From: Pseudovirgaria hyperparasitica | Lineage: Eukaryota | Direction: 5' to 3' (one strand) | Assembly: GCA_010093815.1 (NCBI GenBank) | Contig: ML996589.1 | DNA: 64,000 nucleotides | Part shown: in pieces, positions 1 through 64,000 of the stretch | Layout of the letters: each line of letters opens with the position of its first letter | How positions within the stretch are numbered: the first letter of the stretch is position 1 | Made by a program: the position numbers and the translations under genes | The notes under the pieces: model-generated | Told to the model about the DNA's origin: nothing | The model's input: only the letters and a program-made list of their open reading frames with translations | The model's database searches: none

Positions 1-2965
1 CTACTATAAAGAAGAGGAATAGGATCGGAGAGATAGTGCTCCCTTATGGGATACCGTATACCGTCTCTTTATATTCGCTCTAGTATCTAGAGATATATAT
101 CTAAGTTATTCTTTCTATAAGAAATAACTATATAAAGCGTATAATCTATTCTAGTATTCGTCTTATCCGGAGGTTATAAATAAGTCTTATATAGTTTACC
201 TTATTAAACGCTCCGGCNNNNNNNNNNNNNNNNNNNNNNNNNNNNNNNNNNNNNNNNNNNNNNNNNNNNNNNNNNNNNNNNNNNNNNNNNNNNNNNNNNN
301 NNNNNNNNNNNNNNNNNNNNNNNNNNNNNNNNNNNNNNNNNNNNNNNNNNNNNNNNNNNNNNNNNNNNNNNNNNNNNNNNNNNNNNNNNNNNNNNNNNNN
401 NNNNNNNNNNNNNNNNNNNNNNNNNNNNNNNNNNNNNNNNNNNNNNNNNNNNNNNNNNNNNNNNNNNNNNNNNNNNNNNNNNNNNNNNNNNNNNNNNNNN
501 NNNNNNNNNNNNNNNNNNNNNNNNNNNNNNNNNNNNNNNNNNNNNNNNNNNNNNNNNNNNNNNNNNNNNNNNNNNNNNNNNNNNNNNNNNNNNNNNNNNN
601 NNNNNNNNNNNNNNNNNNNNNNNNNNNNNNNNNNNNNNNNNNNNNNNNNNNNNNNNNNNNNNNNNNNNNNNNNNNNNNNNNNNNNNNNNNNNNNNNNNNN
701 NNNNNNNNNNNNNNNNNNNNNNNNNNNNNNNNNNNNNNNNNNNNNNNNNNNNNNNNNNNNNNNNNNNNNNNNNNNNNNNNNNNNNNNNNNNNNNNNNNNN
801 NNNNNNNNNNNNNNNNNNNNNNNNNNNNNNNNNNNNNNNNNNNNNNNNNNNNNNNNNNNNNNNNNNNNNNNNNNNNNNNNNNNNNNNNNNNNNNNNNNNN
901 NNNNNNNNNNNNNNNNNNNNNNNNNNNTTATTAGTTATATATATTATATATATATAGGGGGCCTATATCTATTTATAGGTATAGTATTATCCTAAGGTTA
1001 TCGCGCTCGGTATATAACTATAATAAGAGTGGTATTAACCTATAAATATAGAAGAGGACTCGTCTTTCTAGTCCTAGAGGGTGTATAGTATAGTATCCGG
1101 GGTGTGTGGTTGGTTTACTCGTCTAGTAGTATTTATAGGGTTTCTAGATAGCGAGTATTATAGCCCCGGTCTCTTCGAGGAGCGTCACCTAGTTCTCTCT
1201 TTTATATTATACGTTTACCTATATAATTTAGAGTATATTCTAGTCCCTTATTAGGTACTAGGGAGTATATATACCTATATACTTATTTCTTAGAGGCGCG
1301 ACTATCCTCACGCGGTAGCGGCTTTAACTATACCTTTTAGTCGTCCTATTATCTTCGGGATAGTCTACTATCCTACCTAACTACCTTCCGGAGGGGAGGT
1401 TAGAGGTATTATAAAGGAAGAGCCCGTAGTAGGTGTTATATTCTATAACTATCTCGCGTCTCTCGCTTTTATTATATAAATGTATTCTATAACCTATTTA
1501 CGTTTTATATATGTTAACGACTATAACGGGTATTTTCTATCGTAGTTTAAATACTATACTATGTCCCTGTTTCTTAGTCCGTCTCCTCGCGGTTTATAAG
1601 GGTACTTCTAGATAGCGTGGTCTCTATAGTACTATCCGCACTTAGTCTTCTATGAGCACCTTTATATAGTATATCTATACCCTTAATAGTTAAAGCACTA
1701 TATTATTATCTATGCCCTATTCCATGGCTCGGCCATAAGGAGCTCTCCTTCTACTAGGAATCCCTTCTATATAATATATTATACGAGGGCGGGGTCTCGG
1801 AGCTCTATAATTATAGTAGAGTGTTTTTTCGCTATTATCTTAATCGCCTATGGGTTCTTCTACCACGCTTTTACGATCTTAATCCCTAGGTATTTTCGCG
1901 TGTTAGATTATTCTATACACGTAATATTCTCCGCTCTAATAGTCTATCCCTATATAGATACTACGTGTACTATAATTAGGTATATAGCTACTCTAATAGA
2001 CGCGCTAGGGAAGATACTACCTATCGCGTTCGGATCTCGCGAGATGTTTTACTATATAGTATTCGTTATAGTAGTAAGTACTACCCTACCTAGTGTAACT
2101 TTAGTAGCTACGACGCTTAACTATATTCCTTTCTATTTATTAATCTTATTTATAATTTCCTTTAGGGATACCTATTAGACCTACGCTAGCGTGTCCTTAT
2201 CCTAGATTATAATACGTATACTATATACTCTATCTATGGTCCTAGTAGTCCTTAGTGCGGTGGCTCCGGGTGTTACTATAATCTAAGCCCACGTGTTAGG
2301 GCGCTTACCTTAGAATAGCTCTTTCTAGATTCTCCGTAGACTAGCTTCTATTTAGTTGAGTCTACTACTAGGTTCCTCTCGTAGCGACTTCCTTTCTTCC
2401 TCTATAATTTCTCTTAGGTTCTAGATAAGGTCCCGGAATATATAAAGGAGGGTCTTCTTTCCCTCCTTAGCGTCCCTCTCTATATATATTACCTAGTATT
2501 TAATTTTATCTAGGAGGGTCTCCCCTCTTAGGGTCCCCTTAGTCTAGGTTATCTATAGTACTTTATACCCTTAGTTAGTGCCTATATTTTAGATAGGTGT
2601 CTAGCTATCTATATTAATATCGCTATATGGCCGTTTCTACCGTACTAGTAGGGGTATATCCGGCGTCTACCGGGGTATTATAATACCTAAGGCCGCCATG
2701 GTTATTAGTTAAGGGTAGCCCTTAACTAATAAAAGGGGGTTAGCGTGTCGGCGTTTATTAGATATAGTCTATACTCGTGTTATCGAAGAGTCTTCGAGTG
2801 TATATATATAGTATCTCTATACGTCGGTATCGTCGTATATTATATACTATATGTACGCACGTGTGTCGGAGGTTATTATACTCGGTATACTCTATCGTTT
2901 AATGTATGTAAATCGCTATTTTACCCCGAATTGACTATTTTGGTCCGTTGGGGTATAAGAAGTTT
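1..2965 (-). mobile_element. RIP-mutated Tad1-like LINE, copy A (5' part; runs off window start; contains assembly gap 218-927)
   Basis: Nearly colinear with 13095-16748 (copy C). Minus strand shows RT-region (Q)GSTISPILFLFF near 1-50 and an ORF1 ATG at 2699. Dense TAG/TAA stops. Confidence 0.85.
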
Positions 2966-2999
2966 TTTTAAAGTTATAAGTATAAAAGAAAGTACTATA

Positions 3000-5813
3000 A
3001 TAATAATAATATTAGTAAACTAGGTAGAGTACCACTCTATAGGCGCATGCCTCCTCTAGTCTAAGCTACTATATAAGAAGAAACCTACGAATAGAAAAAA
3101 CTCCCTTATATCCATAACTACGCTCTATCTATCCTCTTGTTCTTTATATATATATAGCCCTAGGGGCTACCTATAGGCCTATAGCCTATATTATAATAGT
3201 TTACCCTTAGGCAGCACGTGTAGGTGCGGAGATTATTAGTTAAGGGCTACCCTTAACTAATAATCACGGTTCTCCCGGGGTTCTTCCGACGTATACTAGG
3301 GTTCTTCTAGTATATATCGGGCTTCTTCCGGCATATATATACGGGTCTACTAGAACTAGGGGAGAGGAAGGTATACGAGCATCTATCGGGCGACGTCCTT
3401 AGGGTACTTATTAAGCTATCGCGTAATATCGGAGGTCCTCGTTATACGGACGAGGGCTTATCTTAGGGTATAGAGGCTAGAGCACGTCGCGAGGTAGTAG
3501 CGTATTATACCTCTCCGGCCGCAGTCCTCGCACTAGAGAGATATATCTAGGACGCCTCTCTAGTAGAGGTAATATAGGAGACCTATAGCGCCTATTCGGG
3601 CTTAGAGGAGTATAGATACTTAGGCCTTCGTTAGCCCTTTATATATCTATTTACTCGGTTCCTTCTAAGGCCCTTAGATCTATTCTAGATACCTATCCTA
3701 TTAGAAGGCCCACTAGGCTTTAAGTACCTCCCTCTATTTATCCTAGATCTATAACCGCATGACGCGGCTAAGCTCCTTAGGGCTCTATTAGCTTAGGACG
3801 GTATCCGGGTTATTTCGAACCTTCTATACGGTCTAGCTTAAGTCCGCCTCTATATAGTATTTATATTATACTTAAGTTTATTCTATAGTAAGGAGGGCCT
3901 AGTAATACGCGCGGATACGTGTACGTAGTACGGCAAAGGTATATACCCTATCTCCTCTACGTTCTTATACTTATTATTTAGTAAAGTATATAAGTCTCTA
4001 TATCTAGTAGAAGTTCTATATACTCGTTACGTTTGTCTCACGTCGGAGGAGCGTTATATTAGTAGCTTTATATACGCCGGAGATAAGGCGGAGTATACGG
4101 TTTTATATAGACTTAAGCTTTACCCGCCGAGCTTATATAAGGGCCGTGTACTAGCACTCGTATCCATATATAAAGGCTAGGCGTGCTAGGGAGATATATA
4201 GCTATCTCGCCTTATCCCGGGCTATTCCCTACGTAGATACCGTAATCCGGCGTATAGTGGTTTCTATCTAGAGGGCTCTAGAGACGGCGTGTGCCATCTA
4301 TGGTCCCTATTTTAGCTTATTATTAATCATGACACCGAGTACGCGTATACTCTATACTAGTGGTTCTATAAAGGCGTCGATTTAGGGGCGACGTGCCCCC
4401 TCCCTAGTAGCCTATCCTCTATAGTAGTTAATAGAGTATATAAGCTAGTATTTTTTAGGTGCGAATTTTACTCTATAGCGCTTTACCTACTAGACGTATT
4501 TCTCGTGGTCTCGTTCGAGTCGTGTACATGTTCTACTAGTACTACTATCGACCGCGAGGAGGTATATATCGTCCGCGTATCCAACTACCTCTATATATTC
4601 TATTCCCTAAAGGAGGTCTACTATAAAGAAGAGGAAGAGGATCGGGGAGATAGTGCTCCCTTACGGGATACTATATACCGTCTCCTTATATTCGCTTCGG
4701 TATCCGGGGATATATATTTAAGTAGTCCTTTACGCGAGGAAGGACTATATAAATTATATAATCTACTTAGGTATTCGCCTTATCCGGAGGTTATAGATAA
4801 GTCTTATATAGTTTACCTTATTAAACGCCCCTACTATATCTAGGGAGAGTAGCGTAACGACTCGTTCTTATTTCTATATAGTCTAGATAACCTCGAGGAT
4901 ATATTAAATAGCTATAATTAGGGAGCTTCCTACCTTCGCCTTCTAGTTTACTAGGAGAAGGCCGTATACCTATACTACTATACTTATCTTCTTAGTAATT
5001 ATAGCTTCTAGTACCTTACTAAGGTAGGAGAGGAGGGCGATCGGCCTCCATCCCTTCGGCGTGTTTAGGCTCTTCCCTAGTTTTAGGAGTATAACTATAT
5101 ATACGGTTCGGAAGCTCTATAGGTGGTATCCTATACGGGCGCACGCTCGGAATATATGGCCTATAATCGGTAAGGTCGCCTATATGGTCCTCTTAAGACA
5201 TCGATTCGGAATTCTATCTAGCCCGGGCGCTTTATCGTTCGGGAGTGTCTTAATAGCGCCGAGTATATCGTCGTCCGTGATTTTCCTAGGGATACTTACG
5301 GCTTCCGGGTATTCCGTGCCATTAATATCTAATAGGTCTACGGGTTCTAGAAGAGGGAATATAACCTCTTATAGAATCTCTATTTTCTTGAAGCTCGTAG
5401 AGTACGTCTTTTCTTAATATATAAGGGGGGGTATAAGTAGTGTAGGTGTTAGGGAGGCGGTACTTTTGGCCTATTTTACTATATACTATAGTCTAGTAGT
5501 ATTGCGTGTATGTCTATCCGTAACTATATACTACTATTTACGTCGCTCGTTACGGAGGACCTTATCTCGTTATCTTCTCGCCTCTCTCTATTTATCCCAC
5601 GCTTTAGGTGTGCGGTTATAGTATACGCGTGTATATAATCTCCGGACTTCTCGCCTATACTCTCATACTTAAGGTATGCTTTTCGGGTCTAGGGGTCTAT
5701 ATATTCGGTACGGCACGTGTTTATCTCTTGCTCCCTGGTACGCCTATAGGAGTATGTTCACGGCCTGGTCGATAGCCGGGCCATTAGATACGTCGACTAT
5801 AGACGGGTCTAGG
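3000..5813 (-). mobile_element. 5'-truncated RIP-mutated LINE, copy B (diverged subfamily), RT and 3' end
   Basis: (TAA)n tail at ~3000; 16-bp TSD aaaagaaagtactata at 2984-2999 and 5814-5829; GSTISPILFLFF motif near 4625-4665; homologous to but diverged from 11467-14290. Confidence 0.85.
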
Positions 5814-6500
5814 AAAAGAAAGTACTATAGATCCGCTATAGTTATTAAGGTAGAAATAATAATTAGACGTAATCTACTTTTAAGACCGACTCTATATACT
5901 AGAAGGTAGCTTATAAATTAATATTTTAAGGGAATAGTATAATTACGCGTTAGTAGAATACTTTAGTATTATAAGAATAGTTAATTTAATCTAAAGGATA
6001 TATAACTAGCTAGGTCTTTATAAATATATAAAGAACTATATAAAAACGTATAACGTTTACTAGTATACGAAAGTATATAGATACTTACTATATAGTAAAT
6101 TAAGACTATTACCTATACTAAAGAAGGTATAGAAGAAATTATTAATAGATTTTATTATGGATCTACCCCTAAGTAAGTATTCTAGGTATATTTATAATAG
6201 TTTACTTATAGTTCTAGATAGATTTATAAAGATATTATACTATATCTCTATAAGAAAGATAATCTAAGTACTAGATCTTATAGATATACTACTCCGTAAT
6301 ATAGTTCGGCTCTATAGTATACTAAATAGTATAGTTTTAGATAGAGGTCCGTAGATAATATCTAAATTTTAGAAGGATTTCTACTATATACTAGGAATTA
6401 AGTAGAAACTTAGTACTATATTCTATCTATAAATAGATAGATAGACGGAGTAGTAGAATTAGATAGTTAAGGCGTATTTACCCGTATATTATAACTATAA

Positions 6501-7444
6501 TAATAATAATAATAATATTAGTGTTTAACTAGGAAGAACTATATATATAGCCATATATATGCTCCATAGACTTAGGCCTCCTCTAGTATTGGCTACTATG
6601 TATATAAGAAAACCTCCTGTGATTGGCTCCCTAACTAGACCCTATTACTAACCTAACCTAGCCTAGTCTAAGTCCTCGAATCCCATTGGGTGATAAACTT
6701 ACTTCTTATCCTTATATTAGGCTTTTATTACTATATTAGTACCGGCTCTTAATAACGCCCTAACCAACTATAGTAGGTATTACCTTTCTTATGATTGGGT
6801 AGGTCGCTAGGCTAGGCCTAGTCTTTTATTCCTATGTTACCGTGTTTTTTCCTATCTATGGGAATATAGCTTTACGCCGGGTAGTAGTTATTAATTAAGA
6901 TAACTAATGCCGGAGGGGGTGTATATCTAATAGGTCCATGCCTTAGCACTAACCCTAGCTAGGCCGAATTCGGAAATTATTCTTCGGGGCTATGTAATCG
7001 TCTATGGGTAGGCGGGATACTTAATTAGGTATTACCGTCTATTTCGTGGTTACCGAGCTAGAGTAAGCGCGAGCTAAGCCGGATTAGGGTAGATAAGGCC
7101 CTAGTATATAGTGAAAATTCTATGATTCGAGCTAAGCTAGTTATGGGTCTAGCCGCTCTAGGCGTCGCTCTACCACTTAAGGTGGCTTAGTAGGTGGCTA
7201 TATTAGGTAATTCTCATCATGTAATAACGGTATAGTCATTTTCACATTACCTAATGGTCGCTTAGGACTAAGTAGTTATATGACGGCAACCTTCACGTTA
7301 CGTGCTTACTTAGCCCCGTACACTTTTTAACAGAGCGTACGAAAACTAGTGTGTGAAAAGGTAGCCGTTATAGGATTCAAACCCACGACGTTGGATGACA
7401 AACGCTTCTAGTAACGTAGTATACTACCACTACGCCACCTGGCC
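6501..7444 (-). mobile_element. tRNA-derived SINE (~940 bp) with LINE-like 3' tail
   Basis: 16-bp TSD tatattataactataa at 6485-6500 and 7445-7460; (TTA)n tail; tRNA-like 5' head; 3' region shares gcctcctctagt...gctactat...tataagaa with the LINE 3' ends. Confidence 0.8.
7362..7444 (-). pseudogene. tRNA-like Pol III head of the SINE
   Basis: Minus strand GGCCAGGTGGCGTAGTGGT (A-box)...GTGGGTTTGAATCCTAT (B-box/T-arm)...GGCTA, followed by TTTT. Confidence 0.7.
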
Positions 7445-7859
7445 TATATTATAACTATAAGTAGAATAACTAGGTAAGGTTAGTCTATATTACGGAATTC
7501 GTATATAATAATAGCTAATATATATTAATCTATATAAGTCTATTTAAAGTAAACTTTAGTTAGAACTATAATATATAGTTCTTAGGGACTTAGTTTAAAG
7601 TAGAACGACCTAATATTAAAGTAATAGAAATTACTATAGAACTATTCTAAATATAAAGAAGTATTATAAAGTTACTATAAGATACTATAGATTATAGTAA
7701 ATTATACTATAATAAGGGTAGAAAACCTATAATCTTTAATATTAGGGATAAAGTTTTACTAAATAGTAAGAATATTTATAGTATTAGACTAAAGAAGAAG
7801 CTTAACTATATAATAATAGATCTATATAAGATTACTTATATAATTAATAACTAGGTATA

Positions 7860-8460
7860 TATTAGGCACGTAAGGAGCACGTGGCCTACTAGTTAATTCT
7901 ATATGTATATAGTAGTCGTATATAAGTAGTATACTCCACCCTTGAAGTAGTAGCTTTAAGATTTAGTCCTTTTAGTATAGTTAGTTAGTGCATAGAGCCC
8001 GCCTCCTTATATAATCTTAAAGCTACTACGGGGTTACGGGTTTAACTCTCGGTCTAGTTAACCGTTATTGAATTTCGCACGATTCCGTTTAGCTTACCAC
8101 GTTATATATACTTTATATACGTAACGGATAACATGGTAGTAACGTTACTACGGTAAGTTAGCGTGTCTAGTACTAGAGGCGGCATTACGAGTATTAGTTA
8201 TGTGTATATATCGTTTATACTAGGCCCGTTATAGCTAGTTTAGTTTATCTTTTATAAGGTAGCATGCCCATAACGCGTAAGAATACGCGCCTTTAAGAAG
8301 GGAGATAATGTTAGGTACATAAGGAGCACGTGGCCTGCTAGTTAATTCTATATATATATAGTAGTCGTATATGAGTAGTATACTCTACCCTTAAAGTAGT
8401 GGATTCAAGATTCGGTTCTTTTAGTATAGTTGGTTGGTGCGTAGAGCCCGTCTCCTTATA
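7860..8460 (+). mobile_element. TRIM-like non-autonomous LTR element (152-bp LTRs, ~300-bp internal region)
   Basis: LTRs at 7860-8011 and 8309-8460; polypurine tract aagaagggagataa before the right LTR; 5-bp TSD gtata at 7855-7859 and 8461-8465. Confidence 0.85.
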
Positions 8461-8904
8461 GTATACGAGTTATAACTCCCTCCTATATTAAAGATATATA
8501 ATATATTCTATATTACGCTTCTAGAGCTATTTTATACCTTATTATTACTAGATTATTCTAAATAGACGCTATATAAAGTAGTTATATAAGAAGGTATAGA
8601 TATCTATAAAGTTAAGTAGATACTTAGCTAGTAATATACTAAAGATAGTACGTAGCTATATAAAATTTATTAGAAAGGATATAATTCTAATAAAGATACT
8701 TAGGAACCTATAATAAATATTAGTAAAGTAGCGATATTAGTATATAAGTAGTAATTAGTAAAGAAAGCTATAGAATTATAGAGAATTATACTAAAGTATA
8801 GTAATTTAATATTTTTTAGTATAGTTTAGTACTAAGAATAGCTATCTAAAAGAAAGAAGGTAAAAGAGATATAGATCTTTAAAATATTCTAAGGAATTAA
8901 GGAA

Positions 8905-9011
8905 CTTCCTTAGAAAGTTCGAACTTAGAACTCCCTTAGAAAGTTTAAACTAAGAACCCCCTTAGAAAGTTTAAACTTAGAACCTCCTTAGAAAGTTTAA
9001 ACTTAGAACTT
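8905..9011. repeat. ~23-bp tandem repeat (ccttagaaagtttaaacttagaac-like), ~4-5 copies
   Basis: Direct reading of repeated units; probably in the gypsy 3' untranslated region. Confidence 0.75.
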
Positions 9012-9212
9012 TAAAATTTAACTAAAAAAGAGACTTAGAAAAATAATTTACTAAGAGAAATAGACATTAAAAATCGGTACTAATTAGTATAGATTAGTAT
9101 AGATTACTAAAGAGATAAAAGAAGTTATTATTAAAGAAAGATAAAATTAAGAAAGCTAAAAGAAAATATAAAGATCTATATAGATCTATATAAACTTATA
9201 CTAATCTATCTA

Positions 9213-9440
9213 CACGTGCTGCCTAAGGGCAAAACAACGGTAATACAGGCTGTAGGCTAATAGGCGTACCCTATGGCTGTATACTCAAGACGAAACAGAG
9301 GTTCAACGAGATGTAGTTATAGACATAAGGAAGTTTTTCCCTATAGGCTTTCTTCTTATATAGTGGCTTAGACTAGAGGAGGCATAGGCCTATAGAGTAC
9401 TACTCTACCTAGTTATACAATATTATTATTATTATTATTA
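9213..9440 (+). mobile_element. Short 5'-truncated LINE 3'-end insertion (copy C family)
   Basis: Reverse complement of ~11470-11695; (TTA)n tail; 17-bp TSD ttatactaatctatcta at 9196-9212 and 9441-9457. Confidence 0.85.
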
Positions 9441-10996
9441 TTATACTAATCTATCTAGAAGAAGTAAGATTACTTTAAAATTAAAACCGAAAACTAAAAA
9501 TACTAGATAAAAGAAATATATTAGTACTAATTAGTATAGATCTAAACTAATTAAGTTAGAGTAGAAGTAGAAGTACTAATTACCGCGATAGTTATATCTA
9601 ATTCCTTCTACTACTTCTTATTTAGTATAGTATAGAGCTTTATAATATAAGTCTCTAGTCTTTTATTCTAATACTATAAATTCTATATAGTATACTTTAT
9701 AGTAGTAAACTTCTCTATAGAAATCTATAGAGTAATAGAATCTAGAATAGAGAGGGATAGACTAGCACGGATATACTAAGAATTATATAAATTAGTAAAA
9801 AGATTTAATAATTAGTATAGAACTATATATCTTTAGTATAGAAACTTCTAGATTAGAGCTATCTTCCCTAAATTTATAGCTCTTTAGTATATATAAGAAA
9901 GGAACCTTAGCCTTTTTACTAGAACCTTTTCTAGAAATTTTAATATTACTAGTATATAGAAAGAAGTCTAAAGTAGTAGAGATTTTAATACTATTATAGA
10001 GATTAATATATATTAGTAAGAATCTATAATAATTTAAGAAAAATAATATTACCTAGTAATTATAGTAATAATAGCTATAGTAGATTCTAATAAATTCTTA
10101 TAAATTTTATTAGAATTATACTCCTAGGCGTAACTCTTACCTTAGGTATATAGCTTATAGAAAGTCTTCTCTAAGGCGTTATAATTAGTAGTATTATACT
10201 TCTTATTAGTAGAGGTTACTAGAGACCTAGTAGTAATCTATACTAATATAAGTAAATCTACGTAAAGTTCTTCGAACTTACTTAAATACCTATAAGTAAT
10301 AATACTTCTTAGTTATATAAGTACTATATATTATAGATTTAGTACCGCCGTAAGTAATATACGATAGAAAGCGATAACTATAATAATATATAGCTAGATT
10401 ATTAGAGCCCGGCCTAGGTTAGAGTAGATTAATAGCTTTTAATATATTAGTAATATATATAAGATAGGGATTATCTAAAAGCGTCTATTTCTATACTAAT
10501 TACTTTAGAGTATTAAGATTTTAGGAAACTATATTATAATTATTACTAATTTATATAGATTATTATTAATTATTATTATTAGTAGCTAAATATAGTATAA
10601 AAATTAGTAAATTATATAAATTATACTAAATTATAGTAAATCTATATAAATCTATATCTATAAGAATCGGGTAATATATCTAATAATCTAAAAAACTTTA
10701 TAAAGAGTTAAGAAGTTTTTTAAAGAAAGGAATATTTCTAAGAAAAGATTTTAATATAGATAGTACCTAGGCTTATCTAATTATATTACGTAATACGCTA
10801 GGCCTAATTAGATAATCTTACCTATATAAGAATTTAGGATAGATAAAATCTAGTTTATTAGGAAAACACTTATATAAATCTTAGATTAATAAATATTAGT
10901 AAATATTAGAGATAAAGTATAGAGAATAACTAAGGTCTTATAAGATTTAGAATAGAGATATAGAGATAGATAATAATCTAGATTACTAAGGGTAGC

Positions 10997-11136
10997 TGTT
11001 AGGCACGTGCCTACCAGTTAATTATACATGTATGTAGTAGTCGTATATAAGTAGTGTACTCCACCCTTGAAGTAGTAGCTTTAAGATTCGGTCCTTTTGG
11101 TATAGTTGGTTGGTGCGTAGAGCCCGCCTTCTTATA
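10997..11136 (+). mobile_element. Solo LTR of the same family as the TRIM LTRs
   Basis: Starts tgttaggcacg, matches 7860-8011 with a small deletion; 5-bp TSD gtagc at 10992-10996 and 11137-11141. Confidence 0.85.
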
Positions 11137-11466
11137 GTAGCTTCCTAAAGGAAGGGGATAATTATTAGGACTTAGCCTTAGATATAATCTAATCTATATA
11201 TACCTTAGCTAATAGAGTTAGAAGATAGCGTAAAGGATAGTAAATAGTTATATACTAGATAGATTAGTATTCCTTTATATATATACTCTTAGATTTCTAC
11301 TAAAAGGGTTTAGTAGTAATTTATTCTATAATAGAATATACTCTATTATTCTAACTAACTATACTACTATCTAATAATACTATTCTTATAAAGATCTTAA
11401 TATATTAACAAGAGTAATATAATTATTACCTTATTATTCTTTATATTCTAATCTATTATATCTATA

Positions 11467-14400
11467 ATAATAATAATAATAATAATATTATATAACTAGG
11501 TAGAGTAGTACTCTACAGGCCTATGCCTCCTCTAGTCTAAGCCACTATATAAGAAGAAACCCCATAGGGAAAAACTTCCTTATATCTATAACTACATCTC
11601 GTTAAACCTCTATTTCGTCTTAAGTATATAGCTATAGGGTACGCCTATTAGCCTATAGCCTATATTACCGTTATTTTACCCTTAGGTAGCACGTATAGGT
11701 GCGGAGGTTATTAGTTAAGGGCTACCCTCAACTAATAATTAGGGTTCTCCTAGGGTTCTTCTAGTATATATCGGGTTACTACCGGCGTATGCCGGGTCTC
11801 TTCCGGCATATATTTCCGGGTCCACTAGTACTAGAGGAGTAGTAGATATATAAGTATCTATCGGGAGACGTCCTTAGAGTACTTATTAAGCTATTATATA
11901 ATATCTAAAGTCTTTATAACGTAGATAAGCTATTACCGTTATATATAGAGGTTAGGGTATATAGCTAGATAGTAGCGTATTATACCTCTCCGGCCGTACG
12001 CCTTATACTATAGGGAGGTATTAGGAACGCCTCTCTTATAGATATAGTATAGGAGTTCTATAGCGCCCGTTCGGGCTTAGATAAGTATAGATACTTAGGC
12101 TTTCGTTAGCCCTTTATATATCTATTTACTCGGTTCCTTCTATAGCCCTCGAATCTACTCTAGGTACCTATTCTACTAGGAGGTCTAGTAGGCACGGAGT
12201 GCCTCTTTCTACTTATCTTAAGTCCATGACCGTATATTTTTTACGAGTTCTTAAAGGCTCTACTAGTCTAGGAGAGCGTCCGGGTTATCTCGGACTTCTT
12301 ATACTACTTAGCTAGAGTCGGCTTCTATTAAGCACCTATACCGTATTTAATTCTAGCCTATATATAGGAGTACACGGTAATATATACTAATTCATGCGCG
12401 TAGCGCGGCGAAAGTATATTCTACGTTTTCTATACGTTCCTATACTTATTATTTAGTAAAGTATACTACCCTCTATATCTAGTAGAAGTTATATATACTT
12501 ATGACGTCTATCTCGCGTCGTAGTAGTACCGTGTTAGTAGCTTTATATACGCCTAATATAAGACGGAGTATACGGTTCTATATAGATTCGAGCTTTATTC
12601 GCCTAGTCTATATAAGGGCCGTGTACTAGCACTCGTGTCCGTACGTGAAGGCGGGTTATACTATAGATATATATAGCTAGCGTGTCTTATCCTAGGCGGT
12701 TCCCTACGTGGAGACTATAATCTATTATATAGCGGCTTCTACCCGGAGGGCCCTAGAGACGGTATATACCACTTATAGTCCCCATTTAAGCTTATTATCT
12801 AGTATAACTCCGAGCGCGCGTATACTTTATACTAGTAGTTCATTAAATACGTCGATTCGGGGGCGTCGTTCGCCTTCCCTAGTTACCTATTTCCCTTAAC
12901 GATTAATAAAGTATATAAGCTAGTATTTCTCCGGGGCGAACTTTGCTCTATGGCGTTTTACCTACTAGAGGCACCTCTTATAGTCCTATTCTAGTCGTCT
13001 ACACGTTCGGTTAGTATTATTATTAATAGCTAGGAGGTATATATTATCGGCGTATCCGACTATCTCTATATACTTTATTCCTTAAAGAAGGTCTACTATA
13101 AAGAAGAGAAATAGAATTGGAGAGATAGTGCTCCCTTATAGAATACCGTATACTATCTCTTTATATTCGCTCTAGTACCTAGAGATATATATCTAAGTTA
13201 TTCTTTCTATGAGGAATAACTATATAAAGTATATAATCTATTCTAGTATTCGTCTTATCCGGAGGTTATAAATAAGTCTTATATAGTTTACCTTATTAAA
13301 CGCTCCGGCTATATCGAGGGAGAGAAGTAATACTACCTATCCCTATTTCTATACGGCCTAGACGACTTTAATAATATATTAGATAGCTATTATTAGGGAG
13401 CTATCTATCTTTACCTTCTGGTTCGGAGGGAGGAGATTATATTTCTATACCGTAGTACTTATCTTCTTCGCTACCGTAGCCTCTAGTATCTTATCTAGGT
13501 AGAAGAGAAGGGCGATTAGTCTCTATCCCTTTAGGGAGTTAGGGCTCTTTCCTAGTTTCGGGAGTATAATAGTATAGACGACTTAGAAGCTCTAGAGGTG
13601 GTACCTCTACGTAACGTATGCTTAGAATATACGAGTAATAAGCGGTAGGGTCGCTTTTATAGTACTTTTTAGGCATCGATTTAGAATTCCATCTAGTCTA
13701 GGTACTTTATTATTTAGGAGTATCTTAATAATATTAAGTATATCCTTCTCCGTAACTTCTTCGGGGATATCTACTATATATAGATATTCGGCGCCGTGAA
13801 TATCTAATAGGTCTACTAGTTCTAGAAGAGAGAATATAGCCTTCTATAGAGCCTTAGTTTTCTTAAGGCTCGTGGAGTATATTCTCCCCTAATATATTAG
13901 GGGAGGTATAAGTAGCGGGGGTGTCGGAGTATCTACGCCCTTAGCCTATTTCGCCATATACTATAGCCCTATTATATATTATATCTATTAACTAGTAATT
14001 ATACGCTACTATTTACGCCTTTCGTTACGGAGGACTTTATCACGTTATTATATTACTTCCTTCTATTCTTTCTACGACTCGGGTGTTCTCGTATAGTATA
14101 CGTATATGTATAGCCTTCAGGCGTCTTATCTACTCTCCTATACTTAAGGAATCTCCTTTACTTCTAGGGGCCGGTATATTTAGTATAGTACATGTTTATT
14201 TCTCGCATTCTAGTATATTTATAGAAGTGTCTATACGGCCTGGTCTATAGCTAGATCGTTAGATATATCGACTATAGAGGGATCTAGAATCGCCGATTCT
14301 AGGTCCTTTAGATACTTTTTCTAGTTAGTGTCCTTCTATATCTATTATCCCCGTTATTTATTCGGGGTATATACGTTTATTACGGTTTCCATATATTCGT

Positions 14401-16748
14401 AGTCGGAATCCGTCTATACCTAGCCTAGGCGGTAGTATTAGATCTAGTAACTAATATACTCCGTGGCGAAGGTAAGGTCAAGCGTAGACCCGTCTTCGTT
14501 CTATTTATATTTTTTCTATATAACTTATTCTATAGGTATAAGTAGGTATAGGAAGTCATAGTAGCGGGTGCGTAGTTCCCTTACTCTAAGTTCTTCCCTA
14601 ACTACGGCTAGGCCTCCCTACTATTAGTAGTAGAGGTTAAAGTCTCCTAGGAGAATATATTACCCTAGTTCCGTAGTACCCTCGAGTATCTCGTCTAGTA
14701 TAAGTACACGTTATTAGTTATATATATTATATATATATAGGGGGCCTATATCTATTTATAGGTGTAGTATTATCCTAAGGTTATCGCGCTTAGTATATAA
14801 CTATAATAAGAGTAGTATTAACCTATAAATATAGAAGAGGACTCGTCTTTCTAGTCCTAGAGGGTATATAGTATAGTATCTAGGGTGTGTGGTTAGTTTA
14901 CTTATCTAGTAGTATTTATAGGGTTTCTAGATAGCGAGTATTATAGCCCCAGACTCTTCGAGGAGCGTCGCCTAGTTCTCTCTTTTATATTATATATTTA
15001 TCTATATAATTTAGAGTATATTCTAGTCCCTTATTAGGTACTAGGGAGTATATATATCTATATACTTATTCCTTAGAGGCGCGACTATCCTCGCGCGGTA
15101 GCGGCTTTAACTATACCTTTTAGTCGTCCTATTATCTTTAGAATAGTCTACTATCCCGCCTAACTACCTTCTAGAGGGGAGGTTAGGGGTATTATAAAGG
15201 AAGGGCCCGTGGTAGGTATTATATTCTATAACTATCTCGCGCCTCTTACTTTTATCATGCGAATATATTCTATAATCTATTTACGTTTTATATACGTTAA
15301 CGACTATAATAGATATTTCCCGTCGTAGTTTAAACACTATACTATATCCCTATTTCTTAGTCCGTCTCCTCGCGGTTTATAAGGGTACTCCTAGATAGCG
15401 TGGTCCCTACGGTACTATCCGCACTTAGTCTTCTATAAGTACCTTTATATAGTATGTCTATACCCTTAATAGTTAAAGTACTATATTATTATCTATGCCC
15501 TATCCTATAGCTCGGCTATAAGGAGCTCTCCTTCTACTAGGAATCTCTCCTATATAATATATTATATAAGGGCGGGGTCTCGGAGCTCTATAATTATAGT
15601 AGAGTGTTTTTTCGCCGTCGACTTAATCGTCTATAGGTTCTTCTACCACGCTTTCACGATCTTAATCCCTAGGTATTTTTATGTATTAGATTATTCTATA
15701 CACGTAATATCCTCCGCTCCGATAGCCTATCCCCGTATAGATACTATATATACTATAATTAGGTATATAGCTACTCTAATAGACGCGCTAGGAAAGATAC
15801 TACCTATTATATTCGGATCTCGTAAGATGTTTTACTACGTAGTATTTATTATAGTAGTAAGTACTACCCCACCTAGCGTAACTTTAATAGCTACGATACT
15901 TAACTATATTCCTTTCTATTTATTAATCTTATTTATAATTTCCTTTAGGGATACCTATTAGACCTACGCTAGCGTATCCTTATCCTAGATTATAATATAT
16001 ATACTATATACTCTATCTATGGTTCTAGTAGTCCTTAGTGCGGTAGCTCCGGGTATTACTATAATCTAAGCCTACGTATTAGGGCGCTTACCTTAGAATA
16101 GCTCTTCCTAGATTCTCCGTAGGCTAGCTTCTATTCGGTTAAGCCTACTACTAGGTTCCTCTCGTGGCGACTTCCTTTCTTCCTCCGTAATTTCTCTTAG
16201 ATTCTAGATAAGGTCCCGGAATATATAAAGGAGGGTCTTCTTTCCCTTCTCGGCGTCCCTCTCTATATATATTACCTAGTATTTAATTTTATCTAGGAGG
16301 GTCTCCCCTCTTAGGGTCCCCTTAGTCTAAGTTATCTATAGCGCTTCGCACCCTTAGTTAGTTCCTATATTTTAGATAGGTGTCTAGCTATCTATATTAA
16401 TATCGCTATATAGCCGTTTCTACTATACTAGTGGGGGTATATCCGGCGTATACTAGGGTATTATAATATCTAAGGCCGCTATAGTTATTAGTTAAGGGTA
16501 GCCCTTAACTAATAAACGGGAGTCGGCGTGTTAGCGGTTATTAGATATAGTCTATACTTATATTATTAAAGAGTCTTCGAGCGTATATATATAGTATCTC
16601 TATACGTCGGTATCGTCGCGTATTATATACTATATATATATATGTGTATCGGAGGTTGTTATACTTAGTATACTCTATCGTTTAATATATGTAAATCGCT
16701 ATTTTACCCCGAATTGACTAGTTTAGTCCGTTAGGGTGTAAGAAGTTT
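11467..16748 (-). mobile_element. Full-length (~5.3 kb) RIP-mutated Tad1-like LINE, copy C (ORF1; ORF2 APE endonuclease + RT)
   Basis: 15-bp TSD tctattatatctata at 11452-11466 and 16749-16763; (TAA)n tail; APE motif LGDFNL near 14633-14650; RT motif GSTISPILFLFF near 13100-13140. Confidence 0.88.
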
Positions 16749-19499
16749 TCTATTATATCTATATATAAATCTATAACTCTAGTACTAAAGAGTCTAATAA
16801 CTCTACTAGAGACTATTATCTATAATTATATATATTTAAATGTAATTATCTAAGCTAATCTCTACTTAGGGAAATTTTCTTCTCTTAAAGATAGCTTAGA
16901 TAGAGAGAATAGGTTAAGTTTAAAGTTAATAGATATGTTTATTATTAATAAGTTTCTTAGGTTCCTTCTCTTTCTTTATATAGGACTTATTCCGACTTTT
17001 TCTATTTATTATATATTTATAAGGAAGGTAGTAAAGGTAAAAGAGGTAGAAGAATAGTATAGAGAACGATATAGAGGATAATATAGAGGCCGAGAGTTAA
17101 TAAGGTAATAGAATTAAAGTAAAACTTTAATAAGGTTAGTATAGAAACTATAGTTTAGAAAAGAGACCTGTTTTTTATTAAAATATAATAGTTTTCATTA
17201 ATAAAGAGGTGTTTTAAGGCTTTTATAGTAAAGTACTAGACTTATAATCTATTATAAGTAGAAAGTAGATATAATTAAGGTTATTAAATATATTCTATAA
17301 TTATATATAGAGAACTAAGTTCTAGGAGATAGAGTCGAAGCTATTTAACCGTTTAGACACTAGTCCCGTTTAGGAAGTAGTGTCTCTTACTTAAAGTGCC
17401 TTCCGATAATAAGTTTCTTTAATCGACTACGCGATTTCGTCTAGCTTTGTTAAAATAGAACTTAAAATTAGACTACTCTTTGAATACGTGCTTTTTCCTC
17501 CGTACGTTAATTTCTAACCTCTTAATAATCTTTAAATCTTCATCCATTCCATTTTAGAGGTTATCCTAGAAAGCTTCCTTATATTTATGATTTTTAAGCC
17601 AAATAGTAGTATCTACTTTGAGTGTAAAGTTGTCGAAAAAGTGTTCTAGATCTTATAGACTTTACATTAGTAGCTAGAGTAGATGGTTGTTTATAAGCAT
17701 GCCTTATAGTTGTTCCACGAGTGTTACATCTACTTGTCGCTCGGCTTAACCATCTATATACATTCCTCGCTATTGATGTAGGGCACTCCTACTAATGTCG
17801 ACCGGAAGTCTCGACCGGATCGAATACTATAATAGGCCTCTCTTTAGGAGTAGAAGGAAGCTATATAGAATGATCTAATGGACTTGAACTTGGTATTCGA
17901 GCGGCATTTCCCTACGACTTAGTGTTTGTAGTAGTTAGGGGAGACGATAACTCGGAGGCTTTAGAGCTCCGAACTGGACCTACACCTCTTCCAACGCATC
18001 CTACAGTGGGACACCAAGTTTCTAATACTATAGGTCGGCGTTTGCCACGACTACGAGCTTTGAAAAGTACCACAAACTCACACTCGGCTGCATGTCTCTA
18101 GGACTGCAAGAGATGGAATCGTGTGAAATGGTTCAGATTGACCAGAGAAATCGAGAGGATATCAAGGTCAAATGTAGTCGTCTGGTAGCTGCTGTGGTTA
18201 CTTAGGCTATCTCATACATGATCTGAGCCGGGCTAGGCTACAGAGTAGTATGCACAGGCGAGGCGTACATTGTTCTTCATGTGCTAGCAGATCCGTAAGG
18301 GATGTACACTGTTCCCTGTCGGTGCCAGAGGTACATGTGTAAATGGAGACTAGATGGACACATTGGATCGGGAAGACCGTTTGCATCTTACTACGGTAGA
18401 ACAGATGCTAACTTTTACACTACTTGCGTTATAGGCGAAGCCGTGGCCTTCGGAGTGGAGAGACGAAGCGCTGGCTGGGCTTCAGACATGGAAGATCGTC
18501 TACCAGGACCTGAGAAGCGGGAGTCGCGAACTCTAGCCAGTGCTCGCACAGTTATGGGATTCTAGTTGCCTACCATTTTAAGATTGACGCGAGCTTTGGC
18601 GCAGAGGTATAGGAGATAAGATGAAGAATTACAAGTGAGAGTATATAGTAGAATCCCTACCAAGTCGTCGATGACAGCGGCGATGAACTCTAACTAGAAA
18701 CATATGCGGACTTTAAGTGTTATAGTAAGAATAGGAGAATATACATCTAGACCAAGTCGTATCTAAAGCGAAATTGACTTTGACGAAAGATTGTACGGGC
18801 TACTAGATCCTCTCCTCTAGTATACACACCCTTTAAGAAAGATAGCTACTTAAATAGAAATGCTACCTTAGCCGTGTGGACGAAATTGAAGGGATGTTCC
18901 GCGATGTTTATCTACGCATCTTAGGAACTAGAATCCTTGAACAAGAATTAACCTAGATAGATATGCAAAGCTCTAGGAATGTACTAACTAGAAATATAAC
19001 TAGCCTATTGATTATTCCATCGATACTTGGTCGGACGAAGAGGTACCATTCCATTATAGTTACCCTAGGACTGCTACCGCTGTTCGTATATATGACTTTA
19101 AATGTTCTCTTCGTTATATAATCGAGGTTAAGATTAAGTTTCGATTCCGACGGAAGTTTAGCGGTAAGCTTGGAGAATTAATAGTATATATAATTTTCTA
19201 TCTGGCAGGAGAATGTCAATTCATTACCGAACCTACATTGTAGATCTCTTGTCCGCTGGATGAGACTTCGATAGCATGCAAACTTCTAACATGAAATGTA
19301 GACGAGTCCTATAAAGATTGTCATGCGGAGTGGGGGTTTAAATGCCAAAGCCTTTGTTAAACCATTTAATAATGTTATTAATAATTTTATCGATGTTTGT
19401 AAGAAACGAAAAATTAGTAGCGTTCATTCTCGTCTCCAATTTTCTTAAGATTAGCCATTATATCTTACTAAATCCACGAACAGTACGATAATGAGAGAG

Positions 19500-20100
19500 A
19501 GCGTGTCTACTTTAGGACTTGGTCTCCTCCTATCACGACTTCTAGAGTAGTATAGCGACTCGACTAAAGCCTTCTCTATGCGTTTACAACCTCCGTACTA
19601 GTATTGAACTTGAATCTAGTTACCTAAAGATTGCTATTCGGGCCAAAAAGAAGGATTTCTATCAGCGATATATCTCCATGTGTAATACTATTCGAGTGTA
19701 AGTACTCAATTGCCTCTTCCATATATCCCGGGTTATTAATAGAGAGTTTGGTGCATGAAGTGAAGTTAGGAAGAGCAGGCCTAGATACTTTTAACCATTC
19801 AGTACATGTAAGGCTGTTTTGGGCTTGAATTACAACAGGCGAGACCAAAAATGTATCCATAGCCGTTAAAACTACTGTTAGGGTACATGCCCCTGCGGGA
19901 TGGAGCAAGGATGTCGGTCCCCTCCCTTACCCTTTCGATGTAAGCCGCATCGATTGGTAGTAGTTTCTTGAGATTAGCGATCCGACAGACCACCCACCCA
20001 CTCCATCAGTCATCGCTAACTATGTGTTTACTAAATACCGCATCTTCGAGGAGTTTTACACACTAATGGAAATCTATGGAAAGGTTCTAAAGCCTCGAAT
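19500..20100 (-). pseudogene. Protein kinase-like pseudogene fragment
   Basis: ORF 19624-19908 contains EAIEYLHSNSITHGDI (subdomain VIa/VIb-like); frameshifts and RIP stops on both sides. Confidence 0.5.
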
Positions 20101-20626
20101 GCACGGGAGCTCCATGAGGCATGTATGGCTGGTAATTTATTTCGATCTGCAAGTGATTATGTCCGGATAGGGGAGCGATAGAAGTCGTTAATAAGGAATT
20201 CTTTTCCTTTATTAGAGGAAGTAATGGATCCGGAGCTACGGTAAGAGGTGTGTTAGAAACGGATTAAGACTATATACCTTTGCCAATACTATTGTCGAAA
20301 CTTTGGGTGCTTGTTAGATTCGCTAAGTAATAGTATGCTATTTAGATGCGAATGTAGGCTAGTAGCAAGACATAAAAGAATGAGTTTCAAGCCACCTAGA
20401 CGTGCAATTTTATAACTAGAGATGGTCGTCTTATCGCCGCATCTTCTATAAGCTAGATGAACGAAAAGCGACGAATGAGTTAGATTAAGAATTGCGTTAG
20501 GAAGTATACATGACTAGATCAAAGGGTAGACGTACCTAGCGCTTTCTGGTACTAGATGGGCATGGAAGCCATATAATCATAGAGTTCCTTAAATTCTACC
20601 GTGTGAAGCTACGTAGAGAATGGAAA

Positions 20627-20730
20627 AACCGTAGACAATGAAAGTACCGTAGACAATGAAAGCACCATAGACAATGAAAGCACCGTAGACAATGGAAGAA
20701 CCGTGTATAATAGAAGTACCGTAGACAATA
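20627..20730. repeat. 18-bp tandem repeat (accgtagacaatgaaagc-like), ~6 copies
   Basis: Direct reading. Confidence 0.8.
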
Positions 20731-23344
20731 GAACGCGTTACTAAGAAAGCTACTTAGAAAGAGTAAGTTAGTAAGTAGTATTAAAAATAGATGATATACT
20801 TACAAATATTTAATTTATATTAATTATAGAAGTATAGAGAAGAGAGAGTAAGAAACTTAATAACTTACTCTAATAGCTATTTAACTGAAGAACTACTAGT
20901 TTAAATTAGTAAACGGGTACGTCTTATATCTTTCTTTCTCTTAATAAGTAGTATATACTATTAGAAGTAGAGGTCTTAGAAGTATCTACTTTCTAATTAG
21001 AACCCGTAGTTCTCTTTTTAAGTGTTAAGAACTTCTAGCTCGGATCTAAGGACCATGAGCCTGATTTGAAAGGTCAACCAAGGCTCATAACTTCACCAAG
21101 GATTCCACGTACCAGACTCTCTAGCCTGCCTGTTAAAAACCTCACAACGTAGCTTCGGATTGCTGCCACGGGCGATTCTAGAACATTATACCACTGAGAA
21201 TATGTTAGAGCGGAAGGACAAGAGACCATGGCCAGGAGGTGTGGCGTATCCGGTTTCGTCATCTAAGAATGGACGTATACGTAGATGTGGACTAAGGAAG
21301 CTAGACGTTACCATCCAAGGCTCACTCAACTCTGCCATCTCCTCATGCAACAGCTCCGAGTCCAGCAACCAAATTGATATAAGCGACTGCGACTGCAAAC
21401 TCGAAGCTGAACCACTTGAAAGCACTTCTCTACTCCCTGTGGCTCCAGGTCCCCTTCCACTATCAAGAGACAGTAGTATAAGTAGCCTTGACAGCTGGAC
21501 GATGAATAATACTAACCGAGAATCATGGGATAGAAACCCTTTAGCTCGCAATATGCCTAGGTCTCCTTCCTAGAAGTCCAACAAAAAGGGTTCCTTAAAC
21601 CCTGTTTATACTTTCACACAACGGATTTTCAGGACTGTTCCCTTTCGTCTTGCATCCTAGCTTCTTCTTAGACCAAGACTAGTAAAGTTTTCGCTAGTCT
21701 TAGTCTTCCATGTAGCAAGTAACAAGTGAAGACACCGTTACAGATATCTAAAGCGAAAGAACAGGATGGTAAGGGAGATCTCCTAGCATAGTCACCGAGG
21801 ATATATCCTGACGATCGCCCAGACCGAACCAAGACTACTTCACTAGATATCAATATCAACCCAGGCATGAAGACCACGAGCACTGATAATGAGACCTCCA
21901 CTTGGACGCTGACTGAAGCGTCAGTCCGTAGTGTTAAAGCATCTCCTTCACTTTGCTCATCCGGTCACTCCTCAAAGTAGAGTCCCGGCTCTGTCTGTTC
22001 CGAATTCCAGGCCCAAAGAGAGGACCGGCCTTGAGAGTTGAACACTCGAAGGCAGAGCACCCCTGAGCTTGATGAATGGCGGTTCCGTTTAAGAAATTAT
22101 GCTCCTGAACGGCCAACCTAAGTAGTAACAATGGACACTTCAATTTATGGCACAGAGGTGTAGAGATCTTCTTATTCTAGGTGGATCTATAGCGCTTTCC
22201 GCCGCGTTACCGCGATCTTACGTGAGGATAGGCTATTCAACGATAGAGTTGTATGATTCGACCCTAACGTGGACACTGCCTAAGTAGGTGATATGATGCT
22301 TCCTGAGCGGATAGTAAGAGCCCCAAGCCGTTAGATCTGCAGGAACGCAAGAAGAGGAAATACATATATTAAGCAGCACGTCTTCGATCCGAAACCTAGG
22401 CTTCCTAGCTTCAGTCCTGTAAGAAGGGTATTCTAGGATGCTCTCGAGGAGGTGCTCAAGGAGGATTTAGAGAACATGAATGATGAATTGCGCGATCCGA
22501 TGATCCTAAGATCAGGCTGAGCGCAGGAACCCATAGTAAAAGGACCAGTATAGACGAGAAGCGCACGATCGCCGAAGCGTTACAAGCAGGAATAGTAAAA
22601 GAATAGCAAGATACTACTGGTAATAAGTACTATATGCAGGAGGACAGCAGCAGCGAGTAAGATGTCGGAAATAGTTCCAAAGTCACAAACCTAACAACAG
22701 CTCGGATAAACATAAATACAAGATACCTATCGTTCCTAGTGTCGAGAGCTCTAGTGATATGCTTCCAACTGGTCCTAGACTTCGCCCATTCACTTAATAC
22801 CCATTCTTACGTGTCTCGGACGTCGTCATTCCGCCTCGCCCAAGACACACAACAAGACTAACATTAAAAATGACATTCATATTCGGCACAATCCCACGCA
22901 GCGTCTCGTACATGAATTCTGGTCTTTGCCAGTGGTATATACCAGGAGCGAGCAGCGGTTGCCCAGAACCAGTGTTGTAAAACACATAGTTGGGCATCTC
23001 TCGCCCCCTCGTGCTCATGCCGCCTTTCCAGCACCTATTCTGCTATGCTATCTTTGGCATGAGGTTATCCCTTAATTAGCCGCCCATTAGTAGGCTTCTC
23101 CAAAGCCTCGCACTGTATTCAGCCAGTGTGGTTTACCAACGTTGATGCTGTCTGTGCAAAACCTTAACACTGTGCTTCCTTCAGCATCAGCACCGGAAGC
23201 TAATGGAAAGGCGTGATAATGAGCCTAGGCACTGCATAGGAGCCATTGATCCTATGAAATCGAACCGAAACTTTGGTAATTCAATCACGTAGCCGAATAT
23301 CATGCCTGCCTGCATATCTACGACATCTATCGTACCATGACTAC

Positions 23345-24656
23345 TCATAGCATTTGCCGTCCTAGAGCTCGTGCAACCTGGCGCTCACGCCTAACACCTA
23401 TGATCTCCACCATGGTTTGCTTATCAACTTTCGGGGCCGTCAGTTCAGGTGTCTGCGACACGAGCCGGGCTCGCTTGGCGACCTCAACACGCATGTCCCT
23501 CAGTTCCTCCTTGACAACCCTCCAGTCCACCCTACACACCTCTAGCTCACCTACACTGCTACTATGGGCCTGTGGCTCCCCGACATGCTTTCCCATCTCC
23601 ATGATATAGTCTGACACCATCTTCTTCTCTAGGTCCTCAACGCGAATGAAATTAGAGGGATATTCGCAGTAGATCCAGCCAGCCCCATCTGGGCAAGAGA
23701 ACGAAGACGGGGTCCATTTCAGGTTTGCCATAGAGGTCAGACCTTTGGGGATAGACAGGAGTTTCGGTTTGCTGGTGTTCATATTGGCCGGTGCTGGCAG
23801 GGTGCGACGCTTAGCTGAGACTGTGCTCAACATGTCATTTGGCGGAGTCATGCGCTTGCGCACAGCTGGCTGGGGTTGCTTTTGTGGCTCCTGGTCATCG
23901 TCGCCTAGCTGGTCGATCAGCCTCTGCCTCTTTCGTGGCTCTTCCACTGTCTGATGGAGATCTGGCTTCCCCGCCTTCGGCGTTTTCTGTTTCTCTCCTG
24001 ATCCACACTGGTTGCCTGGCTTTTCCGTATTCCGTACAACTTCCAGCTTATCTCGTTTCGGCTCGATCTTAGGGTTTCCTGCCACCTTATCAAGCCGCCT
24101 CAAAACCATATCCAGCTCATCGGCCTGAATCTCCAGCTGCTTGGCCATTTTCCCAACCGCTACTTCAAGAGCAGCAATGCGAGCATCTTGGTTCATGTCT
24201 AAAAGGACTCTAGATTAGCTAGGAGTGCACGGAGTGGATGGCATGCCGTACGGGTGCTTTGGCTCGTGGTGACTTGGTCGGGACGTGACGCCATCTGGTG
24301 TTTCGCAAAGGCTGTTTGAACGTGTTAGACGTTTCCAGAGACGACGAAAAGAGTGAGATACCCGTGGCTTCTGCGGCTGCTCTATCCGCCCATTGTACAC
24401 TTCGCTGCGTCTGCGATTTGTCGCGTGTGTCGTCGTCGTCGTCGTCACCTGCAGCTCCATTCGGGGACGTGACTGGCGACTTAGGTATCTCCGCCATAAC
24501 AATATCCAGAGATTCTAATAAGTTTTGATGCGATGGATGAGAGTGTCCAAATTCAGGCGTGTATTTGATATATCGCGGCGCGTCGCGTCGCGTCGAGGAG
24601 TTCCCATCGTTATATCCATGCGTATCATTCATTCTAGCGTGCCTGGTCTTACGCAT
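23345..24656 (-). CDS. Hypothetical protein (orphan family, paralog 1); main ORF 23345-24196, upstream part possibly intron-split or frameshifted
   Basis: 283-aa ORF with coiled-coil N-terminus and core LLSIPKGLxSMANLKWTPSSFSCPDGxGWIY shared with 41058-41510. Confidence 0.55.
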
Positions 24657-25062
24657 CCTTCGCTTGTCTAGATTAGAATTCTATAATCAGCTATACTGAA
24701 ACAAGAACATCACTCGAATAAATTTGATTACATATATTACGATTATCGAAAGTACTTCTTTAAAGTCTAAAGCACGCATTTACGTGCTGTGTCTGTCTAT
24801 ACGTCAACTCCGCCACTCCCAAAGTCGATAAGAGATTGCATCGATATGTCTTACTTAATGTATTTACATTACGATCGGACATTACAGGTCCCGAGTAGCA
24901 CTTGATCTAGGCATGGCAAAACATGTTGCTATCCAGGTATCGTTATACTTGGTCAGGTCTATACCAGACCGTACGTTCCTGAATCCTCTGCTTCGATACC
25001 GTAAGAGTTGCTACGAGCTCTTAGCGTTTATCCTGCCTACCCTATTGTGCATATGACCTAAA

Positions 25063-26119
25063 ATGGTCTTTAAGCTCTATGCCTCCATCATTATCGACAG
25101 GCCGAGCTTCGTGCTTATGTTCCGTCCTGCTGAGAGCTGGAATGCAGGCGAAGAACTAGCATTTTGTGAAGTTGAAAGATATCCGAATGTTATGCACTCT
25201 TCAGTAGTTTGCCTTGCTAGTCGGCATCTTGTCTTAATCGTACTAATACCAGCTAGCTCTACCCTTTGTTTAGGTCATAGTTCTGAAGGTTATTCTGCTG
25301 GACAGTACAGTATGATTATAAAGAATGACTCCGACAGGGGCAGGGTGCCTCTACGGAGCAGAGACGATATGGAGCAGGCGAATTCGCGGTCTTCGCGCAA
25401 TGTCTATTCTCGAGGATGTTCTTCCAGCACAGGTCAAGATATGCTTTCCAAGATGTTTTTTTTAAATGCTTCTCTAGAGACTTCTGAGAATACCTCTGAG
25501 GCCAGAGAGACATGGTTGCGAGAGCGTCCTACAGTGATAGAGTACCAGGATACATTGATGAAAAGACTCGACGCCCAGAGAGAAGAGCACGGAGAACTCA
25601 ACTGGTATAGCCAATGTCATATATGATAGCTACAGTGTATTGCGGTAGGAGACGAAAATTCCATGCGATGGACATGCATGATAGTACTAGCCATGCATTT
25701 AACTAGCCAGGCTCCCGCGCTCATTCATGGTTCAAAGAAGATGATCTACATGAGCTTTCCCTAAGCTGAGTCGCCCTTCACGTAGTATCATCGAGTCTAG
25801 ACTTTCGCAAGTGTCTGTACAGCAAGCTTGACTCATTGCAATCCGGATGTTATTAGACGACTAATGCCAATTGGCCCATCTCTTTCTGACCAGACGCTTC
25901 GGCGACTTATCTGTTCTTCAGTACCTTGTACGCTACATATTCTCCATCCGAATGCAAGTTATTATATGGAGAGGGAGGAGCTGTGGTTTATGTCGGATGA
26001 AGCATGAAAAGACGTTCAGCGCGTCGAATCGAAAATGGAAAGAGGTATATAGTGTGTTGGTTGGCGAAGACGAAGAGTTTGGCGTAGAAACGATTCTTGC
26101 AAGCATAAGAGTGCACTGA
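25063..26119 (+). pseudogene. Decayed hypothetical gene
   Basis: Interrupted ORFs 25063-25626 and 25871-26119; no firm motif. Confidence 0.25.
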
Positions 26120-26544
26120 CTCGAAGTTTGCCGCCGTGAGCTGCTGTCAGCATCAGGAATTTGAAGTTGAGCAGACGCATACGTTCATAACATATCATCC
26201 TTCGGATAACAGCAAGGGAATCTGCCATCGTATAGACGATTCGGATCAGCATGTAATTAGAGGAACGCGAGGCGTGGAGTGTGTCTGCTGCTGCAGCCAA
26301 CGAAAATGGTCTGAAAGACTGATTCAATAGTTGTGTGTACATTGAGATTACCTAGGCAAGTTGAGTAGAGCCTGGAATACGTCGGATGCCTAAGGCTGCA
26401 ACTATAAGCGCGTTATCTACGCGTTAGGAACCACACATAGTTGCGCTGCGATAGATTGATCTACTCGTCTGAATTACTCTTCCCTGGTCCACTCCTTGGG
26501 TCGCCCATGCATTCTCGCATTGCGCCACGTTCCTCTGGTGGCCT

Positions 26545-28450
26545 ATGGCGCGCCCTCGACGTAAACGCCTTGCTCTATCAAAGCGCAGTAAGCTAACCTC
26601 CAATTCGAGGTCTTTACCCCATCACGACTCGGAAGAAGACAGCGAGCTCTCCAGCACCGATAGTAGCTCAGTCCATGGAGGAACGGAGATCACAGGCTTA
26701 TCCGAGACTGACCCCGATTCCGGGAATGACAGTGGTGAAAATGACAATGAAGAGGATGAAGGCGACGGAGCGGATATAACTGATGGTTTGAATGGATCTC
26801 GGACAATGGCCAGTGCAAACAACGACGAGGATTACGACCAAGATGAAGAAGCAGAAGTGAGACCGCCTGCATCGACCGCCATCATGGTGCCGGATGAGGA
26901 GTGGTACAAGAACAACCCCAAGAGGACACCAGGGAACTACCACTACCCGAAAGAGATGATTCTTCATGGCCTACAGATCACCGAACAGCAACTACACAAG
27001 TTTCATATAAAGGCGGCGAGTATATTGAAGGAAGATCCCAATGCACAAGCCAATTATGTTACCGCCGAAGAGACTATTATGAGACGGCTTCCAAGGTCAT
27101 TCAGAAAAGTGGCGTATCAGAATCAATGGGCGCATAGCGCGATTCAGAAGTGGCTTCGGCACACAGTCAAGAGAATTTTAAATCCAAGGTTTTTTCGACC
27201 GATGGGATCAAAGACAAAGAACGGCTCTGGCACCAAGGCCGTCGCGAATTCGGTGAGCCTCACATACAAGTGTTTCGTCGCTTGCTGACATCATGAGTTA
27301 GAGGAAGAGACGGCGCACGCAAAGCCCAGCCTTGTCAGAGCAGATACCAGGAACACGCCGAAGTCGTGGCGCTCGCCCGCAAACATCGCCTGGCAATCAC
27401 CAAACCAGGAATCGAGAACGGCATTCGAGAGCCCACACCGAACAGCCACAAGTCGCCCCGCCAGTGAATTCGAGCCGAGTCGCGCGTCAGAATGTAAGAA
27501 ATAGTCGCCATGAAAACGACCCAAGCATCATCCAACCCGGTCGCGCCAGAGCTGATGATGAACAGAACAGCGCACGTGACAGCAACGACTCCGAGGGGGA
27601 GGAAGAAGAAGAAGAAGAAGAAGAGATCGAGAGAATGCGCCGCCAGAACAGTCAGACTGCGTGGCACGATTCCATGCCAGATGTGACTGGACTATCATCT
27701 CCTATGTTGCTCACCGATGTGGAGGATAACCCAGGTATTGGACTTCCGCTGGAACTACCGCCCATCGTTGAAGACATAACGGAGCCAAATATAGATGCAG
27801 GAGAGACAGCAAAGAGAAGTGCGACTGCTCCAGTGCAATGCCGGTCGCTTGCGATATCTAGCAAAGATACGTCCGAGTATAACATTACTGCTCAGTTTCA
27901 AGTTCTTAAAAACCTCGGCGACACCATCGCTAGTCGCGCAAAAGAGCATCTTGATTTCTCTAACTCCCACCTTGCCACTTACATAACGAAGAAGGCAGAC
28001 CTCGCCACATTAAACATCAGCCTCCGGGCGAAAACGAGTGAACTCGAACAACTGCCGACGGTCGATGGACTACTAACTGAAGGAGACATGTTTGCTAACA
28101 AGTCCGCCTCTGTCAGCCTTTTTTCGCAATACGCCAAGGAAATGGGAGATCTGTTACAAAAAATGAGGCAAACGACTCGCGTAGAGGAGAAATCTCTCAA
28201 CCATCGGATCAATACGCTCAAAGTCGAGTTATCGGACTGCCAAACAAATCTCAAATTGGCCGGTACATTCGCGTTACAAAGCGTGGACGATGCACGCCGA
28301 GAAATCAGCGAGCTTGAGGCCAGCGCTTGTGCAGCAGAGAAACTTGTGGAGCACTTCCGCAAGAATGCTCGCGTGAACAGAGATAGACTTATGGCGTTAG
28401 AAGTAACGCCTGAGCTCGCAGAGGCGAAAGCTGCGACATCCGAAACCTGA
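26545..28450 (+). CDS. Hypothetical ~618-aa protein: acidic/disordered N-terminus, C-terminal coiled coil; one intron 27253-27301
   Basis: GTGAGC...GCTGAC...TTAG intron joins ORF 26545 in frame to ORF 27332-28450. Confidence 0.7.
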
Positions 28451-29016
28451 AATTCGTTGTTCGCCCGGATACTTCTTTGTTACGATCATTTTCTCAACCT
28501 CCTTTATCTAGTAATACTTCTTATATACTTGGGAGCTCTGCCCATCAGAGTGTTGGCCGATATTTTCTTTTCTTTCCTATGTAACATTGCCATGTTCGTG
28601 CACGTTAATCATTGAACTTGGCTTTCAAGAGATAATACAGTTGGAGAATTGCCGGTGATTCTGGCTTGAATAATAAATAAGCGGTAGGCGTGGCCACGGC
28701 ATGCGTCCCTCCCTCAGTAAGTACTCTAGCCACCGTATAGATGTACTAAGATGATATAACGGCAGAGAGATGGCACAATTGCATTATGGCTGCAGCTAAC
28801 GTTAGTAATCTACGCACTTATACATAATAGAACCCCAACTCAATAGATCAAAACACATGTGCCCAATATTTAAAAGTAGCACTGTAAAGTACACACCCGT
28901 AGTGTTGGTAGTACGTATAGAAGGAAAATCTGCCCACTGCCACCAGTTTATGAAGTGATTATCCACCGGCCTCCTTGTAGGTAGTGTCGATAGCACAGCA
29001 AAGCAGAGCCATGTCA

Positions 29017-29916
29017 TCAAGTCTCCTCAACAGCAGTAACGGTCGCCGCCGTTTTCGCGGCCAGACGCGCCGAACGACGAAGGGGTGCATGAACAGTATT
29101 GATACTACAAGTCCCGACCATCACAGGAGCCAGGTTCGATGAAGTAAGCGGAGACTGGGACTTCGAGGAACCATTACCATTAGTGGCAGTACCGCTCTGC
29201 TTCTTCAAGGACAACCCAGTGGTGTCATGAGTGGTCAATTTGGTACCACGACTGGTGGTGCTGATGCGGGACTTGCTCGCAATCGAGGGGATTTTGTCGC
29301 ATTTCGTCGTAGGAGGAACGGCGACAGAGTCGTTAATGTTAACAGCGCTGGATCTCTTAGGCTGGATGCGGAGGCTAGCGGGAGTGATAACAATCTCTGT
29401 ACATAGATCCGGTGCAATGGCGCGGGCCATCTGTGGCGTTGAATCCGACTGGTGTCTATCCTTCCTTGCTGAGCGGGAGAGTCCGGCGGTGTTGAGTTTG
29501 ACATGCTCACGCAAATTCGTGCTATGACTCGCAATAGTAGATTCACCTCCAGCTGATCCAGCGACGTTGATGACACCATCATGTTCAAGCTGAACTTGCT
29601 CGAGACGATTCGCAAGCCGGATAGCATGTCTATCATGGAGATTCACCTTATGAAGGGCTCCGAGGTTAGGGCTAGATTGCGGCTAGGTATAGACTGTAAG
29701 TAAGGGTACGGCGAGCTTGGATCCATTAATACATACCTGGGGTGCCCTGATGAGTGGTACATAGTCAGTCTCATCAATAGTCTTATTGTCACTGGTGTGA
29801 GAGGATGGGGACAACAGTGCAACGGAGTTTGCTGAACGCGTCAATGGCCTGCCGGAAGGAGAGAAGCGAATGCCCAGATATTGCTTCTCCCGCCGTTGAT
29901 AAATCTTGCTAGACAT
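29017..29916 (-). CDS. Hypothetical Ser/Thr-rich protein; intron ~29647-29736
   Basis: CAG/GTATGT donor and ATAAG acceptor join ORF 29683-29928 in frame to ORF 29017-29646; C-terminal LRRSARLA basic motif. Confidence 0.5.
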
Positions 29917-30486
29917 GGTAGAGCACATGTAGACAGTAGAAAGAAGGACGCCAAAGGCTGCTGGGAAGGATTAAGAGAGACGAGGGAATAGTAATCGGCA
30001 AGACTAATGAGGTACTTATAATAACAGAAGTAGGTGAATGAACGAGCCAGGGGAGAACCTACTTGCATAGAAACAGCCCTTTGCTTGTCAGACAAAACGG
30101 GCTTGACACACAGCTTGACCGGTTCGTGGGATGTTTGTTGTCTCAGCAGCGAACTTGTGTATTGGCGCCAATAAAATACATCGAAATGGCAGAACGTACT
30201 AGAGAACATAGCTCCGGAGGACTGTGTTGCATGAAACAACTTGGGCGACGATAGCCAGAAGGGTGGAGGTCAATTGAGGCCTGCCTGCGATTGTTTGCCC
30301 GATGCATTGAATCGGTGGCAAAGCTCAGATCCATAAGATCAAAGTAGGCATGGGAAGCGCAGCCACCAACTACCCCCAGTTTGTTCTTTGATATGCATTA
30401 ACGAGGCAGTTCAACCAAAGCTGTCGCCGCGCGCACGCTTCTTCGGTGGTGACTCTGAAGTCATTAGGCACCGCCGCTGGGATCGG

Positions 30487-31500
30487 CTAAAAAGGACGCG
30501 GGATCTCTCCTAGCCCTTGTGTAGATGGCGAAAATTCGTTCGTGAGCGATGGTGTAGACTTCAATACTTGGCTTTGAGATGTGATCGCAGGTCTGGACAT
30601 ACCAGTGTCGAGCTGTTTCTGGAGCGTGGCTCTGATCAAAGCGAGGCGCTCGCCTGTCGCGTAACCAGCCACATTCCGCAAGTACGATCTAAACTTTCGT
30701 ACATCATCTTCTTCTCGCAAATGTCCGCGGAGTATAACCTCCATACGGTACCTGAGAGAGTCAGGCGAACCCTCACGCCAATGTATCCACATATCGAAGC
30801 TGTTGGTATCACACGTCAAGCTAAAGTGGAAGGCTTCGGCTGCTGTTGGCATGTACCCTGTGCCACCGTTGAAGGCGTGTATGTACCTGACAACGGCAGC
30901 TCCGTCTCTTGCGCCTCGTAGTCTTGCAACAGAGTGTCCCTCGGTGCTAGTGAACTTCTTCTTCTACTGAACTGTAAAGAACGGAAAATGGACCGAATTC
31001 GTCAGCGCATCTGATAGCTCTACTGACTGTATTAGTACTGTTCTTTGAATCTAAGGGAATCAAACAAACCGATGGAACAAGGGCTCCTCCGCTAGGCTAA
31101 TTGAGGGCTCCGTCATTGCCTCCATGGCTGTCTCAGTGGTGGCATATCCGAGCACCTGGTCTGGATGAGGTTCTGACAGTAGTCCGCAAGCGACTCTAGT
31201 CTCGGGCCTTGATGAAGGCTAAGTTCATTGCCATATCAATGCCAGGCTCTTCTGGTAGTTCGATGATGTCCTTCAAGCCTTGGATTGCGCCTTGTTCCGT
31301 TCGCGTCTCTGCCCTCCGGCGGACCCTCTCGATTTGTTCTGGGGTTCTAGTAGACGGCGATGTTTTCAGTCTCTGAATATGCTCCACGTGTTGTTTGACC
31401 GCAGGCGGCCAATCCTGCGAACTTCGATCTATTGTTATGCCATACTAAGTAAGTCTAGATTTATCATCGTATTTAGATCGAGGATTACGAGTGAACCTGG
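30487..31500 (-). pseudogene. Decayed fungal PD-(D/E)XK-like (restriction-endonuclease-fold) protein; N-terminus likely extends into RIP island 31500-31960
   Basis: Minus-strand fragments PDQVLGY, HFPFFTVQ*KK, GARDGAAVV, FSLTCD...MWIHWRE...LRNVAGYATGERL; pattern typical of these fungal families. Stops and frameshifts present. Confidence 0.5.
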
Positions 31501-33245
31501 ATTTAGTATAACTACTTAATATATAAGAATTAAGTAGAATATAGTATATAGAACTTAGAGATAGATAAGCTATATTATAGTCTAATATAGCTTATCTATT
31601 TACTATTTATTTATATCTTATTAATACTTACTATAATATCTACTTAATCTTATTAAAGCGCCTTAAATATTCTTATCTATTAGAAAGCTAAAATACTTCT
31701 ATATTATAGACTACTTTAGAAATAAGCCGCTTCTACTTCTTAGAGTATATAGATATATTATACTAGTTTAGAGTATTAGAGCTTTCTCTAGTACTTAGTT
31801 CTATCTATAATTACTAGATCTAAGTTTCTTCTCTTTTCTTCTAGCTTTATAATTAATTTTAGATATATATATATATCTATTAATAGTAGTCTATAGTAAT
31901 TAGTATTATTAGTTATAATTAAGATAGAAGAATCTAGAAGCCGTTAAAGTAACTAGATAGATAAATAGCTAAGCATTTAAATACGGAAGATAGGGACCCA
32001 TACTACACTATGCTAGTGTACCGTATGCCCGCCTAGATTCCAATCATACTTCCGTTACCCCACTACTTACCCGCACGCTACGCCACTTCTATATGCACGC
32101 TAAAGTACCGCACGGCATTTTAGGTCCACTATCACGAGCATCTCCATTCTATGACATGGATACGCATATATCCATATACAAGCCGCAAAGCTACTAACAC
32201 CTATGGCACTTATTTACTAACGTTTGAGTGCTAAGCTACGTAGAGCCTTAGGAACCTAAAGCATGACTATACATACTACCATGACCATGCCCAAGTTTAT
32301 CTATGTGCAGAATCAGGCTTGACATTGCCGGTGGGTACGGGATAGTATAAGTATAAGTATACCCTTAATAGTTTCATGGTTCTAAATGACCATAGCTTGA
32401 CGAGCACGCCACGTACATCTAGAGGACAGGGAACCAGCTGCAAGCCACCATGAGAACATCGTCCAGTTAGACTTCGTCCGGCAATCGCGATCGTGGGAGA
32501 AGTCAGGAATCGAGAATTCTTGTAGAAAGTCCATAATGCAGGCCGGTGAACACGGGAATGCCAGTTGGGGGTAGTTGATTGCGCGAATTTCGGTGAAGGC
32601 ATGTCTCATCAGACAGATGGTCGACCGGAAAGCAGGGCTTCTGTATGGCTTGAGTGATTGCATGTATGCGAAGCTCGTAACGAATGGGACAGGTGTGCAA
32701 TATTTAGATATTCGATTTGCGGACCAAGAGAACCGTTGCCTCGCCTGGTTTTCCTGGCTCCACACCAAGTCCCATTTATTAAGCTACCGTTGGTTGTGAA
32801 ACAGCATAGAGCCCGACAGAACTTGCAGACGGGTAAGGTAACGTTAAGAAGGACCCTGTCAATATATGCCAGCGGGATACTTCGTCTAGGGAGACAACAG
32901 AAGCCTTGTAGGATATCATCCAGTGGAAATGGAGTCCGGATGTCCCCCTTCACCGCAAGTTCGACAACGGCTCGCCAATGGATCTTACTCGAGGTCATGA
33001 GAATGCATGTACTCCCCTGTGATTAAATTCTCAAATCAAACGAAGTTTATAACGAAAAAGAAATACTTCTTGATGTCCTTAGGCTACTGTGCTGCGTGCA
33101 GAGTATACCCGGCCGTACCAGCCGACATTACGGTCGTATCAAGCCCAAATATTGCCCATTTCCGCTCTTCCTCGCACTTTTGCTTCACTCAGATTTAGCC
33201 TATATTACACTGTTCAGAACCCTCAACGAGCGCCATATCAATCCT

Positions 33246-36200
33246 ATGGATAGGTTTAGTCAACACAGGCGGGGAAGAGGATTCGGGAGCGGATTCGGGA
33301 GCGGATTTGGGCGGGGCAATCCAGGGCAAGGCAACAGGGAAAGAAACGAGGCCAGCCTCAGGCCATGTCATTATTTTTCAAAGAATGGCTATTGTAAGTT
33401 TGGCTTATCATGCAAGTTCTTCCATGGTCCGTCAATCGTAGATAGAGATAGGAGACAGAATCATGGAGGACGACCGCCCGGATCTAAGGAGACACCCGAG
33501 CAACAACAGGCCAGAGTGGACTACAATGCGTGGCGCCGATTCATCAAGGTATCACCTACTAGAACTGACGAGAGAACAATGGAACAGCTTTGGAGTGATG
33601 GTCTTGCCATCTTGAATGGCGACAATCTAGAATGGCAGCAAATGTTGCCACGCGATCTGGACAGCGACGACTATCAAGGCAGGGAACATATTAAGGATGT
33701 ACTAGAGCTGCGATCAAGCCCAGGAGAAGAGCACAACTTCGTTCGCATTGCGCGTTCGTTTCTCTCCGTCATCACTCATCGGGCTCTCCTAGACTGCCTC
33801 TCGGTTGATACCGCTGTTGGAGCGCTTTATAATTTCGTGAGTGGCGCGAATGGGAACCGTGCGATTGCATTCTTCCAGCATCTTTCCCAAACGCTAGAAG
33901 AGTCTTATTTAAAATCCGCCGACTCTATCGCAACGATCCAGACTATTCTACAGACCATGCTGGTAGCACTTCGAGAGCTCCTTGGGAGAGAGCCTCGCGC
34001 TAGATTGAACGAAAACATTACATCTTTACTAGATCAAATGGAAGAGACTACCAAGTTAATCGCTAGAGATACACGCGATTTGATCATGCCAATCACCCTA
34101 GGTCAGATCAATGAAATCCGCGCTATTGTTGCACGAGCAAACGGACTTCTTGCACAAGATGATACTAGACAGATGAAAACTATCACCAAGTCAGCATATC
34201 CCCGCAACCTGGTAATGCCACAAGATCGCCATGATAACGACAAGCCTGATATTGCTAATGTCAAGATCTTTCCGACTTCTGAGGAAATTATGAGCGATGC
34301 GATTGACTTTTTACCCTCCACCGATCTCGACCAACCTCACTTCCTTCAAGACAAAGTTGAAAGACATATCGATACATGCTTTCGTCTTCTTCGTCATGAC
34401 ACATTTGGAGAATTGAAATCGGCTTTAGGGTCATTCTTGCATACCGTACAAGGCGATCCGGCTTGTATTAACCATCCAAAGCTTAGTCTCGGGGATATTC
34501 GAGCTTTCCACTACTTGCATGCGTTCATTAGCTATATCTCATTTGATCGTCGGCATGGTCTCGAAATGAATATAACATTCAGACAAATCCCGCAGCTACG
34601 CCAGAAATCAGCGAAAGAGAGACAAAAATGGTGGCAAGACTCAAAAAGACTTGGCGAGGGTGTTCTTCTCTCATTAATCGCAGTTCAAGACGATCAAGTT
34701 CAGCACTTATTCTTCACGGTTAGTAGAAGAGATACGGACACGGGACACGATGGGAGCCTTACAAAGGAAAATGCTCAATGCACCATTACTTTAAAGCTGG
34801 TGGCCACCGATCAGACACAAGTAGCTTTGGCCGTTTCCTTGAGCTGCCAAAAGACACAGGGGATCCTTCTAGAGTTTCCTGGTACCATTCCCGCTACGTT
34901 TGTACCGATTCTCGAGAACCTAAAGAGAATGCAAAAGTTTAGCAGGCTACCTTTCAAAGACTGCATTCTCCCTGACCAAATTGACGACACCCGGAATCGA
35001 AAAGGCGGCAGCACTCTTGACATACTAGCCCCACTTTACGCTCGTCATCCTGGATTTGCTTTCAACTTGAAGTCCATTCTCAAGATAGATGCGGTGGGAA
35101 ACGATGACATCTACGTGCTACCAACATCTTCTCCTAATGACGCAGCTATCATTGACACAGTTGAAGCTCGCACCGCACTAGATCGCGGCCAGAGTCAAGC
35201 CTTGATATCAGCGTTGACGCGAGAATTTGCATTCATCCAAGGCCCGCCTGGTACTGGAAAGTCGTATCTTGGTATTGAGTTGATGAAGGTTTTGATGGAC
35301 TGTAAATCAAGAGTAGAGTTGGGGCCTATCATTGTGGTGTAAGTTGGGGTCTCAAATCTCAAGTGCTTGGCTAACGATAGACAAGGTGCTACACAAATCA
35401 TGCGCTCGATCAGTTTCTTGAGCATTTAATTGACATCGGAGTCAAAAAGACCATTCGTATCGGAGGTCAGAGCCATTCCACTGTTCTGGAAGAGCACAAC
35501 CTTCGAAAGATTTCCCAAAGCGAAGGCAAAACAAGATCGGAAGGTTTCCTCCTTCACAAGTCATACGAGCGTTTAGAGCAAGAGTGTGAGAGAATTAAGA
35601 AGAGCCTAGGGCGCCTTCATGGCACTTTTAGACATGCCAACTGGTCGAATTTGCAATATCACCTCATGTACAGGTACTCAACGATTCATGACCAATTTAG
35701 TCGATTTGACGAAGACGGTTTTGAGCGGGTTGGTAAGCCTCTTTTTGATGCCTGGATTCCTCCTACTAGCAATGATCGCCCAGTCACGGAAAATGGCAAG
35801 ACGGAACCGGCGGCCACCTTGATCAACCACATTTTAGACAAGGCAGCAGCCAATGTCCATTCCTTGGCACAGGAGGAGAGGCAAATGCTGATGCGCTTTT
35901 GGTGTCAAGAGATCCATGATACTGCTCTCGATGATCTTTATGAAAGGTTGAAAATGACAGAGTCCGCGCAAAAGCAACTTGCCGACATCCATGACGAAGT
36001 TGATCGGCGAGTGCTTCAAGCTGCGGACGTCATTGGAATTACGACAATAGGACTAGCGAAAAGGATTTCCACGCTGCAGCGTGTGCGATGCAAGATTGTG
36101 ATCTGTGAGGAAGCTGGAGAAGTCATGGAACCGCACATGATATCTGCGTTGCTTCCGACGGTAAGTCGCTCCCAGAAACAGCACTGTGGCAGTGTAAGCG

Positions 36201-39200
36201 TACTAACGACAACATTTATAGGTTGAGCATCTGATCCAGATCGGAGACCATGAACAACTTCGTCCGCAGATAAACAACTATGGTCTTTCGCTCGAAAGCA
36301 AGCAGGGTGAGTTGTACCAATTAGATCGAAGCCAGTTTGAAAGGCTGTCCGTTGGGCAACCTGGGCGACCTCGGATCCCTGTAGCTCAGCTAAACGTACA
36401 GCGACGTATGCGTCCTGAGATATCGAAGTTGATACGGGAAACCATCTATCCTAGTTTGATCAATCACGACACAACCATCGACCTTCCAGACGTCGTTGGA
36501 ATGCAGAAGAATGTATACTGGCTGGATCATGACCATTTGGAAGAGGGAAAAAACTCCGACATGCACCAAAAGTCTCATTCTAATATTTGGGAGGTGGAAA
36601 TGGTGCACGGATTGATCCGCCACATTGTTCGACAGGGTGTCTACAGAAGCAGCGATATCGCTGTCTTGACACCTTACACTGGACAGTTACAGAAGCTTCG
36701 CTCAGTGATGAGAAACGACTTTGAGATCGTGCTTAGCGACCGAGATCAAGAGGCACTTGATAAGGACGGATTTACCGAAGGCGACGCAAGTCTTCAACAA
36801 GGAGCTGCCGGGCAGCAGTCGTCCTCCTCCAACGCCGTTTTGGAAAAGAAGAAGCTCAGTGATCTCTTACGGATTGCAACTGTGGACAACTTCCAAGGTG
36901 AGGAGGCCAAGGTGATCATTGTCTCTCTTGTCCGGAGCAATAAAGAAAAGAAAGTCGGATTCCTCAGGACGACAAATCGAATCAATGTTCTTCTCAGTCG
37001 AGCCCAGCACGGACTGTACCTGATTGGTAACTCTGATACATATTCAAACGTTGAAATGTGGCAGAAAGTTATCAACATGCTTCGATTAGCTGACGCAGTC
37101 GGAACAACTTTGGGGCTTAGCTGCCCGCGCCATATTGAAACCGAGATCATAGTCCACGAGCCTCATGACTTTCCCAAAGTCAGTCCAGAAGGAGGATGTC
37201 GTCTTGCATGTCTCTGGCGCTTGCCTGGATGTGGCCATATGTGCCAGTCTAGATGTCATTCGGAAAGTATGCACAGTGCATTCTTGTGCGCACAGCCTTG
37301 TCAAAGGCTACTTGAACCATGCGGACATGCTTGCCAGAAGCCGACGTGCGGAGAGAATTGCGGAAGATGTCACATCAAGCTGAATAATGTGCCGCTTCCT
37401 TGCGGGCATTTCAAAGATAATGTACTCTGCTTCCAAGCACAGAATCCTGGTCTACTCTGCTGCTCCATTCTGGTTGAGAAGCTTGTCCCATCCTGCGGAC
37501 ATACCGTAAAAGTGACCTGCTCAATCGACGTGGCGTCGGAAAGATATCGTTGCTCAAACCCATGCGCCTCAACATTACCCTGCGGCCACAACTGTCCGGG
37601 ATCGTGTGGTAGCTGTAATGCCAAGGGCGTTGAAGGCAAAGTGTCGACGTCACACCAGAAATGCACCAAATTGTGTAGCCGTCGATTTGGCACCTGTAAT
37701 CATTCCTGTCAAAAGGCTTGTCATGGAAAAGACTGCGGTCCTTGTCTCTCTCCCTGCGAAGTCCGCTGCCAGCATTCGAAATGCACCCTGCGCTGCCACG
37801 AACCATGTGCGCCATGCATTGAAAGATGCACATGGGAGTGCCAACATCGTGGACGGTGCACCATGTAAGTTTTATGTCTCTGCGAGCTTGTTATCTTCGA
37901 TCAACTGAGCTGATGCTGACCTTTTTCTTTCTTCTCAGGCCGTGCTCTGCACCTTGTAACAGACTGCCCTGTGATCAGCGTTGCTCGAAGAGTCTTCCTT
38001 GTGGCCATCAGTGTCCAGGTATATGTGGTGAAGCATGCCCAACCGACTACTGTCACGCCTGTGGCTCCAAGCCAGATGCCAGAGTTGATCTTCTGGAAAT
38101 GAAAAGCTACAGCGAAATCAAGATCGACGAGACTCCAATCGTGGTTCTCGGATGTGGGCATTTTTTCACAGCAGAGTCGCTGGATGGTCTTGTGGGTATG
38201 AGCGAAGTTTATACTACCGATGTGTTTGGAGACTTCACTGGCCTAGCAGATATCAGCGGCTCTTTAGCGATGAAAGTACCCAAGTGCCCAGACTGCCAAC
38301 AGCCAATCATGCAATACATAACTCAGCGATACAACCGAGTCATCAACAGAGCGGTGATTGATGAAATGTCAAAAAGATTCTTGGTTAATGGTAAGACTGA
38401 GCTCCAAGAGCTGGAAACGAACGTTGAGGATCTTGAGTCAGGCCTCGTGGAGTCGAGGGAAAACATTAAGGACTCTGTAGAAAACTTGACGTCAAAGATT
38501 CGAACCCGATATCATGAATCCAAGAAGCTACAAAGTAAGCTTGAAGATTTCCTCCGGAACGTTGCAGATCGACATCAGCCGGCTCATAAACTCCACGAGG
38601 CCGTTGTCCAGGCTAGTAGGAGCAACAGTACAGACGATCCTGCATCTATTGCTGATGCATTTGGTTCACTGAGTATCCACCGAAACAGCATTGGCCCCGT
38701 CGAGCGAGACCGCAGAGTCACCTTTGGGGGTCGCGTTCTGCAGATGAAGGCGGAGTCCATCATACTAGAAGACAAGTTCCAGATCATAAAGAAGCTTCGA
38801 TCCGGTCCATCCAACGAAGACGCGAAACTCTCCGGCGGAAATCCACAAGATCTTACGAAATCTTTCATGAAAGCTTGCGCATTACTAATAAAGGACTGCG
38901 AGATCGAGAAGCTTCCTAAACTCGCAGTAGAAGCTTCAATCCACTTCGCCACAAACGCACAACTCTACCGCTCATCTCAATTGTCCGGTGAAGATAGAAA
39001 GAAGGCTACCGAGTACGTAGAAGAGGCGAAGGATTTGCTGAAGCAAGCGCATGAACTATGCGAGCAACCCTTTCATAATGCAAATCAACTGAAAACTTGC
39101 GTCGAGGAAAACATCCAGATTCTTGGAAGGGAGTGGTACGAAGAAGTGACTGCCAAAGAAGTTGCCGAAATCAAGAAGGCCATGGTAAGTGGTAGAGGAG

Positions 39201-39428
39201 GCATCGCAACACACTCGGGTCACTGGTACAATTGCGCAAACGGACATCCTGTAAGCATCACAGTTAGCAAATACACAGTGTAGAGGCTAACACCCCAGTT
39301 AGTTTGCTATCGGTGAATGCGGAATGCCGATGCAACTTGCGCGCTGTCCGGAATGCGGCGCGGCTGTTGGAGGATCAAGTCATCAGGCTGTCGAAGGTGT
39401 TACCAGAGCCGCACAAATGGAAGAATAA
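33246..39428 (+). CDS. ZNFX1: ZNFX1-like protein: CCCH finger, UPF1-like SF1 helicase, NF-X1 zinc-finger array, C-terminal RZ finger; introns 35339-35385, 36161-36221, 37865-37938, 39251-39302
   Basis: CHYFSKNGYCKFGLSCKFFH; RHDND; IQGPPGTGKS; CYTNHALDQF; EEAGE; IGDHEQLRP; QRRMRPEI; TVDNFQGEE; RINVLLSRA; many C/H repeats; HWYNCANGHPFAIGECGMPMQLARCPECGAAVGGSSH. Four canonical GT-AG introns restore one frame. Confidence 0.93.
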
Positions 39429-39582
39429 GAGTATATATGGTGGATAAAGCATCTGTGACAATTGAAGAGACTCGGATCCGGACCAATGGCGCGGATTCGG
39501 GCCAGAGTCAGGTGTTGGCTCAGCTAGGGAGTGGTAGAATAGACTTCATCTGTCCTCAACACGTATTGCCGACTCACAATTG

Positions 39583-40467
39583 TTACATTGCCACTAACGA
39601 CAAGAACCGTGGTCGCCACACTCGTTCGGCCCAATCCATTAGCCAATGCAAGACTGCTACTACCTTCATTGCATCGAAGCAAGACCTCGAGCTCCCGATA
39701 GTAATCTGCTCCCACACGGTCATCTTCTGGTTATTCTTAGAGACGATTAATAAGTGCCAATCATGACCCTGCGCAACAAGAAGCGGGAGAGCAGGCCAGG
39801 GTCCAACCGTAGTGCCCTGAATGAGAGAAAGACGTTTCAGTAGAGCATCCGTCCATATTGCAATCTGTGGTTTACCGTCAGTCCATGATTTCATGGGACT
39901 CTTAGCGTCCACATGGATTGCGATGGGATTGCGACGCGCTCGAGTTGTGTGATTCCAAGACTTGATGGACAAGCCGGGGAGTGGACGAAGGCGGGTCCAG
40001 GCCTGGTTTATGGTCGAGTCGGGCTTGAAAGTGACAACGTAATCAATAGCCCGCCCAGGGAGAATAGACCTGGCGAGCGATCCGGGTTCAATTTTGGCCG
40101 TTTTTCTACTGACGATCAGTATACGATTCCGGCTGTAGAGAGTGCGAACCAACACATTAACAATCTCAAGGGTCCGCGAGTGCTTGCATGTGTCACAGGC
40201 AAGTTTGAGTAGTGGGTGCTGGACCTCAGAATTCCACCAATCCTCAGAAGCACCTGGTCCACGATCATGTTGTCGTGCTTTCTCTACAATACCCAGTATT
40301 TGCGGTGGGGTAGGCATGGTGCCAATCTTACAGCGCTGCTCCAGGTCGGTCGCCCATGAGTATTGGTAACGCATCCTTTCCACGGCCGGCAAAGCAGACA
40401 GTTCATCCATGCTATCGTACCCCAGTATCCCAATGCCGTCGGCGAATCGTTGAATTGGTGTGCGCAT
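39583..40467 (-). CDS. Fungal PD-(D/E)XK nuclease-like protein; N-terminus upstream appears frameshifted or decayed; possible in-frame intron near 40106-40153
   Basis: SEDWWNSEVQHPLL, AIDYV, WNHT, PIAIHVDAKSP, QIAIW, LPLLVAQGHDW pattern characteristic of this fungal family. Confidence 0.65.
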   Translation of the reverse strand: MRTPIQRFADGIGILGYDSMDELSALPAVERMRYQYSWATDLEQRCKIGTMPTPPQILGIVEKARQHDRGPGASEDWWNSEVQHPLLKLACDTCKHSRTLEIVNVLVRTLYSRNRILIVSRKTAKIEPGSLARSILPGRAIDYVVTFKPDSTINQAWTRLRPLPGLSIKSWNHTTRARRNPIAIHVDAKSPMKSWTDGKPQIAIWTDALLKRLSLIQGTTVGPWPALPLLVAQGHDWHLLIVSKNNQKMTVWEQITIGSSRSCFDAMKVVAVLHWLMDWAERVWRPRFLSLVAM

Positions 40468-40959
40468 CAGCGTGACATCTTCCGGCTCCGGCCCATCCCC
40501 ATCCAGATCGTCATCGAAGTTACGGAAAACGACCGGGTTTTCTTCATCCTCGAGTATTTGAATCTGTTTTACGGGGCTAAACGTCCACTTTGCCGTGAAT
40601 GGACGTCATAGGCGTCGGAACTTGCCTCGCTCGAGGGAGTAGGTGGCCTTGAATGTCAACAGGAGTCAGCGATTCTTCACGAATTGACAGCAGATCGCAT
40701 ACAATTCTTGAAGCGACTGGATCTCATCAATCCAGACCTCGATGCTACGGTTCATGAAGCCGATGGCGGTGCTGGGAAAGGCATCTTGACGACAGAACAC
40801 GGTCTGTTTGTTGTTCGTTGTTGTGAGGACTTTGGCGACCGTGATAGCCGAGAATTGCCCGCCGGCGACTAGATTAGATCTAGACTAATTAGCGACAGAG
40901 GCGAGGAAGATGCGACAGACGACGTACATAAGAGAGTAACAGATTCACTCGGAGAGGTA

Positions 40960-42360
40960 TAGTCTGATAGCTCGCGCAGCCTGGCCCTCTTGTGCAGCGC
41001 CTATCCTCTCCAGCATGATTTCCTCGTCAACCTTAGAGTCTTCACGCCTGGTGTTCTTCAATCCACTCTGCACACCTCCAGCTCCTCATCACCGTGTTGC
41101 TCCGCATTGCCCATATACTTTGCCAATTCCAAGACATGGCTGGACATCACCTTCCTCTGCAGATCCTTGACGCAAATAAGGTACGAAGGATATGCGTAGT
41201 AGATCCAGCCATGACCGTCGGGGCAGGAGAAGGAAGACGGAGTCCATTTCAGGTTGGCCATTGACTTCAAGCCTTTGGGAATGGACAGGAGTTTGGTTTT
41301 GGTGCCGGCGGTGTTGGCCGGTGCTGCAGGTGACAAGACGCGTCGCTTTGATGCTGAGGTCCCCTCGCTTGACACGTCGCTTGACCGTATCTTGCGCCCC
41401 GGTATACGCTGCCTGTCCTGCTCTTGCTGTCGTGGCTCCTGGTCTTCATCGCCCAGCTGGCCAGTTAGCTTATCTAGGTGCTTCGTCCACTGTGGCCTGT
41501 TCGCTTTCACCTGTGGAGGATCTGTCTCGTGCGTGTCCTGCGTGTCCTGCGTGTCCTGCGTGTCCTGCGTGTCCTGCGTGTNNNNNNNNNNNNNNNNNNN
41601 NNNNNNNNNNNNNNNNNNNNNNNNNNNNNNNNNNNNNNNNNTGCGTGTCCTGCGTGTCCTGCGTGTCCTGCGTGTCCTGCGTGTCCTGCGTGTGCTGAGT
41701 GTGCTGCGTGTCCTGCGTGTCCTGCGTGTGCTGAGTGTGCTGTGTGTCTTGCGTGTCCTGCGCTTCTCCTGCCTTGCACAGACGATCTGTATCTAGTATT
41801 CGCGTCGTCATCGTCTCTTCCGCCGTGTCTCGAGTGGCCGGCGTGGATCATTGCTTTTCTACCCTTCTAAGCCACTTGAAGACTAGTTTTAGCTCATCGG
41901 CCTACATCTCCGACTATTAAGCCATCTTCCCTAACATGGCTATCAGAGAATCCATACGGGCATCTTTGCTTGGATCTGGTTTTGGAGATACTGCCGTACG
42001 GGATGGGGTGCTTTGGCTGGTCGCGATTTGGTCGAGAGGTGGCGCCGTAGGACTCGCAGCGGCGGCTTAACTATATTAGTCTTTTGAAATAGAGGCTGGA
42101 GGACTCAAGAGAGTAACGTACTTATGACAGCTCGCCCAACTCCCTCTAACGTTCCTGTGGCTTCCAGGCTACTTCAGCATGCATGGGGGACACCACTGGA
42201 GCCTCCTATAGGCTTGCTGTATTGGTGTTTGGCGTGCTAGGAGTGAATGTAGCATGCTGGAGCGTGGAGTGTCTGGGTGTTTGTGTGGTGCAGTTGTAGC
42301 GTCGCGTTGCGTCGCCTGTGACAGGAGATCGACTGGATCTAGCCTAGTGACGTTTTTTTG
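40960..42360 (-). pseudogene. Paralog 2 of the 23345-24656 orphan gene, with internal QDT repeat; disrupted
   Basis: Shared core with 23345 ORF; upstream TSRPNRDQPKHP matches TSRPSHHEPKHP at ~24250-24290; frame changes and stops. Confidence 0.6.
41529..41762. repeat. 9-bp tandem repeat (tgcgtgtcc)n, reading (QDT)n on the minus strand; spans gap 41582-41641
   Basis: Direct reading. Confidence 0.9.
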
Positions 42361-42865
42361 CCATCTACGTCATTAGCTGTTCTCTATCTTCACACACAAA
42401 ACAAGTCCTTGCAGTACCTACCTCTCGTCCATGATAAGAATAAGAACAGTGATAGGCGCTAGGGAGCATAATAACCGACACCATTGTGACGCATTCGCAG
42501 TGTCTCTTCGTTGAACACGCTGACAGTTAAATATGCGTGATGATAGGGGAGACGACGTTGCTAGGTACGATGCGAAAAGGCGCGGGGGCGTAAGCTAGGA
42601 CGGGTTAGCCATTGGAAACGGGAACACCCTAAGATCTCGAAGTTTCCGCTTGATATGGTCATGGCCATGGACGATAACGACGGGTTGATGATGGTCTTGA
42701 TCGATTGTCGATGTGATTGATCTCGGAGGCTCAATCTGCTGTCTGGATCCGGGTGATGTCTTGATGTTTACTTACCTACCTGTGCGAGGTTAGATATCCT
42801 GTTTATCAATACTTGAAATCACACGGGCTTGGACTCGAATAGTTAATCATAGTTGGTGAAATAGG

Positions 42866-42867
42866 CG

Positions 42868-42898
<31 letters not shown>

Positions 42899-43020
42899 AT
42901 GGGACATGAGCGGTACATGGATGGTATATGGACAAGACATGGACGAGACATGGACGAGACATGGATATGATGTGGACGCGAGGTCGATAGGACATGGACG
43001 AGACGTGGATGAGACGTGGG
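42866..43020. repeat. (GA)n microsatellite followed by degenerate 11-bp gacatggacga repeats
   Basis: Direct reading. Confidence 0.7.
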
Positions 43021-43602
43021 CGAGGAGTGGATGTGGACCCGCTGGGCAGACGCAGGTGTCATGTGTGTCAAAGATGATTCGTAGAGTTGAGAACACTCAA
43101 ATTGGATATATTATGAAGTGTAGAGAAGAGAGTCTGAGAGACTCAAAAGAAAGCTATTTAAGCAAGCGGAAGACCACTAGTCCCGGTTGGGAAGTGGGTG
43201 CTGCTCATGTACTCCTTCCTGTTAACAATGTCGAGCACAGCTCCGTAGAGTGCTCCTGCAGCGGATACCAGGTGCGAATAGGACATAAATCGGATATGGG
43301 TGCGAGCCTAGCCAGTCTGGCATGTGAATCTTGTGTATAGAGTATGTAATAGGAGACGACAAGAGAATAGATAAGGAGAAAAGAGTTAGTAGAAGAGGAG
43401 ATGTCGAACGAAGAGACGGCGAAAGAGAAACGAACTGCGACTATTACCCAGCTTCTACGCAATTCATCAAGCATCATTCGTACCTATTAAGACACGGAGT
43501 TCATCTAAGATACAAGTGGAGTGGACCATGAAACGGGCATAATTTATACCAGCTACTGATACTATCCAACTTCGATCAAAGAACATGGTCTTCCTCTGAT
43601 AC

Positions 43603-44670
43603 TCACCAGATTCCATAGTACTCGCCACACTTCACAAGCACTCCTAACAACGCCTGACGGAATGTGATGGCTCCCTTGGCCTTTCTAGCATTGTCTTCGT
43701 CCCCCTTCTCGGTTGCGATAATTGTGATTTTAGGTGTCGGAAGGATGTTAGCTTTGCGATCCTTTCGCAGGGAGTGCGTGGCGCTCTGACTCTCCGCAAT
43801 GGGCGCGTCCACGTCTTTGAATTCCAGGATAATCATAGTTCTCCAGTCAAAAAGCACTACGATGGGGCAATGCGGCGAATCCTCAGAGTACTTCTCGCAC
43901 TGTTGCGTTATGTGGATGGTGTCAGGATCCCGGAGATACCTGGGATGTTTGATCTCCTTGGGCCACTGTCTGAGACGTTCTGGTGGGATATCGGCTTCGC
44001 TACCGATCACCTCCACAGCCCGAGCATCATGGCTGGCTGCGTTGAACAACGCGACGTCAATACGGCCCACTTTTTTGAGCTCGAGGAGCCCTAGAGAATC
44101 TTCACGTGTCTTTCTGTTGGCTGATGCTTCTTCTTCTCCTTCTTCTTCGCTGTCGTTGTCATCATCGCTGTCGTCATCATCACTGTCGTCATCATCGCTT
44201 GGTATGGCCGAGGACTCTCTTTCTTGGAACGCCAGCCTCATGTCGATGCGGGAGCGGGATGACAGATTAAACTCGTGCATTGGGCAGAGCTTGACAGTCT
44301 TGGGATTCTCCGACAGTGACAGCGCGACTTCGAAAAAGATGATAACGGGAGTGGTGAGAAATGCAAAGGTGTAATGAGAAACATCAGCCTCAGACAGGGT
44401 GACTGCATTTCCGGTCTTAGGGCCCACGAAGCGAGAGACTTCTTTCGGGGCCCTCCTAGGTACCAGTTCTATTCGTCGTTCAGCGGCTTCAGCTTTAGAT
44501 CTCCAGTAGATACTACCTGCATGTCGGTGGCTGAACTCCCAACGACGTGCTGGCTCGGATGGTCTGGTTGGTCTTTTGTCTCTCTTGGTTTCGTCCGGAA
44601 TCTCTGGTAATGTCTGATTGAGACACTGTCGAATTCGCAGTTGGCGGTAAATGCTGGAAGACGCTGACAT
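43603..44670 (-). CDS. Hypothetical 355-aa protein, probable PD-(D/E)xK/REase fold with acidic insert
   Basis: Intact ORF; RIDM...LGLLELKKVG...QCEKYS...VVLFDW resembles the D...ExK...Q REase-fold motif set. Confidence 0.55.
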   Translation of the reverse strand: MSASSSIYRQLRIRQCLNQTLPEIPDETKRDKRPTRPSEPARRWEFSHRHAGSIYWRSKAEAAERRIELVPRRAPKEVSRFVGPKTGNAVTLSEADVSHYTFAFLTTPVIIFFEVALSLSENPKTVKLCPMHEFNLSSRSRIDMRLAFQERESSAIPSDDDDSDDDDSDDDNDSEEEGEEEASANRKTREDSLGLLELKKVGRIDVALFNAASHDARAVEVIGSEADIPPERLRQWPKEIKHPRYLRDPDTIHITQQCEKYSEDSPHCPIVVLFDWRTMIILEFKDVDAPIAESQSATHSLRKDRKANILPTPKITIIATEKGDEDNARKAKGAITFRQALLGVLVKCGEYYGIW

Positions 44671-46403
44671 GTTGCTACCGGCGAGAATTCTAGAACGGCA
44701 GCAAGTAGGGGAGATCTGACCGCCATAAATGGACTTGGGTGGCTAGGTGCAAACATACGCCTGCAATCATCGCTCATCTGTTTGTGCGAATGCCGTAATC
44801 GAACGATTTACGGAAACAAGCGCTCAGCTGCTGGTAAATGTATTCTGCATTTTCACCGGCCCAACGCGCCGAGCGCTCTGGAGCAAGTCATTGTGCCTGA
44901 GAGTTTGCAGCTTGTTGTAGCATCGAGTGCTTGTCACAATCAAGAAACGATTTCCAAGCCGGTTAGTGCAGTGAACACCAGTGAACGCGCATTCCGCTCG
45001 CGCGATCTCTCGAAACCCAACCTGCGGTGAGAGCCCAGGAACGAAAACACTGTTAAGCCATGAATCGTTCGTCGTGTTCACGGTGACTGCGCCGACACTG
45101 TCGCCCAGGAGGGACGCCTCGTTGAACGAGTGAGCGAGACCTTCCAGAGCTTACACAAAACGTGTATTGCCACAAATCCATACAATATCCAAGGTCTTCT
45201 TGAATTTCTCCTGATCAAATAACGCATTTAACTATAGATTCATAGCTCGATCGCGCGAGTGCGTGGTCTCCCTCTTGTCGCATAACTGCCAGCCCTCTGC
45301 AGCTTTACTTTGAGTCGATCTTCTGGAAGTGCTGAATTCGCAGTGTCTGATTGAGCTCCGGTCACTGTATCTGTCGCTGAGTCGTTATAGGACGTCAATA
45401 TCATTCCTCGACACGACGTCTGGACCTAACTATGCTGGAATAGTGTTTCTAGGAGATGAATTAATAGACCTCGAGCTAGAATTGCGATGCATTCAAATCT
45501 AGTAACCCAGCCTTATTGACTTCGCCCATGCCATGTCCGATCTCCTGTGCTGATATATCTGTAGTTGCCTGCCTAGCAGTGTCCACCTCTTGTGTTTATA
45601 GCGCCGATAAGTTGAGTTGATGTGTGTCCATAGCCTAGTAGAGTTCAATACGTAACACCGTAATCGCACGAGGAGGTCGAGAGCCGACACCAAAGCGGGG
45701 GGAGGAAGAGAATGGGTAGCATGCTGGGGCTATAGGTCAATCACTCTCCAGCTGGTACTTGTAGCTGGACGGTACCTTGAGGTGATAAGAAGCGTGAAAC
45801 TACGCAGTAACGCCGGATGAATGGGCGTCTAATAAACCTTCGACTGGGCTAGAAAAGAGTACACCAAGTGGTAGGACAAGATGCATTATTTGTAGACGAT
45901 CAGAGTGGACAGCTGCTCAAGTATCAAGGTGAAGGCTTCCGAGAAATTCGGCCTCAGACAACATGAGCACGACCGGACGTCACGTTGCTAATCAGGCCAC
46001 ACTTCGCATGTGAATAAATGCGTGCTCATACAACACACTCTGCCTGAATCCCCTGACAGTAGACACCGAATCTATGGAATGTTAGTAAGTCAATCACAAT
46101 AGCTGGGCGTCGTACTATCATGTGATCAGATGACGGGAACCTCACCTCATCCAGATGCTAAGTACGATGTGGCCAAGACGAAGCCAACCGCAGGCTGAAG
46201 TCTACCACAAGCGTTGAAACGAAGAAGTGGGGTTAATATCTATAGATGATTGCGCGCGCACATAGCATTTACGTCTGTATTCTACACACGACTAAACACG
46301 TTGTCGGCTACGAAGCTCAAGGACGGCATGCAACAGAGCTCGAAGTAGAGCCTGGGCGTAGTCCTACTGGTTTAAGATTCCTTTTGTCCAACTCATTACT
46401 CAA

Positions 46404-47528
46404 TCAGACGCGGACCATGTTGCCTGTTTGTAAAGTCTCGTCTCTCTGTGTTTCAGCTTCTTTGCGTTGCTCATCGTCCAGCTTCCTCATCCAATGGCAG
46501 TACACACTGTCATGACCCTCGTGCATCTCTTTGATCCAGAAGTTGGCGTGGAAGAACGATGGCCTTGGTGGAACGGGGTCGTCCTTTTCGTAGCCTTCCA
46601 ACTGCCGAGCCTTACAGCCCTGGATTGTACCTTGACTTCCGTACTCACCGCAGAGCCAGGCATACGCTTTTTCGATAGGCTTTTCGATGTAACCTAGCTC
46701 GGCGTATTCGCGTTGATGCATCCAGTAGGTAATAGGGTGAGGGCGAGTTTCGGAGTCATCGAAGAGTTCGGTTTCGGCAAAATCAGTAATGACAGGAATA
46801 AGCTCAGAGGACGAAGTTTCTCGGAGGATAATGTTGCGTGGTGGAATGTTCCTAATGCAGATGCCATTCTTCCAAAGGTTCGAGACGCCGTCGATAATTT
46901 TTATCATAACCTTTCGTTTAGTTTCGGGGGACGCTTGAAGCTTGTCGAGATGGCACCCTTTGATGTATTCCATGACAACAACTTTGTGGAATTCCTCTCT
47001 TGGGTAGGGATAGGGATGAGCATCATCATCAAAGTTAGCGTAGAATATTGGAGTTACACTCTCCTCATTGCAACGTTGTAGGGCGGTGACCTCTTGACTG
47101 TTTGCAGCTTTCAAGGCTTCTACGACATCAGAACGTGTAATCGAACCGGACTCATTATCAGTAAAGGGTGTTGCATAGTACTTCGTACTGAAAATCTTGA
47201 CGACAAGAACCTGTCCTGGGCGGAAGCCTAACACTCCATCTGGGTTGGCAGCATCTTTCATCACAACAACTTTCCAGACTTGTGCGCAATTTTTGCCGTG
47301 CGCGAGCTTCTTCTTGCGCTTGAGTTTCAGCTTTGCGTCTGTGTTCGGGAGTGTGAGGGTGAGGTCGGCCGCTGATTCTGGCTCTTGTTGAGACGCCTCT
47401 CGTTCCTTTGGAGGAGTTATTGGTAGAGTGGTAGAGAGCTCTGGTGTTGATGAGAGACTCATCTCGCTCGGGGGCTTCATTTCTTCGTCTGAGTCCAGCA
47501 TGCTGAGAGGAATGCGACGTGGAGTCAT
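46404..47528 (-). CDS. Atypical protein kinase-like protein (possibly pseudokinase)
   Basis: VLVVKIF, VVVMEYIKG, GICIRNIPPRNIIL, ITDFAE; catalytic HxD replaced by IRN. Likely start MTPRR at 47528. Confidence 0.7.
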   Translation of the reverse strand: MTPRRIPLSMLDSDEEMKPPSEMSLSSTPELSTTLPITPPKEREASQQEPESAADLTLTLPNTDAKLKLKRKKKLAHGKNCAQVWKVVVMKDAANPDGVLGFRPGQVLVVKIFSTKYYATPFTDNESGSITRSDVVEALKAANSQEVTALQRCNEESVTPIFYANFDDDAHPYPYPREEFHKVVVMEYIKGCHLDKLQASPETKRKVMIKIIDGVSNLWKNGICIRNIPPRNIILRETSSSELIPVITDFAETELFDDSETRPHPITYWMHQREYAELGYIEKPIEKAYAWLCGEYGSQGTIQGCKARQLEGYEKDDPVPPRPSFFHANFWIKEMHEGHDSVYCHWMRKLDDEQRKEAETQRDETLQTGNMVRV

Positions 47529-47875
47529 TGATGGCTCGTAAGGGAATGATGGAGGAAGAAGGAAAAGGCACCCAGGAGCGGCACGTGCGAAAGATCGTTT
47601 GTGGCTTTGTTTCCCACGCAAGTCACCTGTGGATGGTCCCCTCCAGGTGATGTGGTTTGTTCTCCGCCTAAGACGTGTTACGGAGAGTAAATATTCGTGA
47701 TTGCATGGCATGTCTGCACATACAAGATTGAGACGCCGAGCTCGGGCTTCGGACACAGTACTTGAAGTCGGGGCGGGACGCTCGAAGCATGTCGTCGGAG
47801 TGCATAGGTATGCGTCCGAAAGATCCTTTGTGTGGACAACGAAGGAGAATGAATAGGTTTCTCGTAAGGCAGTAA

Positions 47876-48076
47876 TGTATACCTCAGGCAGGATACATAC
47901 CTCAGGCAGGATACATATCTCAGGCAGAATATATACCTCAGGCCGGAGTGTATACCTCAGGCCGCAGTGTATACCTCAGGCTGTAGTGTATACCTTAGGC
48001 CGGAGTGTATACCTCAGGCCGGATGTATACCTCAGGCCGCAGTGTATACCTCAGGCTGTTGTGTATACCTTAGGCG
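47876..48076. repeat. 18-20-bp tandem array with gtatacctcaggc core, ~10 copies
   Basis: Direct reading. Confidence 0.85.
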
Positions 48077-51000
48077 ACAAGGCCTAAATGCCGGGCCGAC
48101 CTCGGGCGCAGCGTCGAAGGTGGTAAACTTTCTGCTTGTGCTTACTAAGACCCTGTATAGCCGTATCAAGTCTTCAAGCCAGCGAGGTCCACATGTCTCT
48201 CGGATGTCCGCTTGCCATTGGCAATTACTGTTCTTCATACCAACGGCTCCATTGCTGAGACCCATGCTCATTCTGTTCGAAAGATCCCGAGAAGCACTCG
48301 TCCGAGGGCTATAGTATACGATATCATCATACATCTCCCACACGGAGAACACGAGTCTCGACGTGGCTTTTATCCAGCAAGCATCTATCTCACAAGAATG
48401 AGCATCATGTCGTCCAGTGATATCTCTTTGTATGCCAGTGTCCAGGCGTCTTGCGTACTTGTGTCATCGATAAATTCAAATGTCGGAGGACTCGCGCCTC
48501 TGCGAAGAAGCCAGTAAATATATCCTTGGGAAAATATGTCCCACCGTTAAGCTTGCGAAATGTGACGAGGCCATGGTTCTGCACAGCCTCTATACGGTGA
48601 TTAGGAATGTTCGTCATGTACGCGTACAGTCCCACCGAACTTATGATGGTGGTCGTCCGCATGTCTGAGCGGAATTCACGAGCTCCGTGATCTGTTAACA
48701 CTGAGGTCCATTATAACCCAATGGAGGGAGACGCGACTCACCTCTTACCCAATAATCCATCGCGTTCATGCTAACAATACATGCTAACAATCCTCTGATC
48801 AGCATGGTACAGCCTTAGGGGGCCCCAAGTTGTATCTATCATGCTCAACGATACGGAGCCAGGTAACGCTCATGTCAGGTCTCCTCTGAGACGAAGAATA
48901 TACTGATTGCTTTGACTGTGTAAGCGGTGATGATACTGAAGGAGTCAAGTATAATCATCCTCAGGCGGATTGTAGACGTCATTCGACACCTGCGGCTGGT
49001 AAACCATTTCGCCAGCCAAGCTTCGGCATATGGATGGAGCGTGCTGGTAACCTTCTTTTCTAAGCTTCTAAAAGAAATTAGCGTCCTGCAAGATCTCATC
49101 TTAATAGAGGATTTGGTATTTACACGACATATAAGTAATGTCGAAAGTGACGCAAACCGTAAGCATAAAATAAGCAGCTAACCAGCCTCCACTCACCTAG
49201 GCTTTGCAAAATGTCCGCCATTTTCAGTCCTTGAACAGACATGCTATAAAAGAGAATCAAAGACTACGCACGTTAGCTCTAAAATTCGTGGAGTCGTTGC
49301 GACAGGAATGTAATGGTAGTAGTTGGTGGGGATGGTTGGAGTTGGTCGTGTGGTCCTTCGCAGGCGAAACAAAACAAGTGCACTTCTAGGGTCTTGGCAT
49401 GCATTTGATTTTTATGAAATGCATAAGTCCTGTCTACTACCGAACCGTAGCTAACAATTAGACGTAGTTCCTTTCGTGGCGCGTAACATGCGCGATGCAA
49501 TCAAGGATTAGAAGTTAGACAAACGTGCATTGACAATTCAGTCTACGATCTTCACCTATCATTCATTCTCTGCCAGTTGTTCAAGGGTGACTGCTACAGT
49601 CATTTCGCAAGCAGTGATCGCGGTAGAGTGCAAATTTGTTGAAGATACCATGCCTCGACCACGGTCTGGGACAGATTGTAAAATACTTCTAGTAGCCTCA
49701 AGACATTAGGACTCGCCAACAGTTGTCAATGAATCAAAAGATACACGATTCGGTGACGTGAACGAGTGTTCGGCGTCCTCGTCTTACTACTCGTCAGAGT
49801 CGCACTCTCGTAATCAACCTCCATCTACGCAGTCCAAGATCAACCCAAGTGCTCCTCGAAGTCGTCATCCCACCACGTCCATTCAACTATCCCTTTTCAT
49901 ATTAGGCCACCTATGCTTACTCTATACTTCTAATAGTTCCTCTTTCTTACATCGTCCCCTGCAAGACCATTCGAGAGAACGCTATCTAGACAGGCGATGA
50001 ATCTCTTAAGATCTCACCGCTGACGTACAAGTTACAACGAGAGTTACAGTTCAAGAGAAAGGCAATATCTAGCATGTCAATGCCCCTTGGTCTTGACGAG
50101 AACAAGAGAGAAGAATAGGCCACTGCTAGGACGGTTGTTCCCTATGCATTTGGTCATGAATGAACTCTACTTGCTCCTGACGGCCAAAACACCACCACCG
50201 TTGCAGTTACACCGCTCTCACTTGATGAGTCTGAGTTAGAAGAATTGGGAGGTATACCGCCGCTTGTCACATCCTGCTGTGAGTTACGCGTTTCTACTGT
50301 ACAATTTCCCCTAGCTTATAGGCGACAGGACAGCTTGTGAATAACTTCCATATGGTACGATGTGCGAAAGGGAAATCCGACAGGGCTCCAACCTTGGGCA
50401 TTCATATGGTTGGTACTATGCATTTTACGAACTCCTTCAATATACACCTCGTCTAGGAAATGACGGATCCTCGACCCGACATCGATAGCACGTGGGTATT
50501 TCGATCCTGCTTGGAATTGTACGTCGATGTCTTTAGCCTTTTCTTCTTCTGCTTTAAGTTTATGGTATTCGTGCCACGGCCAATCGCTATGTACAAGAAG
50601 TCATTATCAAGTATCAACTACCGTTAAAATCACTTGTTCCAGGGAGAGCCAGCGACTGCGGTATCAAGCACAGTCTCTGTCTTGTGGAGAACGACATCAT
50701 TATGATGTCGATTTTACTGATATCCATGAATTGGACTGCTGGTCGCCCTCCTAACAATGTCCATGTTGTTGGGCTTGCCTTTGGATACGCTCTTCTTCGG
50801 CTCCTTTATTGGTACACCATCTTCTGCGGGATCCTGAAACAAGGACAACCTATAAACTATATCAAAGTGTGAACTCAGTCGTATCACCGTCGGCACAAGT
50901 CATCCGCCATCGGTTGTGTTTAGGATGCCGATTGCGCATATAAAGTCGATTGTCGGCTGCTTGAGCTTCGTCGCTATGTATTTCCAACGGATGAGATAGT

Positions 51001-52536
51001 AAATAGTCGTGTTATATTGTCAGACTACTCAATCACTCGTGAGGTCGGATGAAATGCGAAATATTGTGAGATGTATTGTTGTATGGCCTATACTTGGGCA
51101 CTAACTACCCTAAGTCTTAACGAGTGGTGTAACAGCCACACGTATGCTTAAGAAGGGGGACCTATTACTTCTTGTTCTGATATTCTCGTAAGTCAACATA
51201 TAGTCTATGCGATAGAGTTAAACCCTCGTGTAGATCTTGTACGGATTCAGGCCATAGCTATATATATACAAAGTGGTATTCCCTAATCGAATGCACAAGT
51301 CGCTAGCGGTGGCAGATGTCACCATAGAAGAATACTGCGAAATACAATGGCCTCCAAGCAAGGCATCGTTGAATGTATATCCTACGATTCGTCTAGAAGA
51401 ATACATTATACTTGACCGGGCATCCGACTTCGAAGACGATGGCGAAAGAGACGGTGGTAATCCTTTCAACCTCACGAGGGCAGGTCACAAATTCGCCTCG
51501 GGTTCTACCCTAGGAGCATCTGAATCGAGCTTTACCACGGAACTATAGGTGTAACATGATACCATAGATTCGAGAATGACGAACCACTCTGCGTCTCCAT
51601 CCCAAACGGAGCTTACTACGAAACTAAAGGAGCAGACCAACACTAGCATATCCATGATGCCAGAGCGGGTCATCATCTTACAGTGTTTGACTAAGTCATC
51701 ATCTAACCTAAGAGTGACCACGATGCTAGAGCAGGTCAACAACTTGTAGTATGGACTGAAACCCCACGTAAGATTCTAAGTTTAGATTGGGCAGTCTTTC
51801 AAGCCTAGCAAAGGAATCATGATTTGCTGGTTAATAGACTGAATTCTTTACCGAAGAGGACCAAAAGAGGAGCCATAGTTTTGGTACTGCTTTCAAAATT
51901 CCAGGACCAATCAGCCCTGGGACTACAACTATATGGAGAGATCGCTGAGGCTAGGGCTGCTGAAGCAGAAATTCTTATCCAGCTGCAACGTCCCTCAACC
52001 ATAGAAGTGCCGTATTCTCGAGAGGTTCACCGGAAGCTTGAATACCTAAGTCGCAAGTTCATTGAAGTCCCGATGGAGGTCTATTTGACTTGGAACCATT
52101 AGAGGACGGTAATGATTGCCACTCAGAGCCACCGGCTCTCATAAACTAACAGAATAGCTGCGATTAAGAGTATCAAAGCACAAATGCCTAGAACTCTGGC
52201 GCTATGAAGATCAATCTTCCTATCTATACTATTGTCCCTAACACCACTTATGGCTATGCGAATTACCTATTGTATGGACTACCATACCTCAATGGATCTC
52301 TCTGGTACGGCCCTACTCATCGCCTTTCGATTTCAACCTCCCAACTCGGCACTGATAGATATGTCATTGTTTAGTTGCTATAGACTAACGTCACAATCCT
52401 TTGTCAAGAGTATATCTCTCAATAAAACCTTGTGGGGACTGTTCTCCGAAGTACGCGCCCAGCCACTGTCTTTTTAGTATGTAATCTGTGTGAGTTGCAA
52501 CTTTTCGAGGCCGCCATAGTACAGATCTCTGTGAGT

Positions 52537-54415
52537 TTAGTAATACCGCGAGAAGACTACTGGCAGCGCTACTGTCACCAAAGTCATCAAGACGTCGCCG
52601 CACGCCAGGAAGTTCGAAAACGTGCCCTTGTCGTACAAGACGCTCCCAGCCTTTCTCGAGATCCCCTTAATCTACGTCATTATCGACCGCTCGACGTCGT
52701 ACTTTAGCACCCTCACGCCCCTCCTAGTGCTCACCCTCTGCGCGTTAATGTTGGGGTTGATTGCGATGTACGACTACTTATCGAGCTCTATCTTATATAG
52801 CTCCTCGAACCTCCCTACCCCTACCGTCACGATTAACTTCCTCTCGTCTACTAGCCTGGGCCTCGGCCCGCTCTTACACTACCTTCCTTATCTTAATCGA
52901 CATCTGCGTGACATCGTATAAGATCGTCGACAAGTTGGTGTTCCCTAAAGCGCTTATGAATGCCCTTATAACTATCTTAGGCATGTGGGGTTTCTTCTTA
53001 CCCATCCTCTTTATAAGGTCCTTAAGTAATACGGAGTCGTTCTCGAAGGGGACCACGGTTATCTCGTAAATGATGTTATCCACCATGCTCTTAGGGGCTT
53101 TATAGCACGTGACCTTGTCCTTTAAGTTAGTCGCGACGAGAGGGCGGTTCTTACATAATAAGTTAACCGTGGGCTGCTTTAACCTAAGCGTCTTATAGGG
53201 CTTCACGCAGACTATGCCGTCGAATTATAACCTGTAGCTGAACGTTTTGAGGACCTCCGTGATCGAGCTCTAGAATTTTATCGTCCTTATCTCCGGAACG
53301 CAAGTCTCGAGCCCATGCTCCCCGAGGTACTACCTAGCCTTATTCTTAACGCGCCCGTTCCCAGCGAGCATGTGGATGTACATGGGCATCCTATTAAGTA
53401 TCATCTCTACGACCAAGACGTCGGGGGTATTCGTAATCTGCATGAATAGTAAGTAGGTGCTCTTCATCCTGCACGTGACTATGATAAGGTTAGTATCGGA
53501 GGGTGATTATATAGCCGCCGTGGTAGTAGAACACATACATCTTTATGCCGTCCACCTTATGTATAAAGTACCCCTCGTGCCCATCGAGATTGGAGACGTC
53601 CACTATATTGTGGTCTAAGTTCCTCGCCTCGTTTATAGAGTCACGGTTGATCTACTTAGTTATCTTCGTGTGGCTCCCTAGGAAGGAGACGCTGTAACTC
53701 GTGATCACCCTTAAGTTGTTCGTTAAGTAGTCCTTCTCGAACTCTATCTCGCACGCGTAGCTGGTCCCTAGGTGGCCCTTATACTCCGTCGCGTTCGAGT
53801 GCGCAGTCGCCGAGCGCATGTTAATCTTAAGGGACTTCTAAGTCATACTCGTATAGGTCTACACCTTATAGATCGTCCCCTCGAAGTCGAACTCTAATAA
53901 GTTAGCTAGATGAAGCTAGGCATAAACTTAATCTTAGTCACGGGCACCTTCACGGTCTTCTCCCTAGCATTCCTGACCCTTACCTACACGTTCGTGTTAT
54001 ATGGCTCGCCCTACTAGAGTGTGTAGGACTGCTCCTTGTAGTTCGTGACTACCACAGCCCTACCGAGCTTCTTCTTCTCCACGTTCTTCCACACCGCTTT
54101 AGCCATCCCGCTGCTAAACCTCATCTCGATCTTTTCGTAAGGGTCGTCCGACATGGAGGTGATGTTGCACGCCCTCGTCGGCTCCACAGGCCCGTCAATC
54201 AAGCGCGCCTTGAACGAGTTCTTGTTGTATAGCCCGGTGTCGTTCATCTTCGTTATCACCCTCCTTAATGAGTCCGACGGGCCTCTGCACTTACATATTA
54301 TCATCTCGGCCGGTTCATCCGCCCTAATCATCCTCATGTGCCTGATCTCGGCCTTCTCGGGGTCCTTGCTCAATATGCCGAGCTAGTAGATGTTGGGTCG
54401 GTTGGTGGCCTCCAT
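52537..54415 (-). pseudogene. Trifunctional mRNA capping enzyme (TTM RNA triphosphatase + guanylyltransferase + cap methyltransferase), RIP stops and ~3 frameshifts
   Basis: Manual translation: EKIEMRF (~54116-54136), YACEIEFE (~53736-53760), HKVDG (~53547-53561), DVLVVEM, MYIHMLAGNG, FDGIV (~53210-53224), LRLKQPTVN (~53162-53188), LIVTVGVGR and YIAINP (~52750-52840). Confidence 0.8.
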
Positions 54416-56222
54416 CGTGTACTAGTCTTATTATCGTACCGTTCTTCTAGATGTAGTGGTAGTAGTTAATAGGCTACTTCTAGTCGACCACGGTCGTGTA
54501 TGTAGACCAGTGTCGTATTGCTAGCGTGTGTCTACGAGCTACCCCTGACGCTAACTATTAACCTCGAGAACTACCAGAGCAGCTTAAAGACAGTCTTCCG
54601 CTACTAGAACTACGACCACTACAAGATGTGCCATATTAGCTATATTGAGTGCCTCGCGTGCAAGTAGAACATCTCGTCGAAGGTCATCTTGTGTAAGCAC
54701 GCGCAGCCCGGGAAGGTATACATTACGAACGACGAGCTGCGGTCGACCGACGTAGTCAAGTAGGTAGGTAAGAGCGCGAAGTGGTCGCTAGACCTACACG
54801 ACTACATGGACGTCATCACGGTCTATAACTACCAGCCGGCCTGCCCGAAGACCGAGTAGGACTATACGTGGGACGAGGACGTCGAACTAACGTAGTTCTT
54901 CTCGAAGTTCTAGGTCTGGCGCAACGAAGGGGTCTACAACACGACATACATGATCGAAAAATATAGCGCCATCTAGTACATGAGGAGGTTCGCATGCCTC
55001 GGTTGCTTTATAACGCCTAGAAGACCTTCTACCACTCCCCTACTAGACCATGGAGAATGGGACGCCCTTTACGGCGAGGGAGGTCCTGGTCTGAGGCGGG
55101 GTGGCCAAGTTCGTTAGGTCGGTACACAAGTACGTGTGGACCAACATCAACGTGGAGAACCTGAATGTGTACAAGGCGGACATTAACGACGCGAAGTCCC
55201 CAGTCCCGTGCAAGTAACACGACTACTGTCCCGGGCACTTGTGCTACGACGCGGACTTGGACAGCTACATGATACCATACGGGTTTGCCAGAGGCAATGA
55301 GGACACATATTCGGACAGTAGCTTGAAGAACCAGGCCGTCATGAGGTATGAGATCACGAACAGAGAGTTGGCGAACCACTACTACTCGAAGCTTGCGACT
55401 AAGCGCGGGATCTTAAGGAAGCAGAACAACGGCACCAGGCCCGTGAACAGCTTCAGGCTCGTCGCGTCGCCCCCCCTAGCGGTGTCGTTCAGGAATGGGG
55501 TGCCGTGGAAGTTGCTCGACCGCGGCTACGTGGAGGTCTCAAGGAGGGTCTTGTCGAAGGCGAACTTCATGCACCTCTCGCCCGACGGGTACTGCTCCGT
55601 GAGGAAGATCGAGGTGGGGGAGACGATCATCGTGGGGAGATGCCCATCGCAGGGTAAGAACAGCACAGTGCCGCTTAAGGTGAAGTTGGCGCCGGAAGGA
55701 AGGGGTGGACTCGATCGCGATCCCGTGGGAGCTCTGTAGACTAACGAACGCGGACTTCGACGGGGACGAGGTGTGGGGGTTGGTGCCTATGACCGTGGCG
55801 GGATCCGAGGAGGTGGAGAAGAGGTGGTTCGAGATGTGGGAGTCGAACGAGGAGCAGACCGTCTTCAACAACGCATACGAGATGGGGGTCAGGAGCAACG
55901 TCAGCAGCGAGGTGGACCCGGCCATGTTGACGACCATGACGGTCAGGGAGATGTCCGCGCACAAGGGCGGGAAGAAGTACGACAGCATGATGCTCAAGCC
56001 TACGTCGTGGTCGCAAATGTATAAGGTCATGATGTCCAAGACCTACTGGCAGTCGTCCGTGACCAGGGGCGAGAACGGCATCTTCAACGTGTATATGGGT
56101 AGGAGCTCGTTGGCGGACCCCTACGGGTACATGAGAACGGGCATTATAATGGGGTGCTGCCTCAACGTCAACGACGACAGGGTAGGGATCAACTCTTACC
56201 AGATTCTCAAGGTCCCGAAGGC
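52540..56222. mobile_element. Endogenised fragment of a cytoplasmic DNA virus or virus-like element (capping enzyme + ORF X + RNAP subunit)
   Basis: Intronless, tightly packed, strongly C/G-ending codons unlike flanks; virus-type enzyme architecture; both ends appear truncated. Confidence 0.75.
54451..55040 (+). pseudogene. ORF X: Cys-containing hypothetical protein of the same element, RIP-disrupted
   Basis: Reading VYELPLTLTINLENYQ...IECLACK*NISSKVILCKH...WDEDVEL...FACLGC; in-frame stops are TAG; same codon bias as neighbours. Confidence 0.55.
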
Positions 56223-56256
56223 ATTGAACGAAAAACAGTCATGTAGCGTGCCATAA
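55050..56256 (+). pseudogene. Divergent, compact Rpb1/beta'-like DNA-directed RNA polymerase subunit; frameshift ~55705, 3' truncated ~56222
   Basis: CPGH (55227-55238), KRGILRKQNNGTRPVNSFRLVASP (region C-like), GETIIVGRCPS (cf. NRQPS), NADFDGDE (55747-55770). Confidence 0.85.
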
Positions 56257-57229
56257 TGGCGAACCTGGAGTTGTGCGATACCGTACGGCGAAGTGCTATG
56301 AATCTATTGGTGAAAGTAAGACTGAGAAAGAGATGATACACCGGAATGGCACTTAAAGATGAATTCAGATTCGATTAAGCGAGGACAACAGGAGAGTCAG
56401 GCGATAAGAGATGATATCGAAATGCGACTGGAGTGCATGCGAGCAAACAAGAGACAAAAATATCTATGAGGCGTCATAGAACAAGTTGCTAAGCCAGTTT
56501 CGACGACCGTTAGAAGCAAGCCTTCATGACTAGGGGATCATGAGCGATGTTAATCAATCTCTTTCGGTCGTAATCTTCCATCAATAATAAAACATCTCTT
56601 TTAAGTTAAGACTGGCAACGTCGAGCCTCGCATATTACAGGTAGATTATCGTAGAGAAAACAATTCGATCACGCATAGACTTTAGAACCCTTATTCCAAA
56701 GCTTTTAAGCACCGAGGTATGGAAAGAGATAAACTAACTTGGACATGCTAAACCAATACTAATAGAACCTTTTCCAGTAGCCTCGTCGAATATCAAAACA
56801 AATGAAGGGGTATAGGATAACCCTGGCACTCGCTACGATTCGTCCCCCCACCGCATAAGCCCAGCCTTAGAGTTCGAAGCTAAAGTTACTTCTTAAGATA
56901 ATCTTAACGGGGATACTTCTACTCGAAAATGCGCTGGTCCTAAACGTGACATCGTCGAGAGTGGGGCTGAAGTCTTCAAGGCAGAAGCAGTTAGCAGCCA
57001 CATAAACGACACTGGTATTTCCATAGCCGCTTTGATATTAGCTCTGAAATACAGCGAAGGCCTAATGATTGAGTTTGTCGACAAACCTAGATTACTACAC
57101 AGTCTTATGGAGACGATCGAACCTCGCATTCTTAACCTTATTCGGCTTTTCAACGCCCCTGAATTACAGAGGTGGCAAGCTTAAGTAACAGAGGCGGCGC
57201 GCTTAAATAAGCGGCTATAACAAATCGAA

Positions 57230-57767
57230 TTGCGAACCTCCAGCTTCTTCGAGCATTGTTTCGACACTAGAATTAGGATTAACCCGGCTAGGAGAGAGAG
57301 AGGACGTTTATACGCAGATCACGCGATAGTGCTCACAGTCCTACCCAACCAGGCTTTGAAGAACCGCGCTACAAATGCCAGAATCACACGCCTCTATATC
57401 ACCTTCTTTCACGTGGTAGCTCTGCTTGCTTATCTATTGTCGTTCTTTCTGTATGTGATGGTGTTTGATTTCGCTGTGCTCGTTGCGATATCTCTCGTCA
57501 TCAGCCTGTTCTTGCACTGGGTCTGTTGTTGGTACATGGATGATGCGTAGAGAAGCAAACAACATACAGTGGTATGGGTCCAGAACTTGGTTCGGTGGTC
57601 GCAAGTTATTAGGAGGTACAATGCGAGTACTTCGTCTTTGGTACGTGATTCCACCGATTAGACCATTACATGAGGGCGAGGAAGAGCAGTTAGTGACTGA
57701 CCGAGTGTGTATGAGGGACAGTAACACGTCGATGATTACCACTACTCCACTGTTGTATTCCTCATGA
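57230..57767 (+). pseudogene. Possible membrane protein fragment
   Basis: Two hydrophobic helices in ORF 57230-57550; interrupted; no family recognised. Confidence 0.25.
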
Positions 57768-58213
57768 GCCCTGTCCTTGTGATTATGTGTTTTTCGCGAG
57801 ATTTTCGGATCTAGAAACAGATACGGGCATCAGGGCCATTGGCGACTGAGGACAAAAACGAGCGGCGATTGGTAAGAGCTTCAGCCATAACAACAGAGTA
57901 ATCATCCTCTGATGCCTGTGCAGACTATACATCTTACGCTTGAGCTCGCGTAACGCGACTATATGTGTAAACACTTGGTCTCGATGGTATAGTAGGATGC
58001 CAATTGTTCCTGTTGTTTCCTTGCTCTTGAGCCACGTTTCTTGCTACCTACGTCGCGCGGGATAATGTAAGTCGTGCTTCTAGTGCAGTCGAATGCGTCA
58101 GAGACGGCATAATAAGACTTCGGATGCTCACTACATGTAATACGATGTGTACCTCTGCTAAGCGCATTGTCTTCATAACCTTTTCTACTGACTGTTTGGT
58201 GCTAATGATCGAA

Positions 58214-59251
58214 CTAGTGACAACAACTTCGGCTGGGTGGTGATCGGATCAGCCTCGCCATTGCGACGAGCAAAGTCGTGGCGTGCGAGATTCGAACAAC
58301 CGCGTAGTATCTGTGTGCTCGTCGTGGTCGTAGTGTATAACGGCGCGATGCTAAGAGGGAAGACGATAGCCTTAACAGCGAGTGAATGGCCTGCACTGTT
58401 CCGTGCTGTGTCCACCATTTACCGCATGCTCTGCCCGTCCATATCTCTTGGTGGTCCTTGACCGTCCACGCTATGCGGAGGTCGTTTCCTCTTCCCTTCC
58501 CATGGGGGCGATAGTCTTCATTATCCGAGTCGTCCCCCTCATCCCAATCCGACAAGCCCTGCCCACTATTAACATTGCCTCTCGGCCTCTGAAATAGCAC
58601 TAGAGCCTGCCTGAGGCATTCCAGGCCTTCACGGGTGACGGCCTCGACCTCCTCCCTTGTCGAGAACCATGGAGTCATCCTCACCGAGGAAGGTTCTTCG
58701 GATAAGTCAGCCATGGACATGATATCTGAACCACACAAGGAGGATTGCTCTGACGATGCATTCTCCATCTTCACGCTTAGAGACGCATTGCGGCGATCAG
58801 GACAACCAAGACTCGTCGCATCTTTCCTGGCTTTAGGCCCTGCTGACCTTGCCAGGATCAAGCGATGACCAGTTTCAATACGCTGCGCAGTCTTGTCAGT
58901 GTCAAGCCCAATGGGTTCTGTTGCAGTACATACTTTGTGGGGTGCAATACTATGGTCTACCGTGCTGCCTTCCTGCTGCGTCCTGAGTCCACCTCTCATC
59001 GTTGACGTGAGTGTACCCCATGAGGTAGTAACAGCCACACCTCCTAGTGTGACTTGAGAGGTAGAGGCGTTTGCTGAGACACGCTGGGGACCGGGACACA
59101 GGAATGTTCCAAGTCTCCAAGACCTACTTCGAGTGTTGTACGCACGCTGCGAACAAACTCCCAGAAGCTGTGCTTGCCAAGTCCAAAATAGACGTCGTAC
59201 TGCGCGGTCAACCCTGACTTGATATCTAACAAGACAAATTAGCACGACCAA
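58214..59251 (-). CDS. Possible hypothetical protein
   Basis: 345-codon open frame with non-ATG start; no recognised motif. Confidence 0.25.
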   Translation of the reverse strand: MVVLICLVRYQVRVDRAVRRLFWTWQAQLLGVCSQRAYNTRSRSWRLGTFLCPGPQRVSANASTSQVTLGGVAVTTSWGTLTSTMRGGLRTQQEGSTVDHSIAPHKVCTATEPIGLDTDKTAQRIETGHRLILARSAGPKARKDATSLGCPDRRNASLSVKMENASSEQSSLCGSDIMSMADLSEEPSSVRMTPWFSTREEVEAVTREGLECLRQALVLFQRPRGNVNSGQGLSDWDEGDDSDNEDYRPHGKGRGNDLRIAWTVKDHQEIWTGRACGKWWTQHGTVQAIHSLLRLSSSLLASRRYTLRPRRAHRYYAVVRISHATTLLVAMARLIRSPPSRSCCH

Positions 59252-59812
59252 CGGTGCTCCGCCATCAGTTAGCGTTCTTGACCCTGGGAGCCGTCGTAGA
59301 AACCCTTCTGAGGCTGCCTGGGGTCTATGTCGATGCTTTTAGTCGTCATCTACAGTGCTGCTATGATTATAGACCGAGTGGACTCTAGGAGGACGTTCCA
59401 TCCTGGAATGATAATAGAGCCGTCGGCCAGAATCGCGAAGATCACGTTGACAACATCTGAATCTGGCGTGAGTCCTAGCACCTCTCCAATATCGACATTC
59501 CAGGAGCGATGGGGTTGCTTCAGTCAATGTTGGAGCCTCTTCCCCGTTAAATGGTCCTCTAGGTCTCTGGAGAGGGTTTTCAGCCATGCGCACCTGTCTC
59601 TCGACCGCTTGCGACCGACAATAAACCATGTATATGTCCTATAATTGAATTGATGGGGTACGTCTGCATGGGGATTGTGTCCTGTTTAATGCTGGTCTGC
59701 GCATCGACGTCCACAGAATTTTGACCGGAACCAGGAGTAGGAGTACCTCGGACGTTCGCAGGCCAAGTTGCACCTGGTTCAAGCTCTGAACCACCATGTA
59801 TGGCGACTCCGA

Positions 59813-59886
59813 CATCCTGCAGTAAGGCCTCGCGACCTGCTGGACTCGGGCATCCTGCAGTAAGGCCTCGCGACCTGCTAGACTCA
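59813..59886. repeat. Local ~35-bp direct duplication (catcctgcagtaaggcctcgcgacctgct)
   Basis: Two adjacent near-identical copies. Confidence 0.8.
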
Positions 59887-61185
59887 GACTCCTGAGTGCG
59901 AGTACACGTTCGCAGAGTACACGGAGCTCGGAATTGAGGCTGTTGGGTGCGAAGCAATGGGAGAGGAAACTCACGATGCCAGAAGTTCGCTGTGTGTGGC
60001 GACGCTGCACAGTTGATTTGGGCGCCAGGAAAGGTATCTTTGTAGTGTGATGGAGGTTTCGCAAGTTCGTTTCGGCTACCACAGGCAACCGATTATGTAT
60101 AAGCGGTTCAGATGCGGCAAAGCCGTGTGCTTTGTGCTGGCCAGGTTTGTCTTCCCCTATCATCTATCGCTGGTAATTCACCAGTCACGAAAACCAGAGG
60201 CCAGCCACACAAAATCATGTTCATATCGTAAACTACACCTCAAACATGGATGGATTTTCTAAGCCCAATGAGTTTGTTTATCCATTTTTATAGCGTCAAT
60301 TCATTTAGTTCGAGCGACTAGGTCAGCACGAGGGGATAGTCGATAGCCAAAGCACTCCTACACGATCTCTGCTTCGTGGACTCCTCGCGGAAAGCTGCGG
60401 CTCTTACGAGCGAGTTCCATTCCGCATTCCTAGCGAAGCGCGTGGATCCACTCAGAAGAAGACCCATACCTGACGAGTTACAATGCCGACTGGCCCAGAC
60501 CTGGCACAACACCCAACCGCAGCTCGCGCGGATGCATCTTCACCAGCACGACAAGACCCATGCAATTCTGGCCAAGGGGGTGCAGAGTCTGGATGAGTTG
60601 AATGCAAGGCTAATCAGTGCAAGAGCGATAGCCGTCAGGGCAGATGTCGGGGATCGCAATGAGGAGGAAGCGAAGAGGCTGGTCTTCATCGGAGCATACC
60701 GCGTACTTGATGCGCTGATGTGGAGGAGATCTTGAAAGCCATCATAGAAGGTTATTTGGCGGGCGAAAGGGCAGGCGTAGAGACTGATGGATAAGCGAAG
60801 TTATTGTCTACAGGACCAAAGAGAGTAGCCTAGCTCATAACGACCCGCAATACAGGAGGAGTCATTAATAGCGTTGTGGGCATACTCTATAAAAGATATG
60901 CTCACGGAAGAGTTGTTCAACCTGGTGTCTTACTTCCGTCATATCTCCTTTCATGGCTGCGTGATAGCATTATTCCACTTCTAACCGTCTCTTGTATCCT
61001 GGTGATTAGAGCGCATCGGCGAAGGCGGAAAGGCTGGGATCGTTTCTTGCATGGTAATTGATGAGATGGTCATAAAGCGGGAATTGATGACATTATAAAC
61101 AGACAAAAGACGAGAGGAATGGGCTTGACCTAATTAGCTAGGGATTGGAGGATAACGACCCGCTGACTAGACAGTGACTAAGCCC

Positions 61186-61266
61186 AGATTATGCGCTGAC
61201 TATGTGCTGAATAAGCACGAGTTAGGCACAGATTAAGCGCTGATTAAGCACTGATTAAGCGATGAT
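61186..61266. repeat. Degenerate 11-bp tandem repeat (gattaagcgct), ~7 copies
   Basis: Direct reading. Confidence 0.65.
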
Positions 61267-61999
61267 AGCGAGCTGGAGGCTGGGATCAGCAACCTTGCTC
61301 AATCAACAACCTTACCACTACCGTCTATCACTTCCGAATCTCTATATATAACACTTCAGCAGCGCGAGGCTATAGCTGGGGGTGGCCATGAGGTGTCTGA
61401 TTCTAGTTGCAATCAATGCATAAGGAGACTAATTCCCTTCATCTTTTTTGCCCCAATCAAAGACAACTGGCACAAAGAAGTGCTTCACAGCATTCATCAC
61501 TCGTATGCTATTACCTTATGCTGCGATACTATCACATGCCGCACGATAGTAACGAGGAAGATTTGAACGCAGGAGACAACCATATTCGATGGTCCACTGG
61601 AAAACTACTGGATTACCACCGTCCATGTCAGGTGTATTTCCCCGATGTCTCTACTTCCTGGGTCGTCTATGCTGCATTTCGTGCTTCTATTACACTTCCT
61701 AACCGGTAAGACATTATGTAGGCCTCTCTCTTCAATGCGACATCTCTCTATAATAGAGGTGGCATCGGGGTTAGACTAACTTTTTAATTCCATGTTCTGA
61801 CACTATACCCTAAAACCCCATCACTCCCTCGATGCTTATTAATTTTCCATCTTTCCTAATACTTATAATTCTAATACTAGTAACTGAACTAATAGTCCCG
61901 ATTCTTAAGATTACGCCAGTCTAGCGCTATCATGATATTAGCATTGAGCTCTATTAGGGCTGTCTTGAATTTATCTTATTACTCGAACCTTTTTATCGT

Positions 62000-62937
62000 T
62001 ATATACTTTTCTTCATCTAGAAACCAGAAGACCACCCACAGTCCTGACGTTCCAGTTCATCGCCGGTATAAAGCGGTTGGTCTTACTCTTTGTTTGGCCG
62101 TAGACTAAGGCTACATAGGCTATTATGGCCCTACACCTTCTGCGGCATCGGAAGCTTCCCAAGATGCTGTCCGAACAGAAAACAGTGTTTTGGAGAACGC
62201 TGTGACACATTGGGAGACAGTGATGCAGCATACAGCCCTCTGTACGAGACGGGGCTTTATGTAACTTTGCGATGGATGTAGAATACAGATCATCTTACTT
62301 CTACCAATCGAGAAGGTCGCCTTAGGTGATGCTCCACCTGGCAGAGTTGTCACTTTGGCGTACATCTGGACTTATACCGTTGTCCCGTTGAACAAGATAG
62401 CACGCTTGCGCTCCGAAACTGCAAAGGAAATTAATGACCTTGCCCGCGTCCCTGCTCTCACTCAGACCAAATCAACTGTTTTCAATCACCCAAGTGCGAG
62501 CGAACTCAAGGTATCCCGTGGGCAGGTGGAGTTTTGCAGCGTTGAATTCGCTAACAGACAAAGCAAGAAAGGAACGCTGGATATTTTCAGCTTCACCGCG
62601 ACGGCTAACAAGACCGTTCCCTTGATTGGTGATCAGGAGATAAAGACGCCAGTCTTGATGATTTACGTGGTTGTCTCAGTATCGCTCCATAAAACCCTGT
62701 TTTTTCCAATCGAACAATAGCCGAAGAAGCTCGGTATTGAAGAACCGATGCGAAATTTGTGAGGCGTGTAAAGTCGCGGCTTTTTCTGATGAGATCATAA
62801 CACAGCCCCAAGGTTACAAAACTACAGTGTGTCGGCAAGGCGTACAGCTCTCAGACGGCGAAATCCAATGTTTAGCTATCGGTCGCGCCCTCATGTCCTC
62901 TGCGATCCGTCTTGCGCCGTGCTTTCCAAGTCTTTAG
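62000..62937 (+). pseudogene. ABCB half-transporter (HMT1/ATM1-like) pseudogene
   Basis: LKVSRGQVEFCSVEF...FTATANKTVPLIG (degenerate Walker A region) and PQGYKTTV...GVQLSDGEIQCLAIGRAL (degenerate LSGGE signature); frameshifts and deletions. Confidence 0.7.
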
Positions 62938-64000
62938 CGCCTCGCGGATTAGTGTCGGTGTGCTCGAGAGCGTGAGTTGGAGATAAATCATTCCACCGTC
63001 CAATGAATGCAAGGTAGAGTCTTTAGAAGAACATTCCAATCTTCTAGATCGTATGAAGGGGTACACAGAGATAAATCAGAATTACTCGCCAAACGAATGG
63101 CAGGAGTCGCGGCAACGAGAAAAGAGACCAAGTCAACGGTTCCGGCCTAATGCCAGAAGAACAAGACAGCAGAGCGTTAGTAAATCCTAGTCTCACTTAT
63201 GACAGCTTGTAAGACGAGAGATTCTCCGGTTCCTGCCTTTGAGATCGTACACATATCATTTCCGACATGTTCATCCTCTTCGGCGCTGTCATGACTTGAT
63301 TGACATGGATGGTCCTAGAGCGTCCAACCGCTCTGATTAGCTGGGGAGGGGCGATTGTGATTGTACGTTGGTTTTAGCATGCCTGCTTGGATTTATAGCC
63401 CCCATAGAAGAGCATGGTGTAGTACAAGGCGAGCATCACTGCTGCCTGGATCCGTGATAGCGACAGCGATGATGAAAGGCCATTGGAGCGAGGCAAACAT
63501 CTCAAGCCATTCTTCCTTTCATTGGTCTCCTATACTTCATAGCTTGCGTGCCGGAGTCCACGCTCGCTGTATGATGGACATACAAAGAGCAAACGCCAAC
63601 ATTGAGAGAAAATTATAGTTTAGTTCATAATGTCAAAGCGTGTTATACTCGTGCACAGCCCACACACTCACAAGCCGTTAACAAGCGAAGCTATTCTCTT
63701 ATGAACAGACATAAATGAAGCTGCCACATACGAGCATTTCATTCTTATGCAATAATGCGCATACTGTCCATTTAGGAACAAGGGTCAAGGAATCTACGGC
63801 ATGAAGCATTCAATTTAGCGCTGTCTTGGACCACTGAATCATAGAAAGTATCTTGCTCCTGGTATTATGCCCAACACGTCCAAGACGACAGGGCCGGTAG
63901 TTTGGGGTTATGGGGCGTGGTGTTGAATTTGGATGTACACGGCCAATAGGAAGGAAGGATGTGGCCGAGTTGTTTGCGTTTGCGAGGGAAGAGTGGTTGC

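Follow-up and report, generated by a model that had tools for sequence, protein, structure and literature searches.

A dead capping-enzyme and RNA-polymerase gene pair in a filamentous ascomycete chromosome points to an apparently undescribed family of DNA elements

How does a capping-enzyme gene paired with an RNA polymerase gene, a combination otherwise typical of DNA agents that replicate in the cytoplasm, come to lie in the chromosome of a filamentous fungus? The question is raised by contig ML996589.1 of Pseudovirgaria hyperparasitica (GCA_010093815.1), of which a stretch of 64,000 nucleotides, hereafter the window, was analysed. From the letters alone, the original prediction had described a block at 52540-56222 as an autonomous transcription module, and interpreted it as the remains of a Pezizomycotina DNA virus or virus-like mobile element, little known or undescribed. 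As background, the accessible text of a 2026 preprint states that class I DNA viruses have never been isolated from fungi, and a published account, in its available part, apparently reports no dsDNA viruses found in Ascomycota and Basidiomycota.

The block is real, and all the features described for it lie at 52540-56222 and far exceed chance expectation. Its codons end preferentially in C or G, as had been noted, with GC3 values of 0.68-0.88 in the aligned frames, and a codon-phase GC periodicity that switches on near 52400 and off near 56300 agrees with the proposed bounds. For the identification of its genes, two profiles were searched with hmmsearch, one built from 27 intact relatives of ~730 aa (capping enzyme) and one from five intact relatives of ~600 aa (Rpb1-like polymerase subunit). 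Both members of the predicted head-to-head pair, the capping gene and the polymerase gene with its NADFDGD motif, were matched by these family profiles. The features of the locus are as follows.

50366-50971, minus strand: second, older fragment of a capping gene (hmmsearch E 1.5e-17, tblastn 1.6e-8)
52549-54379, minus strand: capping-enzyme pseudogene (~730 aa; triphosphatase, guanylyltransferase, N7 methyltransferase), profile positions 13-623 of 728
54136-54119, minus strand: E-x-E-x-R of the capping pseudogene, readable
53750-53736, minus strand: E-x-E of the capping pseudogene, readable
53558-53547, minus strand: KxDG of the capping pseudogene, readable
53188-53165, minus strand: motif V of the capping pseudogene, readable
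52824-52801, minus strand: SAM-site glycine motif of the capping pseudogene, readable
54380-55049, plus strand: decayed spacer between the divergent genes, formerly called ORF X
55050-56256, plus strand: pseudogene of a miniature RNA polymerase largest subunit of ~600 aa (Rpb1/beta'-like)
55747-55767, plus strand: NADFDGD, the catalytic metal-binding motif of the double-psi beta-barrel, intact in the relic

The capping profile matched the minus strand in four colinear pieces, 54379-53912 (3e-25), 53912-53499 (3.5e-35), 53503-52835 (1.6e-51) and 52851-52549 (1.4e-28), separated by three frameshifts near 53912, 53500 and 52840 and interrupted by 12 in-frame stops (10 TAG and 2 TAA); the final ~105 residues of the enzyme were not detected in the pseudogene with this profile of 728 positions. 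On the plus strand, the Rpb1-like profile matched two adjoining frames, 55050-55703 (E 1.8e-75) and 55693-56226 (E 3.2e-75), which cover positions 10-388 of 607 (to residue 421 by tblastn) and are, also in tblastn, 47-53% identical to the family proteins P0001 and P0002. This copy carries stops at 55092 (TGA) and 55215 (TAA) and one frameshift at ~55693-55705, and since it terminates at the stop at 56254, roughly the last third of the gene is missing. The frame changes join neighbouring profile positions and are therefore indels rather than introns. The identities that had been proposed for the two genes thus stand, whereas their status as genes does not: both are dead pseudogenes whose coding capacity is lost through stops, frameshifts and truncation, and nothing autonomous remains of the module in this genome. 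In the spacer, the former ORF X, a coding-like GC3 phase (0.70-0.85) survives across 54500-55040. Each of the two candidate frames there is riddled with stops, and tblastn searches with the small ORFs of three intact loci of the family (L040-L042) detected no homologue.

The manner of decay was examined through dinucleotide ratios and stop codons. TpA/ApT reaches 1.35 in the capping gene, 0.88 in the polymerase gene and 2.16 in the spacer, which shows the strongest RIP-type bias of the block, compared with 0.2-0.47 in the intact elements. All 12 stops of the capping gene are TAG or TAA; tryptophan or glutamine is the commonest family residue at only ~3-4 of these 12 positions, and several of the others stand at glutamate, tyrosine, phenylalanine or proline columns. 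RIP was probably the main mutagen of the block, but it was not the sole one. Elsewhere in the window, strongly RIP-type AT-rich DNA occupies 1-18 kb.

The older capping fragment, absent from the original prediction and outside its coordinates, lies 1.6 kb from the block. It corresponds to profile positions 409-624 of the same family and is interrupted by 7 in-frame stops. Its GC3 signature is gone, and blastn detected no similarity in DNA between the two copies; the locus was therefore hit at least twice, or a first insert was rearranged long ago. With regard to the surroundings, one contig covers 49500-58500 in each of two sequencing runs, X1 and X2, which come from one sample and possibly represent the source assembly itself, so that the junctions are without independent DNA confirmation. 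Contigs from a second study show GT..AG joints on both flanks, at 50278/50329, 57516/57568 and 57635/57702. The block thus sits between spliced host genes and is physically joined to them, as read from contigs (X1 and X2) that may be those of the source assembly, and no terminal repeats or target duplications were found flanking it. A neighbouring PDDEXK_12 gene resembles clusters that are most frequent in Ascomycota.

The identity of the two enzymes was established from the predicted structures of intact relatives. The AlphaFold model of the capping relative P0015 (pLDDT 83) matched full-length vaccinia D1 in the PDB at E 5e-16 with Foldseek, with separate matches to guanylyltransferases, tunnel triphosphatases and N7 methyltransferases, and in BFVD it matched the capping enzymes of Marseillevirus, Pithovirus and ASFV (NP868R) at ~1e-22. 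By sequence, the capping profile found no PDB capping enzyme, D1 included, and the enzyme matched no Pfam capping family. In all 27 relatives compared, ten residues are conserved without exception (E105, E107, R109, E232, E234, K296, D298, G299, G543 and G545), and the motifs that they form, namely two glutamate-rich strands, the KxDG lysine and a SAM-binding glycine motif, are the established catalytic ones. The models thus confirm the fused three-domain architecture that had been proposed: the intact relatives are one-chain capping enzymes of the poxvirus/ASFV type, with predicted triphosphatase, guanylyltransferase and N7 methyltransferase activities in that order.

The polymerase subunit is a miniature Rpb1/beta' with a double-psi beta-barrel and NADFDGD, of which D252, D254 and D256 are invariant across 33 family members. 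Its model (pLDDT 81) aligns end to end with the largest subunits of Pol I, Pol II, vaccinia and ASFV, at Z 13-16 over 430-517 residues (human Pol I, Z 16.1 over 453; vaccinia Rpo147, Z 15.2 over 517; ASFV, Z 13.1 over 498), and its top viral matches are Pithovirus, Marseillevirus and poxvirus subunits. In the tree, the window copy nests within the element family (SH-aLRT 99), which speaks against the refuting alternative of a place inside fungal RPB1, RPC1 or CEG1 clades. Protein identity to its closest relative reaches only ~52%, so that the lineage of the actual donor is unsampled. Close similarity to cellular fungal RPB1, RPA1 and RPC1, or to Cet1, Ceg1 and Abd1, was not found: cellular largest subunits reach only E 1e-5 to 1e-7 against the family profile, compared with ~1e-75 for the window copy, which falls in the element clade.

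Intact relatives proved to be numerous. The capping gene and the B-family DNA polymerase (PolB, ~790 aa) form 46 clusters each, and the Rpb1-like subunit has 185 representatives at E<=1e-10. As hosts, the sources name the Pezizomycotina genera Xylaria, Fusarium, Beauveria, Hortaea, Saxophila, Circinaria, Hirsutella, Penicillium, Monosporascus, Conoideocrella and Stachybotrys, with the lineage checked for three of them; plant-pathogen, insect-pathogen, rock-inhabiting and lichen types are included. The longest contig is at most 35,131 bp in 43 of 43 full-length capping clusters and at most 33,710 bp in 41 of 46 PolB clusters, that is, 84 of 89 clusters on contigs of at most 35 kb, from metagenomes and Pezizomycotina assemblies, and many contig sizes are common to all three gene families. 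The remaining five PolB clusters reside on contigs of 48 kb to 5.5 Mb, from Xylaria venustula, Monosporascus, Hirsutella rhossiliensis, Conoideocrella and Penicillium canescens, among them a 101-kb contig of Xylaria venustula with a gene of full length (793 aa), so integrated copies with intact genes exist. In principle, assembly islands could account for the 22-35 kb contigs, and as L041 stops within a gene and L042 just 5 bp past one, their ends are not proven genome ends. This widespread family is apparently undescribed, with no description found in the literature.

The order of capping gene (minus), short spacer and Rpb1-like gene (plus) is common to the window and to L041 and L042, which supply the intact syntenic copies whose search had been proposed. 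Both also encode a separate Rpb2-like subunit (785-810 aa), another component suggested for this search, beside the Rpb1-like one (~600 aa). Pfam matches in the intact loci comprise DNA_pol_B (1e-29 and 2e-31), RNA_pol_Rpb2_6/7 (8e-10), RNA_pol_Rpb1_2 (1.6e-8) and NADAR (5e-48 and 8e-31), and many small cysteine-rich proteins are also encoded. A protein-primed PolB had been anticipated; a PolB is present, but in L041 and L042 it matches PF00136 and not PF03175, in the PDB it comes closest to archaeal PolB and Pol alpha/delta (5e-34 to 1e-30), and one cluster (P0266) has an additional precomputed PF03175 match. By these matches, the family DNA polymerase appears to be a canonical-type B-family enzyme rather than a protein-primed one. 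Pfam matches to a double jelly-roll capsid, the A32 ATPase, the D5 primase-helicase or VLTF3 were absent from the 33 ORFs of L040-L043 that were scanned, which represent about half of each contig.

Integrating these data, we consider it about 80% probable that the block at ~52.4-56.3 kb came into this ascomycete chromosome as one unbroken piece of a GC-rich DNA element and is now a dead insert. Homology and domain folds are documented here, as are the order of the genes, their decay, the flanking host genes and the breadth of the family; this reading adds a likely course of events. The divergent pair of capping enzyme (minus) and RNA polymerase largest subunit (plus) would have been captured in the arrangement of the intact elements, having probably entered the chromosome by illegitimate recombination, and point mutations with a RIP-like bias would then have ruined it. 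The source family, as seen through its intact relatives, would consist of 22-35 kb elements of Pezizomycotina assemblies and metagenomes, with a putative two-subunit miniature multisubunit RNA polymerase (Rpb2-like, ~790-810 aa; Rpb1-like, ~600 aa) and a capping enzyme that would convert the 5' triphosphate into a diphosphate, add GMP via the KxDG lysine and methylate N7. Such a gene set would free the element from nuclear Pol II and the nuclear capping machinery. From the possession of both polymerases and the capping set, we infer independent replication and transcription for the intact elements, and they are most likely extranuclear (cytoplasmic, episomal), either as a virus or as a capsid-less plasmid-like replicon.

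Other origins were weighed against this one. The source family might be chromosomal rather than episomal, a large mobile element such as a self-replicating transposon or an integrating provirus, with the window as a remnant of transposition. The five PolB clusters on long contigs, the contig ends of L041 and L042 in or just past genes, and the recurrence of decayed copies (the two fragments in the window, L043, and fragments in Stachybotrys and Xylaria telfairii) would all suit this, but no integrase or transposase occurs in the scanned ORFs (about half of each contig), the block lacks flanking repeats and duplications, 84 of 89 clusters are confined to short contigs, and a nuclear transposon has no evident need of its own RNA polymerase and capping; we regard this origin as unlikely. 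Contamination, misassembly or decayed cellular paralogues are the least probable source of the block, and we give them almost no credence: the whole-block coverage by X1 and X2 may merely reproduce the source, but RIP-biased pseudogenisation fits a long residence in the genome, spliced host-like genes lie on both sides in the same contig, and cellular subunits match the family profile too distantly.

A fragment of an endogenised giant virus (Nucleocytoviricota), as known from early-diverging fungi, would share with the family the order of the three functions in one polypeptide (vaccinia D1, ASFV NP868R), the presence of the capping gene beside a B-family DNA polymerase and RNA polymerase subunits of the multisubunit type, the best structural matches of the capping enzyme and the top viral matches of the Rpb1-like model. 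Pithovirus-like and asfarvirus-like inserts, named 'fundsalphavirus' and 'fundsbetavirus', and a 1.5-Mb Rhizophagus region are described in the accessible text of PMC7017919, and these resemble the window in that virus-derived polymerase genes are fossilised with stops and frameshifts; as described there, these inserts carry full-size RPB1/RPB2, D5 and an SNF2 helicase, and the main text, as far as accessible, mentions neither Ascomycota nor capping. The family subunits (600 and ~800 aa) are about half the giant-virus size, the 600 aa comparing with largest-subunit chains of 1272-1423 residues in vaccinia and ASFV, its contigs of 22-35 kb compare with giant-virus genomes of about 100 kb or more (available text of 10.1101/2024.02.29.582850), two scans of IMG/VR with family patterns found no member, and PolB is only 24-28% identical to the best viruses there; this origin appears quite improbable. 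The mriyaviruses, 35-45 kb giant-virus relatives, encode an HUH endonuclease and no DNA or RNA polymerase subunits according to the same source, and this identity was rejected, as both polymerases are present in the family. Even more improbable is a nuclear copy of a yeast-type cytoplasmic killer or helper plasmid. Elements of the pGKL2 type and their Mucoromycota/Zoopagomycota kin are likewise small fungal DNAs with a minimal RNA polymerase of their own and a poxvirus-like capping enzyme (available text of PMC6211774 and PMC13348850), pieces of them are captured in nuclear genomes, and plasmid-derived toxin clusters are known in Pezizomycotina nuclei (PMC13348850, in the accessible part), where the published view in that same part is that no free elements or their housekeeping genes are found. 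These elements measure 8-53 kb with terminal repeats and carry a small subunit beside a large one in which beta and beta' are fused (PMC6211774, accessible text), their DNA polymerase is protein-primed, and yeast plasmid DNA exceeds 75% A/T (PMC4431711, accessible text), whereas the family has separate subunits, a canonical-type polymerase, a GC content of ~60% (0.596-0.611 in L040-L042) and GC3 >0.9 (0.90-0.98 in contigs of relatives), in line with the contrast to AT-rich yeast plasmids drawn in the original prediction. No ~970-aa protein occurs among the best 150 Rpb1-like relatives, which do include a cellular RPA1.

The LEF-4, LEF-8 and LEF-9 proteins of baculoviruses and nudiviruses, whose hosts are arthropods, offer a further likeness, with small beta-/beta'-like subunits and a capping enzyme subunit. 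Fold matches of the family proteins to LEF-4 (~1e-14) and LEF-9 (5e-5) were weaker and ranked below the giant-virus ones, and the LEF-4 matches are proteins of 451-477 residues, compared with ~730 aa for the family capping enzyme; to our knowledge, LEF-4 is without a methyltransferase domain.

Returning to the captured DNA element, the relic of an undescribed virus or virus-like element that had been proposed is supported by the capping fold, the miniature Rpb1, the tree, the spliced host flanks and the relatives with PolB and an Rpb2-like subunit. We hold at even odds the larger proposition that behind the relic stands a new lineage of high rank, made up of dsDNA viruses or capsid-less replicons of filamentous ascomycetes and the first in Pezizomycotina to be equipped with a replicative polymerase, a miniaturised RNA polymerase of two subunits and a capping enzyme with three functions, whose intermediate architecture (separate shrunken subunits, giant-virus-type capping, canonical polymerase) could represent a missing link between giant viruses and yeast killer-plasmid elements. 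Within the genome in which it lies, the relic is inert and records a contact in the past; beyond that genome, it leads to dozens of intact contigs of near-identical size with a self-sufficient set for replication, transcription and capping. If these elements are episomes, they would add a DNA branch to fungal virology, and the origins of yeast killer plasmids and of the giant-virus transcription machinery would become testable via an intermediate form. A polymerase of ~1400 aa in two subunits with a one-chain capping enzyme would also constitute a compact expression system of practical interest. The wider superfamily of ~600-aa polymerase subunits extends to Mucoromycota and chytrids.

The broken genes in the window expose a family of self-sufficient DNA elements that is widespread in filamentous ascomycetes and, it appears, has not been described before. 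Between positions 52000 and 57000, a six-frame reading yielded only short, broken frames, one of which contains TNADFDGDEVW. When 12 window fragments were compared with Pfam, Rpb1_2 was matched below threshold (E = 0.066) and the capping gene had no match; PHROGs matches to the window fragments were weak, blastn against bacterial plasmids gave none, and a sequence search of the PDB with a window fragment gave chance-level matches only. Because the Pfam result was merely sub-threshold, relatives were sought elsewhere, and the NADFDGD fragment, as query against a large set of proteins (198 candidates), retrieved 7; five of these measure 598-608 aa and share 43-53% identity, and one of the shorter ones is annotated as from Xylaria telfairii. 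The following gene relics were delimited:

55050-56226 (+): Rpb1-like RNA polymerase pseudogene, in two frames (tblastn, and a profile of the five relatives with E = 1.8e-75 and 3.2e-75)
54379-52549 (-): capping-enzyme pseudogene, in four colinear pieces matching a 726-aa protein
50971-50366 (-): second capping-gene fragment, profile positions 409-624, with 7 stops

Family profiles and tblastn confirm the capping and RNA polymerase genes of the original prediction, though both are broken. The Rpb1-like pseudogene has stops at 55092 and 55215 and one frameshift near 55700, and breaks off roughly two thirds of the way along the protein. The capping pseudogene carries 12 in-frame stops, all TAG or TAA, and its glutamate strands, KxDG and SAM motif are still legible. 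The frame changes in these genes join adjacent profile positions, and thus represent indels rather than introns. The Rpb1-like copy branches inside the element family in a quick maximum-likelihood tree (21 rows), as sister to a clade containing the Xylaria telfairii protein (SH-aLRT 99), a placement in keeping with the origin originally proposed. The second capping fragment is an older, separate relic, lacking residual GC3 signal and any DNA similarity to the first. A spliced contig from run X3, of a second study (49732-50491, joint 50278/50329, GT..AG, +), lies antisense to its 3' part (50366-50491).

Regarding the host context, a single contig spans 49500-58500 in each of two runs from one sample, possibly the source. 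Contigs of the second study, whose library kind is unstated, show GT..AG joints on either flank, each spanning 50-66 nt; those from its runs X3 and X4 cover the flanks only (49732-50491 and 56471-58500) and not 50704-56422, which has no bearing on silence. Codon-phase GC periodicity bounds the younger insert at ~52400-56300, and no direct or inverted repeats were found around the block. A neighbouring PDDEXK_12 nuclease gene (39583-40602, -), of a family found most often in Ascomycota, adjoins four consecutive long open frames (33027-39283, +). These encode a CCCH zinc finger together with AAA_11 and AAA_12 helicase domains and look like parts of a single large helicase gene of the Upf1/NFX1 type, interrupted by introns or frame changes.

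The decay of the block was compared with the signature of RIP. Positions 1-18000 are strongly RIP-type (TpA/ApT ~1.65; (CpA+TpG)/(ApC+GpT) ~0.22); this region is also AT-rich (GC 0.22-0.42), with an N run at 219-927. In the block TpA/ApT is 0.88-2.16, versus 0.2-0.47 in the TpA-depleted intact elements. Since W or Q is the commonest family residue at only ~3-4 of the 12 capping-gene stops, RIP contributes without being the whole story, and the mixed commonest residues at the stop columns rule it out as sole cause. The window copy is inert, a fossil.

A metagenome scan recovered intact relatives at L040, L041 and L042. These loci have a GC content of 59.6-61.1% and GC3 of 0.90-0.98, and their gene content was read from about half of each contig:

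L041 and L042: Rpb1-like gene divergent from a 726-727-aa gene
L041 and L042, farther along: Rpb2-like gene, 785-810 aa (Pfam Rpb2_6, 8e-10)
L041 and L042, farther along: B-family DNA polymerase (PolB), 787-793 aa (PF00136, 1e-29 and 2e-31)
L040 44-592 (-) and L041 3327-3842 (+): NADAR domain protein (Pfam, 5e-48 and 8e-31 across the two loci)

As the 726-aa relative is the one matching 54379-52549 (-), the window has kept the element's own gene order. The PolB and Rpb2-like genes of these loci support the reading of the block as a relic of an undescribed virus or virus-like element; both are among the genes originally proposed for a search in intact copies, but the PolB is by sequence of the canonical rather than the protein-primed type. 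Within the 64 kb, profiles of two sequences (L041 and L042), which are weak, detected no remains of the PolB, Rpb2-like and NADAR genes or of the conserved ORF upstream, nor did 25 small element ORFs as queries reveal a homologue of the spacer 'ORF X' (54380-55049). A 14-mer at 52610-52623 that recurs between genes of L040 was discarded, being about chance for the search space and coding in the window. NADAR is also fused to the DNA polymerase in some relatives (P0264, P0272 and P0277) and to the capping enzyme in another (P0048); our guess is that it serves counter-defence, reversing nucleic-acid ADP-ribosylation.

The identity of the ~730-aa capping protein, with 46 clusters of relatives, came from fold search alone: 27 family members matched no relevant Pfam family, and the family profile matched no solved capping enzyme in the PDB by sequence. 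Modelled with AlphaFold from an alignment of 27 sequences (pLDDT 83), the protein matches full-length vaccinia D1 (E = 5e-16), and its single domains match guanylyltransferases, tunnel triphosphatases and N7 methyltransferases; among viral models, the capping enzymes of Marseillevirus, Pithovirus and ASFV (NP868R) are matched at ~1e-22. Two glutamate strands, KxDG and a glycine-rich SAM motif are invariant in the family. Given the modelled fold of the intact relatives and these motifs, the fused TPase-GTase-MTase originally proposed is right for the family.

For the ~600-aa polymerase subunit, sequence matches of the family profile to subunits of cells and archaea are limited to 2e-7 to 1e-5. 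A model built from 33 sequences (pLDDT 81) aligns with whole largest subunits from residue ~40 through to its C-terminus.

Structural matches of the Rpb1-like model
human Pol I: Z 16.1, 453 aligned residues
vaccinia Rpo147: Z 15.2, 517 aligned residues
Pol II: Z 15.2, 438 aligned residues
ASFV: Z 13.1, 498 aligned residues

Judged from its predicted structure, the protein is a shrunken complete beta'/Rpb1 and not a fragment.

The longest contig is at most 35,131 bp in all 43 full-length capping clusters and at most 33,710 bp in 41 of 46 PolB clusters, and the same sizes recur across the three gene families. The remaining five PolB clusters sit on larger contigs (48 kb to 5.5 Mb) from named fungi, which looks like integration. 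All source names in the close family are Pezizomycotina, and contigs of 23-27 kb in public assemblies of Fusarium albosuccineum, Hortaea werneckii and Circinaria calcarea are candidates for complete intact elements. Archaeal PolB and Pol alpha/delta are the nearest matches of the PolB profile (5e-34 to 1e-30), identity to the best IMG/VR viruses being 24-28%; two scans of IMG/VR with family patterns found no member, the first of them being saturated by the universal NADFDGD pattern.

According to their gene content, the intact elements would replicate autonomously with their own DNA polymerase, transcribe with a two-subunit minimal RNA polymerase and cap co-transcriptionally with the three-domain enzyme; possession of all three functions would free them from dependence on nuclear Pol II, like poxviruses and yeast plasmids. 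The autonomous virus-like module initially envisaged holds as a relic of a self-sufficient element family, but not for the window copy, itself inert. Affiliation with known systems was also considered. Yeast killer/helper elements have a fused subunit, a protein-primed polymerase and A/T richness, and the family, judged by sequence, lacks all three; in composition the intact elements are the opposite of the AT-rich yeast plasmids, given their TpA depletion (TpA/ApT 0.25-0.47 over the three loci) and high GC3. The genome-size and subunit-size features of giant viruses are likewise lacking, and identity with mriyaviruses was rejected against their published definition (10.1101/2024.02.29.582850). 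No description of the family was found in the literature searched, mostly outside subscription journals; the supplements of PMC7017919 (host table) and PMC13348850 could bear on novelty.

Beyond the close family, an exhaustive profile search with the Rpb1-like protein reached 479 representatives at E <= 0.001, 185 of them at <= 1e-10. Distant ~600-aa members come from the chytrid Clydaea vesicula and from Rhizopus arrhizus, in the latter on a contig of ~17.5 kb that recurs 12 times. The wider ~600-aa superfamily (proteins P0099, P0215, P0218, P0127 and others) mostly carries NLDFDGDEVH on contigs of 16-28 kb, and may correspond to the virus-like elements reported from Mucoromycota in 2026 or to something else.

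AAAAC, a rare word that frequently takes the form (C/G)AAAACG(G), was noted in L040 (3048-4554), L041 (3215-11888) and L042. A predicted start on the same strand follows it after 14-112 nt in 5/7 cases in L041 and 4/7 in L040, but in only 1/11 in L042, the last count depending on the gene list used. From this positioning, AAAAC may be the promoter core of the element polymerase, or may merely reflect A-richer intergenic DNA. A further metagenome contig (L043; 10 kb, 53% GC) contains an intact 827-aa ORF without Pfam match (1261-3744) and a frameshifted Rpb1-like relic (5116-6584), followed by the remnant of a small cysteine-rich gene, the same one that stands after the Rpb1-like gene in L040.

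Follow-up and report, generated by a model that had tools for sequence, protein, structure and literature searches.

A decayed fragment of a miniature Rpb1/beta'-like RNA polymerase gene in Pseudovirgaria hyperparasitica, very probably left by an integrated DNA element

The beta'/Rpb1-like relic and its surroundings

The window analysed here, i.e., the whole 64,000-nucleotide stretch of contig ML996589.1 of Pseudovirgaria hyperparasitica, carries on the plus strand at 55050-56256 a coding relic whose translation contains four Rpb1 motifs in the order CPGH, KRGILR, RCPS and NADFDGD. The first of these, CPGH (55227-55238; Rpb1 region A), lies within the sequence HDYCPGH (55218-55238); KRGILR (55401-55418) represents the K-x-G-x-x-R of Rpb1 region C and is placed opposite 'KEGRFR' of Rpo1N in the profile alignment; RCPS (55638-55649) represents the R-x-P-S/T of the barrel; and NADFDGD (55747-55767) is the catalytic loop of the double-psi beta-barrel. 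On the translation, the Cys of CPGH and the Lys of KRG are 58 codons apart, and both the motif order and this short gap had been correctly described in the first-pass annotation. The Cys/His zinc motif of the N-terminal clamp, for which the family consensus reads C-x-x-H-x-G-C-K-G-H, is present in region A and is interrupted in the window by a TAA codon, and NADFDGD with its preceding R-x-P-S/T aligns to 'NRQPSLH...NADFDGDE' of Rpo1N.

Searches with intact relatives, members of a family of element-encoded proteins of approximately 600 residues described below, retrieve this stretch with a tblastn E-value of about 1e-96, and the relic is 32-54% identical to these proteins across the whole length of the window copy. 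For example, residues 5-212 of the relative at locus L003 are 43% identical to the 55050..55700 part. A profile of the family (alignment A1) compared against PDB sequences returned chains of archaeal Rpo1N as well as of eukaryotic Rpb1 and RPC1, with E-values from 7e-9 to 1e-3, spanning KxGxxR to NADFDGD. Cellular largest subunits were matched at the profile level alone (E 1e-7 to 1e-3, over ~75-135 profile positions), and the high identity to host RPB1 or RPC1 that the first-pass annotation had named as fatal to its own reading was not seen. The intact gene at L003:10013-11833 scores 28.0 bits against the Pfam family RNA_pol_Rpb1_2 (cutoff 25.3 bits), and the window piece scores 13.9 bits (E 0.066), which is under the cutoff. 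Going by its motifs and alignments, the stretch is a true, very divergent homologue of Rpb1/beta'.

The reading frame of this homologue is disrupted. Its first part (55050..55700, plus strand) comprises the region of the N-terminal clamp-like zinc motif together with the first half of the catalytic double-psi barrel; it contains two in-frame stops, a TGA at 55092-55094 and a TAA at 55215-55217, the latter directly 5' of HDYCPGH. A frameshift follows at 55701-55704, where four extra bases (AGGG) separate a Gly codon ending at 55700 from a Val codon starting at 55705; the corresponding Gly and Val adjoin each other in the nearest intact relative, P0004, in alignment A1. The second part (55705..56256, plus strand) continues in the next frame with NADFDGD and ~165 more codons, in a frame open over 190 codons, with a GC content of 57%, and ends with a TAA at 56254-56256. 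In alignment A1 this 3' end falls ~200 codons short of the ~600-residue relatives, and the part of the C-terminal half in which a bridge helix and trigger loop would be expected is missing. Nowhere within 55050-56256 is there one open frame of full family length.

Between 54300 and 56400, two independent contig assemblies of DNA runs show no differences, so that neither the stops nor the frameshift can be put down to an error of a single assembler; since the assembled runs probably come from the source sample, they lend no independent support to the sequence. Two runs of unspecified kind with the same species label yielded no contig over the stretch and are silent on expression. As judged from these lesions, the window copy is a pseudogene fragment and not a working gene. 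The earlier description of 55050..56256 as a polymerase gene thus holds as regards homology and fails as regards integrity, given the two stops, the frameshift and the loss of ~200 codons.

A public gene model, EJ05DRAFT_490506 (312 residues), spans 55269-56256. It begins 3' of both in-frame stops, so leaving out the conserved zinc motif, and contains a 49-nucleotide 'intron' with GT-AG ends at 55654-55702 (plus strand). This 'intron' deletes 16 residues which are encoded contiguously in all eight intact relatives of A1 and which correspond, in the model of P0004, to a strand (residues 215-222) in a block with a pLDDT of 75-83. We regard this 'intron' as a construct of the annotation that serves to span the frameshift, in agreement with the first-pass annotation, which had recorded no introns. 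Owing to its GT-AG ends, a shortened expressed product is possible, judging from the sequence alone.

Two further relics adjoin the beta'-like relic. On the minus strand, 52549..54370 corresponds to residues 12-619 of a 725-residue gene, designated gene X, that is predicted to encode a capping enzyme resembling vaccinia D1 (tblastn E 4e-52 to the L003 copy); it contains 12 in-frame stops (10 TAG, 2 TAA and no TGA) and at least three frame changes, and retains the motif K-x-D-G-x-K-x-Y-V-F near 53550. On the plus strand, 54626..55049 holds a zinc-ribbon ORF with the pattern M-C-x6-C-x2-C-x10-C...G and six internal stops, all of them TAG. Its sequence match is weak when taken alone (best tblastn E 0.089), and in L003, L006 and L007 the ORFs that precede beta' begin with the same Cys pattern. 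The order in the window, i.e., capping enzyme (minus strand), zinc-ribbon ORF and beta', matches that of the intact elements, and the fragment measures at least 3.7 kb. A second capping-enzyme fragment, of host-like composition, is located at 50363..50983 (minus strand; residues about 405-625; stops 3 TGA, 2 TAA and 2 TAG); as the two capping-enzyme fragments have no DNA similarity to each other, they are not products of a recent duplication.

No beta partner accompanies these relics in the window, as the first-pass annotation had also reported. The five Rpb2-like genes of the elements gave no tblastn match to the window at E<=0.01, a six-frame search with regular expressions for beta-subunit signatures (GDK..., G[QNH]KG and PSRM) returned chance matches only, and among the proteins of 430-1418 residues covered by a search with the beta-like profile, none from Pseudovirgaria was listed. 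With stops written as X, the region at 50-64 kb matched no Pfam family in any of the six frames at E<=0.1, and Rfam and tRNA scans of the window found nothing.

The lesions of the two neighbouring relics are of a particular type. Across the 52549..54370 capping relic and the zinc-ribbon ORF, 16 of the 18 in-frame stops are TAG, two are TAA and none is TGA, and two of the TAG stops in the capping relic stand opposite a conserved WW. Between 52549 and 55049 the TpA/ApT ratio is raised to 1.36-2.06 and the (CpA+TpG)/(ApC+GpT) ratio lowered to 0.55-0.70, as compared to 0.26-0.47 and 0.92-1.15, respectively, in seven intact loci, and the stops are of the kind that C-to-T or G-to-A changes produce. 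Measured by the usual thresholds for these indices, the stop spectrum and the dinucleotide composition fit repeat-induced point mutation (RIP), a process that needs a duplicate copy. The beta' part appears mildly damaged, with two stops, one frameshift, a GC content of 57% and borderline RIP indices (0.88/0.88). Reassignment of TAG as a sense codon was considered as a source of the TAG-only stops and rejected, because the intact relatives are open under the standard code and the stretch shows frameshifts together with a RIP-type dinucleotide bias. Elsewhere in the window, a heavily RIP-like block also occurs at 1-17 kb.

Intact relatives and their gene content

A search for the beta'-like family yielded 79 clusters at E<=1e-3. 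The full-length proteins among them have 592-627 residues, i.e., ~600 as compared to 1400-1700 for cellular Rpb1. Both metagenomes and filamentous ascomycete assemblies contain intact relatives, many of them on gene-dense contigs that measure 22-33 kb and have a GC content of 58-61%. Dozens of such intact contigs exist, some in assemblies named Fusarium albosuccineum, Macrophomina phaseolina and Hortaea werneckii. In these three, the contigs bearing KAF4460187.1, a beta-like model and KC359_g8918 measure 25,116, 28,173 and 26,847 bp, respectively. By the source names, the hosts include Dothideomycetes, Sordariomycetes and lichen-forming fungi. Among 42 strong clusters of the beta-like protein, the longest contig measures 22-33 kb in 24, is shorter in 15 and exceeds 100 kb in three, with none at 33-100 kb; integrated copies apart, the contigs of the relatives reach at most about 35 kb. 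These sizes, together with the gene content, suggest that the relatives are free and cytoplasmic.

Five long loci (L001, L003, L004, L006 and L007) were examined, in which about half of each element was seen. All five carry a mini Rpb2/beta gene of ~790 residues upstream of the beta'-like gene, at a distance of 2.8-4.2 kb, which matches Pfam Rpb2_6 (E 7e-8 and 2e-9) and, in the PDB, Rpo2 (E 6e-12). A family B DNA polymerase is present in L001 and L004, the two loci that reach it (PF00136, E 6e-31 and 1e-29), with archaeal PolB, Pol alpha and Pol delta as its nearest solved sequences. Gene X (725 residues) is situated on the minus strand between beta and beta', followed by small ORFs, in L003, L004, L006 and L007, and was not found in L001. 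The presence on 22-33 kb contigs of a mini Rpb2 (5/5 loci), a PolB (two loci) and a capping enzyme (four loci) bears out the proposal of the first-pass annotation that the polymerase is of a viral or plasmid type and not a host copy.

The remaining gene content gave few leads. Pfam matches among 41 element ORFs were confined to RNA polymerase, PolB and one weak DUF4942, and PHROGs returned no matches for 19 ORFs. No capsid or packaging-ATPase family was found in the ORFs scanned with Pfam and PHROGs, a negative that carries little weight, as about half of each element was covered. In the same parts, a Walker-A scan of the ORFs revealed no credible ATPase, and neither a helicase nor a further RNA polymerase subunit was recognised; several long 'ORFs' that are antisense artefacts of GC-rich DNA were left out. 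The contig ends seen bear no hairpins or long inverted repeats, and several stop within ORFs; the relatives' contigs gave no indication of end structure, copy number or a particle gene. Scanning IMG/VR with the family alignment produced 129 pattern matches and no confirmed relatives. No description of this element family was found in the full-text literature searched, which includes few subscription journals.

The fold of the beta'-like protein was assessed on the predicted structure of P0004, which is of middling quality (pLDDT 65, pTM 0.41). Foldseek matches in the PDB were, among those listed (ranks 1-50, some ranks missing), all largest subunits of multisubunit RNA polymerases, with a best E-value of 5.5e-7. 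The large subunits of giant viruses and poxviruses, which match at E 1e-7 to 1e-5, do not surpass the cellular ones. Residues ~40-283 of the model align to Rpb1 residues ~20-540 (VIA Z about 15, rmsd 6-10 Å, 200-260 residues), and the barrel, which is modelled, matches those of Rpb1 and Rpo1N. The C-terminal half is predicted to contain a long helix (409-431) and paired helices (490-530), and the fold alignments barely reach past residue 319. The compression relative to Rpb1 is confirmed by this predicted structure, which, along with the family length, upholds the earlier description of a miniaturised and highly divergent Rpb1/beta'-type subunit.

Gene X was assigned mainly through its predicted fold (AF2 model, pLDDT 83). 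With Foldseek, the whole chain aligned to vaccinia D1 across about 885 columns (E 3e-18), the next matches being a single-domain guanylyltransferase (GTase), a TTM triphosphatase and an N7-methyltransferase (N7-MTase), and an ESM Atlas lead agrees with a capping-enzyme fold. The sequence searches were negative: none of 25 gene X homologues matches a capping family in Pfam at E<=1, and a PDB sequence search with the gene X profile (A2) found nothing relevant. K-A-D-G is invariant in all 25 gene X sequences, and the motifs, including K-x-D-G, are presumably those of capping enzymes. By predicted fold, motifs and Atlas lead, gene X would thus combine a triphosphate-tunnel domain, a K-x-D-G guanylyltransferase and a SAM methyltransferase in one chain, as does D1.

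Origin of the relic

Taken together, these data make it very probable that a DNA element once integrated into an ascomycete chromosome left its beta'/Rpb1-like gene at 55050-56256, now dead and truncated at the 3' end, and that the fragment was hit by RIP. Its source is best read as a viral or plasmid family, not described so far, whose small DNA elements transcribe themselves and reside in filamentous fungi. In such an element, the mini beta and mini beta' proteins would pair into a stripped-down two-barrel RNA polymerase, with NADFDGD probably binding the catalytic Mg, and this polymerase would transcribe the genes of the element independently of the host Pol II machinery. The D1-like enzyme would cap the resulting transcripts, by analogy with poxviruses, other NCLDV and yeast cytoplasmic killer plasmids. 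The integrated fragment would then have been struck by RIP and ordinary decay, and presumably no polymerase is made from it now.

Host-centred explanations account for less of this evidence. EJ05DRAFT_490506 could be a live host gene, encoding a domesticated short barrel protein with one 49-nucleotide intron and a role other than element transcription; a public 312-residue model exists, the intron has GT-AG ends and a length typical of fungi, and the NADFDGD part is open for 190 codons at 57% GC. However, the model starts past both stops, loses the conserved zinc motif and lacks the final third of the family protein, its intron removes a core strand kept in 8/8 A1 relatives, the window holds no beta-like partner, and the adjoining element genes, with 12 and six internal stops, are plainly dead, all of which renders this explanation very unlikely. 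Practically no credence can be given to a decayed duplicate or processed pseudogene of host RPB1, RPA1 or RPC1: the motif order is indeed that of Rpb1, but the match to cellular subunits is confined to the profile level and ~75-135 positions, the 32-54% identity extends over the whole length to the 600-residue element proteins, and a capping-enzyme gene of the element flanks the relic.

Two known kinds of foreign element also had to be weighed against an undescribed one. Endogenous giant-virus sequences are reported from fungal genomes (PMC7017919 and PMC10640383), and a fragment of an integrated member of the Nucleocytoviricota, comparable to such regions, would agree with the fold matches to giant-virus and poxvirus large subunits and with the predicted D1 architecture of the capping enzyme. 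That origin is nonetheless highly unlikely, for the viral matches are no better than the cellular ones, the contigs of the intact relatives do not exceed about 35 kb, and the subunits measure ~600 and ~790 residues as against mostly 1100-1400 for the giant-virus and poxvirus large subunits among the matches listed. Neither a full-size subunit nor a genome of >100 kb was encountered, the IMG/VR scan confirmed no relatives, and capsid and packaging genes did not appear in the approximately half of each element that was read, a weak point for that reason. The functional set of polymerase, capping enzyme and DNA polymerase is also that of yeast-type cytoplasmic killer/helper plasmids such as pGKL2, and toxin clusters derived from killer plasmids are reported in nuclear genomes of filamentous ascomycetes (PMC13348850), so that nuclear capture of such a plasmid comes into question. 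It is scarcely tenable, since beta and beta' are separate genes in all five long loci, the N-terminal clamp-like part aligns from Rpb1 residue 20, with neither the beta-beta' fusion nor the absence of the clamp that marks the pGKL2 type, and the PolB matches PF00136, Pol alpha, Pol delta and archaeal PolB. The elements furthermore have 58-61% GC and 22-33 kb as against a 13-kb helper plasmid, and the Pezizomycotina clusters are described as lacking housekeeping genes, with free elements never found there (PMC13348850).

Significance and relation to known systems

Filamentous ascomycetes are not known to harbour DNA viruses or cytoplasmic DNA elements bearing their own transcription machinery. 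We lean, by a small degree, towards the broader view that these fungi host a hitherto overlooked lineage of autonomous dsDNA elements, GC-rich, 22-33 kb in size and probably cytoplasmic, to which the relatives belong and which would carry the smallest known expression set in the style of poxviruses and giant viruses (mini Rpb2, mini Rpb1, D1-like capping enzyme and alpha/delta-like PolB) and would have integrated repeatedly into chromosomes. Should this be true, they would rank, if a capsid is encoded, as the first Pezizomycotina dsDNA viruses to possess an RNA polymerase and, if not, as the first free virus-like elements of that group; and either way they would be a candidate link from yeast killer plasmids to the Nucleocytoviricota. 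The family thereby offers a concrete, testable candidate for a new mycovirus or plasmid group, as well as a natural minimal RNA polymerase of the eukaryotic type, with ~1400 residues in two chains, that may be used to learn what a two-barrel core needs. The integrated copies would serve as dated fossils from which the past of these elements in fungi can be traced, and EJ05DRAFT_490506 and similar fungal 'hypothetical proteins' are better read as viral or plasmid relics.

The elements share with poxviruses and other Nucleocytoviricota separate Rpb1-like and Rpb2-like subunits and, by predicted fold, a single-chain capping enzyme of D1 architecture; vaccinia Rpo147 superimposes on the P0004 model with Z 14.7 and an rmsd of 9.0 Å over 246 residues. 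In contrast to those viruses (e.g., vaccinia Rpo147 and Rpo132), the element subunits are about half the size, the genome measures about 25-30 kb and not >100 kb, and the element sequence is no closer to viral than to archaeal chains. The beta'- and beta-like subunits LEF-9 and LEF-8 of baculoviruses and nudiviruses are similarly reduced. Nudivirus LEF-9 (433 residues) was present among the fold matches listed at E 1.2e-3 (rank 45), far weaker than giant-virus, poxvirus and cellular subunits; LEF-9 carries a variant of the NADFDGD motif, whereas the canonical form is kept here, and hosts and genome sizes differ.

The polymerase of pGKL2 is described in PMC6211774 as a beta-beta' fusion, K2ORF6p (974 residues, including part of beta'), which acts with the small K2ORF7p and from which most of the clamp is absent. 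As in the elements, a minimal two-barrel RNA polymerase of a small fungal DNA element is encoded beside its own capping enzyme (K2ORF3p) and DNA polymerase, and the conserved regions are kept with shortened spacers (PMC6211774). Unlike pGKL2, the elements possess two genes (~790 and ~600 residues), a clamp-like N-terminus in which the Cys/His motif is kept, a PF00136-type PolB, a GC content of ~60%, a size of 22-33 kb and filamentous ascomycete hosts. Finally, the window resembles the endogenous giant-virus regions and killer-plasmid toxin clusters reported in PMC7017919 and PMC13348850 in that genes of a foreign element have been fossilised in a fungal chromosome; it differs from them in that the donor would belong neither to the giant viruses nor to the known killer plasmids, and in that the relic consists of transcription housekeeping genes with a RIP signature.

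Homology and reading frame of the beta'-like sequence

The beta'-like sequence at window positions 55050-56256 (+) is a true but very divergent Rpb1/beta' homologue. The first-pass annotation had placed the Rpb1 motifs in order, and CPGH (55227-55238), KRGILR (55401-55418), RCPS (55638-55649) and NADFDGD (55747-55767) were indeed all located on the plus strand, running from 55227 to 55767, with 58 codons counted between CPGH and KRG on the window translation, as against the ~58 claimed. A Pfam search of the window piece recognizes the NADFDGD neighbourhood only (E 0.066). An exhaustive HMMER search was performed with P0003, i.e., the public 312-aa gene model EJ05DRAFT_490506, which matches the window piece at 99% identity and is listed under the name of a Pseudovirgaria hyperparasitica hypothetical protein; this returned 79 clusters at E<=1e-3, fifteen of them at E<=1e-30. 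Full-length family members measure 592-627 aa, of which the window copy covers residues roughly 5-400. The best match of a nine-member family profile is archaeal Rpo1N (E 7e-9), followed by RPC1, Rpb1, RPA1, plant NRPD1 and vaccinia Rpo147, and the match to RNA polymerase (RNAP) largest subunits spans K-x-G-x-x-R to NADFDGD.

For P0004, the nearest intact relative (54% identity to P0003), the AlphaFold model has moderate quality (pLDDT 65, higher in the barrel), and all 50 PDB matches listed for it by Foldseek are largest subunits of multisubunit RNA polymerases. VIA-align (Z ~15) superposed model residues ~40-283 on Rpb1 residues ~20-540, in agreement with the compressed spacing originally proposed. 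Among predicted viral structures, the best matches were giant-virus and poxvirus subunits (E ~1e-7), which are no better than the cellular ones, while nudivirus LEF-9 reached only E 1.2e-3.

Translation and stop positions show that 55050-56256 is not a single open frame. The frame opened by ATG 55050 is interrupted twice, by TGA at 55092 and by TAA at 55215, the latter immediately 5' of HDYCPGH. Furthermore, a Gly codon ends at 55700 and the conserved reading resumes at 55705, one base out of frame, the window carrying four extra bases at 55701-55704 relative to P0004. The reading terminates at TAA 56254-56256, while intact relatives extend ~200 residues further (alignment A1, which includes eight of these); the DNA 3' of 56256 has a GC content of 44%, differing in composition from the relic, and tblastn with element ORFs found no similarity to the beta' family there. 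P0003 is devoid of the zinc motif because the model begins 3' of both in-frame stops, and it joins ...CPSQG to VDSIAIP... by dropping 55654-55702 (49 nt, GT-AG ends). The 16 dropped residues (frame 0, K-N-S-T-V-P-L-K-V-K-L-A-P-E-G-R) match, residue for residue, an uninterrupted segment in all eight intact relatives and correspond to a barrel strand in the AlphaFold model (P0004 residues 215-222); the 49-nt 'intron' is read as a patch covering a frameshift. A slip of one assembler as the source of the stops and frameshift is ruled out by two contig assemblies of DNA runs, identical over 54300-56400 (0 differences), these runs probably deriving from the sample behind the window, so that the assemblies are not independent support.

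Intact relatives and their gene content

Cluster look-ups placed intact beta' members on contigs of 21.5-26 kb, with one intact member in Fusarium albosuccineum (contig of 25,116 bp). Shorter or fused models, many on contigs of 0.2-1.5 Mb, are attributed by their sources to Pyricularia pennisetigena, Xylaria telfairii, Cryomyces antarcticus, Monosporascus, Conoideocrella, Cercophora and several lichen-fungus assemblies. A single scan of metagenome contigs yielded seven loci with relatives (L001-L007), exhibiting 58-61% GC and dense coding with the standard code. In all five long loci (L001, L003, L004, L006 and L007) a beta-like gene of 782-810 aa (Pfam Rpb2 domain 6, E 7e-8 and 2e-9; PDB Rpo2, E 6e-12) lies upstream of the beta'-like gene; in four of these a gene of 724-733 aa, designated gene X, sits between the two on the opposite strand and is followed by small ORFs, gene X not being found in L001. 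Two loci extend as far as a family B DNA polymerase (PolB; PF00136, E 6e-31 and 1e-29), for which archaeal PolB, Pol alpha and Pol delta are the nearest solved sequences. These gene maps are ORF-based and provisional, requiring proper gene calling: several of the longest 'ORFs' are rich in Arg, His, Asp and Val and of nonsense composition (e.g., L003:3-1793, L007:8068-8898 and L007:20068-21154), and are probably antisense or off-frame artefacts of GC-rich loci. A 333-aa ORF (L003:17368-18369, +) without a Pfam match bears D-I-E ... H-x4-D type motifs, presumably reminiscent of DEDDh 3'-5' exonucleases, and conserved ORFs of 310-312 aa (L003:13315-14247, -; L007:15222-16160, -) end in ...L-F/Y-G-N-G-S-M-Q-x-x-G-S-P, which we take to resemble the TATA-binding protein repeat signature and which, if truly so, would give the elements their own initiation factor.

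Gene X has no match in Pfam or in PDB sequences. An alignment of 25 sequences revealed an invariant K-x-D-G together with E-x-E-x-R and G-x-G-R motifs, which we assume to characterize guanylyltransferases, triphosphate-tunnel enzymes and SAM methyltransferases. An ESM Atlas pointer led to giant-virus capping enzymes (score 0.94), and the predicted structure (pLDDT 83) matched the vaccinia D1 capping enzyme over the whole chain (Foldseek E 3e-18), followed by separate guanylyltransferase, triphosphate-tunnel and N7-methyltransferase structures, showing at the level of the model that gene X encodes a protein of D1-like fold.

Profile searches returned 39 relatives for gene X and 42 strong ones for the beta-like gene. 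The longest contig measures 22-33 kb in 24 of the latter 42 clusters, less in 15 and >100 kb in three, with none at 33-100 kb; Macrophomina phaseolina and Hortaea werneckii are among the named hosts of ~25-28 kb contigs. The proposal of a miniaturised Rpb1-like subunit of the virus or plasmid kind is supported by ~600-aa relatives on element contigs of 22-33 kb. The >100-kb contigs have the appearance of integrated copies, as do models from Xylaria venustula, Dothidotthia symphoricarpi and Curvularia kusanoi that lie on contigs of 0.1-1.8 Mb. For example, a longest contig of 101,351 bp is recorded for two X. venustula models, the capping-enzyme model P0125 (448 aa) and the beta-like model P0169 (699 aa), which probably belong to a single integrated multi-gene copy in a better state than that of the window. 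In the C. kusanoi model P0171 (921 aa, 1.8-Mb contig) a beta-like match and a PolB Pfam domain occur together, probably as a result of the gene caller having fused sequences across an integrated element.

Element relics and probable RIP in the window

A gene X relic occupies 54370-52549 (-), covering residues 12-619 (tblastn, E 4e-52 to L003) in four pieces, three frames and with 12 in-frame stops. A zinc-ribbon ORF relic opening at 54626 (+) begins M-C-x6-C-x2-C-x10-C...G and contains six internal stops, all TAG; its cysteine pattern is that of the ORFs preceding beta' in L003, L006 and L007, its sequence similarity being weak (E 0.089) and counting only jointly with position. The relics thus keep the element order, gene X (-), zinc-ribbon ORF (+) and beta' (+), across 3.7 kb or more. 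A further gene X fragment (50983-50363, -; residues ~405-625), 1.6 kb from the main relic, has mixed, non-RIP stop types and a host-like composition (GC 46%) and resembles an insertion that is older or separate; it shares no DNA similarity with the first, and the pair points to insertion on two occasions or to duplication very long ago. The annotated absence of an Rpb2/beta partner was upheld, as tblastn with element ORFs found no trace of a beta-like gene or PolB in the window.

Repeat-induced point mutation (RIP) prefers CpA to TpA changes, converting CAG and TGG to TAG and CAA to TAA with no TGA, and depends on the presence of another copy or on spill-over from repeats in the vicinity. Among the 18 in-frame stops of the gene X and small ORF relics, sixteen are TAG, two TAA and none TGA, and a conserved W-W aligns with two TAG stops. 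TpA/ApT and (CpA+TpG)/(ApC+GpT) are 0.26-0.47 and 0.92-1.15 in intact elements, and 1.36/0.70, 2.06/0.55 and 0.88/0.88 in the gene X, small ORF and beta' relics, respectively. Window positions 1001-17000 form an AT-rich block (GC 35%, TpA/ApT 1.67, (CpA+TpG)/(ApC+GpT) 0.21) with 40-59 TAG and 31-56 CTA per kb, and, the first 17 kb being strongly RIP-like, RIP appears active in this genome.

Elsewhere, N bases in the window number 710 in the first kb and 60 around 41.2 kb. A large multi-exon gene at 33027-39283 (+), which combines a P-loop helicase portion with numerous Cys/His-rich repeats, presumably resembles NFX1-type zinc-finger helicases, as judged by eye; the flanks are therefore ordinary fungal DNA. 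In the ORFs at 23345-24214 (-) and 41058-41792 (-), the latter spanning the N gap, the C-terminal parts are almost the same over a long distance (...LLSIPKGL-SMANLKWTPSSFSCPDG-GWIY...), an indication that the window contains a repeated gene family.

Proposed functioning and comparison with known systems

The proteins of 600 aa and 790 aa would, in a functional element, assemble into a two-barrel catalytic core, with a Mg ion held by NADFDGD, and this mini RNAP could transcribe element genes without dependence on host Pol II, while the D1-like enzyme would cap the RNAs. The original observation is confirmed and its viral or plasmid reading supported, and we consider it highly probable that the window copy is a RIP-marked, truncated pseudogene among the remains of several genes of an integrated element. 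No description of such elements was found in the full-text literature searched. The beta' relic is rated as a fossilized minimal RNAP of viral or plasmid kind, and the family behind it may represent an important new group.

Outside these elements, own RNAP and own capping enzyme occur together in cytoplasmic DNA viruses and yeast killer plasmids. In one source, the RNAP, capping enzyme and helicase of these plasmids are described as associating in vivo, and the RNAP as a beta-beta' fusion with most of the clamp missing (PMC6211774), whereas the elements encode beta and beta' as separate genes and retain a clamp-like N-terminus. Giant-virus and poxvirus subunits, in turn, are about twice the length of those of the elements, and their genomes at least 4x larger.
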